A stretch of DNA of 64,000 nucleotides, from contig OZ116709.1 in the NCBI GenBank assembly GCA_964199315.1, positions 12,834,001 through 12,898,000 on the forward strand, in the 5' to 3' direction. The translations under genes were made by a program, and so were the position numbers. The notes under the pieces were generated by a model. The model was not told where the DNA came from. It saw only the letters and a program-made list of their open reading frames with translations, and searched no databases. Of this stretch, positions 1-64,000 are shown piece by piece. Source of the stretch: Orbicella franksi. Lineage: Eukaryota. Position 1 is the stretch's first letter, and each line of letters opens with the position of its first letter.

Positions 1-3000
1 GAACGCCATTCTCATCAGTATACTCTTCAACTTCCTCTTGTGGCTCGTCGTCGGATAGTGCAACAGGAAATTTAACTTCCGCTGGTTCGGTCCGTTGACC
101 TTCTCTTTTGATACTGGTTGTTGTAATGGTTCTCCTGACAATCCGCCTAACACGAACTCCGTTCTCATCAACATACTCCTCAACTTCTTCGGGTGATTCA
201 TCTTCCATTCCCTCGATTTCAGGAATAACTATTTCCCGATTCAAAGTTGCCGAAGGAACTCTCTCCATTACGTCATCGTGGTCAAGATCTTCCTTTAACT
301 CTGGTTTTGTTGACTGCGACGGCACAATTAAGAAAGAAATGTCTCCTGTAGGTTGTCTAGGTTCTTCTGATGCTGGTTCACTCTCCTCCATCCATTCAGG
401 AAGAACAACTTCACGTGTTTGCACTGAAGGAACAACATCATCAGAGTCAAAATAAACAGGAGCTGCTAACTCAAACATCTTTGCACCTGGACCGTCCTTT
501 GCTTCATCAACAGATGTACGGATTACACTTCTTGTTGTAATGGTTCGCCTCACAATTCTCCTCACACGAACGCCATTTTCGTCAATATATTCCTCGAAAT
601 CTTCTGGTGATTCATCTTCAGATGGTGTTAAAGGAAATTTAACTTCCACTGGTCCAACCTCGGCGCCTCCTCTTTTTTTTGTTGCCGTTGTAGCGATTCG
701 TTTAACAATTCTTCTCACCCGAACACCATTCTCATCAATATACTCCTCGACTTCCTCTGGACTTTCACCTTCTGATGATGCAACAGGAAATTTAACCTCC
801 ACTGGTTCAGTCCCTTCACTTTCTCTTTTAATACTGGTTGTCGTGATGGTTCTCCTGACAATCCGCCTCACCCGAGAACCGTTCTCATCAACAAATTCTT
901 CAACTTCTTCGGGTGATTCATCTTCCATTCCCTCGATTTCAGGCATAACTATTTCCCGATTCAAAGTTGTCGAGGTAACTCTCTCCATTTCGTCCTCGCG
1001 ATCAAGGTCTTCTTTTAACCCAGGTTCTTTAGGCTGAGAAGATAGAATTAAGAAAGAAATGTCATCTGTAGGCTGTCTCGGTTCTTCTGATCCTGGTTCA
1101 CTCTCCTCCATCCATTCAGGAAGGACAACTTCACGTGTTTGCACTGAGGGAACAACATCATCAGAGTCAAGGTAAACAGGAGCAGCTGACTCAAACATCT
1201 TTGCACCTGGTCCGTCCTTTGCTTCATCAACAGATGAACGGATTATACTTCTTGTTGTAATAGCTCGCCTCACAGTTCTCCTCACACGAACGCCATTTTC
1301 GTCAATATATTCCTCGAAATCTTCTGGTGATTCATCCTCAGATGGTGTTAAAGGAAATTTAACTTCCACTGGTCCAATCTCAGCGCCTTCTCTTTTTGTA
1401 GTTGCCGTTGTAACGATTCGTTTTACAATTCTTCTCACCCGAACACCATTCTCATCAATATACTCCTCGACTTCCTCTGGACTTTCACCGTCTGATAGTG
1501 CAACAGGAAATTTAACTTCTACTGGTTCAGTCCCTTGACCTTCTCTTTTGATACTGGTTGTGGTGATGGTTCTCCTGACAATCCGCCTCACCCGAGAACC
1601 GTTCTCATCAACATACTCTTCAACTTCTTCGGGTGATTCATCTTCCATTCCCTCGATTTCAGGCATAACTATTTCCCGATTCAAAGTTGTCGAGGTAACT
1701 CTCTCCATTACGTCCTCGGAATCAAGGTCTTCTTTTGACCCAGGTTCTTTAGGCTGAGAAGGCAGAATTAACAAAGAAATGTCTTCTGAAGGCTGTCTCG
1801 GTTCTTTTGATGCTGGTTCACTCTCCTCCATCCATTCAGGAAGGACAACTTCACGTGTTTGCACTGAAGGAACAACATCATCAGAGTCAAGATAAACAGG
1901 AGCTGCTGACTCAAACATCTTTGTACCTGGATCATCCTTCGCTTCATCAACAGATGTACGGATTATACCTCTTGTTGTAATGGTTCGCCTCACAATTCTC
2001 CTCACTCGAACGCCATTTTCGTCAATATATTCTTCGACTTCTTCTGGTGACTCGTCTTCGGATGGTGTAACAGGAAATTTGACTTCCACTGGTCCAATCC
2101 CCGGGCCTTCTCTTTTGATAGTTGCGGTTGTAATGGTTCGTTTTACAATTCTTCTCACCCGAACACCATTCTCATCAATATACTCCTCGACTTTCTCTGG
2201 ACTTTCACCGTCTGATGGTGCAACAGGAAATTTAACCTCCACTGGTTCAGTCCGTTGACCTTCTCTTTTGATACTGGTTGTGGTGATGGTTCTCCTGACA
2301 ATCCGCCTCACCCGAACGCCGTTCTCATCAACATACTCTTCAACTTCTTCGGGTGATTCATCTTCCATTCCCTCGATTTCAGGCATAACTATTTCCCGAT
2401 TCAAAGTTGTCGAGGTAACTCTCTCCATTACCTCCTCGGAGTCAAGGTCTTCTTTTGACCCAGGTTCTTTAGGCTGAGAAGGCAGAATCAAGAAAGAAAT
2501 GTCTTCTGAACGCTGTCCAGGTTCTTCTGATCCTGGTTCACTCTCCTCCATCCATTTAGGAAGGACAACTTCACGTGTTTGCACTGAAGGAACAACATCA
2601 TCAGAGTCAAGGTAAACAGGAGCTGCTGACTCAAACATCTTTGTACCTGGATCATCCTTCGCTTCATCAACAGATGTACGGATTATACTTCTTGTTGTAA
2701 TGGTTCGCCTCACAGTTCTTCTCACTCCAACACCATTTTCGTCAATATATTCTTCGACTTCTTCTGGTGACTCGTCTTCGGATGGTGTAACAGGAAATTT
2801 GACTTCCACTGGTCCAATCCCCGGGCCTTCTCTTTTGATAGTTGCGGTTGTAATGGTTCGTTTTACAATTCTTCTCACCCGAACACCATTCTCATCAATA
2901 TACTCCTCGACTTCCTCTGGACTTTCACCTTCTGATGATGCAACAGGAAATTTAACTTCTACTGGTTCAGTCCCTTGACCTTCTCTTTTGATACTGGTTG

Positions 3001-4240
3001 TGGTGATGGTTCTCCTGACAATCCGCCTCACCCGAGAACCGTTCTCATCAACATACTCTTCAACTTCTTCGGGTGATTCATCTTCCATTCCCTCGATTTC
3101 AGGCATAACTATTTCCCGATTCAAAGTTGTCGAGGTAACTCTCTCCATTACGTCCTCGGAATCAAGGTCTTCTTTTGACCCAGGTTCTTTAGGCTGAGAA
3201 GGCAGAATTAACAAAGAAATGTCTTCTGAAGGCTGTCTCGGTTCTTTTGATGCTGGTTCACTCTCCTCCATCCATTCAGGAAGAACAACTTCACGTGTTT
3301 GCACTGAAGGAACAACATCATCAGAGTCAAGATAAACAGGAGCTGCTGACTCAAACATCTTTGTACCTGGATCATCCTTCGCTTCATCAACAGATGTACG
3401 GATTACACTACTTGTTGTAATGGTTCGCCTCACAATTCTCCTCACACGAACACCATTTTCGTCAATATATTCTTCGACTTCTTCTGGTGACTCGTCTCCA
3501 GATGGTGTTACAGGAAATTTAACTTCCACTGGTCTAATCTCAGCGCCTTCTCTTTTGATAGTTGCCGTTGTAATGGTTCGTTTTACAATTCTTCTCACTC
3601 GAACACCATTCTCATCAATATACTCCTCGACTTCCTCTGGACTTTCACCTTCTGATGATGCAACAGGAAATTTAACCTCCACTGGTTCAGTCCCTTCACT
3701 TTCTCTTTTGATACTGGTTGTCGTGATGGTTCTCCTGACAATCCGCCTCACCCGAGCGCCGTTCTCATCAACATACTCTTCAACTTCTTCGGGTGATTCA
3801 TCTTCCATTCCCTCGATTTCAGGCATAACTATTTCCCTATTCAAAGTTGTCGAGGTAACTCTCTCCATTACGTCCTCGCGGTCAAGGTCTCCTTTTGACT
3901 GAGGTTCTCTTGGCTGGGACGGCAGAATTACGAAAGAAATGTCCTGTGTAGGTTGTCTCGGTTCTTCCGATGCTGGTTCACTCTCTTCCATCCATTCAGG
4001 AAGGACAACTTCACGTGTTTGCACTGAAGGAACAACATCATCAGAGTCAAGGTAAACAGGCGCCGCTGACTCAAACATCCTTGCACCTGGACCGTCGTTT
4101 GTTTCATCAACAGATGTACGAATTATACTTCTTGTTGTAATGGTTCGCCTCACAATTCTTCTCACACGAACACCATTTTCATCAACATATTCCTCGACGT
4201 CTTCTGGGGATTCGTGTTCTGATGGTGCCACAGGAAATTT
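1..4240. repeat. Coding tandem repeat, period 720 bp, about 5.9 copies in window; each unit is 153+153+414 bp
   Basis: Lines at 541, 1261, 1981, 2701, 3421 and 4141 align without indels; sub-repeat starts at 3421, 3574 and 3727. Confidence 0.97.
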
Positions 4241-6289
4241 CATCCTAGCCCTGGTAATCACCATTCTCTTCACCCGAACACCATTTTCATCAATATACTC
4301 TTCACTTTCTTCTGGTGACTCCTCTTCTGAGGGTACTACTGGAGACCTGATCTCCACCCGTTCAAGACCTTGATCTTCCCTTTTAATGGTTGTTGTTGTA
4401 ATGGTTCGCCTCACAATTCTCTTTATTCGAACACCATTTTCGTAAATATATTCTTCGACGTCTTCCGGCGATTCATCTTCTGATGGTACTACAGGAAATG
4501 TTACCTCGACGGGTTCAATTTGTCGAGCTTCTTTCTTAACAGTTTGATGTGGATCGTCCTTGACTTCATCAACCTCCATTGGTGCCTCGTTTTCAAAGGA
4601 CGAGCTTAGAACAGGGATTGTCACTTTTCTTTCAATGTTGATAAAAGACGCATCTTCTTTTATTTCAGGCCTTTCTTTAACCTGGGACACAGAGCTGGTA
4701 ATTCTTTTTGGATAATCTAAACCATCCGCTTTGAGAGGTTCTTCAGGTTTGTCAGGCACAACAACAAACCATTTGGGAACCCGTGGGTACCTTTTAACCT
4801 CGAGTACCACAATCTCTTCATTAAACTCGTCGGCTTCATCATCCTCTGATGTTTCATCATCTCCCTGTACATCGTCTATTTCCACTTGAGGGTCCGCATC
4901 ACGTTCCGTGGGGGGCGTAGGTGATGGTTCCTTGTGCGCCCGTTTTCGTGGTATCTCAGATATCTCGGACAGACCCTCTGGAGGTTCTATTCGTTTACGA
5001 TCGCGAATTTCTAGGCTTTCTTTGTCCTCTTCAAGATCCAGGAGGGATATTACAGGCCGGTGCCTTTCAACAACGGTTGCCGACAGTTCTTCGACGATGT
5101 CCGGTCTCTCAGGGATATGCACTGTCGGTAAAACGGGTTGACGTGGTTCTACCTGTATCGATGAGAGAGAAATCTCCTTTGGTGTTGAAGGTTTTTCTTT
5201 GACGGTTTCGAGCCACTCTGGGTAAGAAACATTTCTTTCTACTCTTGCAAGATTAAAATTTTCGTCTTGATCCATGGGTGGCTGATTATCCTCATGTATA
5301 GGCAATGATGCTGGTGACGGCAACTGAACAGTCACAGGTTGTACAGTTCTTTTCAACCGAGTCGTCAATGTGGTTTTGGTGAGCTTTTGTGTGCGACGAC
5401 CGTCGTCTGAGGTAAACGTGTGAATTCTTTCAGTTTCCTCGGGTCCTTCTCTAAGCTCGCGTTGACCATGATCTCCTGGTTTCAGGACAACTTTCACCGC
5501 CCCATCTCGCAACACCGTCTTGGGAGTAGTGGTAAAAGACGTCCGTACAACTCTTCTTACTCGCTGACCATTTTCGTCTGTGTACTCCTCTACGTCTTCT
5601 CCTGGCTCTGAAGGGACATCAACATCCATCTTCTGGGTGGGTAAACGACGCTCTGACCTGATTATTGTCTTGGTGGTCGTTACTTTAGAAATCCTCTTCA
5701 CCTGGCGACCTTCTTCATCAACGTATTCCTCGATAACTTCTTCGGGCTTCACTATCTTTCTTACTGAACGCTGCAAAGGAATACTCACCTCACTTGGTTC
5801 TTTCTCCAAGTAAACAGGTGCCGCTGATTCCTGCACGAGAGGTTGTCTACCACTGTCCTCCCCAGTCTCATCTTCATCTTCTTCGCTGTAATCTTCTTCA
5901 TCAGATGATCCTCCAAGAAGCGGTCTTCCCCACTCGAACACTGATTTACTTACTACAGCACCTTTCTCGCCTTGTTTAGTCTCTTGTTCGAGTTTGTGGG
6001 GGACTGGAATTTTAAAGCTTTCTATAGTGCCCTTTTTCACTGTGGTAACTCCAAAAGGAGACTTGTCCTCAATAGTTTTATCACCATCAGCGGTTCTTAA
6101 AGCAGACGTTCCTAATTCAAACGGTCTAGCAGATAGCTCTCCTTTGAATCTTGACCTTTCGTGAGTTTCTACGACTTGTGGCTCCGATTTAACTGATTTG
6201 GGAACCTCAAATCCTTCAATCTGACTCTTTTTTACTGTTGTGACCTTAAATGGTACGGTAGAATCGCCGTCTCCCTGAGGCTCATCTTC
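1..6289 (-). CDS. DST/MACF1: Giant exon, at least 2096 codons, acidic/Thr-rich with 240-aa tandem repeats, runs off the window
   Basis: Acceptor TTTCCTTGTATCTTTAG|GAA; no stop found in this frame on reading by eye; begins [21 protein letters not shown]. Confidence 0.9.
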
Positions 6290-9200
6290 CTAAAGATACA
6301 AGGAAATATCATGCATGTCATAAACGTACGAAAAGCTCCCAACAGCGCTCGTTAAGGTACGCACTTGACAGCTGATAGAGCGCCTCCTGCACTCCTGAGT
6401 TCTACATTCTTGCTTGGTTCTTCGGTTGGTGAGGGGACGAACTATTTAATCAGCTTTGTCTAGAGCTATTAATTAAATTAACATGTAGATGGGGTTTTTT
6501 AATAACAAGCAAAAGAGCAAATGCTGCGATAATTGTTGTTGAGAATACGTTCTCAACATTGAAGGTACTTGTCAATCAGTTGCCAAAATAAAATACGAAA
6601 TTCTTTGGAAACCCGTTAAGGTGGGCGGGGCCCAATTAAACATTCACAAGCAAGGCGATAAATCCTCCGAGAGCGAATAAATCATCTAGAATTATATTTT
6701 ACGAACATTTCCTAAGAAATGGTATGGGTTTAAATATAATGAAAATGTCAGAGCGCCACGCCAAGATCCTCGGAAGTTAGTAAAAACACTATCCTAGGTA
6801 ACAACATGTTTTACATCCTTTTCCAAGATTAAATTAATCTCTCAATGTAAATTTACGAGTCCGTGAGCACGTATTTTTCACAAGCAATACTGATGGGGCT
6901 GATATCGTCCTTGATTTCTAAGAGCCAAAGAACCACCAGAAGAAAAAACAACCTTCAATAAACAGCAAACAAAACCACCATCGATCGCTATTTGGGATTC
7001 CCGCGTTTCGAGCTAAAATTTCAAAACAAGTTTCCAAAAAACTAGTTGCCTTTAATGTTGAATTTTATACCTAAGATTTATGACTAAGAAATCAAAAGAA
7101 ATATTTGAAAGAAAGCAGTTTTTTCATATGATCAACTAGACATCACGAGGCTCGTCGAGTCATTTGATTTTGTCGTCGAACTGAGCGTGTATATCCACCA
7201 ATAAGAATCTGTTAAATGCCACTTCACATTGTGTGGAAGACCACGTCAATCAAATATTCAATTTGCGTTTGGTTTTTCAAATTTCCTTGAACTATATCGC
7301 TCGCGATATATAGCATCTTTGGTTCTGAACTAGGCGAAATTTCCAGCACAATGTGCAAGAATTCGTCTTGTTGAACTGATACACGAACTTTAAATTTTCG
7401 TCAGTGACAGAGTCGCATAAAAATCCGTTTTAGTCCGTTATGACCAAATTTGCATTTACACCAACAGAAAACAACTCATGCATTCAAAGTTATAATTCCA
7501 CTCGAAGGAGCCTTGCCACGTTGTTAGAATACATCTTCCCATTCTGCTTAAATCGAACAAATTAAAGCTTCAAAACGCTAAGCTAGCAAACAATTTGCAA
7601 GTAATAATAAATCAAACAGGATAGCCAAAGATTGGAAGAAGACTAACACGATATGAGACCAACGAATTTCAAAAAGTTAGGACAAATACGTTGCTCTTTC
7701 AGCGTCTTAATCAGAGAACAAGTTAAAGGTTCAACTTACATCTTTTCCTTGCTTCCTAAAGAAGCCAAAAACTCGAGCAACAGCGGAGGATATCGGATTC
7801 ATTTGGACGTTCTGTCCGCACGCCGTCGCCAAATAATCATTCACCCTTGAGACAGCAAGCGATTAGCATTGGAAGAGAGCCGCCAAATTCTCCCGAATTG
7901 TTCACGAAGAACTGTCGTATCGCGATATAGACTGTTCATTAACTGTCACCTATGACGAGACGAAAATGTCGCCAAAGCTTTCGAGATGGTCCAACACAAT
8001 AGGCAGAAATTCAGAGTCCCTTGAAATAACATTATAAAACAAATGAATTCAAGACCGAAAGCCGAGTTGCCAAGGTTAACACGTCACAGCAAAACCTGTC
8101 TGATATAGTCGTGCGGATGTGGCAAATTAACAAGTAAATTCTCGAAAATTTATCACTGTCTTGAGGTTATAATATTCTTTCCGCATTCAAAGCAACTACA
8201 AAAGAGAAATCACCCCACTCTAAAATCATAAAGCTGTATTCTTTGATTCAACGCCACCGAAAGAAAAAACAAAGACTATCCCTGGAGGCTATTTCAACGA
8301 CGATTTGTATAACAAAAAGAATGCCAGGCCTTCAATCAAAATGGGAAACCGTCCAACATGGGAAACCGGTCAGAGGGAAAGCAGACAACAGATCGAATTA
8401 GTGTTTAGGGCAACGCTTAGCTTAACTGTTAATTTTTACACATATTGTTAGTCGGAGTTAATTTACGGGGTTAAGGTTAGTTTTTGGTAAGGGTTAGAGT
8501 TAGCGTTACTATGCAATCTGTGTTTTACACTGAACGCATGCGTTACATAGCAATCCTTCAAGATTCGAATGTTCAAGATTCGCACCAAGAAGTCGGGAGC
8601 GTCACCCAAATGGCTACAAGCTGATGTTAGGTAGAATTTTACTAAACTGTACAAAAAAGTATTTACCTCATCCTGCAGTTCACCGTCACCAGGCTCCACA
8701 AACAGCGCGACTGTCACGTTATTTCTATGAGACACCACTTGGCATGCAGGCTACCTAACTGCTTCTCTCAAATGGTCACATAATGGAGCGTGAAGGTGTG
8801 CAGTGTGAAAAGTGAAGGCTGATGCGTGAAGCGTAAGCGTGACGCATGAAATGTGAATCGCGAAACACGAAGAGTGAGACTTATCACGTGAGGGCATGCG
8901 TACAATCTTTCCGGACTCACCTTGTCTCCAACGCGATTTCTGAGCTCCAGAAATCTGGTTTGTAGTTGGTCCCACTGGTTGTTGACTCCGTCCACCTTGT
9001 CTATAACAACACTTGGGTCTTGATCTGTATCCTGTAGATGGCGAACCACCTCCTGTCCAGTCTCATTCGTGTTCGCAAGCTGGTAATTAAGTCTGGTCAC
9101 CTCGAGATCTAAAGCCTTTGGAAAGACAAGGGAATGGTCAAGAGATATTGACCGAGTTTTGAGACTTAAAATGAAAACAATAAAAAGGGGTAAGGACTGT

Positions 9201-12200
9201 TGAGACTGGGAAAGATTGAGATGGGTTAAAAACGACAAACTTGAAAAAGTGTACTCTAATTTGTGATTAGAATTGAGCTATTTTACTTTACCCCGCTGAA
9301 TAATCTCGAAATGCATCAGTTACGGTAAAATCCCAACCATAGTTTCTCTCTTACCTTGACCCGCCTGCTCAGATTCTTGGGATCTTCCTCTTGTAAGAGA
9401 GATTCAATTTCTCCAGTCCGTCGTTTGATCTGGACCGTGAGAGACTGGACCGACTCGTCCAGATTCTTGACTGTACTCCATGTGCTCTCCAGTTCCTTTT
9501 GTCGCTCGTTTGACGCCACCACGATGAACTCCATCCGACCTCGAACGCTAGCAATCTCCTCCTATAGGCAAGGCCAGAAGCCATGTTAGTAACACAACAT
9601 ACCACCTACAAGTAGTTTAGACTTAACGAGCAATGCATTAAAGTGTGGTAACAATTTACAGTAAAACATTTACATACGATAGTTTGGGAATGATTTTAGA
9701 CTAATATTTAGGGCAACCTTAGTTTATTCAACAACTTGCTACACACAAGGGCACTGGCCAAGGTTAACAATGCTAGAGAAGGGAGTTAATACTAGCCTGG
9801 ATTTCGTCGCTTCCAGCAGCTCCTTCGCGACCTTCTAACAAATCATTTCCCGCCTTCAACAACAGCGCAACATCCCCCTTGTTCTGGGCAATTTCTTTCT
9901 GAAGAGTCTAAGAAAACAAGTCGACAGCAGTTCTGTTAGCATAGATTGTCATCAGGTTTTGATTTTCATAATCAGACCATAAAACCAAGCGAAAGCAACT
10001 ATGTCTTTAAATGTACCAAAGTTCTGTTAAGAAACGAAAACAAATTCAACTTAGTCTACGTGGTATCAAAAAGGTATCGTTACGCGTTATTCATGGAATA
10101 GGCAGGGCAAACGAAAATCTGGCATGTGAACTCTCAGTTATAAGTTCAGAATTCACTTTTCATATTATGATAGTCACGCAGCGTTACCTTCCCAAAAGTT
10201 GCATGATGGAAAAGTACTCCTTGCCTCTGTCGTCTGTCTGTCTGTCTAGCTGGCTGTGTCTGTCTGTCGGTCGGTCTGTCGGTGTGTCTGTCTGTCTGTC
10301 TGTCTGTCTGCCTGCCTGTCTGTTTGTTTGTCTCTTTTTCAGTTTACGTGGAAACATATTAACCGGATGGTCGAATAATGCAACGTTTAGACGTGTTTCA
10401 CACATCAGCCCCTGGATCTTACCTTGTGTTCAGATATTTGTCGCCTGATTGTATCCGTATCTCCCCCCACAGGTTCCAGCTTTCCCAGTCTTTTCTCCGT
10501 CCGTCCCAGGAAAATAGTTATATTCCTCACCAGTCTCCTGTATTTCTCCATCTGTAACACTGTCGTCTCTAACGTTACATTGCGCGTTTCCAAACGCTTC
10601 CACACTTCATCGTACCGCGTACGTACTGATGTTAAGTCCTCCTCGAGAGGGCACTGGGGCGTGTCACTGGGCTGCTGGGCTGTGATACTGATGATGACCT
10701 TTCCCAGTCCCACAAGGAGATCGATTTGAGCCTTGTACTGCACGGCTTCGTTCTGTAACGCCTGCAATATAGAGTCAAACACCCCATTACAACTGGGAAA
10801 TTCGTCCGGCTTCTTGAAACTGCAAGGAAGCTGTACATTCCCATTCAGAGATAGGATGTGTGGGTAACTAGCGCAAGCTGTAAATGATGAGTGCTTACCA
10901 CTAAACGGCACCCACTATCCAATCATAGCTCACACTGGGTTACCCACACAGTCCTGGTGTCAAATGGCGACGCTTACTCTCCAAGAAGAAAAAATTCAAA
11001 AATTCGAACAAATCATGGCAAATTTAATATTCGATTTAATTGACCTAAATTATGGAATGAACTCGATGAAAGATTCAAGTGTTGTACTTCTAATCAATTT
11101 AAAAAAGAACTAACTTCGCATTTCATTAGTCTCTGTTAATCTTTACTGATATTTTGATGGTATATATCTATTCATTTTGTTTTGTTTTGTATATTTACTC
11201 TTGTACCAAGTTTATAATATTTATGTGTACCAATGTATTTGTTGTGCCTCTTTCCTGACTCTCACATTTTTAATTATTATAATTACGGTCACCTAACTAG
11301 TTTAGCTTTTTAGTTATTTTGGGTGTCCCACTACTGTATGTACTTTACTGTTTATTTATTTATTTCTAATTATAATCTTGTAAATTCTTTTAGTTGTTTA
11401 CAGTAGTAGAAATAAACCGTTGTTGTGGACTCAGGAGCGGTGACTTACTTTAATACCCTTGTGAATATTTGGAGCATTGGTGATGGAATAAATTGGAATT
11501 GGAATATAGAAGAATAGATGGAATAAGTTGAATATCCAGCTAGGCCCAATGATATAAGAAGTGAGTATCTGGCATTTAAGGCGTACTGTCCTTTGCTTTA
11601 CGTATCATTCGGTAGCTGCATTCTAAAAATAGCTCGAGATTATCCCTGTCTGACCCAACCCTTTATCAAATTTTAAATTCAATTTTTTCAATTTCCTGCA
11701 ACATTTTCCCAATAATTTACCCCCTTCCCCAATGCCGTCATAACCTTCGTATTACCTTCTGTTCTTTCATCTGTGAGCTGAGCACATCAGGGTCGAGACC
11801 CACAGGGGGTATGGAGACAAGCCTCACTTCAATGTTGTCCAACCAGACAGTGACGTTTTTGTAGACTGAGTAAAACTTCTCTGATTGCTCCTGTAATTCA
11901 TCAAACTTAGCCGTGGTGTTTAGCAGTTTAATGGCCAAAGCCTGCCAGTTCTTGTTGACGCGATCTAACGTTTCCAGAATGATGGACTGCTGTTTGTTCT
12001 TCTCCAGATTGATCAGCTCGTGACCTCCTTGATTCACAGATTGGAAAGCTGGCCGCATCTTCTCCACTTCATCTTGGAAATGCTAATAAACAAAAAAACA
12101 GTAAAGCATTACTTGCAAGCGTTTGTAGGAGTTATTGAAATATAGCATTACGTGACATTCTTTTAACAAGCGTTGACAAATCAGTCAAAACCGATCCCCG

Positions 12201-15200
12201 ATAAAGATAAAGATCAATGTCGTATCTTTTAAAAACCGTCAGTGTACTTTTGAAAGACCAAAAAAATCCTCCCACAGGAATGCAGTAAGGTCACCCATTT
12301 CCCCGTGTCCACGTGACTTTGGTCACGTGGACACGAGGCAAACATTATTTGGAAAGGCAAGTTTGTGGCGTGGAAAACGTGCCGAGTCCTTCCACGCGTC
12401 ACGAACGATGTAACGTTTTGCAAATTCCACTTTCTCTTCCAAATGTCAGCACAATTTCAAGGATACATGTTACAAGAGAAAAGACACCAGTCAACCAAGG
12501 AACATTAAATAAATAATGCATCTTTTAATCTCAGAGCTAGCGATGAATGAAATGCATGGCTGTTAATAAAGAGAATTCACAGTTTGAACATTAAAGAAAT
12601 AAAACCGAATGCCACTCACCTGTAGCTTCTCTTCGAACACGAGTATATCACTAGTCACCAGTTCACCAGAATCAAGTCTCTTGATCATTCCCAGTTCCCA
12701 GCGTTCGAAATCTTTTGCGATCATAATGAACACACTCTTCAATTCTTCCTTTCGCTTGTCGGATCTTTCCATCACTTCAGCCCATAGTTTGTTGAGTTGT
12801 TTCAGTTTGGATTCTTTGTGTTTCTTCTTCTGTGAGTGGAACATCTCGTTTAGAGCTTCCACTGACGTGCCATGGCGATTCACTTCCACTTGAAGAATCT
12901 GAAAACAAAAGAATCCAATTATCTTTAGCCTACGACTAACGGGTACTCCTTCTTTCGCTTAATAAATAAACCGCGAGGAAAAAATGGCCGCGTGAAATCC
13001 TGGGGGAAAAAAAGGCGCATCTCGCCCCCAGGATTTTCCCCACCATTTTTTTCCTCTCTCGGATTTTTTTTTATAGCTCGTCATCCAGTTATGCAAAACA
13101 GTTTCCGATCAAGCAGAGCGTGCGTAGCGTTTGTCACATTACCTTGAATTGTTGCGCCTGGTTTCTAAGTTCAATGAGATTGCGTGACACGGGTGGCAGT
13201 TTATCCAGTTGTTTCTTGAGTTCAGTCAGCGCCTTGATAGCGACTTCTAATCCATCCTTGAAGTTCTGTGAGTTAGTGAGTGCGGACTGCAGCTTGGCCT
13301 GGTACACAGAGATGTTCGCACACAGCTCATCGTATCGCTGATTAATCGACTTTTTTCGCTCAAACTCGGGGACGCGAATTAACCCTTCCACGCTGTGACC
13401 GAGCACGCTGACAGCTACGATCTCCGCCTGATGTGAATTCACGTCTGTTTGCAGCGTCTAACAAGAGAACAAACACAAATTAGATTTATAACAAGAGTAA
13501 AACCTTTTTCAATTCTGGTAATATTTTGATCTGTTCAACTTAAGTAAAGGCTTCTAATTCTGTTTCATTTCCGTTGTCTTCTTCTTTAAGTGAAAGCATT
13601 GCTCAAATGTTAAGATACTGCTGTTGTAATCAGGAGGTCTCGACCAAGCCCTAAAGTTCAACTTCTGAGCCACACCTTATTACCGTCACAATCCTCTATT
13701 TCATTACCTTTTTTTTTTATAAACTACAGTAACTCGTACCCAAACTATTTCTTTTTTTTAATATTCAACCGTGTCTCTTTATTTCTACTTATTCCGCGTG
13801 AAAGAAAATCGAGGACCTCTGCACAAAGGCTACCTTATTTCTGGTTACCTGAAGATCGCTGATTTGCTGTTTAATAGCGGTTGGATCAGGTTTCAGAGGC
13901 TGTGCCATGTATCTTGCTAGTGTGTCCTCTACACTGTTCAACCAAGGTAGCACCTGTGAAGCTTGACTGTCGTACTCACGTAACTGACGCCACGAGCGGT
14001 CCAAGATAGTTCCTTGTTCACTGAGTAGCAACAGAAGCCTGCAAGGAAATAGATAACGCTCTTGAATACAAGAAAACTGTCGAATGATGCTAGTAAGAAA
14101 TTAGTAACTAAGCAATGCATGATAGGAGATGTAACACCAGAGGGATACGTGACCTAGGAATGCGTGGAATGCGATACAGGCCGTGGGATAAAACAAGAGT
14201 AGGATGCGTGACCACACGTTAGAAAACAAAAAGTGGAAAATACAGTTCATAGCAGATGTAGCACAAATGGAATGTGTGACAAAGAATTAACAAAAGGGGA
14301 ATGCGTGACAGATGTTAGCCAAGTCATTTCGCATTTCAGCACATTCGATAGGCCTGCAGAATTAAAGCAACATTAAAATGTTAAAAACAAGAATATTTGT
14401 AACATTATTTACCTGTTGTAACGTTCATTGATATCTGCAAGCTTGTTCTCTAGTACCCAGGACTTTTCATTCGGGTCTGATATAACTTGAGTCGGCGACT
14501 TGACATCTGCGGATTCTAACGTGGCTACAGATCGTTCGAGTTCTGCGTGGAAGACCTTCAAGCAAAATAAAGTTCCAATCAATTAGGTTCTCTTTACCCT
14601 CATAACATGCACAGAAGGTACTGGAAGGCCGAATTTGTATGTTATTTGGGTAATTTACTGATTAAGATTTCAATTCTCGTTCTCACAGTACGAGTTAAAC
14701 TTAATCAGATACTTTTTTGACATTACCCGTCCCCCTCCCCGTTCCCAGCGTAGTTTGGTCCAAGATGGCGGCGGCTTCACAACCGAGCCTAACGAAGGAA
14801 CGAATTTTTGGCGCAAGAAATAGGGAACTGTACACAGTCCGACAAGACATCGAAACAGCCATAAACTCCCGTATACAGCAGTAAGCTGTTCAGCAAATAT
14901 TTTTGTTTAGTTTGACAGTCCTTCTAATTCTAAGGTTATAACCTAAGAATATCATTTTAAGCTTCAGAATAAATACAATCACAAAACGCATAAATTGAAA
15001 TGTTTGCGTTTCCAAGTTAATTTGACGCAGAGCTGATCAGCTGCTATGATATGCATGGGTCTACAATCAAAGATTGGACTTGGAAGCGGTATTTTAAAAG
15101 TAAATTTAAAAAAAAACAGTCACCTTGGCTTCGTGTAGAAAGTCTTCTCCACTCTGGTTCACTTCCTTCAAGTCTCGTTCGTGGTCTTTTACGTCGTCAA

Positions 15201-16826
15201 CAAAGTGCTACAACGAAAGACAGAGAAAACAATTACAACCTTACTTGTTTTGCGAGAGTAAAATTTGTTTTCGCCGAGGGCAGACGAATGGAAACCATCA
15301 AAGAAACTGAGGATTTTAAAGAGCTCGGATAAAAGGATTGTACGAATTCAAATCCCTTCTCGTGCGACTCATCTTAATAACGCTTACTTCGGTAAATATT
15401 TACTTTATAAAAATGTCAAATGCAACAAAAGGTGATCAGGCAACAGAATAGTAGAACGTGATTCAGAAAAAATCACTTCAAATTGTGCTAGTCACTTTCG
15501 AATTACGAAGAATACAAACTTGAAGACTACAGAGTTTCTTTCCGAGGTAGATATAGATATAAGGTACGAATATCGTATAATAAGTAGTAATGTGCCATAA
15601 AAAGTGGCGGTCAACTTAAGTTAGCATTTTTGGCATACTTTCAAAGCGTCTTGACTTAATCTCCCAATCCGCATACAAATCTGACGGTTCCGACCAACAG
15701 AAAGTGCCATTCTTTTCCGAAGATCAGACTTTTCCAAACAAAGTTTGTCTGACCTCTGTAGGATTACTGAGCACTAAACTGAACAATTCTCTCACACTGC
15801 TTTATCCCACATGCCACACACTGTGCTGGTTATTCTTCCAGTTAAAATAATTCCGGCTCAATTCAACTTTTTCCGCAATCAGAGTACACTAACCTTGTGA
15901 ATGAGCAGTTTGTCCTGCGCTCTCTGCAGATCTTTGGCGTCAAGTAGAATGGCGGTTCCTTGATCTTCTGCTTTCTTAAGCCAAGCCTAAAAATCAAACC
16001 AAGTACTCTCATTAGGAATGGACCATCGTTAGTAAAGGCAAAGTCTATTACGATGCGTGTGATCGAACACATATTAGCCACGCGCGTCATCGGCGTTAGC
16101 CTCTTCCAAGCGTTTGTTACTTGGGGAGCACCGCGAAAAACGGCTGTTGAAAACAATTTTTTTTGGGGGGGGGGGGGATATCAAGCACCGCACTCCGCAA
16201 TCCTGACTTTTTACCTCGGCGTTTATCGCGCTATGCTCCAACTAACCAAACGCCCGATATCTGCAGCATCAAAAGACTTCCAGTATCGTGACCATGAACA
16301 GAACACAGTGACCCTGGCTAGTGCTCGAACCCAGACCGCCCTTGCCGGTTAACGGAGCTATGAGAATATTGCGGTATGCAAACTTTTTTCAAAATAAAAA
16401 AAATGGTAAAAACCTCACAAAGACCATTAAACGGACAGTAATAAATCTAATCCAAATAAGGATTTTTAAAACTTGGGAAAACTGAGACAGATCATAGTTG
16501 GTACTCGCGGTATTCCCAATTAATCTAAATTTTCAATCCAATGTTAACTACACTTGTTTCATTGTGGTTTATCACTGCCTCTTTAGCGTTCATCTATCGC
16601 ACATTTACTGTGTCGATTAATTTAGGGTTTAACAGTTCGCTATTTTCCCATCCTATACTATCCTACTATTCCTTCTAAAAATAGATTGATCCCAAGAGTC
16701 CGCTTCTGAAAGGCGCAAGTGTATTTCTACAAACACAGAATAGATAATGAATTGACTTATGGAGAGTCAGTGTACTTGAAAGGGAACTTCACCCCTTTTT
16801 TGTTCGAATATATTTTATAACATTGC

Positions 16827-16864
<38 letters not shown>

Positions 16865-19800
16865 TAGAAACCTGAGGCTGAGTTTTTGAAAAGAACATAA
16901 TTTTGTGCGTTGAAAGTTAGTAAGTACAATAGAATTGTATGTGTTTCACTAAACCGAATAAAATTCTTCCTTTCTCCAAACGGCAAACCAGCCAAAAAAG
17001 CCCGCGCCGGAAAAACAATATTCTTTAATAAAACAAGAGTGTAAGACACACGGTGTAAAACGATCTCGAAAAACACAGGCCGATTTTCGTCTGTTGTTTC
17101 GGCGGAGACATAATTGAATTATAACTTCTGACAGTCGTTGAGCCAGATCAGCCGGCCGTTTAACGACAAGTCAAAAGACAGAATTGTGTATTAATAGTCA
17201 AAGCATTTCGAGACACTTCTTTACTGTCGTCCCTCGAAACATAACTAACAAAAAGACAATGTGTGGAGCCGTGACCTCACTGAAAGTTCAGTTTGTTCTT
17301 CACAACAATAAATTTCCAACTTTTTCCAAAAGACAAAAATATACAAAAATGTACTACAAAAATAACCAAGAACGTCTGATAAATTGATATTGTGGTGAAA
17401 GTTTAAGGACAGATTTCTTGGTTTCAAGTGGACAAAACTCCTCGCCCTATTTTAGTACCGAAAATGGCAATTTCTACGCTTTTACCCTTGTATTCGTGAG
17501 ACTGTGGGCATGGCCATTTTTTTTTTCGTTCTACTTCAGTTTAACCGTTCGAAATGCAAAGCTTGTTGTGAAAATGACTCAGTTCAGTTACTTCTTTTTT
17601 TCGAAGCGAACGGATAAATAGGCAACTTAGCTTCGATTGCCGCTAATCTTCCGCGTCCGGTCTCCGTTCCACAGACGATCAATCGATCTATAATTGATTG
17701 ATTGTGCTAGCCGAAACTTTTTGGGAAAGAACGTTTCTCCTTTTCTCGAAACATTTCGTTAATTATACATACCAGGAATGGATGCAGCAGTTCCTCAAAC
17801 TTCGTCAACTTCTCGTGAATCCTAACGAGTCTCATGTAGCGATTGTCAAGCTCGGCTTGTAGTCGTCCCCATCTCGCTTCCAAGATGCTCATCTTCGAGT
17901 CGAGTTCGGCTTTTTTCGTGGGCGACAAAAGCTGACCGCTGCCTTTCAAGAACTGCTTGCTCTGTAAGAGCATAACTTCAACTGGTTTCTTCCGCTCATA
18001 GACAGCCTTAGTGAATCTCTAGTTAAAACAAAACAACAAAAACAATTAGTCAAACTGGAAGGGTATCGGTTTACAGTCGTCAAAGGCTTTATTTCCGACC
18101 ACGCCGCCCGAAAGTTCTCAAACTGAAACACGATCTCCTAAAGGTGACTGACGATTTAGCAGCTCATGAAGAAGATAACCATAATAGAGTAACAATATTA
18201 ACCCTTGAGATTTACTTTATATTGCTTACAAGCAATTCATGGGGTAACTAATCAGTGTGCATAGGCAATAAAGACAAGAGATGAAGACGTTAGCACAGAT
18301 TTCAAGAATACACATGACTACACTGGGCTAATAAGTATTCTATAGAAACCCTTTCAATATATCAAAAACCAAATCAATACGGCAATATGTCATTAGCTTC
18401 TTTACGTTTTCAATAACATGCATTGCGATATAATAAACTTGTGTTGATGTATCGGGGAAGAGGCAGTTAGCGTGTAAATGCTGCTATTAAGGGATAAAAA
18501 TAGGTTACTTTGCTGAAATAATTTCAGGGACTGATCGAATCAGGCAAAGTCATTCATAATTTCAACAACGACCTGTTATCACTTGAGAGAAATGGAAGCA
18601 ACACTCAAGAAATTTCAAACGGCTCCTGTCGAATCCATAATGTAAACAAACGTTTGCTAAACGCATTCTTACTTAATTAAGCCAATTTGTTCGCTCATGA
18701 CAAGTCAAGTTGCAATCGTAAAAGAAACAAAAGCGACACTTGTGATGGAGTGAATGAAAATGATCTTCATTTCACTGTAGCTTCAGTGCTCTGAATTTTC
18801 TAAATGGTCGTTAAAACAGTGTGGCGCTAAAAACAAACCAAACTGTGAAAGCGAACATAACTGTACCGTGAGTCGACCCTTTGCATATACTGTACAGTGC
18901 AAATTAAAAAACGTTGCGGAGCAACGCCAGACCCATTAATAGTACGCTCTAAAGCGACACTTGTGTTAACGAACCTGGGCTCCATGTTACAAAGCATCGC
19001 AAAAACTAACAGCCAAGGCGTCCCTGTCTCCAACGGAATCTTAAACTCCATCAGCTCCGATAATAAAAGAGTCTTAACTTGACCTTATTGTCGCCGGCGA
19101 CAAAGGCGATCAACGCTTCATGTCGAACGCTTATTTGCATTTGATCTACAGCTCTCTTTCTGGGCTCCGTAGTGCTAACTTGAGTTCACACACGCTATTT
19201 GTTTGTTTTACGTGATTATTAAAATCACCAGGAAAAAATGAACGCTGATTAAATGTAGATTAAACAAAAACTCTTGGCTTTTTCAGCATACTAGTCTCAA
19301 GGGAACCGAACGCAACGGATAAAAATACAAAAAGTTTGCAAAACTAAGACGTCGACCAAAGCCGATTGAATTGAGAGAGAAAGTTACGCATACACTACCT
19401 CCAGTTGAAAAAAAAACTTAAAAACTTGTTGAAAGTTGAATCAACTAAACAAACAGCCATCTTGTTTTTTAATATCCGTGATAATTAAATTTAGCAATTC
19501 CCGCCCTGACGGATAAAGCCACAATATGTTATCATTCAATTAAAAGCTAAGGAACTGAACTTTCATGTGGTGCTGTTTATTATGCTGTATATGCAAGTCG
19601 GTTCTAACAGCTTTTGTTGAGTCTGTGCCTGAAACCCTAGAGTGTACAATACAGGTGAAGAATTTCGAGAAATACTTTCACGTGGTGCTGTTTATTATAA
19701 AGTACAAAGTGGTTTTATCGTTAATTGTTCCTGGTGGATAAAACCCAAGTGTGTGACCATTGAAATAGAAGCTCTTGAGATGAGATTTCAACCAGTGTAG

Positions 19801-22800
19801 TGTATTATTTTTTTCAGTCTGTGATGTGAACCTAGTGTGTGACCATTTAAATGAAAGCTACTAAGCTGAAATTTCCATCTGGTGCTATTTACAATACTGC
19901 ATTATCTTTTCAGTCTGTGGGTAAGACGTTTGAACCTAGTGTGCGACCATTCAAATGAAAGCCATTGAGCCGAGATTTCATCTCGTGCTATTTACAATAC
20001 TGTATGAACCTCTCCGTCTGTGGTTTGACCCTCGTGTGTGAGTATTTTCATCACAACTACTGAAGCATACCTTATAGTGCTGTTCGCTTATCAATTCCTC
20101 CAAAACAAGAATATTAGGATTTGCGAAATTTGTCTTAATTTCTTATTCTTTCGAATATACTCCGCTGTACGCGATTAATCAAAAAATACTCCTAACTTCT
20201 TTTCTTGCAGTGTGTTTCATCTATCTTGAGAGAAATTTAGTTTCGGTCATGGCTGTTACTCCAATATGATCAGATGATACTTATAGCCTAACCTTAATAC
20301 ACCTTGATGCTTATAACTTATCTCCTTTCATATTTTATGACAAGAGAATTTGCAAATTGATCGCAGCCGGAGGCAACTGTCTCACGCCTTGAAATAAACA
20401 ATAAGCATCTCTGTTCACCAATGAAAGTCGAGTAAGAGAGGTCAGTCTTGAATTCCCTCCTATCCCATTCTTACCTTCTGTTCCTCAATCTGTTCTTCAA
20501 GCTGCTTGACATCTGCGGGAGATGCTGTTTGTGCTACCAGGGTTTTCTCAGTGTCTGACAACCAGTCAAGTAAGTGCTGGATAGAGGAACACCACTGTAA
20601 ACACGCTTCTTCAACCTGTACAATGAAAAGGTAAACATCACATGAAGGAGGTGTGAAGTTCACGCAACGAAACGGTGACTGTCACAAGGCAGTTGGGTGA
20701 ACGTCACGCCCGGAAGAATGAAATGTCACGCACGCTAAAATGAGGTAAATGTTCATAGGGGAGAAGTGAACGTCACATAAGGAAAACATGAAAGTCACAC
20801 AACTGACAAGGAAATTTATAACGGTAAGCTAACGTTTTGTGACGACTCGTGAACCATTTCACAAATTTCGTACTGTCTTTCTGTTATCAGGGTTGTAAAA
20901 TAGGAACAAATTAACCTCTTTGTGTTCTTTTCCCTGTCTCTTCAAAGTGTCCACAAGCATTTCCATGACGATCTGAACCTCATTCAAAAGTTTCTCGTAT
21001 CTGGCGTTCATACTCATCAGAGATGCTATGATTTCCTCGCGGCCCTTCTGGGCACTTTCCAGGAGGGGGTTGGCAGGGTCTCGGGACTCGGGCAAGTGAT
21101 GCAAGCTGTGACGGTATTCCTCCAGGTTCCTTTCCCACACCTAGCAACATGTACAAGACACAACGTAAAACACGCACATGCAAAGGGCTTTTATGACGAC
21201 ATGATTGAACTTCGCAGTTAAACACACAACTTAAGCAGCTGAAAAAACAAAATCCAGGCTTGAACGGAATTGGAACCCATGACCTCTGCGAAACCGGTGC
21301 AGTGCTCCACCAACTGAGCTATCAAGCCAACTGGGAGCTGGTCACGTTGTGAGTTCGTAATATACCCGCAGATGGTAAAGGATTTTTGTAGTTTCATGAG
21401 AATGTGTGAAGCAGCTTACGAAGCTACAAACTACGAGGCGTCAATAAATATATCATAAAATCCGAGGCTTCAAGTAGTAATTATATCAAACACGAGAGAC
21501 AATGTTTCAACGGGATATCCAAACACCGAGACGAGAGTTGAAAATACGATGCGCAGCGGAGTATTTTTGACGAAATTCCAGGTGTTTGGATAGCCGATGA
21601 AATACTGTCTCCAGTGTTTGATATACATGTATCTTCTCAATCGAAACAAAAACTAAGGAGAAAACGGAGAAGTAAAGGCATCAAAGTCTATGCTAATTAA
21701 GACCGGGTATCCAAACCTCCTTCAAGGTTGTGATTTTCTCTGTTTTATCTTGAACTGTTAATTAGTTTGAGAATGAGAATGCTTTTCTTTAGTGCATGTC
21801 TTATAAGATGTCAAGTTCTTTATTGATTTCGCCACAACTTGGTCTGCAAGAACAAATCACCCGTACAAGCCTGACGTCAAACCCGCAAGATTAAAATGTC
21901 ATAAACATTCATTTTTCGTTAGGATTGTTAAATTATGGAATGAATTACCAAAAGAAGTAGTAGAAGCTGATAACCTTCAGCAGTTTAAACTAACCTCAAA
22001 TTGTACTTAAATGTTTTAATGTAATTAAGAATCTTAATTTTAATTGTAATTTTGATTTTTTTTTCTCATAGGGATAACCTCTTAACTTCCTTTTCTAGAT
22101 GCATCTTTCTTTCTTTTTCTTGTTTTTTGTGTTTTTCCTCATTTTTAGTTTTTAATTGTATGTGTAGTTTGCATCTGAAATAAATAAAGTATGTGTGTAT
22201 GCATGTTTATCAGGCGCTTATCTGCAGGGGAGTCTCATCAACATCAAGGTGCTTTCATTAATGCTGTCTCACCTGTGATTCGTCCGTGTATTCATGTCCC
22301 ATGGTGCAGAGAGTTTTGATTGGGACTTGCTGACTTCGAATATCTGTGTACAGAGCCTGAAATGACAAAAATAAATAATATGGTTATGAACAACTTTGGA
22401 ATCATTAGGACTTTTAAACCACCAAGGAGGATTTACCCTTCTGTACTGAACTGTCCCGTGGAGTGCAGTTTGATCACAGTCATTACCTAAATGCGTTCTT
22501 GAGGAGAAGTAATGAAAGCTTGCATCTCTCACTGATCCTGAAAGTTAGTTACAAGGTCTCCGACATAACCAACCCAGCAAGGGCTTTTCCATTGGAAACC
22601 TAGTCCAATGAATTTCCCACTAGGGTCTGGTAAGGGTCTATAGCTGCCACTGTCCAGTGAGCTAAGGAAACCTTTTGCCCATTGGTTATTGCTCTGTTTA
22701 AAGGTTTGATTTTGTCCCTCTTATTTCAAAGCTACATGTACTTAATAAAACAGCTTGCAGGCAATTTATTTTCTCAACACTTTGACCGAACGAAAATAAT

Positions 22801-25800
22801 TCCAACTCACTGTAAGTTCTTCCATAACACTTTCAGCATTACTACTTTCTCTGCTCGAGTCTCGGTCTTGGACTTTCTCCTCAACTCTTTCTAACCAGTC
22901 CAATTCATTCTGTAATCCAGCTTGAAACTGCTCTAGTTTGTGTTCAGCTTTGACGAGTCCCACAAGACGGTTATCAATCTGATGCTGGGCAGCTTCCCAT
23001 CTCTCCAGAATGGCCTGTACTCTGGCCTTGTCGAAGTCCTTTAAGTCAGGAAGCGACCTCTGAATGTCTTCAATCTTGCTCTTTCTTGGCTCTATTTCAG
23101 TTTGAAGTGCTCCCTATTAAACATACGATTTGCTATCGTTATTCATTCAACAACGTTCCCATTAAGTTACAGTAGATTAAAGCAAAAATATGCCACCCGG
23201 CTATGTCATGCTGTTGTCAATACGTTAGAGGGCAAAACTTGGCAAACCAATTAAAGGAGATAATTGATTGATTTTAACAGCAAGTGCTGCTATCTACAAC
23301 AGTTTCAGTAACCATGTGAAAACTTAGTTATTCCATTTGACATAATTCGCATCTAAGTTGTTTATCATGCGATAAACTTGTGGAATCATGTTTCAGAAAC
23401 ATTTGAAAGCTTATAAATCACGTGGAAGTTATGTTTCACTATGGAGGTCAACTTAGACCAAAGGAAATAACAGCTGTTATCTGTTGGTACCTGTAAAACT
23501 TTGATCTGATGTTGAATGTCTTTCAGGTTGGCAGTGAGACCAGGCTGTTGTATGAGAATGATTTCAACGCGTCGCAGGCTATCTTCAAGATCTGACACAA
23601 GTTCAGCAATGTTCAGCAAGAACACAAGCCTGATAAACAATAATATACAGATTTCAGATTTTCAGATTCAGATTTTTTATTAATTGACACTATTTACAGA
23701 CATATTTCACTATCACACACTATTACAAAAAATTCATTAATTAAAATAAGGAAAATATAATAATAATAAAACCAAAACAAAATGTGCTCAGTGACCAAAG
23801 AAGCATATGCTATCGTGTTGGTCACTGACACGTTCAAAAATAACAGACAAGACACATCAAGTAATAGAAACAATGCAATAAAGGAAGTAAAATGTGAGTA
23901 ACAAAAGTATTCGAAATAAACAAGTTAAATGAATAAATCATAATGCATCAAATGTGAAATCAGTGTATGCTAGCATGGGAAACAAAATAATTTCGGAAAA
24001 TCTGTAAAATGCAAACAAAGTATGGCCTGCTTTCACTTAATGAATCAGGGCTTACATATTCAAAAAAAAAAGTACAAAAAAGAACTTACATATTCAGATG
24101 TAAGACATTTGAACATTTTATACAGAACTGATCTATCTTTGACTAGGTTTGACAGCAAAACAGTCATGGAATATTTGTTTCTCAACAAATCATTGTGTAT
24201 AGTACACAAATTATTGACAATGGCACTTTTGTCTGAAATAAAATTGACTTGACCTGCCAAAATCTACAGTTGCCTTTTGATTAGTTAACAGTAAACATCA
24301 GGATGTCTCTGCCAACTCACATTCTATGCCACGTGTACGTTTCTTCCTTCACTCTGATCCACTTCTCAGACAGTAGACCTAACTTGCTTTGCAGTTGCGG
24401 GTCCATTTTGGTGATTAGTGCTTGCATCAGAGAGTTGTACTGTGGAGCTCTTTGAGTCTGTTGCTCTTTTAAATTCTGATAATTATACAAACACAAAGAA
24501 CAGACAGCAACATTGGTCAGTAAAGAAAACCAAAATGTTTAAACATATTTGGTATGTTAATTGAAGGCCTCTCCTCCTAAAAAAGTTACATGCATGTGTT
24601 GACTCCATCATGGACAAAAGTCTTTGAAGGACAAATCTGCAATTTGAGCTTTCTTCTCACTCACAAACCAATTGAAATGTCTTATGAGAATACAACTTCC
24701 CTTCACTTCACCCTGCTCCTGCCCCCACCCCACAGACAGGGTTGAAAACTAGTACCTTAATTTCTCCAAAGTTTCAACAATGTATTGGTGGGGGTGGGGG
24801 GAAATAGCACTGTACTACATCACTATCTCAAGGACGTTTGTCCACTACTGAAGGAGTCTTGCCACTAAGCTTTTTACCTCAACTTGCTGTAGAGTACTGG
24901 ACAGGCTTCCTTGGTTTAGAGTCTCTCGTGACTTGGTTTTCAAAAAGGCTTCTGCTCTGTTAAGCCAGGCCAGTAGATCATTTAGAGTGCTCTGAGCACT
25001 TTGCTACAAAGAGGAAAAGTGCCAAAAGTTCAAATTAACATTCAAAAGTAGAAAACAAGCATTATAAGCAGATTATGAGTACAAAGAAAGTCTGCATACA
25101 AGCCAAGTGGCCCATCAGTCCAGAGCTTAACCCAGTTTCTATAGCATGAGGCGACTAGGAGTATTTCTACTCCCCCCTGGATGGGATGCTAGTCCATTGC
25201 AGGGTTACCCCCAGCATTAAGTTCACCGGTACCCATTTATACACCTGGGTGGAGAGAGGCACTGCGAGAGTAAAGCGTCTTGCCCAAGAACACAACACAA
25301 TGTCCCCAGCCAGGGCTCGAACTCGCACCGCTCGATCCAGAGATGAGTACACTAACCATAAGGCCACCGTGCCTCCCTGGTGCTCAGATCATGAGTGGAA
25401 TATATAAAAAATATTTGTAAGCTGCATACATGGCATAACAAAATAAAATAACCCATTTTACTGTTCTGCACCAAGTGATCAGGCCCTTAAGCCTCATGAT
25501 ACAAACCTTGCTGCTTCTCCACTGTAAACTACATGTAGTTTCTAACAACTGCAAGGTCCACCCAGGCCTCGCCTTTATGCATAGGCTTGGTTACATTACA
25601 CAGACCTGTAAAGTGGTCTATTGATTGTACATGTACATGTACACTATCCTCATAGGTTAATTCTAGATTGCTACTGAAATCAATCCCAACAGAAAGAAGA
25701 TATGTCCATCTACAATCCTGGTCGAAAGTCTTGGAACACTTTGCACTTTTGCCAACATAATTATGGTCTTTCTGTCCACCCTCTCCCCCTCCCCACCTCC

Positions 25801-28800
25801 AACACAATGTGGATGTTGGTTCATCCAAAGTAGACCCACTATTCCAACATTGCTTGGCGGGGACGGGGGCTCAGAAAATTGAATAGTGACTTCATACCTT
25901 CAAATAATGCATCACCAGTTGGTATTTTGTCAAATGTGCCAAGGAAATTTGGCCAAGATTGTAGATCTAAGACTAATGACTTGCGTTCCACATTTATTAA
26001 ATAAACCCACTGTACCTTATCAAGGGTTTGCACACTTTGCATTCCATTTGTTATGGTTTCTACAGGTTGTTCACTTAGTGAGACCGTAGCTGCCGTCACT
26101 GGGTCTTGTTCAACTAGTCTTTCTGTGATACCAACTATTTCTTGATCATCAGGCATTTGGATATCTTTCAAAAGCTGGTCAACATCTTTTGAGCCTGCCA
26201 AAAGTGACAGCTTACCCTGAAGAAAAAAATGAAAAGATCAGTTATAACTGGTTTTACATTGCATAAATATTCTCTATGATGTCAATGATACCTTAATTTT
26301 GTTGGCACTGTATGTAAGTCTGTTCCCATCTGGAGGATTGGGGGGGAAATATACCACTATTGTGATTGCTAGATCTTAACTCATGTTTTCCATAGCATGA
26401 ACAGTTTAAGAGCATTGCTATCCCCTGCATAGGATGCTAGTCCAACACAAGTCACCCTCCTTCAGCCTCAAGAATATCAGCCCAAAGAATATCTGAAATC
26501 TGTTTCCCTGAAAATTTGGTCACCAAGTCCACCGAATAAAAAGCATGGCCTGAACCATTTTTCTTTCTGGGAAAAGGTCCCACCCCACCCCTTATTCTTT
26601 ATTCACTCAATCTGACTCTGACAAACATGTGAAAAGTGTTGACATACCTTCTCTGGAGAGGTGGATTTGATCACTTTCACATTTGTAAAGACCTGTTCCT
26701 TGCTGAGAGCTTGCTTCAGGTTCCAGTGTCTTGTTCTCCACAGTGTTAATAAATGTTTATACTGAATTTCCAACCTATTGGACCAAACACAAGGAAAAAT
26801 TACTGGTACAGCATGGTAAACCAAACTTATAACAGACATTCTCTCACTTAGAGCGGTCCACTCCAGTTCTTCTCTGATTTTGAACTAGAAAATAACTAAA
26901 TGATAAATAAGGAGTTGGGAGTGTTAACAAATTGATACCGTATTTTCCCGTGTATAAGTCGACCTTTCAAGACTTAAAAATCAGTCCAAAAATTCGCCCT
27001 CGACTTATACATGAGTCAAAACTTGAGATCCAAGCGCCAGTCAAATAATTAGCATAATAATTGTCTTTCAATGTTAACAAACATGTGATAAGCGGCAGCA
27101 CAGTTTACAACGTACGTTCGCTTAGCGATCTGTCTCTCCATATCAGAGCTTCAAGTTAAAATGCATCAACATTTATTCGTTAAATTTTAACCTGGATCTT
27201 GTAGACACTCACTGGCTCAATTTTGTCATAAAGAACCAATATTTTTCCTTTAAATAAAGCTGTGGTAAAGCCGCTCGGAGAAAATATCTTTCGCGCTTGG
27301 AACTTCTCTGCTTGGTAACCTGGCAGGATACGAGTGCGAGGACTTCTGTACCAGTACTTGACCGATTTCAAGGCTTGACTACCAAGTTCCCAACACACGC
27401 TTTGCACTTTGTTTATGGCATCGTTCTGAAAGTCGTGAGCTTCTTTGGTGTTTTGCCTGTCTTATAAAGCCACTTTTAATCTCTTCGCACTTAAAAAGGC
27501 TTGTTTGAAATCCTTACGTTTGATTTTTGTGAGCATTTTACAAAAATTATCATCGAAAAGTCTGCATGCACATGTGTTGCTAAACTGGGTATAACGCTCG
27601 TATACGTGCCATAATAAGCTTTAAAACTGCGCATTGAAACATGCTGTGATTTGTTTACATATCTGTGGTAGCTGAAAGATAATTTTAAGAAATACAAGAT
27701 AAGTTTTCCAAGAAATCCTTACCTGGAAATTAAGAAAATCTAGTTTTTGACCTCAAAAATTGGGGGTCGACTTATACACGGGATCGACTAATACACGGGT
27801 AAATACGGTAGATGTGTACACATTTTGGGGGTTTTATTTACAAAGTGTTTTCTAATGAGCACTGAAAACCATCATGGCCATTTCACTGCTTAGTGACACT
27901 TGTCTAGTGATTGATAACTCTTCCAAACTGGAGAGAAACAACCTTTGCATCATTTCAACTGCTTTAGTAAGCAAGGATAGATAGTAGTGCTTATGGTAGA
28001 TATATGAAGAAAATCAATTTTGGAGTCAGAGATCGAGTGGACCATTCTTAGTGAGAGCCTCTTAACAATTCATGAATTAGAAAAGAAATACAGGCATTAA
28101 AAAAAAGCACATAACAGATTAGTTAACATTGATTCATCCTAATTTGCAATTAAACTCATCAACAATAGACGAGCTTGGGCAAAGTGCCTGGAAAGATAGT
28201 GGAGCCTCACGCACAAGAGCTGGGCACGTAGGGTAACCATGACAACCCTGTAAAGCAACCACCAGGCACCGTCACACTGCAAAAAAGAGTGGAACCATGA
28301 TACCTACCTCATACTTACCAGAAAGGGAGGAAAGGCAGGGAGCAAAGTCGCCAAGCACAGTCGAAAAGGCAAGAATGCACGTGAGAATGAGCTGACCTCA
28401 AAAGCCGAGCTGTAAAACCACATGACCACCTGCAAACCTCAACTACTGCGCATGTCCACAACAGGGGAAGCCACTGACCAGCATTGTTTCGCGTTTAACT
28501 TAGCTCAAATTGCAGTTAACCGCATTAAAATGTTTCAAGTTTTTCAGCCAAAGTAAGTCATCTCATCAAAATTTCTCTCAACATCTACACATTTGATTTG
28601 TTACTGTCAGTTACAACTAAGTGAACACAAGAAGATCTTACAAAGACCCTGTAGAACCTAATACAGGAAGTTGAATCATTCAGGTCCAACACAGATTTAC
28701 AGTAAGTAACATAAGTTATATCATTTTACCTTGTTGAAAATTCAGTAGCCTCTACGTCAGGAGCAGGAATAACAAAACATACTGACGGCACTTCACACTG

Positions 28801-31800
28801 TCTACCACTGGCATTTGTGATCTGGTAAGAGATTCAGGTTTCAGGGAAACACGGGTTTGATTAGTGATTTCGATCAGGGTTTTTTGGTTTGTTTGTTTGT
28901 TCATTTATTCTGTTTATTTTATTTTCTACTGAGGTCTGTAATAATATACACTTAAGAAAGAAAGAAACGAATCACTTCCTGATTACATGCAAGACATACT
29001 TTCCAAGAGTGATGTTCAGAGTTATCCAGCAGAATACACTCTTCACCTTTGTTGACAATATTCTGAAAAAAAAAATTAATTAAAAACATATTTAACATAA
29101 ACAACCGGAAAAATGAATTTCAATGTGTGTGCAGGTCTTTCACACATAATGCACCAACTGTGCTACAATCAGGCATATACCTTGACCACAAGCAAAGTAT
29201 TTTTCCTAACCTATCTTCCCACCCATGCAAAATTTTGGCCAAGATCTCACTGAGAATCTCGGTGAGTTCTTGGCTTCTGAGATTTTGGTATCTTGGTGAG
29301 ATCTTGACAAGATTGTGCTGAGATTTAGAGAGACTCAAAAATCATAGGAATATCCCAGCCATCTTGGTGATTATATCTTGCCATTCTCGACAAGAAATAG
29401 GAAATCTCGCCAGGATCTTGCCAATATATGAATATACAAACATCATGGCAAGATCTCTGCAAAGTCTCGGCAGTCTTGGCAAGATTTCGCCAATCTCAGC
29501 GAGATAATCGAGATCTCAGCGAGATCTAGGCAAAAATTTTGCACAGACACCGGAACAACGAGTGTATATCAGACTCACCTGCATGTTCTTGTAACTGCAC
29601 ACTGGGTCAACAAGAAGTTTGCTCTTTAGTTTGGATTTCCTCTGCGGCAACGGTACCACCTTTTTACTCAGGAGTTGTAAAGAACTTATGACATCTTTGA
29701 AGTCAACTAGTTCTTGTTTCATTTCCTGGTTAAATAAAATTCATGTCAATGACTTAATTTTCAAGTGTGGCCAACACCTAACTTCTCCTCACACCATCAA
29801 TGCGATGCCAGTCAGGTGACCATCACAGCCATCAATCAGGAATATAGCATCTTGACATATTACTGAATTCTCAGAGAGGAGAATTACTTTTCACAACTTG
29901 GCCAAATTGAAAGGGTTAAAATAAAAGAATCAAATTTAGTCACTTTTAAAAGTGTAGACAAACTGCAGATTGTCAGTAGTCTGTAATTTACAACTTTAGG
30001 GAGAACAAAACCTACAGATTTTGCACAGCATTAAAAAGAGAAAATATCAGGAAGAGGTTTAATGTTCAGCTTCCTTTCTCAAACCAATTAATAATTCATC
30101 ACGTTTAAACAAAGGAAAAATATCAAATACAGTTTAAAGGGAATAAAAGTGCTACTTAGCATTTCAAAAAATAATGTTAATTTTGTGATAAACTCAGAAC
30201 ATATGGCAGTGACCTGAATTATTCATGTAAGCCACACCTATTAACCTTGCCTGACCATTTGTTTACTAAGTATTGAAAATGAATTCTCGCTGAGTTCTGT
30301 GTGACCTAAAATATCCAGTTTAGATAGATACACTGAAACACTAAGCATAAAAGCAAGCCATAGGATAAGAAACACAAAACTGGCAAGAGCAAGGCATAAA
30401 TGAATGCTGCATAAACATAGAGCCTCCACTAGGGAAACCAACTAGAGAGACAATCTCAGATAGTGCAGAGTGCATTGCATAGTTCTGGCACAGTAGTCAC
30501 ACATGTCGTGTTCACTCCCGGTTTGTATTTACTTTGGTACCTAGGGCTTTTTCCCTTGCAGAATATGATCGGACAGAAACCTTGATAAGACATAACCTTG
30601 TCACAATCTTGGCAGTGCGTATGTTTCATGTCTGCACTTTCATTCGATATTTAATAATAGCTTACAGTTACTGTTTGTCAAGACAGTGTGGTGGCCTCAT
30701 GGTTAGTGTGCTTGTCCCTAGATCAAGTGGTCCAGGTTCAAGCCCTGCCGAGGACACTGTGTTGTATTCTTGGGCAAGACACTTAACTCTCACAGTGCCT
30801 CTCTCCACCAAGGAGTGTAAATGGGTACTGGTGAATTGTTGAGGAAACCTAACAAATTGCAAGGGAGTGACTTGCGATGGACTACCATCCCTTCCAGGGG
30901 GAGTAGAAATATTTCTAGCTGCTTCATGCTACAGAAACCGGGATAAGCTCCAGAAGCTACATGTATGAGCCAAGCGGCTCCAAGGCTTCACTTCAAGACA
31001 GCTTCCACATTTTATGCTGGTGTTTTACGCTGATTTTTGTTCATTTCAAAATTCAATAATACGTTGAAGAAGCAAATGTGACAATTTTAATTTTCACACC
31101 AACATTTGTAACTTGATACTTCTGTTTTCCTCGCAAAGGTATGTAACTTAAAATCCTTGTTTTCTCAAAAACTTAAGAGATGAACGGAAGAAAGTAAATA
31201 TCCTATGACAAAATGGAACAAAGTTTAACATCTTATGAAAACTTTTCACCGATAATCAAGAAGTAATTTAATTATCAAATACTCATAGAATACCACATTC
31301 TTATACAGTTGCCACCTCAGTGATATTGATTAATGCAATGGAGAAGCATTCACGAAGAAGTATTGAATGTCTGCACTACTCAGTTGACCGAAATTATATA
31401 TCCTACATCGGGAAACGAGTCCCGCCAAAAACTGAGTAAATTAATTTACGCTTTCATTACATGCCACAGAGTCTGCAGCAATATTTGAACACTTGGTCTC
31501 TTTCATAGGGACAATTGAAAGAAAAATAAATAAGCCACTAGGGAGAAGCAAAACGTTTCCATCCTTAATTTGAACTCTGGCAAAGTTTGATAATAGCAGA
31601 TGATATTTGATGAACCGAACTAGGGGTAATTCTAAAAGATACTCAGTCACAGTAGCGTTTTTTGCGCTAAAACGGGAGAAGTGACATTACACGAAAAATA
31701 ACTGCTGTCCTCGGTCATATCACAATCATAACAAATAAAGAACCACATGACTCTGGGGATGAAAATGGAGTATATCACGCTAACAATGCTAGAATGCATG

Positions 31801-34800
31801 CATCCTACATGTTGGGTTCTACCACAAGGAAAAGCACTCAACATTTTCGCTTCACATGATCTCAAATGAAATGCATCTTTCATCTAATATATAGTCAGCA
31901 CGAATGCTAACTAATCTGTGCATGCGTTTAGGGAAAATTGGTTTTGTTCTGAAGAGAATAGTACCACAAGGAGGACAAGAGGTTTCCTAAACCAAATATA
32001 TAACTTTGTGATATTATGATTACAGTAAGGCAGGTGATACACATTTTTACGTAGTGCACACAGGCACCTACCCTCCCCAACCACTTTCTTGCCTGAAGAC
32101 TAATTAATTAATTGATATTAATTAACCAAACAAACATTAAAGTTTACACCTTATGGCCTTGTTGCCATAGTGGACATCAGCCCCCAAACCATCCCAATAG
32201 TGCAGTCTGCACTAAAAAATTAATGATAAACAAATGAGCTGATTCATGCATATGGACACAAGGAGATTAATGACACCAAAAATATTCGGGCATAACTTTC
32301 TTTCAAGGTCATGCATAAAGGTCACCCCTGGTGAATTGTATTATGCTGCATACAATATGATATTGACGAAAAAGAGGCTATCTTCTGCTTTTATAAAATG
32401 TTAAATTATACATGTTAAGATCACAAAACAATGCCACTTCAGGAAGGTTTAATCTGACGACCCACTGATTAAGGACTTTGTTAATACAGATCAACAAATC
32501 TTTCTCTCTGCTGGACAGTGAGGTGAATGAAAGAAGGGACTTATGCTGCAATGATTATGTAACATTTAAGTACAAAATGTGGCTGGAGTCACAGATAAGT
32601 AACTTTTTTAAATGAGATACAAAGTTTTTAAATTAAGGTGAGCTTAGAATGCAACAAAATGATTTTAACAGCTATTTCCTCGTTTGAGACATATTATCCA
32701 AACTACTTATTAGACCATAGCAAAATAGCATCTTAAAATCACAGTCAAAAGAAGGTAATTCTCATAGAATATAATATAATGTTGGTGCCTAAAACGTTTA
32801 AGTTGAATCCTTTTGTAAATGACAAAACAAAACATTTGCATATTAAATGCAAAACGCTTATGCAGATCGAAACAAGAGCAAGGATTTTCCAAAAATTCTT
32901 CTCAAAGCACATCATCTAGTCAATCAGTGGAATAAACGATAAATAATAGAAAGAAAACTAATTATAAACTGATTTTTTCTTGGACAAACTAACATCGACA
33001 CACAGGCATAACTTTGTTCTAATTAAGACCGAAAGTGGGAAAATTGCACTAGACAATGAAAGCCTCCCCGTAAGTCAGCCTTTCGACAAATATTTACCCA
33101 TACTTGGAAATCTATTAACAAGAAACACTCGCTGTCTTAATTTGAACGAGTAGCGCGCGTGCCTGAAAAGAACTGAAATTAACACCACGGGAAGTTACTC
33201 ACGCGAAACATGTCACTCGCTGTTTACAAATTTCCAAATCGACTATTCGACCCATTAACAACAACCGAGATCTAAGTAAAAACGACACAGCAACTACTGT
33301 TTTGAAATCAAAAGAATTAAACATCGATTTCTCAATTTTTCAAATTTCATTACCGTTTCTATTTAATCTAGGCAAAATGATCAGTAACGAAATACCGCGC
33401 CAAACGTGGAGTATTTACGAAAATGCAAATTCTACAAGGAAAACGGAGTGCACTAATAACAACTTTCGCGACAGACCGCAAAATTTCCACACTTCCCAAC
33501 ACCTCGAGATAGTCAATCAAAAACGTTTCGGAGAGAGACAGAAAGATCAGAGTTACCTGCTTAAACTGGAGCATGTCAGTAACAACATCCTTAAACTTTG
33601 GTTCCAACTCTGTTTCGGTGCCTGTCTTTGGCCCGCGGAGAAGCAAAACATAACGCTCTTTCGGTGTAGTGACACTGCTTTCATCAACTTTTCGAGCGAA
33701 CACATCCCGAATATATTCCAACGAATATGCAATGATCGTTCCCATTTGTGACTGTCTAACGATCGGGAAACTTTCCAGTGGAATTCCTGCATGAACTGCT
33801 TCTTCCGAAGCAGGAAGCACTCTTTCCCTCAAGAACTTTTGCCATCGGCTGTCGTGAATCAATAGGTCGTGATTGAAGATGGAGTGCTGTGTTGTTCGCC
33901 ATCTTACAACAGTAGCTGTACTGTGTAGTGTTCGTCTGATTGCAAAATAAACAAGAGTACAAGGATTTTTGATCATTTGCGAAACCCAACTGACAGGATA
34001 GAGCAGTTTGGAGAAAAATACTCGTGAGGAACTCGCTGTCCTTATGGAAACCGGTCGCGGTCGTCGTCCATGTAATTTGTTTTCGCTCCTTGCTCGGTAA
34101 ATGAAGTATAAAAGTGAAAGTAACGCCGCGACAGCGACAGCAGCCGATGTAAACAAAATGAGCAGTAAAAGTGGCAGCGGATTCCAATGCAACACGACAC
34201 ACATTTTATGACTTTGGCGATGGCGTTCTCGCCAAGATTATTTCGATTGCACGGCAAACCTGGCCAACACCTGCATATGTTTTGTTTCCGCTTATAATCC
34301 CGTCAGACGGCTGTAAAACCAAAGTTCGATGAAGCGGAGTGTTTTTTTGTTGACTGCATGGTCGTCAAACACGTGGATTTGACCTGACTGAATGCAACAT
34401 CCGCAGGTAGTCACGGATTCCCGCTTCCAGGTCAATCATTCACTTCATTTTTCATGGAGAAAGACTTTCTTCGAGTTGGTCTTCAAGTTACTTTCGAGCG
34501 TTAGCAAGCTTCCTGTTTACCTTGTTGAAATTCAGCTCTATAAAATTCCGTGTAAACGTGTAAACAGACAGTGGACACCAAGCGATAGCAAATGGCTTAC
34601 GCGCGCGCCAAGTACAGTTGAAACCGGACACGCAAAGACAAAGATCTTGAATTTTAATCACCGCACTGAAATATTAATAACTATAAAATGCAAAAATACC
34701 AACAAATTTGTTTTTCACATCGCTAATCGGGTATAAAAACCCCAGTTGTTGTAAAGTGGGATCCAAATTACTGCTGGAAATGACCGCGACATACGGTCAA

Positions 34801-37800
34801 TACAAGCAAGAAATTGGTCAAATTTTGCAAGGAATTTATCAGATATTAGTAATATTCTGAGAGTAACACAGTTTTTCGTTTTCACCCGTTAATGTCATTA
34901 TTCCTTAGAAAATGTAGTTAAATTTAGTATCAAGCAAGTCAGGGAAACAGCCGCAGCTCATGAACAGCAAAAGACTTTAATTACATAAAATAAACAGGGG
35001 TAAAAACAGATTTGAACGTTTGTTTATTATGCAAATATAATTCCAAGTGGTAACCAGATGAAGAACAATTCACATTTCACAGTCCATTGAAGCACCAATC
35101 AATCTTGTCGTTTCTAAGAGTTCTTCTGAAACAAATAATTTGTTTGTCTTATATTGTGCTCTCTGCTCCTTGTCGATTGGACAGAAAAGGCGTTCGCTAG
35201 CGTGAAAAGTGAAAATGAACGCGCACTGCAATTTCAATTTCGAAGAAAGAGACTTCGAAACAGTTGTCAGTCTGAAAGGGTCGTAACCTTTTATCTAAAA
35301 TGGCGCATATTTTATTTCAAAGTAGGTTCTAGTCGATTGAGCTTCTTTTGCTTTTTATACGCCTACACACATTGACACAGCATGTCACGCTATTTTGGGA
35401 CAATTTCTACTGGACATTCCCTAAGTTACAAGGCTCCAATTGTACTGTTAAGATGTTTTGATTATATGAAAACTATCCGTTCTCATTTTACTTGAAAACC
35501 ACAACTAATAGACACACTGAAACTTAGCAACGGCTATGAGCGTGCTTTCTAAATGTAAATTAGCGTTTGAATAGTAATGTTAAGACTTATCCAGAGTTTT
35601 CTTTCAATAAGTCGCGACGTCTGACGCGGGTCACGGCAAGAAACATAGTCCGTTGGTCACATCTATTGCTGGCAAAGGGAGACTGTTGTTAATCTAGGAA
35701 AAACGGGAACTAGAACTTTTCTTTCTCTTTTCTGTCGATTTGTTAAACAATATTTTTAACTCGGCATATGCTCTAAGAGCATAAACGCCTCATTGAGATA
35801 CTCCTGTTTTCTTACTTGTCTGGTACCTCAGTACCTCCTTAGTCCACAGATTGTGAATAGTTTGTAGATTCTCATCACCATTAACCTAATTGGTCAGAAC
35901 CAAGTAAACCAATCCAACACAGGACTGTTCGGTTTACATATTTATTGCCCATTTAATGGTATCGCTAAAAATTCACTGTCGTTAGTGAAAAGCTGCAAGT
36001 GGCAACTCCGTCCCCACTCCCCACGCACAAAGAAAGGCGTGCCCGATAGCCTAGGGCTGGTGCATTTTGATTATTTAAAATTTATCACGCAAGTAAAAAA
36101 AAATGATGAGGGGGGGGGGGGGGGTAGAGGCTACTGAGAATGACCTTCGGACTGGTACATCATTGTGACAGCTTGCTTGAAGGGTAAGCTCGAAAACTGG
36201 TTTTCTTTGCACCCTGCTTACCCCATCTCGAAAGTCAACAATCCCCTCAAAAAAAACAGTGATTCCCTATTGAAAATACCACAAGGGATACAAGTAGATG
36301 CCAAATATGTCTTGTTTTGGTAAACCTTATTTCTTTTTCCAAGAAAATACACTGTTGCACAATCGCCGAAAAAGCTAAAAGAGAACCTTTAACAACTCTG
36401 TCCAACAGTTATACCACCATGCAAGAGGAACCGAGAGATTTTACTTTATAGCTCGTAAATAATGTAAGCAAAACTGCAGAGGGTAATGACCGTTCCTTAC
36501 AATCTTTACTCAAAGCTCTGGCAATTTCACATTTGCCACGATTTCGTTGAAAGTTGGGTCGGCCCACGTACGATGTACTTCCTTCAGTTTCCGAACCCAG
36601 CTTCGAAAAGAGTCAGTCAGAAGCCTTGTCTATTGTCTTGATATCTTTTGGTATCAACTGTTAGGGCGTATATATGGCCGGATTTACGGCCGGTAAATAC
36701 CAAACCATATCTTTCCGATACATGTTCCCGCAATATCAGGCTCGTTAGGTCAACCACTGGTAATTTGGTTCGACTACTTCTCGCCAAAACACGAACCATG
36801 GCTTGGACAAACTCGCCTGACATGCCGTCGACGCGTACCAAAAAGGTTCCATTAGGTATAAGAAATACTCGCAAAAAAGTGGAAAACCTTTGAAAGTAGC
36901 GATAGGAAAAGATTACTTTCCAACCTACGTTTTCACCATGGAAATGCGAAAAGAATCGTTTTTCCTACTACATTAACTGAACACGGGGACGTCCAGGTTT
37001 CTTTAAAATATAACTTTAATTTACAAGTAGAGACAGATGGATGTATGGCGGGTAGAGTTGGGTAGTGGCAGATCAAAAGTGCAAAGGAGATGAGTATAAG
37101 AAGTCAGTTGCTAATGTAAAATTTGGTAAAATTTAGGCCTGCAGTAATTACGAGAATTTAACCGGCTGAAGGTTTTGTATTCCAAGCGTCGTTCACTTTT
37201 GACTTTCAAATCGGTTAGAAATTCTTTTTCTTTTTTTGTCCCAAGCACTTACCGTCAGGCTGTTCAAAGCCTGTTCAGCGGCATCACGTGCAGAGATGTT
37301 CTGTACATCATATTCCGTGTTCAGTCTTTCAACTAACTGAATCATCTTCTGCTCGGTTGTATGTGCATCCTGGAAATACTGTATGTGATGAAGATAAAAA
37401 ATGCACTTTACCACTCAAAAGCTGAAATTCAGATTCAGATCACGGAAGCAATAAAAAGAGAAAAGAGCCCCCCCCCCCCCCCACCCCTTGCCAGATAAAT
37501 GCGAAAAGCCCCGCAAACGCGCAATGTTTTCCACCAATGAAGTCGGGGTATGGCGTTAATTTTTTTCATTTATATTGACCAAGATAATATTTATCTACGA
37601 AATTTCAACTGATTGTAGATTAACAAAATTAATATGAACTTTTGGAGTCGCTAGTTTCAGTCTCACTTTTTTGTTGTGTGTTATTGGAATCCGGGGTTTT
37701 TCTCCACACATTACGATACAAAATTAGCTTCAAAAATAAATAAATAAATAAATTGATTAATCAAGAGGACCTATATATATCCAATAAACTGATCACAGCG

Positions 37801-40800
37801 AGTTATTATTTTTCTTTTTTCAACTTTTTAACGATGAAAGGGTCATGAACCGCGCGCGCAATTCATTCGCCCCTCTTACAATGCCGGGGGTACCAACAAA
37901 AGACGATGGATGCTATATAGATCACTGCCAGGTTAGAGAACGTCAACATGTGGAGGCAATAACAAAGTTATCGCACCTGTTGGTACATTTCTGCATTCCT
38001 TACGTGCTGCTGAAAGGCGATAATGAGTTGGTTTAACCACCACCACTGACTTCGCATGGCATTCAGGTACGCCTTCATAGAGAGGTAGAAAAGCAATCAA
38101 AAACACATCAATAAAACCTCTTTTGTAAGAGAGCAAAGAAAAGAACTGAGCGACTGAGGGCTAGCTAAAGTTCAGCGTCCCCTGGCTTTGTTGCAAATAC
38201 TCTTCCTTTTCGACCATGGCTCGATGCTTTTTAGTAACAATTATGACTTCTATTCTAGTCTCACCTCAATTGGACCGGGTGCGGGGTGTCCAGTTTGAAT
38301 CAAATTGTCTCCTTTGGCCAGTAGCATGTTATAATGTGGTTCTCTTTCTCGAATATCAAACTCAAGATTCTGAAATCAAAAGGAAAACAATCCTCAGCGA
38401 CATGTTTACACTCCTTACCCCTCCCTCCTCAGTCATACCTCTCCGTGCGCTTGCAGTTCTTCGATGTCGAGGTCAGTACAAGACCAGTCACGTGACACCT
38501 CTGGCTCCTCTCGTTGGTTCATCCAGATCAACTCTTTAGTGGCTTCACTCATGAAAGCGACCAAACTCTTCAAATGGTTAATACGATCCACAGAACTTTT
38601 CTGCAAGATACAAAAGTTACATCTGATCAATAAACCAAAAGAAAACGCGTTTGAAAATGTTCTGAATTTAAATAGATATCACTGTAGTACTATTTAGCTA
38701 GAGTCAGGCTTCCGCTCGTCACAGACCAAAAGCATTGCGTGACGTCGGAGAAGAACTGAAGTTGGTACGGGACGCTTCGACTTGAGGGCAATGTTTTCTA
38801 TAACAACTTTTTTTGAGGGGCGGGGGGGAAGGGGGTAGCGGCGGCTCCGCTTTGAACTTGAGATTCGCACCTTTGTTCAGGGTCCTTGAGCTAGACAGAA
38901 GTGTAAATATAAGTCACAAAATTTTGGGGGGGGGGGGGGAGGACCTACGATTGACTAGCATCCTATCCCAGGGGAAGCAGTAAAATCGCCGGTAGTGCCA
39001 CTGGACCACTTTGGGCTGTACACAGCTACTGTGTAAGGCCGATAAGAGGCTTGTTGCTCGGAACTGAATAGCCGCCGGCTGGTCGACGAACGTACCAAAA
39101 AATAACAACAAAAGAACGTACCACAAGGGCTGCGTATTCCTCGTGGATCTCTATGATCTTTTCATGAAGACTTCTGTCCTCAGCCTGAAGCGAAAAAAAA
39201 ACAATGAAACAGATTAAGACCTCATACATAAAGATTCCACTGGTCAACTGAAGGCCTCTTAGAGCAAAAAGAGTGTCGTTACCAGGTCGGCTCATTATGT
39301 AAATTCTCCATACAATATCACTGCATTGTCAAGCAGACAAGTGATAAGAATAAAGAAAATCATCAATGACAGGACACTGCTTTGATGCAAAATATTAAAT
39401 TCCCAGGATTGACACCAAAGCAAGTGCAAGATATTCAGTTGGAAGAATTGATACATACAACTCGGCCGTTAATTTTTGCGCAACAGACAGTCTTAGATTT
39501 AAGATTTTTCGTACAATACTTTATCCTGTTAAAATTGCGGGCAAATCTCACCTCCAGCTTCTTTATTTTGTCCAGTTCGTCTTGGAAGGCCAGCACGGCA
39601 TCGTGTTGTACATGGTGGTTTTGTTGGTATTTCTGTGCAGATGGTAAATCCAAACCAAAGTCTTCTTTTTCTATGGCGTCCTGTGCAAAACCGAAATGGT
39701 GACAAAGGTTTATCATTTGTTAACAAAATCCCTGTGGCCAAAGTAGAGCTTGATGTTGAGGAAAGGGTTGACAAGATGTCCAACGATATGTTGGAATAAA
39801 ATCTATTCTACTTCAATGAACCATATAATAAATTTTCACCCAGCCATTTTGCAAAGCACTTTCCCAAGAAGTTAGTGACCCGACATAAATCATTCAAAAA
39901 CAGGACTGCACATCCTTAACATTTCGTTATTTAAATGTTAGCACAACTGCGAAACACTCGTTATTAATTAGACTCGAGTTAATTCCGAGCAGCCTATTTT
40001 GGCAGCATACATGTAAGGGGTTCAATTAAAGTAAAAAAAAAAAACACCTTCAAAATTTTCGCTAAGGAAAAACATTTTGAACATGGAAATATCAAATTAC
40101 CTGTTTCTTGCGACACAGCGTTTTGGAATCCAAGCAGGCCATATTTTCGCAACCAAGCATTATACTACACTTGTCTAAAGGAAGTGAATTCTCTGGAACA
40201 ACAAACGTACGTGCAAGCACAGACATATTGTCGCCAGTTCCGTTGTAAAATTTATATCTGTCACAGTCTTTGCCAAAACGGTGAGTTCGAATAAATAAAT
40301 GAATGCACAACAAAGAAATAATGAGACGTTTGCAGTGAACACCTGCTGCTTATGTATCACCCAGCCAAGATAAACAACTTCACCGAGGAAAACCGCAAAT
40401 AGGTCGAGTAAACAATATTTTGAACATTTTGAAAATGTGCCTAGATCGCATAAAAACAAGAAACCTTGTTTGCTAAGTCTGTGGAAGTATCTTGAAATAC
40501 GTTTTTCTTCCAATAGGAGTTGTTCCACGAGACGAAATCGTTGCATTTGAAGTTTTCAGTTCTATCGTCGTAAATATAATATCTTCCCATAATTTCTACT
40601 GCATTTTTTTCATCTCAAAATCTACGTTTATAAGGAAACTCAAATTCGACTTCCTGTGTTCAAATACCTTCAGTGATTCAAATATATCTGCGTAAACATG
40701 GTATTATGCTTTCTGTTGTCGTGTTATCGACAATACAGGGAATGTTCAGCAAAACATTTGCTTAAACTCATTGTGGATCCTGATTTGACAGCACTGTAGC

Positions 40801-43800
40801 AATCTGTTCGTCGAATTTTCTTCACAATGCAAGGGTATATACCAAAAACACCTTCAGAAAAAGTCATCGACAAAAAAATTTATTTTGACGGTTAGAAAAT
40901 CTTAAAGCGGTTTTGGTAGTTCAAGAGGATTTTTCTTTTATAAAAACAAAAAAATCGTTTCATTTCTCTTCGCATCTACTTAATCCACGGATGAAAACGC
41001 TTGGTCAGCGGCAAGGTTGCATGGCAACATGAAGTATTAACACTAAGGCATGCTGGATAGCAATTTTATTTTCAAAAAAAGTCACTCTCTCTTATCGGCT
41101 GTAGCTGATTCGGAACTCACTTGTAACTCTTCTCTCGTACTTACCTTTGTTTCTCTTATCCAGGCCAGCATTGCATCTAACCGGTGTGACTTATCCCCAG
41201 TTCCCACCTCCATGTCGAATTTCATCTTCACCCGACTGCGGCCCTGGGGCGAGGCTCCGCTGTCGTTCGAGTCTATGAAGAAAACAAAAGTAAGAAACGT
41301 AACTTTCACCTTAGCACTTCTCCAAAAAATTCCAAAGCCGACATTTTGATAGTATCCCTGATTTGGTATCTTCTTTTCTTACCGTCATCTAATCCCTCTG
41401 CAGACATGATGCGAGCAACAGTTGTTCTAGTTTCTGTTGGGGTACCCCCTGATGAGCGGTAGGTTCTCTTAGTAATTGTAATGACTTTCCTTCTTGTCTT
41501 CACCCCCTCCTCGTCGGGATAATCTGAAGTAGGTGTTGTTTCCTCTGTGGACACAACAGTTTTCTCCACAGGTAACTCCAGTTTCATTTTCTTGCCGTCT
41601 GATGTGCTGAAAGTCTGGTAAGTGAGAACTTTAGTGGACCGTGTTTCCAGACGATCTTTCATCTCAGACCAGCGCCTCTCAATGGACTGAACTCTACAAA
41701 GAGACGGAATACACGGCAGCTTAAAGGAGCTCAGTCACGTTATTTTGAGTTATTTTGGCCACGTACAAAATTACCTTTAAATTAGAGGAAACCCAAAAAT
41801 AAAAGTTTACTAAGATAGAAACACAACAAAGAGATAATAATAAACCATAAAGGAACAAGGATGGTGCGCAAACTCTGACGTACATGTAGCTGCTCTAATG
41901 GCAGGTTAAAGAACGCTTAGTTTTTACTACAACAAAGCTTTCACGACGACCTGGTTTCGAATGATCTCAGATCTGTCTTTCCGTTTACACAGAAAGGATG
42001 AAACCGGGATAGAAGCTATTCAGTTTAGCCGAGAATCGTTAACTTCTAAAACCGAATTAAACAGGATTTTCTATGACTCCGAAACAAAATGCTATGTTCC
42101 CGGATGAATCACTGTTTTATCCTAGTAAGAATGTAATTGGTAAATTATCAATGTAAGATGTAATACATGTAAGTCAATATTTCCAAATTTAGTACATGTA
42201 GGATAACTTTGCAGTTTTTTTTACAAGTGTATGTTATGTACTGTGTTTTTGTCACCAATAAAAGTTTACAAAAGAAATCACTGTGTTGTTCAAATATGAA
42301 ACCCTTGTAGTTTAAACGTCTTACGAATCTGATTGTCCTAACGTCACTGGATCCGGAAACGTTTATTCTACCCTCAAGTTATTTAAGAAATCAAGTTGTG
42401 ATCAGCAACAATTGCTACAAGTTGAACGAGAAAACCTACATGTACTGCTATCGCTGAAGCCAAAGAGGAAACCAACGGTGATTGAAAAAGTAAAACTCGA
42501 TCGTAATTTTTACAAGTCTGAATTACCAAGTTGCCGGATATAGACTTTCTTCTCACTTACTTGATTCGGAGTTCATCTGCTCGGGAGTAGCGACCAGCAA
42601 TTAAGATGTCTACACCAGAGATCATGTGCTTGATACTGGACTCGAACATCTGCAGGAATTGTGTCAAAGACAATTAACAGAACGCGATCCACTGGTACCC
42701 ACAAGAACAGCAAGTTTAATTTTAACGATAGGGTACTTGTACTTTCAAAATAACGTTTACGATTGTAACAATCTACACTTTTGCACAAGGAAAATTCAAT
42801 CTACTTCCCGATGAAATGTTTTATACCCAACAGAACTTCTTTCGTTGAAATTTTGAGTCCTTTCCTTCATGTGTGTAATCATCCTACTCCAAAGCACAGT
42901 GACTGCCGGGGAGAAGGACATGAGGGATAAAAATACACTCCACTTACCACGAGGGACTTTTCAATCTGGTAGAAGTGTTTCCTTCGCGTATCGTTGTCAA
43001 TGGTATCACCAACTTCCTCTTCCTGTGATTAGGAACAAGTGAAAAGTGTAACTACGTACGAGTCAATTCATTGAACAAAATAAGGGAAGCGAGCAAACAA
43101 ATGAAAACCACGCCTATCAGCAAAAAGATATTCAACAGGTGAACATTAACACACACCCTGCCATTTCTGGAAAAAGTATTTTTTTTTTTTCAAAATTTCT
43201 GTTTATACAGCCCATTGCTTTAAGTTTGGTAATGAGGCACTCCCACGTTAGTTTTCATATGAGGGGTTCTGTGCTAATCAGATGAGATCTTTTGTTGTAT
43301 GCCTGTACAGTTTGCATAAATTCCGGGGTATAAATACATCTGTAACGTTCCGCATGAGTGGTGCGATGAATGGCTCGGGCTCCAATGCTTTCAGGCAAGA
43401 CATTTTCCTCCCACACTACCACTGCTATCCCAGGAGTATAACTATAAACGTTAGGACAAACTGACTGAATGCTCGGGAGAGACCTGCAAGGGAGCAAGTA
43501 TGCCATCCAAGGAGGAGTGGCAATTCTTAGCGTACAGGAAATATGGCCTGCTCCCAATTAGCCGGATTTTCAGATAGCCCGAGTGCGTCTACTTGACCTC
43601 GTTTCTCCCTCCTCTCAAGGAGTGAGAGTGAGTGACCTTAGACCGCTGGGAATCAGGCTAGCTCCCAGTGTGAGGCTCCATTCAGAAGGATGTTAGCAAT
43701 GTTCCTTGTGATACTGAGATCAGACCGGTTAGACGACGGAAATGAAGAGCGATCTTGGTCATTCAACCATAGCCCTTCTTCTTGATCCCGCTCATGACAA

Positions 43801-46800
43801 GAATCTCAGTTTTACAATGAACTTACTGATTTGATCCTTTCCTCGATGTCATCCAATGAAGCGTCAACAAGTGTTGCCTGGTAACAAAAATAAGACCATG
43901 AGATGTTAAAAACAAAACCCAATGACCGACTACTGGACTACTGGTACGGTAACGCGAAGGGCATGGGTTCAAATCTCACTGAAGCCCCACAATTTACCAA
44001 ACTTCTAAACAAGGATGATGAAATTTTTCACTTTACTGGATCCACAGTTCACACGATTTCACTCATATACAATAAATGGCGCTAAATCAGGTTTTTATAT
44101 CTATTCTATGTCCAATAGTTGAGTAACTCTCAGTCCCTATCGACTGACTCAGATCTGTAACCATTACCAACAAATTGTAATCTGAGTTTTCAGAAGTCGC
44201 TCAAAACGTTTCGTTAACATATGCACTCCACAGGGCAAGTCCTGCTATTGTCTTTCTGTTGTGTACTTAACTCTTACAAGCGTTAAGATGGGTGTTGCCC
44301 AACTTTTGGAGCAGCGAGATAAAAGGGAGCCAACCCTATAATGGAGTAGCATTCCATCCAGAGGGAGTGGTACTACAGGTATTCTCCTTATGTATCTACC
44401 GAAATGGTAATTAGAAGCTAGCCTGGTGAGATGCCAAGCTTGTAATGAAAAATACAATTTTACTTTTCTACAACCAAAAATTTTTGTACTGACCTCTTTT
44501 TGAATTTTTTCTGCCACTTGATACATCTGTTCAAGCCTGAAGAGTTACCAATACAAGCAAGTCATTGGTAAGAGCATCCTGACAGAAATCCCTCTCAAAC
44601 ACTGTTAATAATGGCCAATTTTGACCATTCTATCTTCTATGACATTTTTTTATTTCATGCATTTTTTTTTCTGAAGTTTAATTTTTTTGATCACAATAAA
44701 AGTAGAAATCAGCTTAACCCGGCCTATTCAACAGAAAAACAAAGTTCAACATGTGACTAACCTGGTTAGCTCAATTCTCAGTGACTTGTTGTAGTTATCC
44801 TGTGTCTCAACAAGCTTTGACCATGACTATCACAAAAACAATTAGGCTCAGTACACAACAAATGCATATTTTAACGTTTTAAAAATATAAGGTGGATCCA
44901 AACCCTACATACAGAATTTTTTAAACTTCGCCAAAAGTTGCGTCTTATCATGCTTATCCAAATTTGATAATACAAATACATTTCACGATGCCGTTTTTGA
45001 ATTATAAGCTGCAATTAAGGGTGTTTTTAGCAGTTCATACTGTTGCTATGGTAACCTATTATGTCACAAAAATGATAACAATGTGTTCACCAATGATTGG
45101 GCAGTTTTTTGATACCATGATTGTAGCATCAAGTGATAAAGAGTGGTTATAATGACCCATCAAAATCTAAGTGTTGGAAACTGTTTTGAGTCACCTTATA
45201 AGCTAAAGAGAAATCTCTGGAAAATTTCAAAATTGGACTATGACCTCATAAATCTATCTATGACCTTATAAATCTATCTATGACCTTATAAATCTATCAT
45301 TATGTTCAAACTATTCAATGTAGTTTTCCTTCTAATAAGTATTGTTTTCATTGTAACTAGGATTGTCATTAGGATGTAAAATTTCAGAGTCTATTTTTAC
45401 TATTATAATAATACAGTTTTGTAAGTAAGGCCTGATGTTCTATTACCATTTAGTGTAAATCTACTAGCGTTCTATCGTGAATGCCATTCTCTGATTGGCT
45501 ACACTACTCACTATCTATTCTGTGATAGATAGTAGCATAGCAATGTGCCCTTGATAACAAAATGACAGCCGCTTCTTAGCCTTTTCAAAGTGTCTGTGAA
45601 GAGGATTTGGATAAAGTTTTGAGCAGCTTTCAGATTTATGCTAAAACAATTAAATTATTCGCTCTCAATTTCTATCGTGTGATAGTTGACGAGGGCGCAG
45701 CCTGAGTCAACTATCACACGATAGAAATCGAGAGCGAATAATTTAATTGTTTAATATAAATAACTGTGCACAAGTCACTTGAAAAAAGGCAGTTCTCACC
45801 ACTTCCAATTCCCTGGGACTACATTCATAAGGAAACTCTAGCCAGGTTGCCATGGGGCCATAAAGAGCCTGATGGACAAATTATGAAAGCATAATGTTAC
45901 TATTCATATTTTTATTGCAGTATAGAGACAACTGGTTTAAAATTGTTTTCTAATGTACAGCTGTCTTGTGTAGTTTGGGGCCATCAGGCAGATAGGTGAT
46001 TTGATTGAGATGTCCAAACAATCTAAATTTGAAGTACATTACATGAATACAGAAACCAAAACAATTTCCTCAGTTGATTGCCTAGACTAAACATCGTACC
46101 AATGGAATGACTGACCCTTGAAGCCTGACACAAAGCCTTTAACTGAGCAAATGTAAGCTCGTGTCAAACGTTTATCAAGTATCATGGGTTTGCCCAGTTG
46201 AAATAAAGATTTGATAAAAGATCTAATTTTTTTTGCTTGCCTCGATCATTAGTTTTGCTGGTTTGCTTACAACTTCAAGGTTATCAACATCATTTAAATT
46301 AGTTCTTCAAACTCCTTGACAGAGCAGGAAAAGCAATCATTTTGTTTGTGGCATCCAAACAGTGTGCACAGGTCTGCATATATGTTTAAGTTCTGAGATA
46401 ACCATACCTGGAGTTCACGGAAGACCATTTTCAAAGAATGCCTAGAGGCTTCCATGTCAGGAAATTCACCAATGCGATAACGGTTGTAATCAACTATCAG
46501 CTCCTGAAGAAGTTACAAACAAGAAATATTTCATTAGGTCATTAAAGTGCCAATGAAGTAAAAAATAATTCCTGCTTGTTTGAAAGGCTTTTCAAAGTAA
46601 AGAAGAATGGCATTTTCCTTTCTGGAATGTCTCTTTTCATTTTTAGAGATATTTACGTTTTTTGTAAGGAAAGTGATGACGTCATAGGTGGTTCCACTAA
46701 AACAGCACAACACTCAATCGAGAATAACTCTAGAAATATTAAAGCAGAGTTCTTTAAACTTGGCACCAGAAATGTACATCACAAAAGAAACAGAATGACA

Positions 46801-49800
46801 TCCGTCGTGCCATTGCCATGACAACAGTTATGCCGCTGGTCCTGTTTTAATTAAGACTAAAATTTCCAGATTTTATCTTAAACAAGGATCATCCACCCCC
46901 ACCAATCTAATGGGGAGAGTTAAGACAATATGGGAATCATGTGTGTTCTGAGCAAGACCCTCTGTCCCACCTTAAAAGGTTGCAAATGGGGATATTTGGT
47001 TTTTCACAGAATGAGACTGGAGCCAAGAGTGTTGCCATGGCAACAACATAGTAGGTGTCATTCTGTTTCTTTTGTGATGTACATTCCTGGTGCCACGTTT
47101 GAAGAACACTGCTTTAATATTTCTAGAGTTATTCTCGATTGAGTGTTGTGCTGTTTTGGTGGAACCACCTATGACGTCATCACTTTCCTCATTTGCATAA
47201 TACAAAAATGTGAATATCCCTAAAACAAAAAAAGATATTCCAAAAAGGAAAACGCCATTCTTCTTTACTTTGGAAAGCCTTTCAAATAAGCAGGAATTAT
47301 TTCTTACTTCATAGGCACTTTAAAATACAATTTAAACTTGCACCAACCAACCTTTATTCCTTGGACAGTCTTTGGGAACCTCTGTTTTTCCAGTCTTTGT
47401 ATGACTCTGTTAATTTCCACCACAAGCACCTTTGCCAGGTTACAGTACTCTTCAAACTTAAAGAGCTTTTCCTACAAAAGAGAATAGGACAGGAAATGCA
47501 TTGTGCATGAAATCTGAAATGACTAAACAATACTTATTAGAGATTGCATCCATTAAAGTGCAGTTTGATAATTTTTGGCATTAAAGCCACGGGATGGAAA
47601 AAGAGGTTGGAATAACAAGATCTTGTGAACTTCTTGTTCACATTTACAACATATACACTTACATTATCATGCAGTGCTTCCTGAACAGTGGGCTCTTTTG
47701 GAAATATTTCGTACAGTGAGGAAACATAAGTCATAACTGACTTTTCATCTGGATGGTCTGTGTGAACCAAGTCTAACACAAAAAGAAAAAAACAGGTGAG
47801 TAACTATAACAAAAGATTTGTCATGGCAGACTCCGGGTAGGAATCTAATCTACTAACCATAAGACAATCTCACCTTAAAATGCTTTCTTAGAAGCAATAC
47901 ATGTACCTCATTTAATGAAGTAATAATGGGACAATGTTAGAGAGCAACGCTAGACACAAGACACAAGGAGGATTTGGGCTCAAGGTTGCATTTGATGTAT
48001 ACATGTACCTAAACACATGACATAATTATATTGACCTTGGTGGTATGAGATACACATATTGACAAATAATTATTCATTCCTTTTTTTTAACCTTCAACAT
48101 CCAACAGCCTAGGAACACCAAGTTCTTTCTCTGCAACATGAAATGAGTACTCCAGATTTTGATCAGGGCTTGCTTTATTCAGCTTTGAAAAGTCCACAAG
48201 ATCTGGCCTATCATTAGGCAAAAAATATCATTAATTAAAATATCATTAATTATTACAATGAACGTTGGCAATGTTTCCAAGAATTTTGATGTGTATTGAA
48301 TGTGGTAAGCTCTAGTGACTTCATCACATAAACAGAAACTGTCACTTTCTTTCACTTTTATTAGTTACCTATATCTGTGGATAATTGCATTGAAAGCTAG
48401 GCCATCTTTCCATGATGAGGTAAAGTTTCCAACTTCCACTGAAGGGTACCTGGAAAAAATTTTTTTTTCTGATCAATTCATTACTTTTAGAGTCAGAATC
48501 TTTAACACCTAAAGAAAAGACATGCTGATATCAAACAAACAGTAAGCAGTTTTTCATTCAATCAACAAGCTAATCCATTAACAAAAAAATTAAATACCCT
48601 TTCTACTGTAACTGGATAAAACTTTTCAACTTAAGGAGGAGGGGCATTGGGGTATATTAGAAACTGCAAAACCGAAGGAAAAATTATCCAAAACCGCAAA
48701 AAAAATTCGACCAAAACCGAAAACCGTATACAACACCGCCAAAAACCAATACAATAGTGACAAGTGGGGCATACAGAGCAAACTATACTAACACTAATTT
48801 TATCAAAGTATTTGTGAATGTCATGGACTTGTCTGAAGCCTTCGTATCTTTTAGTATCATTTAGCTTCTGCAGGCTTCTCTCTTCCCTTTTCACTTTAGA
48901 TCTAAACATGTTTTGCTTTCAAAAATTCTCACCGTCTTTCACCCCCTCCTCCTTAAAAAAAAAAACGCAACACAATCCACAATTGCTTCTTCCGTTGCTG
49001 GCACGGAAGGTACGATGACCAAATGATTGCTCTGGTCTGCGAGGTCAAAGTCTCAGGCGTCATTCAAGATGTGTGATCCCCTACCATGACATTTAGTTTG
49101 TCACGCATTCCACTCAATAACTTTGGCATTTCACGGCTACCGGAACCCAAATAGGACAAAATAGGAAAAACCAAATACCACATTGGATACCAAAACCAAA
49201 AAACATGAAAACTGAAAACCAGATGCTAAAAAGCGAAAAATCTACAAACCGCAATGAACACAAAAACCGAAAAACTGAAGTCTTTTGGCACAAAAACTGA
49301 AAAACCGATCTAAAAAACAGCCAAAACCGCAAACCGAAAATCCCAATCCCCCCTCCTTAAGCCCAGTCCCCTTTTCACTTTCAGAAGTCTTTTTTTTGTA
49401 CTATCTCATTATTTATTAATATCTAATAACTTACCTTATCAAATAATCAACCATGTAAAGTAAACCTTGGCACCTTTACCAAACTTTCATATTTAGACAT
49501 TTTTCCAACATACTTTACGCTTAATTAAATAATTTCTGTGCAACCAATAACCAAGGCTACAAATAGAATGATCAATAAAAAGCTATAATTTGCAAAGGCT
49601 TCTACTGTTCCAGCCAATTGCTTTGTAGTTGTCAACAAATACTTCGACTTGTTAGAGTTTGGATCTCATAAAGTGCAAATTCAGTGGAATATTAGTTTCA
49701 AGCATTATAATAGGACTGTGAAAATTGCATCATTGTGATTGGTTGAAAGAAGGGAAATTCTTCGTTCATTTTCAATTCCTCAGTCATATAAGAAATGAAT

Positions 49801-52800
49801 AACAGTATAAAAGCTCCAGCAAGCAAGGATTTACACAAGTTATGGCATTTGAAAATTCTTTCAAACAGTACTCACCTAAAGGCTGATGCAATATGGAGAA
49901 AATTTGCAAATGTCACTTCTAGTGTAAATCCTTATTTTACTTGCATTCATCTGATTACCTTATATACTAATCTTTCTACAAAGAACTGCAGTTACTCACG
50001 ACTGATTCATTCATTCATTTATGCAGTTACCGGTAAACCCTGCTATCTCAACCTGTTAAGGGCACTAAGATAGTTTGAGATGTCGGAGAATTTAGATAGC
50101 TGATAGCAAGTGCCTTAAATAGTGGGGGTTTCATTAAAGTATTCAGCAGGAAGGCAATTGGTTTTCACAGGCAGACTCGTTTTGAACTTGCTGCTATCTG
50201 GAACTCGAGAACTGAATGATACCATTTTCTCTTGGATATACTTTAGTTCATGATAATATTTCAGGAGTTTCATTAACGGCCAGGCATGGGGCAAATTGAC
50301 CAGCTTTGAGGACAAGTTTGCCTGCCTGGTTTGACCATCTAGAGGAATTTTTTCTTTACTTAGAAGTTCAGTTTGAGATAACCAAGTTTTGAGATAACCA
50401 GGTTCTATTGTATATTTTCTGATGTACATACACATAATCACTCTGGAATACATGCAGATAAAGATTTACATAGAAATAGAGCCAAAACACAGCATACCCC
50501 TGAGTTACTTTCTGTGCCCACAGGAGAAGTGCCTCTTTGGCTGTCATTTGGTCCTGTTTTCCAACAACTTCCACCTCTGATATCTACATATATTAATACA
50601 GTAGCAAGTCAGTACACAACATATGTTTGGGAAACAGGTTTTAAAATCATTGAAGTAATGGTTGGAAGCATTTTCAATCAACAACCGTGTACATGTACTG
50701 ATAGGTGGAGTGGGTTAGATATAGCCTGGAATCCCATAGGACAGACTTATATTTGTACAAGGATCTTGCCTAAACTTCAAGCTTACATGAATGGAATGCT
50801 GTTATAAACTAACATCAAAATTTATGAAGATACATGTAAAAAGTCTCTACAGTAGCAATATAATATAAAGAATAAAATGAACCACAGTTGTGAACTTTAA
50901 TGTCACTCTTTTAGAGATTTCATGACCTCAACAAGTTTAAGAGGATCATTATATGTGTGTAAAGGATTTGGAATCCAAGATGGAGGGAGGTGGGGCATTA
51001 ATATTTTTGGAAGTTCACCGCAACCCATACATATTTACCATTAATTTGTATCTAACCTGGTAGTGCAAGATGATTGTCCATATCAACCCAAGGGTAAGTT
51101 TGGGATTACCATCCACAATGTCTTCGCTTCGAATGTTCACAAGTTTAACCTGAAGTTACAAAAACACCAGTGACATCGAGTTTTGTGTGAGGACTACAGA
51201 AGTGAAGGGAAAGTTGACAAGATCTTGTTCACGGATGTGTACTATACTGGAAAGCAAGGTGGGAAGGGTATTGCACTGTTTTATTTTGGGCTACTGAAGC
51301 TCATAGTTCTTGTGTTTTGTTTAGGGACTACATGTATGTAGGCATTTTACTTCACTGTGTCTTTTTTCACCTAAATAAAAATTCATTTTCTTGTATACCT
51401 GCTGGGACTGAAGAAACTCCAATGCAGTCTGGACATTCTGAAGTCTGTGAAATCGTAACTGACCTCTTTCTCTTGGCTAAAAAAATATATAAGAAAAGCT
51501 TTTTATTACATGCATGTATTAAATAAACAGCTGGATCACTTAAAATCAGTGAAAAGAAAAACACAAATCAAATTCTGCAAGAATGAAAAATGCCATGGAA
51601 TCACAGTCATGCTTTTTGATTAGTGTTCCACAGCTGTTAAACAACACCTAAGTTTTCAACCTCATACAGAAATGTGGCCAATACAATCATGTTGATTACA
51701 CAAACTTCCTTTTGGTTAAATCTGCAAATGGGTCAGCCATACCCCTGAAACTAATTTCAGTTTTGCAGCATAAGCAAGTTACAGAGCTCTCCAAGTAATT
51801 TATTGCCAGTATGTGGGATTGCAGATGGCATTTAACCTGTAGTCATACATGGTGTCGGCAAAGGAATCACCTCACTAATGTGGGTGACCTAAAACTACAC
51901 TGTATGAGCCTAAAGATAACGATATGAAAAATGTTTAAAGCCGTGAGAGAATTTCAAACCCCTCCTTAGGCCGAAAATGTCTCGGCATAATTATTATTCT
52001 ATCCCAATTTTGGAACACCAACTCCCTTGACCTCATGAAAGACAAAGGATCCTTCTAAAGGAAGATTTGTAAGCTTAAAATACTTGAAGATCTTTGATGA
52101 TAATTTTGACAATCGTAAAGAATTATGAGCAGGATTATCTTGAAGATCTCAGTAATCTTCAATAGAATCTTCAAAAACTCCTCACCAAGATCTTCAAAGA
52201 TCTTGAAAAATTTTTGGCAAGGATTTGGTACAGTCAGTACATTTAAATAACAACATTTAGCTGATGGTATAGTGGTAAATAGCTATAGACACCTGTATAC
52301 CAGGGAAAACGTACCAAGTTAGTTTTACAAAGAAGCTCTAACAGTAGTAAAAGATTATTTCCATCTCGAAGTTCTTCATAAAGATCCAAAATTCTCACAT
52401 TAACCTAAGGAGAGAATTCAAAATGATAAGAGGTAAATTTCATCTGGATATCTTACACATCAATATTACTGGAGAAGTACATGTACATGATCTCTCTTTG
52501 ATTTATATGACCCAGCAGAGGAAAATATTGTAAAATGGCAGATTTTGAAAATAATGTTGACTTGTAAATAACCTAGCTAGCCATATAATAACTCTCCCCT
52601 GGATCAGTGGCAATAGGTCCATAAGTGATATATGTAATATAGGTCCATAAGTGATATATAATATAGGTCCATAAGTGATATAAACTGCTCCAATAATGTT
52701 CTCATTTCTTTCCTCATTACAATTGTTCCATTACAGCAGTATTAAACACCAAGTTAACATGCAGTGTACCTTTGTGTAACTATTTTTTAAATTTAATAAT

Positions 52801-55498
52801 TATGTGAACAAAATAAAAATTAACTATAAATATATAAATAAAATTATTTTTAAACAGAGTTATTAAGTTCGTAAATAAACTAAATGGAAACAAAAGATAT
52901 TCTGCTCAATTGAAAAGAATGCATAATGAAAACAAATTCTTCCAATGGTATTTAATTTTTTGGACAGCATGCAGGATCAAATTGGCAGATCACATATGGG
53001 AACTCCCTTGAAAAACAAAACAGGAAAACATGCCACGGTTTCCTGTTTTGTTACAAAATGTTGCTTGCTGGTCTTACATAAATTTTCTAAATAGCTACAT
53101 GTTTTGGGACTTAAACTACTTTATATACCTCATTTACGATAAATGCCTTAATGTGTATAAAGTAGAGAGATTGAGATTGGTACATTATCCATGAGATTTC
53201 ATCAAAGATTTCACCTACAAAAATAGTGTTTAACACGTTTCAAAATTTCAAGACCTTATAAGTACAGCATTACATTCACAGAAAAAAATGTGCTAAACTC
53301 TTTATCAAAAAGAATAGGTTCCACTCTTCATCTATTGTACTGTAAAGTGAATTCAGTAACATTACTGTGAAACCACAAATAGTCGTGGTTTAGCTATAAT
53401 AACAGAACGAATTTGATGGCAAAGATCATCTCTTATCAGACTAAAGTTTCAGATGTTCATATTAATTTTTGGATACGAAATTTAATCATACGGTAGATAA
53501 CGTGTGTAAATTGTAGCAACGGGAGCTGCTGTAACGTACACTGAAATTGACAACCAGCAGTTAATTATGTCAGTGAAATTGACAAGCTTACTTTCTGAAG
53601 ATGGTTGTTGACCCATTTTGTAAAAGTCTTCTTTTGAACGGCATCTCTGTGATCTGTGAGGAGACAAAAGAAACGTTGGAGCCATAATAAGTTGTAAAAT
53701 AGCCTCCAATTAAATCCGACGAGCTCCAGTTGTTCTCCTTTACGTAAAAATTGTAAATTAACGGGCGTTTAGATTGCTTTTCCGTGGTACTAAACCAATG
53801 TAAGCCTGACATAACACCACGCAAAACCAAAGGCTCTTTATATTTGTAGTAACTCAGAAAATTTGGCGTTCAATAATTTCCACTGTTGATATTGGGCACC
53901 TATTTAAGCGAAGCAACGCTTCTTATCTGCTTAAAACTACTAGTTCACATGTAATTCCGTTAATTCGACCTCTTTGCTCTCATCAACTATTCACATTACT
54001 GCAAAAACAAGACGCCTAGATTTCACGAGACTAAGTGTCTTTCTTAACAGCACGACACATGGACCGCACTAATTACCTGGTTCACTCCGCCTCAACTCGA
54101 TCATGAGCTCATAAACATTCTCGTCTTCTTCCTCAACCTCCCCTGACTCGTGGTCCGCCATTTTATTTTGTTGCCGTGGTGCTAGCTCACGAATAAATGA
54201 CCTAGGCAGGTCTGATTACTCGCGAGTGAATAATGCAGCTATTCAAGGTCATTTCACAGCCAGTCTTGAAAAGAAATTATCCTTGAACATCGCCTTGTTT
54301 TGGTCACAGAGTGAGCGATATTATTCAAAACACCAGACGGAAAGAGGGCTGCAAGGGCAACTAATACTGCACAAAACGCCCGCTAATACACGAAGTTACC
54401 ATATCATTCGCGCAGAATTTTCTTGAGGGTTCGAATCCAGATGATGTTTTATGCAACAGGAATTTAAATTTCCCCTCCCAAGAGATAAAGAAAAGTGTTC
54501 TGCTCTCCTTCACTGAATCAGCTGAATGCGTGATGTGCGAAATGTTGGAGCGTACTGTGACCGAACAGCAGAATCTGAATAGACTTATCTTGGCCAATAT
54601 AAGTTTCTGAAATATGAGAGCGAGCGATCTTTGGGGTGTGGGGACAAAACAATGTGCTAAATGACCTCCTCCAATAGTTATCATACAGTCCGATAAATTC
54701 TTAATTTAATGCAAATGCTAGGCCAAACGGAACGGTTCGTCGACAGCTTTTCTAGACGTAATATCATTATATATTTTTTTAATCAACTTTCGTTATCTCT
54801 TGCTACTTAGCTGAGCTCGTGAGAGTTTATTTGCCTTGTCCTGAGTTAGGACGCAGCCGAACTCCTTATCTCACGCAAATTGTATTTTGTAATAAACAAA
54901 ACGTGTTTTGAGGAAGACACTGGAAATTCGAAAAAGGCAATGACAGTGACATAATTGCTCGTTTTGAGTTATGAGGCAGACGTCTTTTTAATTTTAAAGG
55001 ATATAGAAAATGGCAGTGTTATTGCAGCCAAGAACAATAACAAATAATTCAATTGACAGTCTCGAAACAGTTAACAAACATCAAGTTATTTTCTTGCCAT
55101 GAAGTTGATGTATTAAACATATTACAACCAAAAACGACATGCTAGACAGCCATTAGATAGTGGCTCGCTATTACTGAAGATTTGGTCAGCTTAATTATAA
55201 TACTGAACTCAGAGAGACTTCAAAGAAAACAAAATTAAACAAGCAATTGTCCAACACAGCAAAGAGTGAATTGGTACAGTTTCATTTGAAGCGTTTCCTC
55301 GTGAACAGATCAGTACCAGAAAGAACATAATCATTTCATTTAAGTTAATCAGCTTTTCGAAAGTAAGGGTGGAATTATGCCCAAAAAAGCACGCTTACCA
55401 GCAATTTTACACACCGCTCTGTCAGCAACGTTCGACGGGCTTCGAGTTCCAGAACGAGACCTCGGCCTGCCGTGAATCGGAGTACTTGGCCTAGACAT
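1..55498 (-). CDS. DST/MACF1: Spectraplakin (dystonin/MACF1/shot-like), multi-exon, 3' end outside window
   Basis: About 50 exons joined with consistent phase. CH1 ([19 protein letters not shown]; [22 protein letters not shown]; [31 protein letters not shown]), CH2 ([10 protein letters not shown]; [23 protein letters not shown]; [15 protein letters not shown]), plakin/SH3 ([17 protein letters not shown]; [19 protein letters not shown]) and spectrin repeats. Co-ortholog assignment to DST versus MACF1 cannot be made by eye. Confidence 0.95.
7740..7802 (-). CDS. Predicted alternative first exon [21 protein letters not shown] (phase 0)
   Basis: CAAATG start with in-frame stop upstream; donor GAT|GTAAGT; phase matches the giant-exon acceptor at 6289. 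Confidence 0.55.
8921..9115 (-). CDS. DST/MACF1: Spectrin-repeat exon [13 protein letters not shown]...QWDQL...RVGDK
   Basis: 195 nt; donor GTGAGT. Confidence 0.92.
9355..9561 (-). CDS. DST/MACF1: Spectrin-repeat exon [12 protein letters not shown]...NLSRRVK
   Basis: 207 nt; donor GTAAGA. Confidence 0.9.
9797..9907 (-). CDS. DST/MACF1: Spectrin-repeat exon [37 protein letters not shown] (GC donor)
   Basis: 111 nt; the only in-frame donor before the stop is CAG|GCTAGT. Confidence 0.85.
10226..10335. repeat. (CTGT)n microsatellite, degenerate
   Basis: Direct inspection. Confidence 0.9.
10423..10761 (-). CDS. DST/MACF1: Spectrin-repeat exon [10 protein letters not shown]...RYDEVW...ISEHK
   Basis: 339 nt; donor GTAAGA. 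Confidence 0.93.
10995..11420 (+). mobile_element. 5'-truncated CR1/L2-clade LINE 3' end
   Basis: [26 protein letters not shown]...FKKEL, typical of the C-terminal end of LINE ORF2; T-rich UTR and AATAAA tail. Confidence 0.75.
11756..12082 (-). CDS. DST/MACF1: Spectrin-repeat exon [11 protein letters not shown]...NWQAL...VWLDNIE...KEQK
   Basis: 327 nt; ORF 11738-12067. Confidence 0.93.
12620..12898 (-). CDS. DST/MACF1: Spectrin-repeat exon [14 protein letters not shown]...LWAEV...EEKLQ
   Basis: 279 nt; donor GTGAGT. Confidence 0.92.
13143..13457 (-). CDS. DST/MACF1: Spectrin-repeat exon [13 protein letters not shown]...RYDELC...QAQQFK
   Basis: 315 nt; ORF 13134-13442. Confidence 0.92.
13849..14038 (-). 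CDS. DST/MACF1: Spectrin-repeat exon LLLLLSEQG...VLPWLNSVE...ISDLQ
   Basis: ORF 13789-14031; phases match. Confidence 0.9.
14413..14555 (-). CDS. DST/MACF1: Spectrin-repeat exon [11 protein letters not shown]...LADINERYN(R)
   Basis: 143 nt; phase 2 out. Confidence 0.88.
15124..15207 (-). CDS. DST/MACF1: Spectrin-repeat exon [28 protein letters not shown]
   Basis: 84 nt; strong pyrimidine tract. Confidence 0.9.
15894..15986 (-). CDS. DST/MACF1: Spectrin-repeat exon [31 protein letters not shown]
   Basis: FL|AWL junction; 93 nt. Confidence 0.9.
17773..18018 (-). CDS. DST/MACF1: Spectrin-repeat exon [14 protein letters not shown]...RWGRL...LHPFL
   Basis: 246 nt; AG/GT flanks. Confidence 0.9.
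19535..20085. repeat. Degenerate tandem repeat (GTGTGACCATTCAAATGAAAGC...GTGGTGCTGTTTATTA), about 5 copies
   Basis: Motifs recur roughly every 100-130 bp. Confidence 0.75.
20475..20615 (-). CDS. DST/MACF1: Spectrin-repeat exon [23 protein letters not shown]...EEQK
   Basis: LLDWL motif; donor GTAAGA. Confidence 0.92.
20916..21140 (-). CDS. DST/MACF1: Spectrin-repeat exon [11 protein letters not shown]...RYEKLL...KEHKE
   Basis: 225 nt; ORF 20859-21140. Confidence 0.88.
21195..21385 (-). mobile_element. tRNA-derived repeat (SINE-like)
   Basis: Minus strand 21256-21328 has A-box TAGCTCAGTTGG and B-box-like GGTTCCAATTCC, but imperfect stems; embedded in a longer repeat. Confidence 0.7.
21482..21780. 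mobile_element. Palindromic hairpin element (Crypton/Eulor-like)
   Basis: Imperfect inverted repeat 21482-21625 with loop ACGATGCGCAGCGGAGT. Confidence 0.6.
21848..22200 (+). mobile_element. 5'-truncated CR1/L2-clade LINE 3' end
   Basis: [47 protein letters not shown]; AATAAA and (GTAT)-like tail. Confidence 0.8.
22273..22356 (-). CDS. DST/MACF1: Spectrin-repeat exon [28 protein letters not shown]
   Basis: 84 nt; donor GTGAGA. Confidence 0.87.
22811..23113 (-). CDS. DST/MACF1: Spectrin-repeat exon [15 protein letters not shown]...[10 protein letters not shown]...MEELT
   Basis: 303 nt; donor GTGAGT. Confidence 0.9.
23491..23629 (-). CDS. DST/MACF1: Spectrin-repeat exon [22 protein letters not shown]...IKVLQ
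   Basis: Phase 2 in; ORF 23386-23640. Confidence 0.88.
23648..24290 (-). mobile_element. LINE 3' fragment with (ATCTGA)-type tail
   Basis: AATAAAAAATCTGAATCTGAAAATCTGAAATCTG tail, 3' UTR hairpin CAGTGACCAA...TTGGTCACTG, decayed ORF 24060-24260. Confidence 0.6.
24321..24475 (-). CDS. DST/MACF1: Spectrin-repeat exon [16 protein letters not shown]...[14 protein letters not shown]
   Basis: 155 nt; donor GTGAGT. Confidence 0.88.
24878..25003 (-). CDS. DST/MACF1: Spectrin-repeat exon [18 protein letters not shown]...LQQVE
   Basis: LLAWL motif; 126 nt. Confidence 0.9.
25101..25377 (-). mobile_element. tRNA-headed SINE, near full length
   Basis: A-box TGGCCTTATGG, B-box GTTCGAGCC, CORE-like TTGGGCAAGAC; homologous to 30682-30993. 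Confidence 0.88.
26016..26216 (-). CDS. DST/MACF1: Exon [19 protein letters not shown]...VQTLDK
   Basis: 201 nt; ORF 25839-26201; AG/GT flanks. Confidence 0.83.
26648..26774 (-). CDS. DST/MACF1: Plakin exon (R)[16 protein letters not shown]...STSPEK
   Basis: Phase 2 in; matches the post-SH3 helix. Confidence 0.9.
26938..27808. mobile_element. Non-autonomous Tc1/mariner (Tc2/pogo-like) element
   Basis: TA|CCGTATTTTCCCGTGTATAAGTCGAC ... TCGACTAATACACGGGTAAATACGG|TA; subterminal CGACTTATAC repeats. Confidence 0.85.
28730..28821 (-). CDS. DST/MACF1: SH3 exon [30 protein letters not shown](R)
   Basis: VPSVCF motif. Confidence 0.94.
29000..29062 (-). CDS. DST/MACF1: SH3 exon [21 protein letters not shown]
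   Basis: ECxLxDNS...W plakin SH3 motif. Confidence 0.93.
29222..29548. mobile_element. MITE with AGATCT-rich interior
   Basis: Inverted termini TGCAAAATTTTGGCCAAGATCTC / GAGATCTAGGCAAAAATTTTGCA. Confidence 0.65.
29579..29725 (-). CDS. DST/MACF1: Plakin/SH3 exon [30 protein letters not shown]...CSYKNMQ
   Basis: 147 nt; donor GTGAGT; start of SH3. Confidence 0.92.
30682..30993 (+). mobile_element. tRNA-headed SINE, near full length
   Basis: TGGCCTCATGG A-box, GTTCAAGCC B-box, TTGGGCAAGACACTTAACTCTC core. Confidence 0.88.
33557..34204 (-). CDS. Predicted internal alternative first exon, 216 aa, N-terminal transmembrane helix
   Basis: Part of ORF 33368-34204; in-frame stop upstream of AAAATG; donor CAG|GTAACT at 33556 in phase 0, matching the acceptor at 29725. 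Confidence 0.72.
37253..37378 (-). CDS. DST/MACF1: Plakin exon [23 protein letters not shown]...ALNSLT
   Basis: 126 nt; donor GTAAGT. Confidence 0.9.
37977..38072 (-). CDS. DST/MACF1: Plakin exon [32 protein letters not shown]
   Basis: AY..AM..QWxW motif. Confidence 0.93.
38265..38369 (-). CDS. DST/MACF1: Plakin exon [35 protein letters not shown]
   Basis: G..L....HPA motif; 105 nt. Confidence 0.92.
38439..38600 (-). CDS. DST/MACF1: Plakin exon [40 protein letters not shown]...
   Basis: ATxELxWLN..EE.E...DWS motif. Confidence 0.94.
39122..39184 (-). CDS. DST/MACF1: Plakin exon [21 protein letters not shown]
   Basis: 63 nt; phase 0/0. Confidence 0.85.
39552..39680 (-). CDS. DST/MACF1: Plakin exon [23 protein letters not shown]...LDKIKKLE
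   Basis: DFGxDLPS motif; 129 nt. Confidence 0.92.
41145..41272 (-). CDS. DST/MACF1: Plakin exon (D)[42 protein letters not shown]
   Basis: LxxMLAWI spectrin-helix start; donor GTAAGT. Confidence 0.88.
41383..41693 (-). CDS. DST/MACF1: Plakin exon [16 protein letters not shown] plus Thr-rich insertion
   Basis: 311 nt, phase 2 in and 1 out; ORF 41306-41662. Confidence 0.87.
42561..42649 (-). CDS. DST/MACF1: Plakin exon [29 protein letters not shown](K)
   Basis: 89 nt; donor GTAAGT. Confidence 0.87.
42948..43022 (-). CDS. DST/MACF1: Plakin exon [25 protein letters not shown]
   Basis: 75 nt; donor GTAAGT. Confidence 0.83.
43370..43560 (+). mobile_element. Decayed SINE fragment
   Basis: GGCAAGACATTTT and CATCCAAGGAGGAGT motifs shared with the SINE family above; similar fragments near 26385-26460, 38950-39020 and 44300-44430. 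Confidence 0.45.
43827..43877 (-). CDS. DST/MACF1: Plakin exon [17 protein letters not shown]
   Basis: 51 nt; donor GTAAGT. Confidence 0.83.
44494..44536 (-). CDS. DST/MACF1: Plakin exon (R)[14 protein letters not shown]
   Basis: 43 nt; phases match. Confidence 0.87.
44762..44826 (-). CDS. DST/MACF1: Plakin exon [21 protein letters not shown](R)
   Basis: Phase 2 out joins RLEQM, as in the plakin ELxRLE motif. Confidence 0.87.
44890..45196. mobile_element. MITE, Kolobok-like termini
   Basis: TATA|AGGTGG ... CACCT|TATA. Confidence 0.6.
45241..45298. repeat. 20-bp minisatellite x3 (TGACCTTATAAATCTATCTA)
   Basis: Direct inspection. Confidence 0.9.
45440..45760. mobile_element. Hairpin element (Crypton/Eulor-like) with 46-bp stem
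   Basis: 45645-45690 pairs with 45706-45751 (one mismatch); loop GAGGGCGCAGCCTGA. Confidence 0.7.
45800..45868 (-). CDS. DST/MACF1: Plakin exon [23 protein letters not shown]
   Basis: 69 nt; donor GTGAGA. Confidence 0.83.
46408..46503 (-). CDS. DST/MACF1: Plakin exon [32 protein letters not shown]
   Basis: 96 nt; AG/GT flanks. Confidence 0.85.
46546..47319. mobile_element. MITE with about 290-bp TIRs and TTAA target duplication (Kolobok-like)
   Basis: TTAA|AGTGCC ... GGCACT|TTAA; long inverted arms give mirror ORFs 46576-46821 and 46972-47205. Confidence 0.88.
47352..47471 (-). CDS. DST/MACF1: Plakin-domain exon [16 protein letters not shown]...FPKTVQGIK
   Basis: 120 nt, phase 0/0, open frame. 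Confidence 0.88.
47663..47772 (-). CDS. DST/MACF1: CH2 end exon (D)[36 protein letters not shown]
   Basis: [11 protein letters not shown] motif; donor GTAAGT. Confidence 0.95.
48092..48207 (-). CDS. DST/MACF1: CH2 exon [38 protein letters not shown]
   Basis: Conserved CH2; AG/GT flanks. Confidence 0.95.
48369..48449 (-). CDS. DST/MACF1: CH2 exon [26 protein letters not shown](R)
   Basis: NFTSSWxDGLAF motif; phases match. Confidence 0.95.
48631..49360. mobile_element. TTAA-flanked MITE(s) with AAACCG arrays
   Basis: TTAAGGAGGAGGGG at 48631; CCCCCTCC(TCC)TTAA at 48956 and 49360. Confidence 0.65.
50028..50412. mobile_element. Decayed Tc1/mariner-type MITE
   Basis: Imperfect TIR TACCGGTAAACCCTGCTATCTCAA / TTGAGATAACCAGGTTCTATTGTA. 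Confidence 0.5.
50498..50583 (-). CDS. DST/MACF1: CH2 exon [29 protein letters not shown]
   Basis: AKEALLLW motif; phase 2 out. Confidence 0.95.
51057..51149 (-). CDS. DST/MACF1: CH1 exon [31 protein letters not shown]
   Basis: Highly conserved CH1 end; 93 nt. Confidence 0.97.
51399..51476 (-). CDS. DST/MACF1: CH1 exon [26 protein letters not shown]
   Basis: Matches the plakin PREKGRMRFH motif; 78 nt. Confidence 0.95.
52315..52404 (-). CDS. DST/MACF1: CH1 exon [30 protein letters not shown]
   Basis: DLYEELRDG motif; AG/GT flanks; 90 nt. Confidence 0.95.
52612..52682. repeat. About 25-bp minisatellite x3 (ATAGGTCCATAAGTGATAT)
   Basis: Direct inspection. Confidence 0.85.
53592..53653 (-). 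CDS. DST/MACF1: CH1 exon (D)[20 protein letters not shown]
   Basis: Canonical CH1 start; AG/GT flanks. Confidence 0.95.
54077..54161 (-). CDS. DST/MACF1: Alternative first exon B: [28 protein letters not shown] (phase 1)
   Basis: AAAATGGCGG start context, 85 nt, donor CAG|GTAATT, phase matches exon 53653. Confidence 0.8.
55399..55498 (-). CDS. DST/MACF1: 5' exon A: [33 protein letters not shown] (phase 1)
   Basis: Ends ADRAVCKIA, like the ERAVIRIA-DERD motif that precedes CH1 in plectin/dystonin/MACF1; donor CTG|GTAAGC; joins G|AT to exon 53653. A possible internal acceptor lies at 55490. Confidence 0.88.
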
Positions 55499-57407
55499 AG
55501 CAGACAGTAAAAGGTGGCGACAACTTCATCGTCTGCTCAGCCAAAAAGGAACAAGTGTTTGTCACACGGGTGAATCTTGGGTTTGGCATCACAACCGACG
55601 ACCAGAAATTTCCACATGCAAATAAAAATTATAAAGGGAACTTACGTTAGTTACTGGTGTCACTTCAAAGACAACAAGCGAGCGCTTGACTCACAGTGTT
55701 CTACAATACCTCGTATCGCCAACACAACGAACAAAGTAAAGCAGCTCCAAGGCACTAAATTAAAAATATAACAGGGATCGCAAAATTTTCCTCTTCACCG
55801 ATGGGCCACCATGTTTTCCCACGCTTTGAATATTCATAACTTTGCTTTGTACCGGCGTGTATTGTGATTGGTCAAATACATAAGAAGCAAGCGCAGCCAA
55901 GCGCGTGACACGTTTTTGGCGCGCAACATTGTTCATTGCGCGATCGTGTTGTCACGTTTGACGCTTGTTTATATCATTTCCCCTGTTTGTTAATTTTTCG
56001 ACAGGAGATTAGCAGCTGATTTTCAATTAAACGACGTCGATTGAAGCGCCAAACCGTTTGGTTTTCATCGAAACATGGGTGGTAAAATGATCGATTCAGT
56101 CTACTTGCGACCATTGAATATTTTAACTCGAGGATGTTGATTTCACGCTAAGCGACCAACTGTGAAATGAAAGCATGGGCGCGATATATTGCGTGCTGAT
56201 AAATGGGTCATGACAATATTAAACGTGTGAAATATGATAGATGGGTTATACTTTTTACAACGTAGTAAGAAAGGTAGTCAAAGATACGACGACTTGTCGA
56301 CAATCTGGCTTCAAACTTGTACACACTCTAGAATGTGCCAACTGAAAGTGTTTCGTGAATAATTCGCTCCTTTTTTCGAATAATTATAATAAGGGTTACG
56401 TGGTGCATTGTTATGAATCGACGATAAAAATAAACAGTGACAGACTAAACAATTGCAAATGGGGGTTAGTTCTTGAACTCAAAGTCCTTCGCCAACAAAA
56501 TTAATCCTTTAATATTCCAAAGTATGCTTGAAGATATTATCGATTCTATGGCGAAATATTTGAAGAGGAAAGAACCATTTGACGTCGTTAAAACTCGACT
56601 TTATTTCCGGATTCCAATATTTGGTAAGAATTATCTGAAGCCGTCGAACTCTCGACTTTCGTCATCGCGTGACAAATACATAATACGGCTGAGAAGCTAA
56701 ATTGCAAAGAACTGTCTTCCGGTCGCAAGGTCAAGCAGAAGTGATTGCGGTTTTTAATTTCATCATTGGGTGTGGACAGGGATAAAACCAAATGCCTACA
56801 AGACGCCGCCTAAAGTGAAAATTGTTGAAAACTTCGAATTTGTCAATTAGTCTCTGCCTCTTCATCAAGAATTCGTGTCGACAAAAGCTTTAGTGCTGAC
56901 AGGTTCCGTTCCAAAAATAACCTCTGAGAGCGCATTTCCATCTTTAATTGAGCAAACAATCATGTCTCAAATGCAGACTGCTTGTCTGCCAGTCTCTCAG
57001 TTCATATGACCTTTCAAATTTTGGCATGAATCCAGTGTTCCTCGTGGTATGGTTTAATAGAGCCCATCGGGCATCCCCGTGCCCCCCTCCCTCCACCAAA
57101 AATACGAACACTGGTACTTCTACTCAAGTTGGCAATGTCGTTTAGTAGTAATGGGGAGGGAATAGTTGTCTCTCACTCCTCACTTCTTATTGAAAGAAGG
57201 TTAGGTCAGGAAAGAAGATCCTTGTAACACGAGCAATAACGTCTCCACTAAGCTCCCCACCACCCCCTCCCTCCGCTCCCCCGCCTAGGCTATTTTTCTT
57301 AGAAAATTGGGAGGGGTCCGTCCTAATTTCTGAGAAAAAAAAAAGCTCCGGGCAACGAGATTGGGTAGTGTCACGTTACCTTATTAGGCTAGAACACATC
57401 GCCAGAG

Positions 57408-57632
57408 TTGAGGGCTTCCCAGGGGGTAGTATGTTCCCTTGAAAATTTCACGTTTTCTCCCTTGTTCCTTATTAATAAATTCCATTGTTCCCTAAATTTT
57501 TTTGTCAAAGTACCCTTTAATAGTAGAAATATCCCTTGCTCCGTCAAATTAATCCAAACAATATTCCTTGTTCTCTTGAACATATGATCATGTTTCCTTG
57601 ATCCCAAAACCCCTGAGAGGGGAAGCCCTCAA
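57408..57632. mobile_element. MITE
   Basis: 13-bp TIR TTGAGGGCTTCCC / GGGAAGCCCTCAA; GTTCCC-rich interior. Confidence 0.65.
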
Positions 57633-57961
57633 AGTTGTAAAGCCTGAGAAAAGGTCGCCAAAGCAAGAAATTCAGCAAATCTCTTGTGAAAGCACTGAAA
57701 GTTATTAGTTCGCGATGAGGACCTCCCTTTTGATTTCAACTGCTGAGCTTCTAAGAAAGCGGTGAGCTCGCGTATAAAATGTAGATTCACACGGGTGTGT
57801 ACTCCGCTGAAATGTTACGCTGGAAAATGAAAATTATCTTGTTTTCAAAGAGATACTGCAATGGCGACTCTAGTTCTACTGGGTCCCTCGTGTGCGTGAA
57901 CGCCTACAGGGGCAGTCAGTAAAACCGGGCATCTCCGATTGCATGCGCAAACTGTAGGACA

Positions 57962-58266
57962 AGATCCCCACTACACCGGAGGAATTTAGAAGCGCAACAA
58001 TCACTGGTCATTTTGGATTTGTGTTTGAGGAAAACTCGAGCAGGGAAATCACATGATAATCGTGGCTACATGGTTTTCCTTAAGTTCCGTTTTTTAAATG
58101 TTTTCCGTCCACACGAAAACGAAAAGCTGGCGTTTACAAATTCCTCCGGTTTAAAGAGCGTTTTTGAAAAGTTCTGTTTTGGTGACAGATTAGTGTGAAC
58201 GGTACGTAGAAATAAGTTAAAGCTGCGTTTTCACAAATTTCTCCGCGTAGTGTGGACGCTGCCTAA
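57962..58266. mobile_element. PIF/Harbinger-type MITE
   Basis: CCACTACACCGGAG ... CTCCGCGTAGTGTGGACGCTGCCTAA inverted termini. Confidence 0.65.
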
Positions 58267-59028
58267 TAAGGTGGTCCCTGAGGTTTCTCTTTCAGTTCCA
58301 TGAAACCAAATAAAAAGAATCGTCTACCCATTAAAAACTTAAGTCATCGTTAATTAATCCTGTTATTACTTTCTGAAGCATTTGCAGGCTAATTGGCTTA
58401 CAAAAGGTGAATAAAACAAAGAAGCTTAAATAGGTCAATAACTTGAATCCATACACTTATTTACTTTTTTACTTAGCCGCATTCCAGGAAGAATTGAGAT
58501 GCATAGGAGATCGAAGTTCGACTGAATATGATTGCATATATTTTAATCATTAATCTATAGTTGTAGAATGTTGCTAATGAGACAATTTTCAAAATATAAA
58601 CAACTGCTTACCTTTCTATGATATCCACACCTCTAAAGCAACAACGAAATAAACATTTTATACAGCTGGAAGGGTGGATCGTTCCCCTGTCAGGAGTTCT
58701 CTCACAGCTATTGGAACGCCAATGTTGTTTGCGCGTAAACGTTGCACGTTAACCTCTGAGCGGGAGATGATGATTTAATGAAGCAGGCACGAACAGGGCA
58801 GCTGCTATGGAATACGTAATTTCGACCTTCCTTGTGCCACTTGTGCGTTCAGTTTGCTTCTAAATGTATGTCTATGTGTAATGGTCAAGGACTTGATCGT
58901 GCGTTCTGCAGTTCCCTGCAATCACTCTGTCCGTGGTCGATCGAGTCAAGGGTAATGACTGGGTAGACAACCGAAAAAAACTGGTGACGAGTAAAAACAG
59001 GCGTAAAACGCAGATTGCGGACTGCAGA

Positions 59029-59254
59029 AGGCCCGTTTCTCGAAGGTCCCGAAAAGTTTTCGCACCCGGAAATCTCAGACCTTGTGACTACAGAGTTATT
59101 TTATTCACATATTCTTAATATGAACGGAGGTTTTCCTCATACAAAAAGTTTCAGGCGTATACACTTATCTGTTTTTAGATACACAATAATTAATTAAAAA
59201 TTGCTTTGCGGGCCTGAAAATTAAAGTTTCCGGGGCTTTCGAGAAACGGGCCCC
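59029..59254. mobile_element. PIF/Harbinger-type MITE
   Basis: TIR GGCCCGTTTCTCGAA / TTCGAGAAACGGGCC. Confidence 0.8.
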
Positions 59255-59824
59255 AGCTAGGGGCAAAATGCAGACTTTTCAACTCAATCGTGTTACCCTT
59301 TGCATTATTGAGAACTTACTGTAAACAGGCTAACCGGGGCGTTATTTAAGCTAACCTGGAAGCTGAGTGATATTCAGGCTTACCGTAGTGCAGACTTTTT
59401 CTACAATTAGGCTAAATAACCCTGTTTAGCCTAAATAACCTTGTTTACGGGTAGCACTCGATAATAGAAAAAACGCGATATATACTTATCGAAAATCTGT
59501 AATCTACAGTTTGCATTTTACCCTCAGTCTCCGGTATTCGTTTTACATTGACCGTTATAAGACAAATGAGAGAAGTTTTTCCCCGTTCTAAAACCCGCCC
59601 CCTTCGCCGCCCCACCCCTGCCCTCATTCCTCTCACATCCTTTTTCCACTCTTTTTTTTCTGTACACTAACTTGAATTTTAACTCGTGTGGGCTCATGTT
59701 TTGTTCTCAAACCAGTAAGTAGGTATTAGTTTGTAAAGGACCAGCACCCCACGCATACCGAGTACCTCCTACGCAGGCGTTACTCCGCAAGCAAGAAAAT
59801 ATTGCGTGACTACTGCGTAGCAGA

Positions 59825-60208
59825 CCCGGGGTAACTCCCATAAAATTGGGTGGGAGTGTACGTGAAAAATCTGCGATCTTTCCTACCCTATTTATTACCT
59901 GACAAACAATTCGATACCCGTTTTGAGACCTGAACATTAAATCAATACCCTCTTTCAGACCTGACACATAAAGCTCCCTAGTTCAGACTGATAGTAAAGG
60001 CATTGTTTGTTGATGGTCTTAACGATAAAGATGAAAAAGTAGTTTCTCCTGAGCATACCCAAGTCAAGACTAGAGTGCAAAACCTATACCCTATTTGATA
60101 CCAAAATTTCCAAAATCAATTCGCTATTTCTGATCAAAACGGCTAAAACATTATACCCTCTGGGGCCGCACATACCTATATGACCCATATAAGGGAGTAC
60201 CCCACCGG
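59825..60208. mobile_element. MITE, CCCGGGG-TACTCCC family, copy 1
   Basis: Shares TIR and CCCT(T/C)TGGGGCCGCACATACCTATA with 61559-61970. Confidence 0.75.
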
Positions 60209-61135
60209 AGTAGGATCGAAGGTTACAGTTCTAGTAATGGTAGTCATTTCATTCTACAGAACTGGGAGTAAGTCGTGTAATGTGGACTAATTGATATGTA
60301 CACACTAGTGATTAAAAATTGCTCAAACTAAAATTCCTTAAAAAATGTATTGCCAAGTTCTCTTTTTGTTTGCTTGTAAACGAGACAGGACGATCAGTAG
60401 TCTCCTGCCCCGGGATTCCTCCAGAGCCGTTTTTTTGGGGGATGTCACGCAACGCTCTAAAGAAACTAGACAAGACGATCAGCGAATCAGCGGTCCGGGA
60501 GGTCCCATCCAGTCAGGTGGGGCAGAGCTGGAATGTTTATTTTCTTCATTGTCGGTCTGTATAGTCTGTCGCTCGTCTCCGTCGAAAATAACAGACGGAA
60601 ATACGTCTCCGTTCGCAGGCAGTCTGTAGCTAAAATCCATCTGTCCCTGATTGTATTTAAAAAAGAACTATCGACTTTACACAAATATGAAGAAGATGTC
60701 ACAGTATTACCTCTGAAATGGACTATTTTCTGGAGTTTGCAAAGTTGACTAACCGCAAAACAGAGCCTAACCCTAAGTTGACAAATACATAGCCATGGGA
60801 TTATTCCTTTTTTACTGAGATTCAACTTACCAGTGGGAAATAAAAGATAGAAATCCATCTTCAATTATTTTCAATGATATCTCTTGTCTAAAGAGCATTA
60901 AAATTATCAATATTAAAGTGAGTTACATATGCTGTTGGTGGCGGCTGATGCGATGAGAAAATTGTTTTTCTCTCGAATTTCCCGCTGAAGAATTAGGATT
61001 AGCGGACATATTTGTCTTATCAAAACTTCCGCGATGACAGACATTTATTTCACTCCCACCTCTCTGTGGCTAGCACCATAAAAGCACCAGTGACACAAAG
61101 GAAGGCATGGCTTCATGGAATTTTTATAATCTAAC

Positions 61136-62004
61136 TACAGAATCTCTCCACAACGGCAACCTTAGGGAAAGAGGAAAATGACCTTTGTAGAGAGGTGGCT
61201 ATTATGGAAAGGGGTGTAATGTGACACCTAAGTTTTTTTTTCCAGGGGTGCGACATTTATGTTTTAAAATAGCATCTGAAGACGTAAGACAATCAAAATT
61301 AATTTATGAATAAAACAGGAACCAAAGAAAAACAGAGACCAATGACGTGTAGTGCGGATCAAGTATTATGTAAACGTATGACAAAGTATCTTTAAAATAA
61401 AAAAAAATGGCTTCTGTATGTACCGTTCGTAAGTGATCAACTGGCTGTGGGCGTTCCTATGATGGAAAGGTTAAAATAAGAGTGAATGCATGAAACGTCC
61501 GCCGGGACAAAAAAAAGTGGCCGTTGTAGAGAGGTACGTGGCTATCCTGGAGAGAGAGCCGGGGGGGGGGTACTCCCAGAAAATTTGGTTTGGGGTGTGC
61601 GTCCCATGCCACCTCCCAAAACCCTTACCCTATTTATGACCAAAATCTGCGACTTTTGCTACCCTATTGATGACCTGGCCAAAAATTCGATACCCTATTT
61701 ATGACCGTTGTGGATGGCACAGCTGCCCTAAACATAAGTTATGAAGGGCTTTTGTTGACGGTCTTATTGATAATGATGAAAAAATAGCTTCTTCCAATAA
61801 ACATACCCAATTCAGGACTAGAGTGCTCAAACCATACCCTATTTAAGACCAAAATGGCCAAAATCGATGCCCTATTTATGACCAAAACGGCCGAAAAACC
61901 CTACCCTTTGGGGCCGCACATACCTATATACCCCGTATAAGGGAGTACCCCCCCTCCCCCCTCCACCGGGAGAGAGAGGTGGCCGTTAGCGGATGTTCGA
62001 CTGT
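61136..62004. mobile_element. Tc1/mariner-type MITE (GTGGCCGTTGTAGAGAGG motifs) interrupted by a nested MITE
   Basis: Left TACAGAATCTCTCCACAACGGC, right GGCCGTTAGCGGATGTTCGACTGT. Confidence 0.55.
61559..61970. mobile_element. MITE, CCGGGG-TACTCCC family, copy 2 (nested)
   Basis: TIR CCGGGGGGGGGGTACTCCC / GGGAGTACCCC..CCGGG; flanked by (AG)n on both sides. Confidence 0.78.
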
Positions 62005-63632
62005 CGTTTCGATGTTTGGAAGTAGGTTTTGAGCAGTCCCTCTATGAGATCGTTGCTGCCTGCAAGGACTGCTTCTAGCTTTCCTTCGCTCGCACTATCT
62101 GAACGTTAAGAGACCATAAAAAAAAACGTACTACCCTAAATCATAGTTAGTAGAGGAGACTACTAACTATGCCTAAATGGGAAGCGAGAACGATCCAAGC
62201 CATGGCAGCTCTCGATGCGGAAATCAGTTTCCGAAACAAACGCATCAGCCATTAGCCAGGCTTTGATTAATTATAGTTTATGCCTTGGAGCAATAATCGT
62301 TACGGAAGCGTTTATTGTAATATAAATGGATGAAACTTGCTCAATGCAATACGATTGCTGTTATGCACAAAAATACTTCATGTAATAAAAGCGATATTTT
62401 TTCGCTGACTCAGCTTCACCTTATAAAAGTACTTCTAACGCTAAACACGTTTTGAAGCAGTAGGTTAACATTCTACTTTGTCATATTTTTTCGTGATGAA
62501 AATAAATTCACAACACGAGATCTCTTTTTGGTCTAAATAAATTTCCCTTAATATGTCCTAGGGATTGGTCTTTACCCCAGAATAACTGCATTTGACAGAG
62601 GGTGGGGAGTTCATCAAAAAACAGATTTTGTAAATTTGCGTTTGAGGCCAATTACCCCCGCTTAAACATCAGGCTCAGTCTGAAATAGGTTGTAGATTCC
62701 CTTGAAGAGTCCCTATATGAAAACAGTTCTGATCGGAGAAACTTCCTAGTTATTCACCAGTCTATTTATACCCAAAAATCAGTTTAATTAAATTCCCTTT
62801 AAATATATTTTTGAGCTTACCTAGTACAATCAATCGACCGGGTAACTCTGTCTCATGATAACCAGCAACTTGCGCAGAAACAGTGATTCCAACTTTCATG
62901 AATTTGAAATCATTTGATTTAATAAATTTTTTTTAACCTATACTCAAAATTTCTAAAATTGTCTGTAGACCTTTGCAAAATTGTAGAAACCTAAAGCAGG
63001 TGAAAAAAGAATAAGCTGTAACGTAACTTTTTAATCAGTCGAACACGAAGCTTAGAGATTCAGTTTGAAATTAGCCAGTTATGTATAGCTAAGACATCAC
63101 TGACTCAGTGTACAGGATACTAATAGAAAAAAGAAAATGCAGCTCGATGGGAAACGCAAAATACACTCAATAAGTTCGCCAATTTTTTTTTCTTCATTCT
63201 CACTACACTTCATAGCACATGGAAATTTACAAGATCCTAGGGAAGCTTGCAAAGTGCATTGGCAGTGTCTGCGCGTTTCCGTCTTTCCAATACAGTTTTC
63301 ATGTTCTTGTTTTGCGCTTGCATTCATTGGAACCAAGGAGCGTACTTAAGCAGCAATTCCTACGACAAACCAGCTTACAACAATGTAGCACAGAAACACG
63401 CCGGACTTCAAGATTCAGCGAAGTTACGTGCTTGATGACGAGGATAAACGCGGTGAGGAAGATCCTACGATAGAAAGGACAACCCTGCGAGTGGGGCATT
63501 ATCAACCACAACCTGACCAGTCAAGCGAACGGCTGATACCGGCGAAGCGAAATAAAATTTAAGAAGCAAGAACCCAGGTATAAGCGGTACTCATTTGTCA
63601 GTTAAGCCATGCATTCATAATCTAATTCCCCC

Positions 63633-63917
63633 CCCGGGGGGGGGGAACTCCCATATAAAAATGACGGGGGTGCTCGTCCTACTTTTTAGAGGTTAAAAAA
63701 GCGGTTTTGTTACCTCTTAGGGTGTTTAGCCTCAAAAGGTCCACAGCGGGAACTTTTGCGGTACATTTTAGGGTATTGGGCCGAAATAATATGGGAGATC
63801 ATGTGTTATGTAAGAATTGGTACGCCCACAAAACAGGATCTTGGTACCTCTTAGGGGGTTCTTTTCAAAATTTCCGATGAGCACCCCCGTCCTTTTTATA
63901 TAAGAGTCCCCCCCGGG
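63633..63917. mobile_element. MITE with CCCGGGGG termini
   Basis: TIR includes ATATAAAAATGACGGGGGTGCTC / GAGCACCCCCGTCCTTTTTATAT. Confidence 0.78.
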
Positions 63918-64000
63918 TATAAGTCTTGCATTGTGTTAAGATTCAACGCGTAGTTTCCATAACTAATTCAGTGTTGCCGGCAAAGAAAGGACTCTTTCAG

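Follow-up and report, generated by a model that had tools for sequence, protein, structure and literature searches.

A giant exon in a coral spectraplakin and its conserved chain of predicted hairpin motifs, a putative multivalent docking segment

The host gene and its giant exon

The 64,000-nt stretch of Orbicella franksi DNA analysed here (the window) covers, on its minus strand, the N-terminal half of a spectraplakin gene, with the end of the giant exon lying beyond it, as do the C-terminal EF-hands and the microtubule-binding GAR/GAS2 domain that would complete a spectraplakin. In order of transcription, the features are as follows.

47666..53768, minus strand: exons of two calponin-homology (CH) domains, the actin-binding domain (Pfam CH on 51018-51155 and 48090-48227; colinear with Nematostella residues 33-273)
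41399..41698, minus strand: plakin-region exon with one isolated, diverged motif-like stretch (exon conserved in Nematostella)
28729..29740, minus strand: exons of the plakin-domain SH3, SH3_10 (start of the Pfam SH3_10 match on 29519-29740; colinear with Nematostella residues 1008-1111)
10423..10770, minus strand: upstream spectrin-repeat exon (low end from RNA; high end approximate, from homology)
9797..9907, minus strand: upstream spectrin-repeat exon (RNA contig)
9355..9561, minus strand: upstream spectrin-repeat exon (RNA contig; the donor side is the GC-AG intron 9562-9796)
8921..9115, minus strand: spectrin-repeat exon joined directly to the giant exon, ending ...ELRNRVGDK (RNA contig; weak Pfam Spectrin match)
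6290..8920, minus strand: intron upstream of the giant exon, 2631 nt, GT..AG (joint in the X3 contig and X8 junction fragments)
2..6289, minus strand: giant exon, window part, 2096 codons (open frame, 22 motif copies and RNA contigs)

The identity of the gene follows a Nematostella protein, P0102, in which Pfam finds two CH domains, a full SH3_10 at 1035-1099 and nine Spectrin stretches. This protein is colinear with the window from 53654 to 8909 and then on into the giant exon, its SH3_10 corresponding to 29734-28729. The spectrin rod of the coral gene gives weak Spectrin matches on single exons, and in relatives the last part of the giant exon, at its 3′ end, is spectrin-like again. In Nematostella the repeat open reading frames sit after the orthologous exons, on the same strand. 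By domain content and colinearity, the host gene is the coral orthologue of the N-terminal half of the Nematostella spectraplakin (two CH domains, a plakin domain with SH3_10, spectrin repeats), in keeping with the anthozoan plakin-domain cytolinker of the original prediction. Ankyrin repeats, a ZU5 domain and a death domain were not seen in the reading frames scanned with Pfam. Three flanking spectrin exons searched against the PDB returned only weak dystrophin or chance matches, which did not place them within the plakin domain. A GAS2-containing spectraplakin has been reported in the coral Stylophora (PMC9145010).

The exon begins near residue 2450. Some 900 residues, or roughly eight spectrin repeats, separate it from the plakin-domain end, the position of which is an estimate. 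The exon had been placed after several spectrin repeats rather than right after the plakin domain, and this length of intervening rod agrees. Its frame runs without a stop from 6289 to 2 on the minus strand by open-reading-frame scan, and is still open at the window start, so that the 2096 codons are a minimum. The full length of the exon, judged against a close relative, is probably ~2,300-2,500 codons; in relatives, its 3′ end codes for the beginning of the next spectrin repeat.

Splicing into the exon is documented by RNA. A 2674-nt contig from the polyA RNA-Seq run X3 joins 6289 to 8921 with GT..AG ends, spanning the giant exon and four upstream spectrin-repeat exons at uniform depth, and fragments of a second run, X8, contain the same junction. 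The acceptor AG lies at 6291-6290 behind a pyrimidine tract, and the spliced frame is unbroken (...ELRNRVGDK|EDEPQGD). A single frame stays open through the junction, which puts the acceptor in phase 0. RNA contigs cover 4450-6291, and the runs contain 42-85% of the sampled words of the giant exon, with the unique first part and the repeat array both present in runs from several studies. Contig depth for the exon is of the same order as for the upstream exons. The open frame of at least 2096 codons and the clean phase-0 acceptor read from the DNA are thus both borne out, and transcript coverage, the absence of which had been named as grounds for doubt, is present. Several RNA contigs stop exactly at the exon edge 8920/8921; given these contig ends and the junction depth in X8, exon skipping, or other transcripts that carry the exon, may occur.

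Architecture and conservation of the repeat array

Within the window, the exon divides into three parts, here given with one representative motif.

4520..6289, minus strand: unique first part, residues 1-590, with two diverged motif copies and short blocks kept across species
4112..4519, minus strand: degenerate first block, residues 591-726, with three motif copies and the spacer absent
2..4111, minus strand: array of 5.7 in-register 720-nt (240-aa) units from residue 727 (tandem-repeat and motif scans)
3551..3652, minus strand: representative 34-aa motif, its acidic strand linked by a DENG turn to the basic one (alignment and AlphaFold2)

A motif scan with EEY[IV]DENGxRVRRIV located 22 copies within the window part of the exon, 17 of them in the array, three in the degenerate block and two in the unique part. 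Each full array unit consists of a spacer, which carries three further short conserved blocks, and three motif copies at a 51-aa spacing, a sub-period also detected as a 153-nt tandem repeat. The 720-nt units are 87-96% identical in DNA, with zero indels, and their number is based on one assembly. The original prediction of about 5.9 near-identical 240-aa units without indels, each with three motif copies and a spacer, therefore stands as to design and the lack of indels; 5.7 units fall in the window, and 'near-identical' is slightly too strong for 87-96% identity. We rejected an assembly artefact as the source of the array, as the units differ by 4-13% in a codon-aware pattern and RNA contigs reach into it. 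Pairwise dN/dS between units is 0.22-0.48 and, on these ratios, the array is under purifying selection. It grew by tandem duplication of the 720-nt unit. Among 59 diverged motif copies in the alignment, the glycine is invariant and the aspartate almost so; the spacer blocks, too, are conserved between species.

Database searches placed the repeat in no described family, in line with the original prediction. Pfam returned no Plectin (plakin) repeat at E up to 1 over all 2096 residues, which agrees with the plakin-repeat-free exon originally described. Summed over the whole exon, Pfam gave weak matches (PTCB-BRCT at 29.9 bits with 0 stretches, DUF3337 and others) that we discarded as acidic-repeat artefacts, since no single stretch passes. 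A PDB sequence search with one unit and the motif profile produced no credible match, and synemin clusters topped an ESM Atlas feature search at 0.71-0.73, under the meaningful level. A search of 1.84 billion proteins yielded 34 clusters, the only named ones being a Montipora 'uncharacterized protein, partial' and a Nematostella 'predicted protein'.

Comparison between species, which the original prediction had called for, showed that both array length and unit design differ. Open reading frames range from ~650 to >3000 aa, with 1, 2 or 3 motifs per unit; in a more distant lineage the unit is 100 aa long and carries the same motif at the same gene position. Flanking exons are 30-74% identical between species. 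In Nematostella, the upstream gene model runs into the motif region; elsewhere, a stand-alone protein of ~500 aa is made of the same pieces. Stony corals, sea anemones and the more distant lineage have the motif, the spacer blocks and the insertion site in common. The module was called lineage-specific at the outset. It is indeed confined to a small set of sequences, of which the named ones are only cnidarian, but it is old and no recent coral invention.

The encoded chain contains 23% D+E, 14% K+R, 8% P and no cysteine, with a net charge of -201. AlphaFold on a 240-aa unit gave a pLDDT of 45, called it disordered and drew a hairpin at every motif. For the isolated motif with the 59-sequence alignment, the five AlphaFold2 models score 71-77, the best (pLDDT 77.5) being a hairpin with strands at 7-12 and 18-23. 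The predicted β-hairpin is confident for the isolated motif only, AlphaFold being unconfident in the context of the full unit, and the exon product is predicted to be an acidic, cysteine-free, mostly disordered chain.

Possible roles of the encoded chain

We favour, at a probability of about 0.6, a genuine transcribed giant internal exon of the coral spectraplakin that encodes a chain of conserved hairpin motifs, a putative multivalent docking or extensible segment. The exon is spliced in frame into the spectrin rod, and its ~20-residue charge-complementary motif (acidic strand, D-E-N-G turn, basic strand) recurs at least 22 times, interleaved with spacer. The rigid rod would thereby become a long, flexible stretch bearing many copies of one short docking site, a multivalent platform to which one or a few partners could bind; the chain may also lengthen under load as hairpins open.

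An elastic spacer that sets length, akin to titin PEVK, would need only composition and length, leaving the motifs incidental. The predicted disorder of the chain, its strongly charged content rich in P, E, V and K/R, its several-fold variation in length between species and its location inside a load-bearing rod are all consistent with such a spring. Its P+E+V+K fraction is 41%, far under the PEVK figure of roughly 70%. Conservation is also specific to position (the invariant glycine, the acidic/basic register, the spacer blocks) despite flanking exons of such modest identity, and the low dN/dS between units points the same way. Because these constraints (motif positions, spacer blocks, dN/dS) are sequence-specific, binding sites are favoured over a purely entropic spacer, and we regard the spring reading as unlikely.

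More doubtful still is that the motif shares ancestry with the obscurin/titin-binding (OTBD) module of ankyrins, of which the hairpin would be the ancestral form, with the basic strand as the contact through which the spectraplakin would dock to a partner resembling obscurin, titin, plectin or filamin. The cnidarian motif profile scores 11.5 bits against residues 88-107 of small ankyrin 1 (sAnk1), a value reached by 0 of 5000 composition-matched shuffles, and the aligned stretch overlaps K100-R108, one of two basic sequences required for obscurin binding (PMC11927728). Basic residues of sAnk1 mediate electrostatic obscurin binding (PMC11927728), and the OTBD consists of duplicated modules and has plectin and filamin C among its ligands (PMC2942773; reference cited in PMC11774597). 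Like the exon, the OTBD is a short duplicated module, an acidic run followed by a basic, β-prone run, in a largely disordered region of a cytoskeletal linker. However, the sAnk1 sequence used has 156 aa against the published 155, and its only cross-check was the residue numbering of PMC11927728. Nor is 11.5 bits an improvement on chance level, the same profile having best chance matches of 11.0 and 10.4 bits in 177,635 PDB sequences. The whole-sequence score is just 5.3 bits, reached by 15 of 5000 shuffles. Neither the search of 1.84 billion proteins nor a word-index search brought up an ankyrin. The OTBD lies in an ankyrin tail in 2-3 copies, the exon motif in a spectraplakin rod in at least 22; the exons of the host gene encode CH, SH3_10 and spectrin domains, not an ankyrin C-terminal regulatory domain. 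The OTBD is described as a vertebrate acquisition (PMC2942773), and a 20-residue acidic/basic hairpin could easily arise twice. The likeness to sAnk1 is, on the alignment, a motif-level resemblance too short for a claim of homology. Were common ancestry true, a docking motif regarded as 'vertebrate-specific' would predate bilaterians, in a spectraplakin; with dozens of copies, cnidarian spectraplakins would couple the actin-microtubule linker to a giant partner, Ig/Fn-type or filamin/plectin-type, and this would be a cytoskeletal-scaffold design not described before, in animals without plakin repeats.

Least probable of all is that the exon belongs mostly to an independent transcript that starts upstream of 6289, the spectraplakin-spliced form being minor: the X8 depths (giant-exon contig 155, upstream exons 103, junction fragment 56.6) lean that way, though contig depths are a poor measure, as do the Montipora and Nematostella annotations that treat the region as its own protein and the stand-alone protein made of the same pieces, against which stand the uniform X3 contig, the continuous frame over the junction, an exon edge with neither a stop nor a start context of its own, and the Nematostella upstream model that itself enters the motif region. 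In four RNA runs, the only joints seen go to the upstream spectrin exons, with none originating inside intron 6290-8920, and an internal first exon in that intron was rejected on this ground.

Comparison with known giant exons and repeats

Among the animal proteins that link actin to microtubules, spectraplakins are the main ones, and which further partners they bind is decided by their optional giant exons. With the present exon, cnidarians place a different, undescribed module in this protein, a disordered chain with a large array of charged, predicted hairpin motifs, and they have retained it since before stony corals and sea anemones split. Public annotations break the gene at the giant exon, into two 'predicted proteins' in Nematostella and an 'uncharacterized protein, partial' in Montipora. 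The Nematostella spectraplakin is called 'truncated' in the literature, probably because annotation cuts the gene there. As Nematostella is genetically tractable, the function of the module is open to direct test in that animal.

The nearest parallels are the plakin-repeat exon of Drosophila Shot and those of vertebrate MACF1b and dystonin/BPAG1b. Like the coral exon, each is one very large exon that adds a repetitive module to a CH-plakin-spectrin cytolinker, past the N-terminal plakin domain but ahead of the rod's C-terminal part. The bilaterian giant exons lie directly after the plakin domain, and their repeats are folded, of plectin type, and bind intermediate filaments. The coral exon, in contrast, has no plectin repeat by Pfam, is predicted to be disordered and lies ~900 residues deeper in the rod. 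Plectin repeats have been reported as arising in Bilateria (PMC9145010).

With titin PEVK, the exon shares a long, charged, proline-containing disordered repeat of variable length in a load-bearing filament protein. PEVK consists of roughly 70% P, E, V and K, arranged in 28-residue PPAK and poly-E modules. The coral chain differs in that lower fraction, in its periods of 51 and 240 aa without a 28-residue PPAK module, and in a hairpin motif and spacer blocks that are conserved by position. Finally, the giant exons of vertebrate 480-kDa ankyrin-G and 440-kDa ankyrin-B and of Drosophila Ank2-XL, which are neuron-specific alternatives, likewise extend a membrane-skeleton adaptor by thousands of residues that are mostly disordered and in part repetitive, although in another gene family and with other sequences.

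Host gene and position of the giant exon

The host gene is identified by its domain content and by colinearity with Nematostella. Pfam matches parts of CH domains in exon ORFs at 51.1 and 48.2 kb and an SH3_10 start at 29.7 kb, with weak Spectrin matches on exons at 9–13 kb. Nematostella A7SF37 (P0012) surfaced in an exhaustive search, and the next gene model upstream on the same strand, P0102, encodes 3031 aa with two CH domains, SH3_10 at 1035–1099 and nine Spectrin stretches. Along the window, P0102 runs colinearly from position 53654 (residue 33) down to 8909 (about residue 2452) and then enters the giant exon; per-exon identities are 37–86%. Its C-terminal end carries four motif copies, and the repeat region of P0012 recovers it with E = 4e-21. 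Together, the colinear map and the CH, SH3_10 and spectrin exons indicate that the window contains the N-terminal half of an orthologous spectraplakin, the gene named in the original prediction; the C-terminal EF-hand/GAR part falls outside it. On this map the giant exon starts near residue 2450, after spectrin repeats as had been proposed and as spliced RNA also supports. We estimate that the plakin domain ends about four repeats past SH3, near residue 1500; the stretch from there to the giant exon would then be about 900 residues long, or roughly eight spectrin repeats.

A survey described the spectraplakin of the coral Stylophora as complete and termed that of Nematostella 'truncated' (PMC9145010). 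Split Nematostella gene models probably explain this label. On Nematostella DS469641.1 (1–27590), the annotation breaks a single spectraplakin gene at the repeat region into two 'predicted proteins'; the repeat itself falls into ORFs 7909–9057, 10449–16412 and 16357–18627, pointing to frameshifts or small introns in the old assembly.

Two further exons in the window were noted. Within ORF 33371–34237 (-), especially 33479–33934, a stretch is 55% identical to Nematostella spectraplakin residues 885–1029 in colinear order; the matched part, at least, resembles a normal internal coding exon for plakin-domain sequence, which disfavours a hidden intronic first exon there. Exon 41399–41698 (-), in the plakin-domain region, holds one isolated motif-like stretch and is 40% identical to Nematostella residues 476–570, whose acidic arm is weaker.

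Reading frame, splicing and repeat array

The minus-strand frame is open from 6289 to 2, giving the predicted 2096 codons and running off the window start, while the longest open run in any other frame is at most 76 codons. A pyrimidine tract and AG directly precede 6289 (-). Contigs from four RNA runs were placed on 4450–10449. In the polyA library X3, one 2674-nt contig links the giant exon to 8920/8921 and then crosses three further joints; the identical giant-exon junction was seen in run X8 as a loose end and a 57-nt fragment.

Introns (minus strand) defined by RNA contig joints
6290–8920 (-), intron with canonical ends
9116–9354 (-), intron with canonical ends
9562–9796 (-), intron with GC-AG rather than GT..AG ends, joint in 4/4 RNA runs
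9908–10422 (-), intron with canonical ends

The spliced sequence keeps a single open frame across the giant-exon junction; the proposed phase-0 acceptor is thus correct, and the giant exon extends the spectrin-repeat reading frame. In RNA-Seq runs from several studies, 68–85% of sampled words of its unique part and 42–68% of those of the array were present. Contig depths, which are crude, are of the same order for the giant exon as for the upstream exons (155 vs 103 in X8, 32 vs 66 in run X2 and 17 vs 17 in X3). Several RNA contigs terminate right at the exon boundary, and depth over the X8 junction fragment is 56.6, leaving room for skipping of the giant exon or for additional transcripts. 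No joint starting within intron 6290–8920 was found in the four RNA runs, which thus lend no support to an internal first exon at 7740–7802. In one run the intron has low coverage (12.9 vs 103–155 for exons), suggestive of unspliced RNA or carried-over DNA.

The motif, matching E[EDK][YF][IVT][DY][ED][NE]G followed by xRVRRIV, occurs 22 times in the windowed part of the giant exon.

Motif copies by residue of the giant exon
1–590, 2 copies
591–726, 3 copies in a block without spacer
From 727, 17 copies in 5.7 units of exactly 240 residues

Tandem Repeats Finder detected an inner period of 153 nt (51 aa) in every unit. The in-register 240-aa units with three motifs each are as originally described; 'near-identical' was too strong, since ungapped comparison at 720-nt offsets gives 87–96% DNA identity. 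Pairwise between units, dS is 0.06–0.38, dN 0.03–0.09 and dN/dS 0.22–0.48: the units have diverged under purifying selection, a pattern that argues against an assembly artefact.

Relatives of the repeat

As predicted, the repeat matched no known family: Pfam gave no credible match for the giant exon, including no Plectin repeat, and neither one unit nor the motif profile matched the PDB. An Atlas feature search returned synemin-like clusters at 0.71–0.73, which we treat as a lead only. Against 1.84 billion representative proteins (phmmer, E <= 0.001), one unit found just 34 clusters. Those with names were Montipora foliosa XP_068678676.1 ('uncharacterized protein, partial') and Nematostella A7SF37 ('predicted protein'); the others are ORFs from ENA, Logan and JGI assemblies. 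The module is undescribed and unannotated.

The Nematostella repeat is of like design, with three EEFVDEEGRxVRRIV motifs per unit and a spacer with ESAEPV and LPDWL blocks, and spectrin-like sequence restarts past it. In close relatives the ORF closes with a spectrin-repeat start (YLVIIETLYQYV...QFNFVLENFLQW...), followed by intron read-through; from one such ORF of 2439 aa (P0035), the whole giant exon in O. franksi probably spans 2,300–2,500 codons. Unit design depends on species: the spacer precedes one, two or three motifs, and repeat ORFs vary in length between about 650 and more than 3000 aa. A more distant example is assembly ERZ26696836, with a related copy in GCA_949826985.1. Its upstream spectrin exons are just 30–38% identical to Nematostella, and large motif-bearing ORFs lie downstream of them. 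A separate contig carries a 100-aa unit (PVEEFTDDQGRVVRVIIVRTIVTRTV...) and then spectrin-like ORFs; a second conserved piece, EVVYVIDGKPVEPETITVDGKPVE, also occurs in this lineage, adjoined by spectrin-like ORFs. Insertion of the module is thus old.

Other assemblies hold a stand-alone ORF of about 470–525 aa (P0025, at 10001–11485 of its contig L004, and cluster P0031) with two motif copies, a PEWM-like block and an EEIVV.EV+R+P block, which looks like a small paralogue of the giant exon's first part. The N-terminal cysteine cluster of P0031, MKACIRWCCPCCL, resembles a palmitoylation site.

Predicted structure and possible function

The giant exon product contains 23% D+E, 14% K+R, 8% P and zero Cys, with a net charge of -201 and a P+E+V+K fraction of 41%. 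AlphaFold2 modelled one unit (27 aligned sequences) at pLDDT 45, drawing a strand-turn-strand at every motif; the sole better-scored part was the spacer block around VVLPEWM (60–73). For the 34-aa motif on its own, given an alignment of 59 diverged copies, five models reached pLDDT 71–77.5. In the best of these, strands 7–12 (EVEEYI) and 18–23 (RVRRIV) flank DENG; across the aligned copies the glycine never varies and the aspartate hardly does. The predicted hairpin would be charge-complementary, as its acidic strand lies opposite the basic one.

The array is transcribed, in-frame, conserved and under selection, and is predicted to form a mostly disordered segment with hairpin motifs inside the spectraplakin rod. 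The main rival reading is a purely entropic spring. We favour a multivalent docking array, in which a partner would be recruited to, or clustered at, many identical sites on a flexible segment, because the motif and three spacer blocks show position-specific conservation. Such a docking segment may also lengthen under load through hairpin opening. A speculation from sequence alone is that basophilic kinases could phosphorylate the threonine-rich tail past the basic strand.

The motif was also compared with small ankyrin 1, using a 156-aa version of its sequence (the published length is 155 aa). This version fits the numbering of PMC11927728 at K38, H39, H41, R64, V66, F71, K73, K100 and R108. 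The cnidarian motif profile matched residues 88–107 at 11.5 bits, a score reached by 0/5000 shuffles (maximum 6.7); the whole-sequence score was 5.3 bits, equalled by 15/5000, and the profile's chance matches in 177,635 PDB sequences scored 11.0 and 10.4 bits. No ankyrin appeared in the phmmer search of 1.84 billion proteins or in the P0012 repeat-region search. In small ankyrin 1, electropositive residues in R64–K73 and K100–R108 bind obscurin (PMC11927728), and the ankyrin OTBD, built of duplicated modules, is regarded as a vertebrate acquisition (PMC2942773). The motif-level resemblance to ankyrin's functional basic stretch appears real; a shared origin is not established, and convergence is no less likely. 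Conceptually, the repeat module takes its place beside the giant repeat exons found in other cytolinkers.

Follow-up and report, generated by a model that had tools for sequence, protein, structure and literature searches.

A tandem array of a conserved, charge-complementary anthozoan motif in the central giant exon of a coral spectraplakin gene

Introduction

Spectraplakins are the main linkers among actin, microtubules, and membranes. In flies and vertebrates, an optional central giant exon of these genes encodes plakin repeats, which bind intermediate filaments; bilaterian spectraplakins carry an optional plakin-repeat exon at a position corresponding to that of the coral exon described here. 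Reports of plectin repeats in spectraplakins are limited to protostomes and deuterostomes (PMC9145010).

Two further systems can be compared with the coral sequence. The PEVK segment of titin is, like the coral array, a long, repeat-built, P/E/V-rich segment with basic residues, encoded by a repetitive stretch, mostly disordered and part of a giant cytoskeletal protein. The ankyrin OTBD (obscurin/titin-binding-related domain), which is subject to muscle-specific alternative inclusion, has obscurin, titin, plectin or filamin C as its binding partners. On the obscurin side, the C-terminal region comprising residues 6,215–6,353 has no modular structure and does not form an Ig domain. It is in this C-terminal region (aa 6,215–6,353) that the sites binding ankyrin were placed (PMC3575540). 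In small ankyrin 1, the obscurin-binding segments R64–K73 and K100–R108 are now modelled as beta strands, whose charged face binds obscurin and whose hydrophobic face binds SERCA1 (PMC11927728).

Here, we analyzed a 64,000-nucleotide stretch of the genome of the coral Orbicella franksi (hereafter, the window), focusing on a giant exon that encodes a repeated motif.

Results

A giant coding exon in a spectraplakin gene

The original prediction had placed the array in a spectraplakin, and this was borne out by collinearity with the Nematostella protein P0026, whose domains are CH, SH3_10, and Spectrin. In a tblastn search, residues 33–2452 of this protein aligned collinearly along the minus strand of the window, from 53.6 to 8.9 kb:

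8909–53654, minus strand: upstream exons of this gene, encoding the CH domains, the SH3 region of the plakin part, and spectrin repeats, located by tblastn with P0026

Judged by its sequence collinearity with this CH/plakin-SH3/spectrin protein, the host gene is a spectraplakin. The spectraplakin order of N-terminal CH domains, a plakin region with SH3, and a spectrin-repeat rod was found, with one window exon itself giving a weak Spectrin match, while the C-terminal EF-hand and GAS2 regions fall outside the window. The giant exon is central: the actin-binding and plakin regions precede it and the spectrin rod follows, a position it shares with the plakin (plectin) repeat exon of bilaterian spectraplakins.

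4487–6289, minus strand: the exon's N-terminal portion, which is unique and aligns collinearly with a small family of coral paralogues
2–6289, minus strand: giant coding exon of the spectraplakin gene, supported by open frame, splice acceptor, dN/dS, and composition

The reading frame runs without a stop for 2,096 codons (window 2–6289, minus strand) and continues past the window edge. A canonical splice acceptor opens the exon, with a polypyrimidine tract and AG at 6290–6291 (tatctttag followed by GAAGATGAG, junction 6290/6289), and comparison of the exon with a coral orthologue yielded a dN/dS of 0.34 at a dS of 0.53. Given this open frame, the splice acceptor, and the dN/dS, the array is real coding sequence. 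The encoded sequence is rich in E (16.7%), V (11.5%), R (8.9%), and P (8.3%), lacks Cys altogether, and has a net charge of -201. Its N-terminal part (4487–6289) contains three copies of the repeated motif, two of them divergent and one degenerate, together with a PEW motif and an acidic 10-residue motif at 4790–4819; a BLASTP comparison with P0053, a member of the small coral paralogue family, gave an E-value of 7e-15 over ORF residues 189–516.

A tandem array of recently duplicated motif copies

A regular expression for the motif core, EE[YF].[DY]E.G, matched 22 times in the exon (21 complete copies and one cut at the window edge), in agreement with the original prediction of about 22. Between window positions 1 and 4486 lie 20 of these copies, where about 20 had been predicted in the first 4480 nucleotides or so; the remaining two are the divergent copies, predicted near 5575 and 5715 and present at 5516–5617 and 5654–5752 with the sequences originally quoted. 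A profile built from cnidarian copies recovered the same 22, at 44–64 bits each (19.8 bits for the edge-cut copy), and added one degenerate copy at 5357–5440. The remainder of the window, a six-frame translation of about 73,600 residues, contained no match to the regular expression and no profile score above 8 bits.

The copies follow a spacing of 51, 51, and 138 residues, which defines a super-repeat of 240 residues (720 bp), and Tandem Repeats Finder detected a sub-period of 153 bp. Each unit consists of three motif copies and a 138-residue spacer that carries the motifs FESAAPVYL and LPEWMEE, with a net charge of -26 per unit. The array is laid out as follows:

5654–5752, minus strand: divergent motif copy 1 (43.9 bits against the cnidarian profile)
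5516–5617, minus strand: divergent motif copy 2 (47.2 bits against the cnidarian profile)
4115–4486, minus strand: three transitional copies just upstream of the regular array (4376–4486, 56.2 bits; 4232–4333, 45.2 bits; 4115–4225, 63.6 bits)
236–3835, minus strand: five complete 720-bp super-repeat units (3116–3835, 2396–3115, 1676–2395, 956–1675, and 236–955), recognized by spacing, DNA identity, and spacer motifs
3548–3658, minus strand: reference motif copy (acidic run, EEYIDE, NG turn, then 13 further residues), the first row of alignment and profile A1
2–235, minus strand: start of a sixth unit, with a complete copy at 101–208 (63.0 bits) and the edge-cut copy at 2–55 (19.8 bits)

The five full units share 90–97% of their DNA sequence, so the copies are recent duplicates rather than 22 independent observations, and the evidence for the importance of the motif therefore rests on other species.

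Conservation across anthozoans

The motif is present in many corals, including Montipora, and in the sea anemone Nematostella, where P0022 carries 20 copies. Across 46 non-redundant copies, E12 is conserved in 98%, D15 in 96%, G18 in 93%, the aromatic Tyr/Phe in 95%, and R24 in 85%. The architecture varies by lineage while the motif stays constant: units of 189 residues hold two motifs, units of 240 residues hold three, and Nematostella has units of 269 residues. In addition, the small coral paralogue family, which lies outside the spectraplakins, carries two motif copies. These observations show that the motif is conserved across anthozoans. Tyrosine phosphorylation is unlikely to be the purpose of the EEY motif, since in Nematostella this position is mostly occupied by Phe.

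Searching 1.84 billion proteins with a cnidarian-only profile retrieved 48 proteins at E <= 0.001, 28 of them at E <= 1e-10, and when the motif region served as query in word-indexed homology searches, all proteins recovered were cnidarian. At detectable similarity, the module is specific to cnidarians. A tunicate CAP-domain protein with a single match looks like an isolated linker motif and not a relative, and PF27288, listed for many hits, reflects a faint Alr2735 match and is noise.

Searches for known families

No Pfam family, solved structure or paper describing the motif was found. In the 2,096-residue exon, the Pfam plectin repeat profile gave no match at E <= 1; the plakin-repeat exon encodes a helical fold, whereas beta structure is predicted for the cnidarian module. 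The Pfam matches that did appear in the exon, PTCB-BRCT and DUF3337, were sub-threshold or repeat-driven noise. Neither the exon nor the motif profile found a match in sequence searches of the PDB, and a second, motif-family profile produced only chance matches there, to a histone-fold protein (20 bits) and a ferritin. Protein-language-model features proposed the protein 4.1 C-terminal domain, Xin, C10orf71, and nebulin as neighbours, all with scores of at most 0.68 and unconfirmed by Pfam. The nearest named neighbour, the protein 4.1 C-terminal domain (PF05902), scored 0.54–0.55 against a lead threshold of 0.9 and had no Pfam match even at E <= 1; we treat the resemblance as one of composition only.

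Predicted structure

The motif combines an acidic strand (net charge -6), a near-invariant polar-Gly turn, and a basic, beta-branched strand (net charge +5), which is the pattern from which the original prediction had derived a salt-bridged beta-hairpin. For the window's own 240-residue unit, which is mostly predicted to be disordered, AlphaFold2 drew each motif copy as a hairpin; with a mean pLDDT of 38 and a pTM of 0.19, these hairpins indicate a propensity and do not constitute evidence. The model of a related array, P0031 (motif profile match, E 6.6e-52), had a mean pLDDT of 66, with a core at 70–87 and the motif residues at about 87. Here, strand 11–14 pairs with the start of strand 20–36, followed by a long hairpin between 20–36 and 39–54. 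For the P0031 array, this model predicts a hairpin-based beta module with moderate confidence. The hairpin proposal is partly supported, by the acidic-turn-basic pattern and by the P0031 model, while the model of the window's own unit is unreliable. No fold matched the P0031 model with a TM-score of at least 0.4 in the PDB, the AlphaFold DB or the ESM Atlas.

Discussion

We tentatively propose, with a probability of roughly 0.4, that the motif is the core of a module of about 50 residues that folds as a charge-paired hairpin, and that the array acts as a multivalent docking strip. The module, iterated at least 22 times in the central giant exon, would start with an acidic strand and continue through an aromatic residue and a D-E-x-G turn into a long basic, beta-branched strand, to which a third short strand (EPVEVKFP) is often added. 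The most likely mechanism would be that each module, weakly ordered on its own, folds into a charge-paired beta-hairpin whose long strand exposes Arg/Lys on one face and Val/Ile/Thr on the other. The array could then dock an acidic or strand-pairing partner, arranging many copies of that partner along a flexible, strongly acidic linker. The coding evidence, the conservation across anthozoans, the separate two-copy paralogue, the P0031 model, and the precedent of small ankyrin 1 argue for this proposal, while the pLDDT of 38 for the window's own unit, the lack of a fold match in the structure databases searched, and the composition argue against it. We infer that the window's own copies fold in the manner of the P0031 model and that the array binds a putative partner.

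An elastic linker would account equally well for the E/V/R/P-rich composition. The array may be mainly mechanical, an entropic or salt-bridge spring like titin PEVK, with charge-paired hairpins that open under load and re-form, making the spectraplakin extensible in contractile epithelial cells. The exon without Cys and with a net charge of -201, the mostly disordered prediction for the array, and the differences among lineages in repeat number and unit length, expected if total length is what matters, are all consistent with such a spring. However, a pure spring does not need near-invariant E12, D15, G18, aromatic, and R24 residues across anthozoan orders, and it leaves the two-copy paralogue outside the spectraplakins unexplained. 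The coral array also differs from PEVK in its sharply conserved turn/strand pattern and its 240-residue super-repeat, and Pfam revealed no sequence relationship between the two. We consider a mainly mechanical role rather unlikely.

The original prediction likened the motif to the obscurin-binding motif of ankyrin tails. The coral motif and the OTBD or small ankyrin 1 appear to share a pattern in which an acidic stretch and an aromatic residue lead into a D-E-x-G turn and then an alternating basic/aliphatic strand. The alignment with the OTBD needs one-residue gaps, and the similarity was measured only on the strings given in the original prediction. In both cases, the motif lies in poorly ordered regions of membrane-cytoskeleton linkers, but ankyrins have one to three modules, compared with at least 22 tandem copies in the coral spectraplakin. 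Electropositive residues on a beta strand, for whose role in binding small ankyrin 1 offers a precedent (PMC11927728), are suggested by the sequence pattern of the coral motif. Scored as bare peptides against the cnidarian-only profile, the approximate ANK2 and small ANK1 strings of the original prediction reached 22.8 and 14.5 bits, values attained by at most 1 in 20,000 shuffles; the top score in a random proteome of 20,000 proteins was 11.3 bits. At proteome scale and within proteins of realistic length, the ANK2/3-type string had an E-value of about 0.006–0.03, whereas the small-ankyrin string is not significant (E 0.3–6), and the motif-family profile attains 20 bits by chance, as in the histone-fold match above. 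A small ankyrin 1 sequence consistent with all residue numbers given in two papers has K100–R108 on the basic strand directly after a D-E-x-G turn.

Against this kinship, no recognisable ankyrin occurred among the 48 profile matches, as far as these were named or Pfam-scanned (1.84 billion proteins, E <= 0.001). This is formally the first outcome that the original prediction had named as speaking against it, in a search that has little power for motifs as short as this one, of about 20 residues. The ANK-repeat/ZU5/UPA/death-domain architecture of OTBD hosts was also not seen, with no Ank, ZU5 or Death domain in the exon or the scanned profile matches. The ankyrin-binding region of obscurin, moreover, is not an Ig domain. 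The obscurin/titin-like Ig partner originally suggested is unsupported, as the ankyrin-binding sites of obscurin are in its C-terminal region (PMC3575540). The OTBD is, in addition, treated in the literature as a vertebrate acquisition (PMC2942773). On the other side, the ankyrin-G OTBD is reported to bind plectin, itself a plakin. Overall, the sequence likeness to the vertebrate ankyrin tail is suggestive but borderline, and we regard a relationship as quite unlikely. It is similarly improbable that a single beta-strand docking motif of pre-bilaterian age gave rise to both the cnidarian module and the OTBD, with multivalent use first in spectraplakins and small lipid-anchored paralogues and later retention in ankyrin tails.

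A further possibility is that the basic strands bind the microtubule or actin lattice, as tau/MAP repeats do, with the adjacent acidic strand serving as an intramolecular inhibitor. The regular spacing of the basic segments, the charge complementarity of the acidic and basic halves, and the membership in a family that cross-links actin and microtubules would accord with this idea; nonetheless, a net charge of -26 per 240 residues disfavours binding to acidic filament surfaces, and Pfam showed no resemblance to known filament-binding repeats, making it very unlikely. Finally, the array could be a selectively neutral repeat that expanded recently and lacks any function of its own, which would account for the near-identical units; this is highly improbable given the 2,096-codon open frame, the dN/dS of 0.34, and the conservation of the motif in both Scleractinia and Actiniaria as well as in a separate paralogue.

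At the apparent position of the plakin-repeat exon, corals and sea anemones carry another repeat module, so far undescribed, and the same cnidarian module is also used in a separate small protein. If the array is a docking strip, as we propose, the cytoskeletons of early animals would have had a multivalent interaction of a new kind. If the motif is related to the obscurin-binding motif of ankyrins, a muscle-linker interaction so far regarded as specific to vertebrates would date back much further. Common ancestry, if true, would overturn the view of the OTBD as a vertebrate invention and would suggest that the partner is conserved as well and might itself belong to the plakin family, given the reported binding of the ankyrin-G OTBD to plectin.

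A repeated motif in a giant spectraplakin exon

A simple pattern search detected 22 copies of a short motif, comprising an acidic strand, a polar-glycine turn and a basic, beta-branched strand, in a minus-strand exon. A profile built from cnidarian sequences recovered the same 22 copies (44–64 bits each, with the last, cut by the window edge, at 19.8 bits) and one additional degenerate copy in the exon. Across the remaining window (about 73,600 residues in six frames), there were no pattern matches and all profile scores were ≤8 bits. These searches of the window showed that the motif positions and sequences of the original prediction were correct; the observation is confirmed, far beyond chance.

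Features of the exon and related segments in the window
2–6289, minus strand: single open frame of 2,096 codons, continuing past the window start
449–475, 1169–1195, 1889–1915, 2609–2635, 3329–3355, 4049–4075, 5807–5833, minus strand: first short-motif series, recurring once per super-repeat
386–403 ... 5207–5224, minus strand: second short-motif series, recurring once per super-repeat
4742–5725, minus strand: exon segment to compare with the small coral paralogues
41309–41734, minus strand: upstream spectraplakin exon with a degenerate motif-like stretch, scoring 1.1 bits against the profile

Since a polypyrimidine tract and an AG directly precede the open frame (…tatctttag, then GAAGATGAG), it is a giant internal exon. 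Plus-strand ORFs over the same interval were rejected as shadows of this frame. The exon is rich in Glu (16.7%), Val (11.5%), Arg (8.9%) and Pro (8.3%), and contains no Cys; its net charge is −201. The regular array is preceded by a unique stretch of roughly 600 residues that includes two divergent motif copies, and by three transitional copies. Within the array, spacings of 51, 51 and 138 residues build a 240-residue (720-bp) super-repeat of five and a fraction units; Tandem Repeats Finder detected a 153-bp sub-period. The five full units are 90–97% identical in DNA, so the number of motif copies results from recent amplification or homogenisation and does not amount to 22 independent cases of conservation. 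In the unique part, comparison with a coral orthologue yielded a dN/dS of 0.34 at a dS of 0.53.

Two further short motifs, FESAAPVYL and LPEWMEE, occur once each per super-repeat, in the 138-residue spacer and in the unique part, and have counterparts such as FESGEPVYLEEEP and VDLPDWL in relatives, among them Nematostella-like ones. The unique part also holds a conserved acidic motif (4790–4819). The exon resembles a series of different conserved linear motifs rather than a single one.

The host gene was identified by comparison with Nematostella. In a tblastn search, residues 33–2452 of P0026, a Nematostella protein with CH, plakin SH3_10 and spectrin-repeat domains, aligned in collinear order on the minus strand between 53.6 and 8.9 kb, and a second Nematostella protein, P0022, has spectrin repeats after its 20 motif copies. 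Together, these identify the host as a spectraplakin, with the array located past the actin-binding and plakin regions and ahead of the rod. Bilaterian spectraplakins have an optional plakin-repeat exon at this position. Pfam revealed no plectin-repeat match in the coral exon, and a published survey reported spectraplakin plectin repeats solely from protostomes and deuterostomes (PMC9145010).

Conservation and relatives

A word-indexed search recovered 26 relatives, from many corals, Montipora and Nematostella. We then searched 1.84 billion representative proteins with profile A1 (47 cnidarian sequences, 37 columns); 48 proteins matched with E ≤ 0.001, and 28 of these reached E ≤ 1e-10. The named matches were from Nematostella, Montipora and Stylophora, together with one tunicate CAP-domain protein carrying a single copy; the others came largely from coral-associated assemblies, among them a gene that has the motif in many exons, together with a 96–102-residue repeat. 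The tunicate protein (P0054, Clavelina lepadiformis CAK8684015), the sole named non-cnidarian match, has two CAP domains, and its match (residues 80–116, 39.5 bits, library E 1.4e-5) lies in the linker between these domains, with a run of Thr after it. Two contigs of coral-associated assemblies, including a scaffold from a TARA metagenome, encode a related gene (L002:9947–15659 and L003:7337–16182, both plus strand) with motif copies across several ORFs or exons and then the 96–102-residue repeat (PVEEFTDDQGRVVRVIIVRTIVTRTVIKN...), whose basic strand has turned largely hydrophobic.

Among 46 non-redundant copies, the conserved positions included Glu12 (98%), Asp15 (96%), Tyr/Phe13 (95%), Gly18 (93%) and Arg24 (85%). 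The super-repeat spans 189 residues with two motifs in several corals (P0011, P0014, P0016, P0021), 240 residues with three motifs in O. franksi and close relatives, and about 269 residues in Nematostella (P0022). As unit length varies by lineage, the arrays have been rebuilt repeatedly with the motif retained; the variation suggests either that they re-expanded several times independently or that they evolved in concert.

The exon's unique part, including its two motif copies, is collinear with small coral paralogues of about 480 residues (BLASTP E 7e-15), annotated "myb-like protein V" or "starmaker-like" (P0053/P0103, Stylophora XP_022790616; P0160, Montipora). These contain two motif copies, a PEW motif, an acidic EEIVVLEV motif and, at the N-terminus, a cluster of Cys residues (MKACLRWCCPCC) that may serve as a lipid anchor. 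All 47 relatives recovered were coral or unnamed.

Predicted structure

The original prediction read the motif as a beta-hairpin. Its acidic strand (net −6), polar-glycine turn and basic strand (net +5), with alternating charged and aliphatic residues, fit a hairpin with a two-residue turn. AlphaFold2 placed a hairpin at each copy of the window's 240-residue unit (34 aligned repeats), but with a mean pLDDT of 38 and a pTM of 0.19, so this model is not evidence. The model of a related, more hydrophobic array, P0031 (matched by the profile at E 6.6e-52), was better, with a mean pLDDT of 66 and about 87 at motif residues; strand 11–14 is paired to the beginning of the long strand 20–36, which also pairs with strand 39–54. 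Fold searches of structure libraries retrieved no similar fold. Overall, a hairpin is a reasonable reading, and the coral module would be marginally stable at most.

Relation to ankyrins

The obscurin/titin-binding-related domain of ankyrin (OTBD) is described as modular, with a muscle-specific portion of vertebrate origin (PMC2942773), and, according to the title of a cited paper, that of ankyrin-G binds plectin and filamin C. Kinship with this domain had also been proposed. Among the named or Pfam-scanned proteins of the 48 A1 matches, we found no ankyrin and no Ank, ZU5 or Death domains, and two further homology searches returned cnidarian proteins alone. The two ankyrin strings, scored exactly as quoted, unverified, in the original prediction, reached 22.8 and 14.5 bits as bare peptides, equalled by at most 1 in 20,000 shuffles; the top score for a random-proteome baseline (20,000 proteins) was 11.3 bits. 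At proteome size, the ANK2/3-type string had an E of about 0.006–0.03 at realistic protein length, and the small-ankyrin string about 0.3 within 155 residues and about 6 within 1,900. A histone-fold protein (PDB 1f1e_A) matched the two-motif profile A4 by chance in PDB (20 bits, E 0.003), which illustrates how readily such a charge pattern finds unrelated matches.

The sequence that we take to be small ankyrin 1 fits all residue numbers cited in two papers (V29, L33, F35–L37, K38, H39, H41, K46, R64, V66, F71, K73, K100, K101, K105 and R108). Its obscurin-binding K100–R108 presumably forms the basic strand directly after a D-E-x-G turn, and the pattern-level resemblance is therefore real. Common descent is nevertheless improbable: a borderline lead, not a finding. 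In a 2025 study of small ankyrin 1, a beta sheet supersedes the older ankyrin-repeat model, with obscurin on its charged face and SERCA1 on its hydrophobic face (PMC11927728). This two-faced sheet offers a good functional analogy for the alternating Arg/Val strand of the coral motif.

Possible function

The ankyrin-binding region of obscurin is non-modular and not an Ig domain, and the Ig-domain partner originally suggested is therefore not supported. The binding sites lie in obscurin's C-terminal region, at aa 6,215–6,353 (PMC3575540). The best-supported mechanism, to which we assign a probability of about 0.4, is that tandem, marginally stable, charge-paired hairpins would form a multivalent array docking a putative partner. 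Its main rival, an elastic-spring role for the array, appears rather unlikely. The motif represents a previously undescribed repeat module that is kept across anthozoans and lies in the central giant exon of a spectraplakin.

Follow-up and report, generated by a model that had tools for sequence, protein, structure and literature searches.

The window, i.e. the 64,000 nucleotides of Orbicella franksi DNA analysed here, carries on its minus strand a gene with two exon ORFs, 53768-53568 and 47803-47540, which correspond to CH1 and CH2, the two parts of an actin-binding domain. Among PDB sequences they match this domain of MACF1, plectin and beta-spectrin with E-values from 4e-7 to 8e-5. Pfam searches with single exon ORFs gave no match above threshold; judged by the PDB sequence matches of the CH1-CH2 exons, the host can be identified as a spectraplakin gene. 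Spectrin-like exons occupy the stretch between the actin-binding-domain exons and exon 9115-8921. As the upstream exons of the main transcript end with the latter, the candidate exon described below (the leader) lies within the 2.6 kb intron 8920-6290, which is followed by a giant repeat exon. The acceptor of the giant exon reads ...tatctttAG at 6291-6290, and the exon is in phase 0 and open for 2096 codons up to the window edge. An acceptor of the form ...[ct]tAG/G.. in phase 0 (the slash marks the exon boundary) was found in 8/8 loci examined.

Within the 2.6 kb intron the minus strand of the window reads ...cgtccaaATGAATCCG...GGAAAAGAT/GTAAGTTGA, where the ATG occupies 7802-7800 and 7740 is the last coding base. 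The leader thus comprises 21 codons or 63 nt and ends in GAT/GTAAGT. Between the TAA at 7865-7863 and the ATG at 7802 there are zero further in-frame ATG codons, and if the intron is retained, a TGA in the donor stretch 7731-7739 terminates the leader frame. The first-pass annotation of this DNA had described the ATG at 7802, the upstream stop, the 21 codons and the GAT/GTAAGT donor, and direct reading confirms it in every detail; its statement that the phase of the leader fits the giant-exon acceptor at 6289 holds as well, with donor and acceptor both in phase 0. The region 7000-8400 is single-copy and the leader peptide is unique in the Orbicella franksi genome itself, so that an origin from a repeat or transposon was rejected. 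The non-coding plus strand served as a control; it has 28 GTRAGT sites, of which 3 carry a phase-0 ATG-ORF, in one case with at least 21 codons. Roughly 0.05-0.1 combinations of an ATG-ORF with a phase-0 donor are expected by chance in one 2.6 kb intron. Taken alone, the configuration is therefore uncommon by chance, which is not compelling.

Table 1 Coordinates of the leader exon and of the surrounding features in the window (L002-L007 are orthologous loci from six further genomes)
Feature	Position	Strand	Basis or remark
Giant repeat exon, continuing beyond the window edge	1..6289	(-)	acceptor AG 6291-6290, phase 0
Predicted intron from leader exon to giant exon, 1450 nt	6290..7739	(-)	orthologue equivalent 1217-1805 nt
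Splice donor GTAAGTTGA, phase 0	7731..7739	(-)	read directly
Leader coding exon, ATG + 20 codons	7740..7802	(-)	read directly; mini-ORF counterparts in L002-L007
Conserved 5' flank, putative 5'UTR and core promoter	7803..8003	(-)	blastn
In-frame stop TAA, 5' of leader ATG	7863..7865	(-)	read directly; 21 codons away
Last upstream constitutive exon, spectrin-repeat region	8921..9115	(-)	phase-0 end, GTGAGT donor at 8920; contig loose ends

The comparison with other cnidarian genomes carries most weight. Orthologues were collected by searching ORF-type proteins of other assemblies, at first with residues 1-300 of the giant exon and then with a two-sequence profile; the orthologous contigs were taken with 10 kb flanks, and the leader was located in them by tblastn with the 21-residue peptide. 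A collinear mini-ORF is present at six loci (L002-L007), there on the plus strand, 1217-1805 nt upstream of the giant-exon acceptor. Each of these mini-ORFs has one ATG, an in-frame stop 5' of it and a GT[AG]AGT right after the last codon. Including the window, the phase-0 GT[AG]AGT after the final codon is found in 7/7 taxa, extended to GTRAGTTGA or GTAAGTTCA in 6/7. The encoded peptides are MNPITSAVGRVIGFFRKRGKD in L004, MSLSSVVERVFGFFRRRGKA in L005, MNISVVERVFGFFRRREKA in L002, MNVKSAVSRVLGYFWKRGKA in L007 and MSSIVHRVFVLFGWRGKT in L006; that of L003 has 21 residues. Coding lengths in the seven taxa are 63, 63, 63, 60, 57, 60 and 54 nt, every one divisible by 3. In 20 aligned codon columns the variable columns at codon positions 1, 2 and 3 number 10, 10 and 17. 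Synonymous codon changes equal or exceed non-synonymous ones in many pairs (7 vs 4 between window and L004), and synonymous differences are frequent also within the conserved core, RVFGFF. When all six frames were compared, the leader frame alone stayed open in 7/7 taxa. An antisense ORF at 7653-7850 on the plus strand was rejected, as stops arise in it in L006 and L007 and the variation lands on its first codon positions.

The conservation of the leader stands out from its surroundings in the intron. Against L004, L005, L002 and L007, the intron can be aligned only at the leader, with a 5' flank of at most 200 nt, and at two to three other short blocks. The flanking exons of the orthologous taxa share 54-92% protein identity with the window, and the start of the giant exon shares 39-65%, or 89% in L003, a close relative. 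In L006 and L007, the most distant taxa, the leader is 44-50% identical to that of the window at a flanking-exon identity of 39-61%, and due to these values we regard it as evolving approximately as fast as the adjoining coding sequence. Neither tblastn nor a small HMM detected the leader in Nematostella (L013), where two upstream exons are 37-47% identical to those of the window, or in the distant L012. The contig of L008 stops 1459 nt upstream of the acceptor with no GTRAGT within and is too short for a comparison of the leader. In our view the comparative evidence is decisive and strongly backs a predicted role of the leader as a functional coding exon. The first-pass annotation had proposed the ORF as a coding first exon whose ATG and frame should be kept in relatives; ATG, frame, peptide and phase-0 donor are indeed retained in the orthologous introns of L002-L007. 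We propose that the 63-nt ORF 7802-7740 is probably a conserved alternative first coding exon, giving rise to an isoform that lacks the actin-binding and plakin domains and is led by a basic-aromatic peptide. For the narrower claim that the leader is a functional coding exon, our confidence is higher than for this full statement.

The stretch 7600-8100 is nearly complete, i.e. unspliced, in 14 RNA-labelled runs. Splicing was read from Logan contigs for the RNA runs X8 and X9, in an assembly type that loses rare variants. In these contigs the exons reach depths of about 300-550 and the short intron 9116-9353 one of 10-11, and the intron 6290-8920 forms a single unbroken unspliced contig with a depth of 45-49. 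Loose contig ends at 6291 and at 8920 prove the junction 8921→6289. Skipping of the giant exon, in a comparable share of transcripts, is represented by a further loose end, located at 8921 (reverse complement AACATTGAAGACGAAATA): in run X9, donor 8921 joins the giant exon and another downstream exon at contig depths of 230 and 245. Because both joins of this donor have a similar depth in X9, skipping of the giant exon is common. At 7740, the contigs of X8 and X9 showed neither a joint nor a branch, loose end or contig break, and acceptor 6289 was joined to nothing but donor 8921 and the intron itself. Since the contigs drop rare variants, the missing 7740 junction is an absence of support and not a refutation. 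The exact predicted junction of leader and giant exon had no match in JGI metagenome contigs, which carry genomic copies only. The leader itself was matched in three JGI contigs (L009-L011), all of them unspliced genomic copies from the same species. As the copies of the locus are all genomic there, the JGI collection is no test of splicing. With a 43-aa open frame as query, no candidate for a short ORF carrying the leader peptide was found in the protein collection.

The frequent skipping of the giant exon bears on the identity of the splice partner. If the leader is real but its donor mostly skips the giant exon and joins the phase-0 exon that follows, a short isoform would result, devoid of both the N-terminal domains and the giant repeat. 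The depths of 230 and 245 in X9 are consistent with such an arrangement, and both acceptors take phase 0. However, the leader lies directly upstream of the giant exon in 7/7 taxa, with the distance held to 1.2-1.8 kb, and the acceptor closest to it is that of the giant exon. We consider splicing mainly past the giant exon unlikely, albeit still the most serious competitor of a leader joined to the giant exon.

A conserved element without coding function, for instance a splicing regulator within the intron or an enhancer for inclusion of the giant exon, could also account for the leader block, which would then be open in one frame by chance. The same intron does contain other conserved non-coding blocks, at 8751-8640 and 6907-6866, and donor 7739 is unused in the X8 and X9 contigs. 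A non-coding element would, however, leave unexplained the invariant ATG and phase-0 GTRAGT, length changes that are all multiples of three, the excess of variation at third positions with synonymous substitutions inside the RVFGFF core, and the restriction of openness to one of six frames in all taxa. We therefore judge this explanation to be very unlikely.

Inclusion of the leader in the main transcript as an internal cassette or “poison” exon, placed between 8921 and 6289, instead of its use as a first exon, appears more improbable still. An in-frame AG is located 9 nt 5' of the ATG in the window, L003 and L005 (acAG/AAC GTC CAA ATG) and could define a 72-nt cassette. Yet the nearby AG is out of frame in L002 and L004, and no AG occurs between stop and ATG in L006 and L007, so that an in-frame acceptor is missing in 4/7 taxa; no polypyrimidine tract lies ahead of any of these sites. 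In addition, the in-frame stop is located only 2-9 codons 5' of the ATG in the orthologues (2-4 codons in 5/6 and nine in L007). In the alignment of the taxa, conservation starts at the CCAAATG context of the ATG. Because the ATG and this context are conserved and the in-frame acceptor is not, we read the leader as a first coding exon and not as a cassette. A functionless chance ORF next to a donor-like hexamer, which would agree with the only mildly improbable configuration and with the lack of RNA support in the X8 and X9 contigs, is effectively refuted by collinear occurrence in six further genomes with flanking exons down to 40-60% identity.

By blastn, window positions 8003-7715 align to L004 and 7942-7726 to L005. 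The conserved 5' flank of the leader carries ATGCTAAT at 7869-7862 and a TATA-like TATAT at 7929-7925. TGCTAAT, mostly in the form of ATGCTAAT, is found 58-71 nt before the ATG in 6/7 taxa, and a TATA-like ATA about 125 nt upstream of the ATG is invariant (alignment A3). The TGCTAAT and ATA features are compatible with a putative promoter and 5'UTR; they fit but prove nothing. From a transcription start upstream of ATGCTAAT, the ATG within this motif would open a short, non-conserved upstream ORF. The observed/expected ratio of CpG in 7001-8000 is 1.33, the maximum of the window, tied with 17001-18000, in comparison to 0.90-0.94 in the neighbouring kilobases and 0.77 overall. At 48 CpG per kb the numbers are small and there is no sharp island, and the 1-21 kb stretch as a whole is CpG-normal. 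The CpG density reported earlier for 7.1-8.2 kb is thus a real enrichment (1.33 vs 0.90-0.94), but a modest one without the shape of a sharp island. Due to the modest enrichment and the small counts, we give CpG little weight as promoter evidence. Bisulfite-like translations of fragments of this exon are present in the protein collection (P0021, P0024), which hints at existing bisulfite data.

The leader peptides have a common composition. All seven carry a net charge of +3 to +5 and 2-3 aromatic residues, and in each taxon the leader is directly followed by an acidic run with a charge of -2 to -6 over the next ten residues. Viewed as a candidate basic-hydrophobic motif for peripheral membrane binding, similar to the MARCKS effector, the seven leaders reach 0.80-1.01 on a rough BH-type score with an approximate scale. 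The helical hydrophobic moment of the window peptide is 0.50, a value that 1.6% of shuffles reach. The amphipathic basic helix suggested by the first-pass annotation is borne out for the window peptide, the only one with significant amphipathy; over its whole length the L002 peptide is not significantly amphipathic, but its core is strongly so. As our best guess, the conserved core cluster is most likely a short amphipathic basic-hydrophobic module, predicted to bind a membrane or a partner protein. A mitochondrial presequence or an outer-membrane anchor resembling that of plectin 1b was rejected: the leaders of L002 and L005 carry Glu at residue 7 or 9, and the longest uncharged stretch is about 9 residues, in comparison to the roughly 18 or more of a hydrophobic anchor. 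Because two orthologues have Glu and none has a hydrophobic anchor, the mitochondrial targeting once considered for this peptide is weakened. N-myristoylation of the kind seen in dystonin-a3 was likewise rejected, as position 2 is Asn or Ser in 7/7 and Gly2 does not occur.

In the mechanism that we propose for the alternative first exon, transcription would start inside the 2.6 kb intron from an internal promoter that we infer to lie within about 200 nt upstream of the ATG, and translation would initiate at the ATG at 7802. The GTAAGT donor at 7739 would then be spliced in phase 0 to acceptor 6289 or, alternatively, the giant exon would be skipped and donor 7739 joined to the next phase-0 exon. 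As the exons of the calponin-homology actin-binding domain lie upstream, at about 53.7-47.5 kb, initiation at 7802 would yield an isoform without this domain, without the plakin domain and without the first spectrin repeats, in agreement with the first-pass annotation. Its product would begin with the basic, aromatic-rich peptide of 18-21 residues and pass directly into the acidic beginning of the giant hairpin-repeat region, then the remaining rod and the C-terminus. More tentatively, we speculate that in stony corals and near relatives a dedicated internal promoter and the leader may make the giant exon the N-terminus of a separate microtubule-binding protein that does not bind actin. In certain cell types or life stages, the leader might tether this protein to a specific partner or an acidic membrane, so that it could act as a lineage-specific spacer between membrane and microtubules.

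Short N-terminal targeting exons are a known feature of plakins, namely the mitochondrial anchor of plectin 1b, the transmembrane exon of dystonin-a2 and the myristoylation exon of dystonin-a3. In each of them, a first exon of small size codes for nothing but a targeting peptide and decides where in the cell a giant linker is placed, as is predicted for the coral leader. In contrast to them, the coral leader has neither a hydrophobic stretch of anchor length nor a Met-Gly start and instead carries a basic-aromatic cluster. To our knowledge, the leader of 18-21 residues has no counterpart.

Multiple tissue-specific promoters and N-terminal isoforms are described for spectraplakins, including Shot A-D, the BPAG1 isoforms and MACF1a1-3, and MACF1c is an isoform without the actin-binding domain (PMC3352950, PMC4914211). 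In MACF1-4, plectin repeats replace the actin-binding domain and are followed by the rod, EF-hand and GAR domains (Gong et al. 2001, summarised in PMC4914211). The absence of the actin-binding domain and the N-terminal location of a long optional repeat region in MACF1-4 follow the same logic as a leader joined to the giant repeat exon. According to the domain table in PMC4914211, however, MACF1-4 keeps the plakin domain, which the proposed coral isoform would lack. Alternative starts also lead to isoforms without CH1 or the whole actin-binding domain in MACF1c, BPAG1e/BPAG1n3 and Shot C/D (PMC3352950, PMC4914211). While these starts are located in or just past the actin-binding domain and retain the plakin domain, the proposed coral start lies further on, past several spectrin repeats as well as the plakin domain, and immediately ahead of the optional giant exon. 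Internal starts are thus a known theme of spectraplakins, from which the coral case differs by a position past the plakin domain and by a short conserved leader in front of an optional giant exon.

Spectraplakins are the main linkers of actin, microtubules and membranes, and the choice of the N-terminus largely sets their function. An internal start that is conserved although neighbouring exons are only 40-60% identical implies selection for an isoform without the actin-binding and plakin modules. Such an isoform would place the giant repeat, hitherto undescribed, at the N-terminus behind a conserved short peptide. The leader offers a testable handle on the role of the giant hairpin-repeat exon, through the location of the protein and the cells in which the internal promoter is active. 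For annotation, gene models that ignore the 63-nt intronic exon would miss this isoform. As a separate observation on gene models, the old models of Nematostella divide the gene in two near its own repeat region.

The giant hairpin-repeat exon of the spectraplakin gene is alternatively skipped: in the contigs of RNA run X9, the donor at 8921 was joined to the giant-exon acceptor at 6289 as well as to another exon starting AACATTGAAGACGAAATA, and the contig depths for these two partners were similar (230 and 245). The 2.6 kb intron 6290-8920, which precedes the giant exon and carries the leader exon, a probable alternative first coding exon with its ATG at 7802, had an unspliced depth of 45-49 in the contigs of runs X8 and X9. 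The adjoining 239-nt intron 9116-9353 had a depth of 10-11, so that the coverage of the leader-bearing intron was about 4.5-fold higher in both runs. This higher coverage could be due to slow splicing beside an alternative exon or to additional intronic transcription.

Three further elements were found in the leader-bearing intron. The block near the preceding exon contains the conserved core CGCTGTTTGTGGAGC and, at about 8668, a conserved donor-like AG/GTRAATAC, while TGCATG within the block is present in the window only, in comparison with the orthologous loci L002, L004 and L005. The block may serve to regulate the inclusion of the giant exon during splicing, or may itself be a small exon that is not annotated. 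The element closer to the giant exon has 79-84% identity in L005 and L002. In six of the seven taxa the octamer-like motif, which resembles a POU/homeodomain site, precedes the leader ATG by 58-71 nt. If the octamer were transcribed, a short upstream ORF would be opened, which is not conserved.

Features in the leader-bearing intron and their occurrence in orthologous loci (L002-L006) from other cnidarian assemblies
Feature	Positions	Strand	Context
Octamer-like motif ATGCTAAT	7862-7869	minus	equal offset in L002-L006
Conserved intronic block	8640-8751	minus	just downstream of exon 9115-8921; common to window, L002, L004 and L005
Intronic element, roughly 40 nt, CGATA.CAGCCCCATCAGTATTGCT	6866-6907	minus	~600 nt upstream of giant-exon acceptor

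In L003, the locus of a close relative, the leader-bearing intron segment is present in two copies (3257-5294 and 7811-10145) that lie about 4.56 kb apart, and the leader copies at 3950 and 8508 are identical. The segment was either duplicated in tandem recently or doubled artificially in the assembly. A leader-like exon was not found in the Nematostella locus (L013; GCA_000209225.1, DS469641.1) by tblastn and a small HMM. In this locus, old gene models divide spectraplakin into two genes (9513/10001), the upstream model encoding CH, SH3 and spectrin domains and the downstream model, a protein of 3258 amino acids matched by the coral giant-exon profile, encoding hairpin motifs and spectrin repeats.

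CpG dinucleotides are strongly depleted in 22001-33000 and 44001-53000, with an observed/expected ratio of 0.13-0.57 in all 1-kb bins but two; the rest of the gene is CpG-normal with ratios of 0.6-1.3. The pattern suggests a mosaic of historical methylation inside one gene. Two short proteins, P0021 and P0024, resemble translations of the giant-exon start after C-to-T conversion of the bisulfite type, which suggests that public collections contain bisulfite data from the same or a related coral.

An exon ORF upstream in the gene (41309-41734, minus strand) carries a hairpin-like motif similar to the repeat unit of the giant exon, and the motif is thus not confined to the latter. P0025 is a hairpin-motif protein of 525 amino acids with an N-terminal Cys-rich leader, MKACIRWCCPCCLRG. 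This leader is possibly a palmitoylation site, and P0025 may represent a further example of a short targeting leader ahead of the hairpin-motif family.

Follow-up and report, generated by a model that had tools for sequence, protein, structure and literature searches.

Actin, microtubules and membranes are linked mainly by spectraplakins, and what these proteins do depends largely on which alternative N-terminal lead they carry. To our knowledge, the lead of dystonin-a2 is the sole membrane-spanning spectraplakin lead, and the loss of dystonin-a2 drives ER, Golgi and neuronal pathology in dystonia musculorum mice. Dystonin-a2 (BPAG1a2, mammalian DST isoform 2) has an alternative 5' exon that provides an N-terminal transmembrane lead, and it is found at ER, perinuclear and nuclear-envelope membranes (PMC3352950; PMC3279385). 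Isoforms that start internally and lack both CH domains have been described as well, namely Shot type D, MACF1c and BPAG1e, and it has been suggested that Shot-D is missing the plakin domain too (PMC3352950, Table 1; bioRxiv 10.1101/122010). The canonical spectraplakin of Stylophora pistillata contains CH, plakin, spectrin-repeat and GAS2 parts (PMC9145010); that study covers canonical isoforms only, and no membrane-anchored cnidarian spectraplakin isoform is described in the literature that we searched. A transmembrane lead (dystonin-a2) and isoforms without the actin-binding domain (Shot-D, MACF1c) are already known, and the coral exon described here varies on these types from mammals and flies. 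We consider it highly probable that this is a genuine, conserved alternative 5' coding exon of a coral spectraplakin, which lies in an intron of the plakin domain, starts at position 34204, is spliced from 33557 to 29725, and encodes a predicted membrane lead.

The coral isoform resembles dystonin-a2 in that it is also defined by an alternative 5' exon with a (predicted) N-terminal transmembrane lead. However, the lead of dystonin-a2 lies upstream of CH1-CH2 and the full plakin domain is kept, whereas the coral lead would take the place of the CH domains and of the plakin domain's N-terminal half. A phmmer search with the coral lead against 1.84 billion representatives returned six matches, all of them ORFs of the same coral family, and no similarity to the vertebrate isoform-2 lead, which could hide behind the cluster representatives of that collection. 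The leads of Shot-D, MACF1c and BPAG1e differ in another way, as none of them is described as transmembrane, and BPAG1e keeps its plakin domain and ends in plakin repeats whereas the coral lead joins the body just before the SH3 and adds ~130 conserved residues. Nesprins/KASH proteins, like the predicted coral isoform, have a long spectrin-repeat rod with a single-pass anchor at one end and a cytoskeleton module at the other, but the comparison with an inverted nesprin is a functional analogy only: nesprins are anchored by their C-terminus, where a KASH peptide contacts SUN proteins within the lumen of the nuclear envelope, whereas the predicted coral anchor is N-terminal with an outer tip of nine residues, and a Pfam search found no KASH motif in the coral lead.

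The host gene and its domain map

Positions below are those of the window, that is, the whole 64-kb stretch of coral DNA that was analysed. Three exons of the host gene are referred to throughout.

29579 to 29725, minus strand: shared acceptor exon (EMKQELV...CSYKNMQ), 49 codons, phase 0, from the sequence, PF17902 and RNA contigs.
29000 to 29062, minus strand: next constitutive exon, holding the SH3 core, with an approximate 3' end, from PF17902 and RNA.
37253 to 37378, minus strand: canonical upstream exon (...ALNSLT), swapped for the alternative exon as the partner of 29725, from PF21019 and RNA.

The exons of the CH domains lie 5' of the alternative exon, at 53-47 kb, where PF00307 matches at 51018-51155 (26.1 bits, E 1e-5), 48090-48227 (E 4e-4) and 47540-47803 (weak) and where typical CH peptide strings are visible in the translated frames; the alternative exon follows 13 kb downstream of the last of them. 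In the canonical upstream exon (37378-37253), positions 2-43 of the 68 positions of PF21019, a plakin spectrin-like repeat, are matched, below the cut-off because the piece is a fragment. The SH3 profile PF17902 (SH3_10) matches at 28955-29119 with 28.3 bits (cut-off 22.8), and its positions 1-24 fall on residues 25-48 of the shared acceptor exon, which thus comprises the end of the plakin spectrin-like repeat and the start of the SH3. At 29725 the acceptor reads ccag followed by GAAATGAAA. A search of PDB sequences with the two flanking exons, meant to name the spectrin repeat, gave no real matches, the pieces being too short. A GAR domain (PF02187, 78.2 bits) is found at G000:C12:12765058-12765177 on the minus strand; this match is on the same contig and strand as the gene in the window, 69 kb past the low end of the window.

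With tandem CH domains, a plakin SH3 and a GAR domain present, the host gene is, as judged from these domain matches, a spectraplakin of the MACF1/dystonin/Shot type. It is of the same type as the Stylophora pistillata gene, with matches to CH, plakin SH3 and GAR inside the window or close by. Since the CH exons are upstream of the alternative exon and the acceptor lies just before the SH3, an isoform that begins with this exon would be without the actin-binding domain and would keep only the C-terminal half of the plakin domain. This agrees with a preliminary description of the locus, which had the lead replacing the pair of CH domains together with the first half of the plakin domain; the CH matches at 51.0, 48.1 and 47.5 kb and the start of the SH3 in the acceptor exon are placed as that claim supposes.

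A conserved open frame in the plakin-domain intron

The alternative exon and its edges are as follows.

33557 to 34204, minus strand: alternative 5' coding exon (CDS part), 216 codons, Met1-Gln216, from the ORF, its homologs and dN/dS.
34202 to 34204, minus strand: start codon ATG with A at -3 (aaaATGt), in an invariant MCV start.
33555 to 33556, minus strand: splice donor GT (CAG followed by GTAACT), phase 0, with GT in nine of nine loci.
29726 to 33556, minus strand: intron of 3,831 bases that is spliced out of the alternative isoform, from the RNA joint.

The preliminary description had placed the exon inside an intron at 29726-37252, as a 216-codon frame with an upstream in-frame stop and AAAATG that ends at the donor in phase 0 and fits the EMKQELV acceptor at 29725. 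All of these elements were found: the canonical donor (CTGACG followed by gtaagt) is at 37253 and the acceptor at 29725, the frame occupies 34204-33557 of the minus strand with a stop 12 codons 5' of its ATG, and both boundaries are phase 0. Read without splicing, the frame runs on to a stop at 33368 and gives 278 aa. Among the open frames that lie wholly within the window, the 216-codon frame is the longest, the runner-up having 168-169 aa, and 216 or more open codons occurred in none of 300 first-order Markov simulations of the intron (maximum 194). It is not a chance ORF. Only one copy of the exon exists in the genome, so it is not a repeat, and an origin as a transposon ORF was rejected because the exon is both single copy and syntenic. 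An Rfam scan of the whole intron gave no matches.

Homologous ORFs form more than 25 clusters (27 in one protein-collection search and more in another) with 45-94% identity. The frame is intact in nine loci, with lengths that are multiples of three, the donor GT is kept in all nine, and dN/dS is 0.13-0.21 in each pair where it could be calculated. In an alignment of 22 sequences, with ORF lengths of 211-352 aa, Met1 through Gln216 and Val217 (a GTN codon) are kept, after which similarity collapses and tails of 2-118 unconserved residues follow. At the other end, the MCV start is invariant, an A occupies -3 in six of six aligned loci, and the sequence 5' of the ATG is poorly conserved across the aligned loci, with an in-frame stop 4-17 codons 5' of the ATG in the window and in loci L007, L008 and L009. 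The order of upstream exon, alternative exon and downstream exon is the same, in the same orientation, in four distinct relatives (L001/L002, L003, L007 and L009), and in L004 the downstream exon also lies 3' of the alternative exon; the shared acceptor exon is 88-92% identical in L001, L003, L007 and L009. Some homologs appeared to have lost the transmembrane part because their gene calls start at M77 or later, but tblastn found the full 216-codon frame intact in these loci, and we regard the shorter calls as gene-caller artefacts. These comparisons indicate that the alternative exon is protein-coding and conserved under purifying selection. Conservation of the frame and donor in related corals, which the preliminary description had named as a check, was thus found in syntenic positions, with dN/dS of ~0.15 and with conservation that stops exactly at the donor.

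Splicing to the shared acceptor and the 5' end of the transcript

In the RNA run X1, one contig joins 33557 to 29725 at a depth of 55.4, with 3831 bases skipped and GT..AG borders when read on the minus strand (CT..AC on the plus), which is the junction that the preliminary description proposed to look for in RNA; the joint comes from a single contig of a single library and has 26 letters on its shorter side, where caution applies below 30. The contig of the alternative exon has a depth of 57.8 in X1, against 10-16 for single-copy pieces of the intron, and a depth of 12 in X2, against ~3.5-4.8 for the intron. In X1 the exon contig begins exactly at 33556, fitting a graph branch at the donor. 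The canonical junction of 37253 to 29725 is seen as loose ends in both RNA libraries (X1 and X2), the loose end at 29726 reading into the 37253 exon, and another loose end at 29579, also in both, reads into AATATTGTCAACAAAGGTGAAGAG, so the shared exon 29579-29725 is spliced at both ends in the RNA contigs. The presence of these neighbouring constitutive junctions implies that X1 and X2 contain spliced mRNA. Two poly-A raw-read runs, X22 and X24, gave zero coverage of the alternative exon and only ~2x on the shared exon. No spliced ORF with the alternative lead was found in the protein collections; all matches there are collinear with the genome and continue as FKQV with a variable tail.

Unspliced RNA is present in X1 as well: a contig at 33083-33585 crosses the donor at a depth of 31.3, ~2x the rest of the intron, and drops off near 32.9 kb. 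Together with an ATTAAA at 33367, directly after the stop, and with database ORFs that are all unspliced, this contig is what one would expect of an independent nested gene, whose transcript is not spliced to the spectraplakin, ends within the intron and encodes a single-pass membrane protein of ~278 aa. However, the spliced joint is deeper than the unspliced path (55 vs 31), and the raised coverage extends ~350 bases beyond the ATTAAA. The collapse of both similarity and ORF length exactly after Q216-V217 also speaks against a functional tail, as does the donor itself, which has GT in nine of nine loci and is abutted by the best-conserved cytosolic residues. An independent nested gene is, in our estimate, unlikely, and the ~278-aa product could exist as a minor form beside the spliced isoform.

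Upstream of the ATG, one further region was delimited.

34205 to 34900, minus strand: presumed 5' UTR and core promoter region, from conserved blocks, depth steps and CpG count.

Our best guess places the transcription start near 34.65 kb. This position is suggested by the steps in depth of the X2 contig, which going upstream are 12, 9.6, 4.6 and 1.8 over an intron background of ~3.5-4.8, and by a conserved TATA-like block near 34.68 kb (GTTATTAATATT at 34682-34671, with the block kept in six of six loci). An E-box, CACGTG, lies at 34375-34370 and is kept in five of six loci, and six upstream ATGs between 34455 and 34276 open uORFs of 2-24 codons. The preliminary description had also pointed to CpG-dense, promoter-like flanks, and of this claim the density stands: CpG o/e is 1.52, 0.93, 1.29 and 1.08 in the four 500-base intervals of 33001-35000, and 34001-34500 has the most CpGs (34) of any such interval in the stretch. 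CpG o/e is 0.1-0.5 over 22-33 kb, with one 500-base exception at 27.0-27.5 kb (0.96), but on the other side it remains mostly 0.6-1.3 (up to 1.34) out to ~43 kb, so the flanks are the edge of a ~10-kb undepleted block and not a discrete island. The CpG argument for a promoter is weaker than was stated. We infer that transcription of the alternative exon as a first exon is driven by a promoter of its own. Its start could also be far upstream, with a long leader and many upstream ATGs, since an X1 contig is collinear with the genome up to ~36.05 kb, at least 1.8 kb 5' of the ATG, and the stretch 34700-35900 is present in the same RNA libraries as fully as the alternative exon, which means that occurrence in these libraries does not single out the exon.

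The same two observations would be accommodated if the sequence were a cassette exon inside the transcript, a 'poison' exon or a long segment of retained intron, transcribed from the canonical promoter, in which case the ATG would be no start and the canonical protein would be truncated or down-regulated. For a poison exon, conservation of 216 open codons that encode a hydrophobic helix and a basic flank would be unnecessary, and the purifying selection covers the whole frame from Met1, with the first nine residues the most conserved. The poor conservation and the in-frame stops 5' of the ATG also disagree with an internal exon, as does the lack of a conserved acceptor anywhere from the last upstream stop to the ATG in the aligned loci. 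We regard this explanation as very unlikely, and a 5' coding exon that is translated from the ATG at 34204 remains our preferred reading.

The lead peptide and its predicted membrane anchor

The 216-residue lead was divided into five segments by conservation, hydrophobicity and charge.

34178 to 34204, minus strand: N-terminal tip, residues 1-9 (MCVVLHWNP), predicted lumenal or exterior, identity 0.89, uncharged.
34097 to 34177, minus strand: predicted transmembrane helix (signal anchor), residues 10-36, from Kyte-Doolittle and AF2.
34055 to 34096, minus strand: basic flank, residues 37-50, from the net charge in 20 homologs.
33950 to 34054, minus strand: variable linker, residues 51-85, mean identity 0.45.
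33557 to 33949, minus strand: conserved, predicted cytosolic lead, residues 86-216, mean identity 0.66-0.81.

The hydrophobic stretch and the basic residues after it, on which the preliminary description had based a membrane anchor, are present and kept in 20 homologs. The best 19-residue Kyte-Doolittle mean in these is 2.3-2.9, residues 1-36 are without charge, and the side N-terminal to the helix is uncharged in all 20, whereas the 15 residues after the hydrophobic stretch carry a net charge of +2 to +6 in every one. The tip has the highest mean pairwise identity of all segments (0.89), while the identity of the helix residues is merely 0.61, implying that hydrophobicity is what is kept there. 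AF2, run on 22 sequences, places a helix at residues 10-47 with pLDDT of 87 (residues 11-20), 92 (21-30), 80 (31-40) and 49 (41-50); the transmembrane helix alone is confident, the mean pLDDT being 52 and that of the cytosolic part below 55. The linker at 51-85 has the lowest conservation in the exon and low AF2 confidence, and the last 26 residues of the lead, abutting the donor, are the best-kept cytosolic part. Residues 86-216 had no match in Pfam, in a PDB-profile search or in the ESM Atlas. For the lead as a whole, Pfam gave a sub-threshold LapA_dom match on the hydrophobic helix and nothing else, the profile search against PDB sequences gave no matches, and the ESM Atlas gave no features. 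With a basic flank on the C-side of the helix and none on the N-side, the positive-inside rule suggests a cytosolic C-terminus, and the lead fits the behaviour of a signal anchor of this orientation.

The same features need to be weighed against other targets, in which the N-terminus is not an ER-type bilayer anchor but a cleaved signal peptide, a signal anchor of the mitochondrial outer membrane or a monotopic hairpin, and the protein goes elsewhere or is not membrane-integral. Signals of the Tom20/Tom70 type consist of an N-terminal anchor followed by basic residues, which also describes the coral lead with its immediate basic residues, and the 36 uncharged residues can be read as a hairpin. 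However, the core of ~27 residues, at Kyte-Doolittle values of 2.3-2.9, is too long and hydrophobic for the h-region of a signal peptide, and it exceeds typical outer-membrane anchors in hydrophobicity. Directly after the core come charged residues, without a cleavage motif of small residues, and cleavage with secretion would place the cytoskeletal domains in the lumen. These other readings of the N-terminus seem to us very unlikely.

For the alternative coding exon, we propose that transcripts containing it are translated from the ATG at 34204 and spliced from 33557 to 29725 in phase 0, so that a 216-residue lead would substitute for the two CH domains and the first half of the plakin domain and join the common body ~24 residues before the plakin SH3. 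The lead would consist of the 9-residue tip, a hydrophobic helix of ~27 residues, the basic flank, the variable linker and ~130 conserved residues of no known family. The helix may act as an uncleaved N-terminal signal anchor that is inserted co-translationally in a type III topology, so that the basic flank stays on the cytosolic side and the short N-tip faces the lumen or the exterior. The giant spectrin-repeat rod would then be left in the cytosol, as would the EF-hand and the GAR microtubule-binding end if the transcripts reach the end of the gene, and the resulting protein would tie a membrane directly to microtubules without actin binding. In this scheme the membrane insertion, the topology, the identity of the membrane and the 3' end of the isoform are inferred.

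A more specific and only tentative proposal is that stony corals have a lineage-specific, integral-membrane spectraplakin in which a type III anchor and the ~130-residue module are combined, the rod and GAR domain coupling the membrane to microtubules. Candidates for the membrane are the plasma membrane, which the length of the helix (27 residues) suggests, and the ER or nuclear envelope, and the ~130-residue module could repair the truncated spectrin-like repeat beside the SH3 or recruit a coral-specific partner.

Gene models deserve checking for the alternative exon, because no predicted protein that we found joins it to the spectraplakin body, and the exon offers an isoform-specific marker for the coral cell types that use this isoform. 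If the proposed structure is true, an early-branching animal would have a second membrane-spanning lead, unrelated to the first and placed so as to remove actin binding. The isoform would provide a natural 'membrane-to-microtubule only' spectraplakin for study, and direct membrane anchoring of spectraplakins would have arisen more than once.

An alternative coding exon conserved among relatives

When the ORF, the donor, and the acceptor were re-read from the sequence, the coordinates, phases, and peptide strings of the preliminary description all proved correct, and an alternative exon is confirmed inside intron 29726-37252 of the coral spectraplakin gene. The sites are as follows, with the identity of each exon between the window and its relatives.

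34204-33557, minus strand: alternative coding exon ("lead"), 216 codons, ATG at 34204 (aaaATGt), end CAG/GTAACT; identity 57-74%
33556-33555, minus strand: donor GT of the alternative exon, CAG/GTAACT
29725-29579, minus strand: constitutive acceptor (downstream) exon, 49 codons, phase 0, acceptor ccag/GAAATG at 29725; identity 88-92%
37253, minus strand: 3' end of the canonical upstream exon, donor CTGACG/gtaagt; identity 77-81%

An in-frame stop lies 12 codons 5' of ATG 34204, and an unspliced reading would stop at 33368 (278 aa). The 216-codon frame is the longest ORF wholly within the 64-kb window (the runner-up has 168-169 aa), and a first-order Markov model of the 7.5-kb intron, simulated 300 times, never gave 216 open codons (maximum 194).

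A 5.8-billion-protein collection yielded 27 clusters with 48-94% identity over the whole 216 residues, and a second search added more. All of these homologue clusters are unnamed ORF calls on coral genomic or RNA contigs, without any Pfam domain. Across 22 aligned sequences, similarity runs from the common MCVVLHWNP start up to the donor, with K215, Q216, and V217 (the GTN codon of the splice donor) invariant; past V217 similarity is nil and the ORFs end 2 to 118 residues later. We regard this alignment as decisive for a coding exon that ends at the donor. Conservation of the frame and donor in relatives, a check proposed in the preliminary description, was found in the DNA as well: the frame is intact in nine of nine loci (609-654 nt, all multiples of three), GT forms the next two bases in all nine, and NG86 dN/dS is 0.13-0.21 in every calculable pair (dS 0.2 to above 2). 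Gene calls starting at a later Met were rejected as genuine shorter forms; they are caller artefacts, as tblastn gives residues 1-216 in one frame there. The exon is single copy in the 497-Mb genome.

Synteny, the other comparative check, is likewise conserved. In four distinct relatives (loci L001/L002, L003, L007, and L009), the homologous ORF is flanked by the orthologues of exons 37378-37253 and 29725-29579, with orientation kept; in L004 the downstream exon comes after it. From the identities listed, the lead evolves faster than the constitutive exons, yet it is clearly constrained. In the orthologous introns, a reverse transcriptase (RVT_1) ORF lies between the upstream and alternative exons (L007:5385-6614) and a DDE transposase ORF lies downstream (L002:19521-20669); the position of the alternative exon is kept despite this transposon turnover. 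In the window, the same intron carries a ~270-bp interspersed repeat (30690-30960), probably a SINE- or MITE-like element, with no Rfam match; across the genome, 4,648 first-look candidates came up, with 40 scored copies (87-91% identity, many contigs), and the repeat accounts for a very high RNA-library depth (25,000-54,000 summed). The acceptor of the canonical exon 37378-37253 is preceded, ~90 bases upstream, by a run of ~20 G with one T near its start (GGGGTGGGG..., 37468-37490, minus strand).

RNA junctions and the candidate transcription start

Two RNA libraries, X1 and X2, were read as assembled contigs with depth. The predicted junction from 33557 to 29725 is present in X1, where a contig of depth 55.4 joins 29724/5 to 33556/7 and leaves out the 3,831 bases between them, bounded by CT..AC when read on the plus strand and hence by GT..AG on the gene's strand. 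The shorter side of this joint, seen in one contig of one library, has only 26 letters, but the joint falls at exactly both sequence-predicted sites and is therefore very unlikely to be spurious. The X1 exon contig (depth 57.8) has its first base exactly at 33556, where a branch between spliced and unspliced paths is expected because a G follows CAG in the intron and in the spliced-on exon alike. In X2, the intron has a depth of 3.5-4.8 and the exon contigs reach 12 and 9.6. Loose ends in X1 and X2 mark the canonical junctions (37253 to 29725, and 29579 to the SH3 exon), so both libraries contain spliced mRNA. As a crude figure, the alternative junction represents about one quarter of the shared exon's summed depth in X1; two poly-A raw-read runs gave zero coverage of the alternative exon. 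Past the donor (32900-33556, minus strand), the unspliced X1 contig has about twice the depth of single-copy intron pieces (31 versus 10-16), falling near 32.9 kb, and ATTAAA lies at 33367, directly after the unspliced stop; there may be a minor transcript that ends inside the intron.

Upstream, the X1 contig is collinear with the genome up to ~36.05 kb. In a second index search, 34700-35900 was represented in the same libraries as fully as the exon stretch (0.76-0.86 versus 0.72-0.84), so presence in them is no mark of an exon. There are hints of a candidate transcription start near 34.65 kb: steps in X2 depth (12, 9.6, 4.6, 1.8 going upstream), a conserved TATA-like block and E-box, and the CpG peak. 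The block, GTTAT(A/T)AATA (34682-34671), is the best-conserved upstream element across six loci, and the E-box CACGTG (34375-34370) is conserved in five of them. Between the block and the main ATG lie six upstream ATGs (34276-34455, minus strand; uORFs of 2-24 codons), whose conservation is not obvious in the six-locus alignment. If transcription starts near 34.65 kb, the leader would carry these short uORFs, which would regulate translation of the lead.

The flanks had been described as CpG-dense and promoter-like. The CpG count does peak at 34.0-34.5 kb, but the region is a block edge rather than a discrete island: CpG o/e is 0.1-0.5 across most of 22-33 kb (with a single 500-base window at 0.96), rises to 0.9-1.5 at 33-36 kb, and stays at least 0.57 in all windows from there to ~43 kb. 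Over the whole window (1-64000), o/e forms a strong mosaic within this single gene, near 1 at 1-22, 33-43, and 53.5-64 kb and depleted to 0.06-0.5 over most of 22-33 and 43-53.5 kb. Such a pattern resembles a gene body in which methylated and unmethylated blocks alternate, and the block edges may be sites of internal promoters.

Predicted membrane anchor and domain content

The first 36 residues of the lead contain no charged residue. In all 20 homologs compared, the hydrophobic stretch has a best 19-residue Kyte-Doolittle mean of 2.3-2.9, and it is followed by 15 residues with a net charge of +2 to +6. Identity is only 0.61 in the predicted TM helix, versus 0.89 in the 9-residue tip, implying that hydrophobicity is conserved and not sequence. 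AF2 places a helix at residues 10-47 (pLDDT 80-92 per 10-residue block over 11-40), with low confidence elsewhere. Arg/Lys residues come directly after the ~27-residue core, and a small-residue cleavage motif is absent; these features fit a putative uncleaved signal anchor. The positive-inside rule would place the C-terminus in the cytosol, the sole topology that would be compatible with the cytoskeletal domains behind the lead. Residues 86-216 are conserved (identity 0.66-0.81) and have no match in Pfam, PDB, or Atlas. The best-conserved cytosolic stretch adjoins the splice site, and one might speculate that a helix continues from the lead into EMKQELV..., possibly making up for the truncated repeat.

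Pfam searches of exon pieces placed CH-domain fragments at 51.0, 48.1, and 47.5 kb, positions 2-43 of 68 of the plakin spectrin-like repeat PF21019 in the upstream exon, and the plakin SH3 PF17902 across the acceptor exon (positions 1-24, residues 25-48) and the next exon (27-50). With a start at 34204, the product therefore lacks both CH domains and all sequence ahead of a point ~24 residues short of the SH3, bearing out the claim that the lead replaces the CH domains and the N-terminal half of the plakin domain. Farther along this contig and strand, 69 kb past the window's low end, is a GAS2/GAR domain (78 bits); with the CH and plakin pieces, this makes the gene a full spectraplakin (CH, plakin, rod, and GAR) that spans at least 123 kb. 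In a giant exon (2-6289, minus strand), the frame stays open for more than 2,096 codons and continues off the window's low end; the exon has a tandem repeat of ~720 nt (240 aa) judged by plus-strand ORF spacing. Overall, the preliminary interpretation finds support where it concerns the exon, its splicing and conservation, and the domain geometry.

Spectraplakin isoforms are defined by alternative leads, and the N-terminal TM domain of BPAG1a2/dystonin-a2 puts it on membranes of the ER and the perinuclear region (PMC3352950; PMC3279385). Shot-D, MACF1c, and BPAG1e are without the actin-binding domain; Shot has four promoters, and its type D may be without the plakin domain too (PMC3352950; bioRxiv 10.1101/122010). 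The single cnidarian spectraplakin study located relied on canonical isoforms only (PMC9145010), and among 1.84 billion representatives no sequence relatives of the lead were found outside the coral family. Like dystonin-a2, the coral isoform has a predicted TM lead, but from an internal start, which costs it actin binding and half of the plakin domain; like Shot-D, MACF1c, and BPAG1e, it is without the actin-binding domain, but with a predicted TM lead. The coral isoform is thus the union of two known ideas, a TM lead and the loss of the actin-binding domain.
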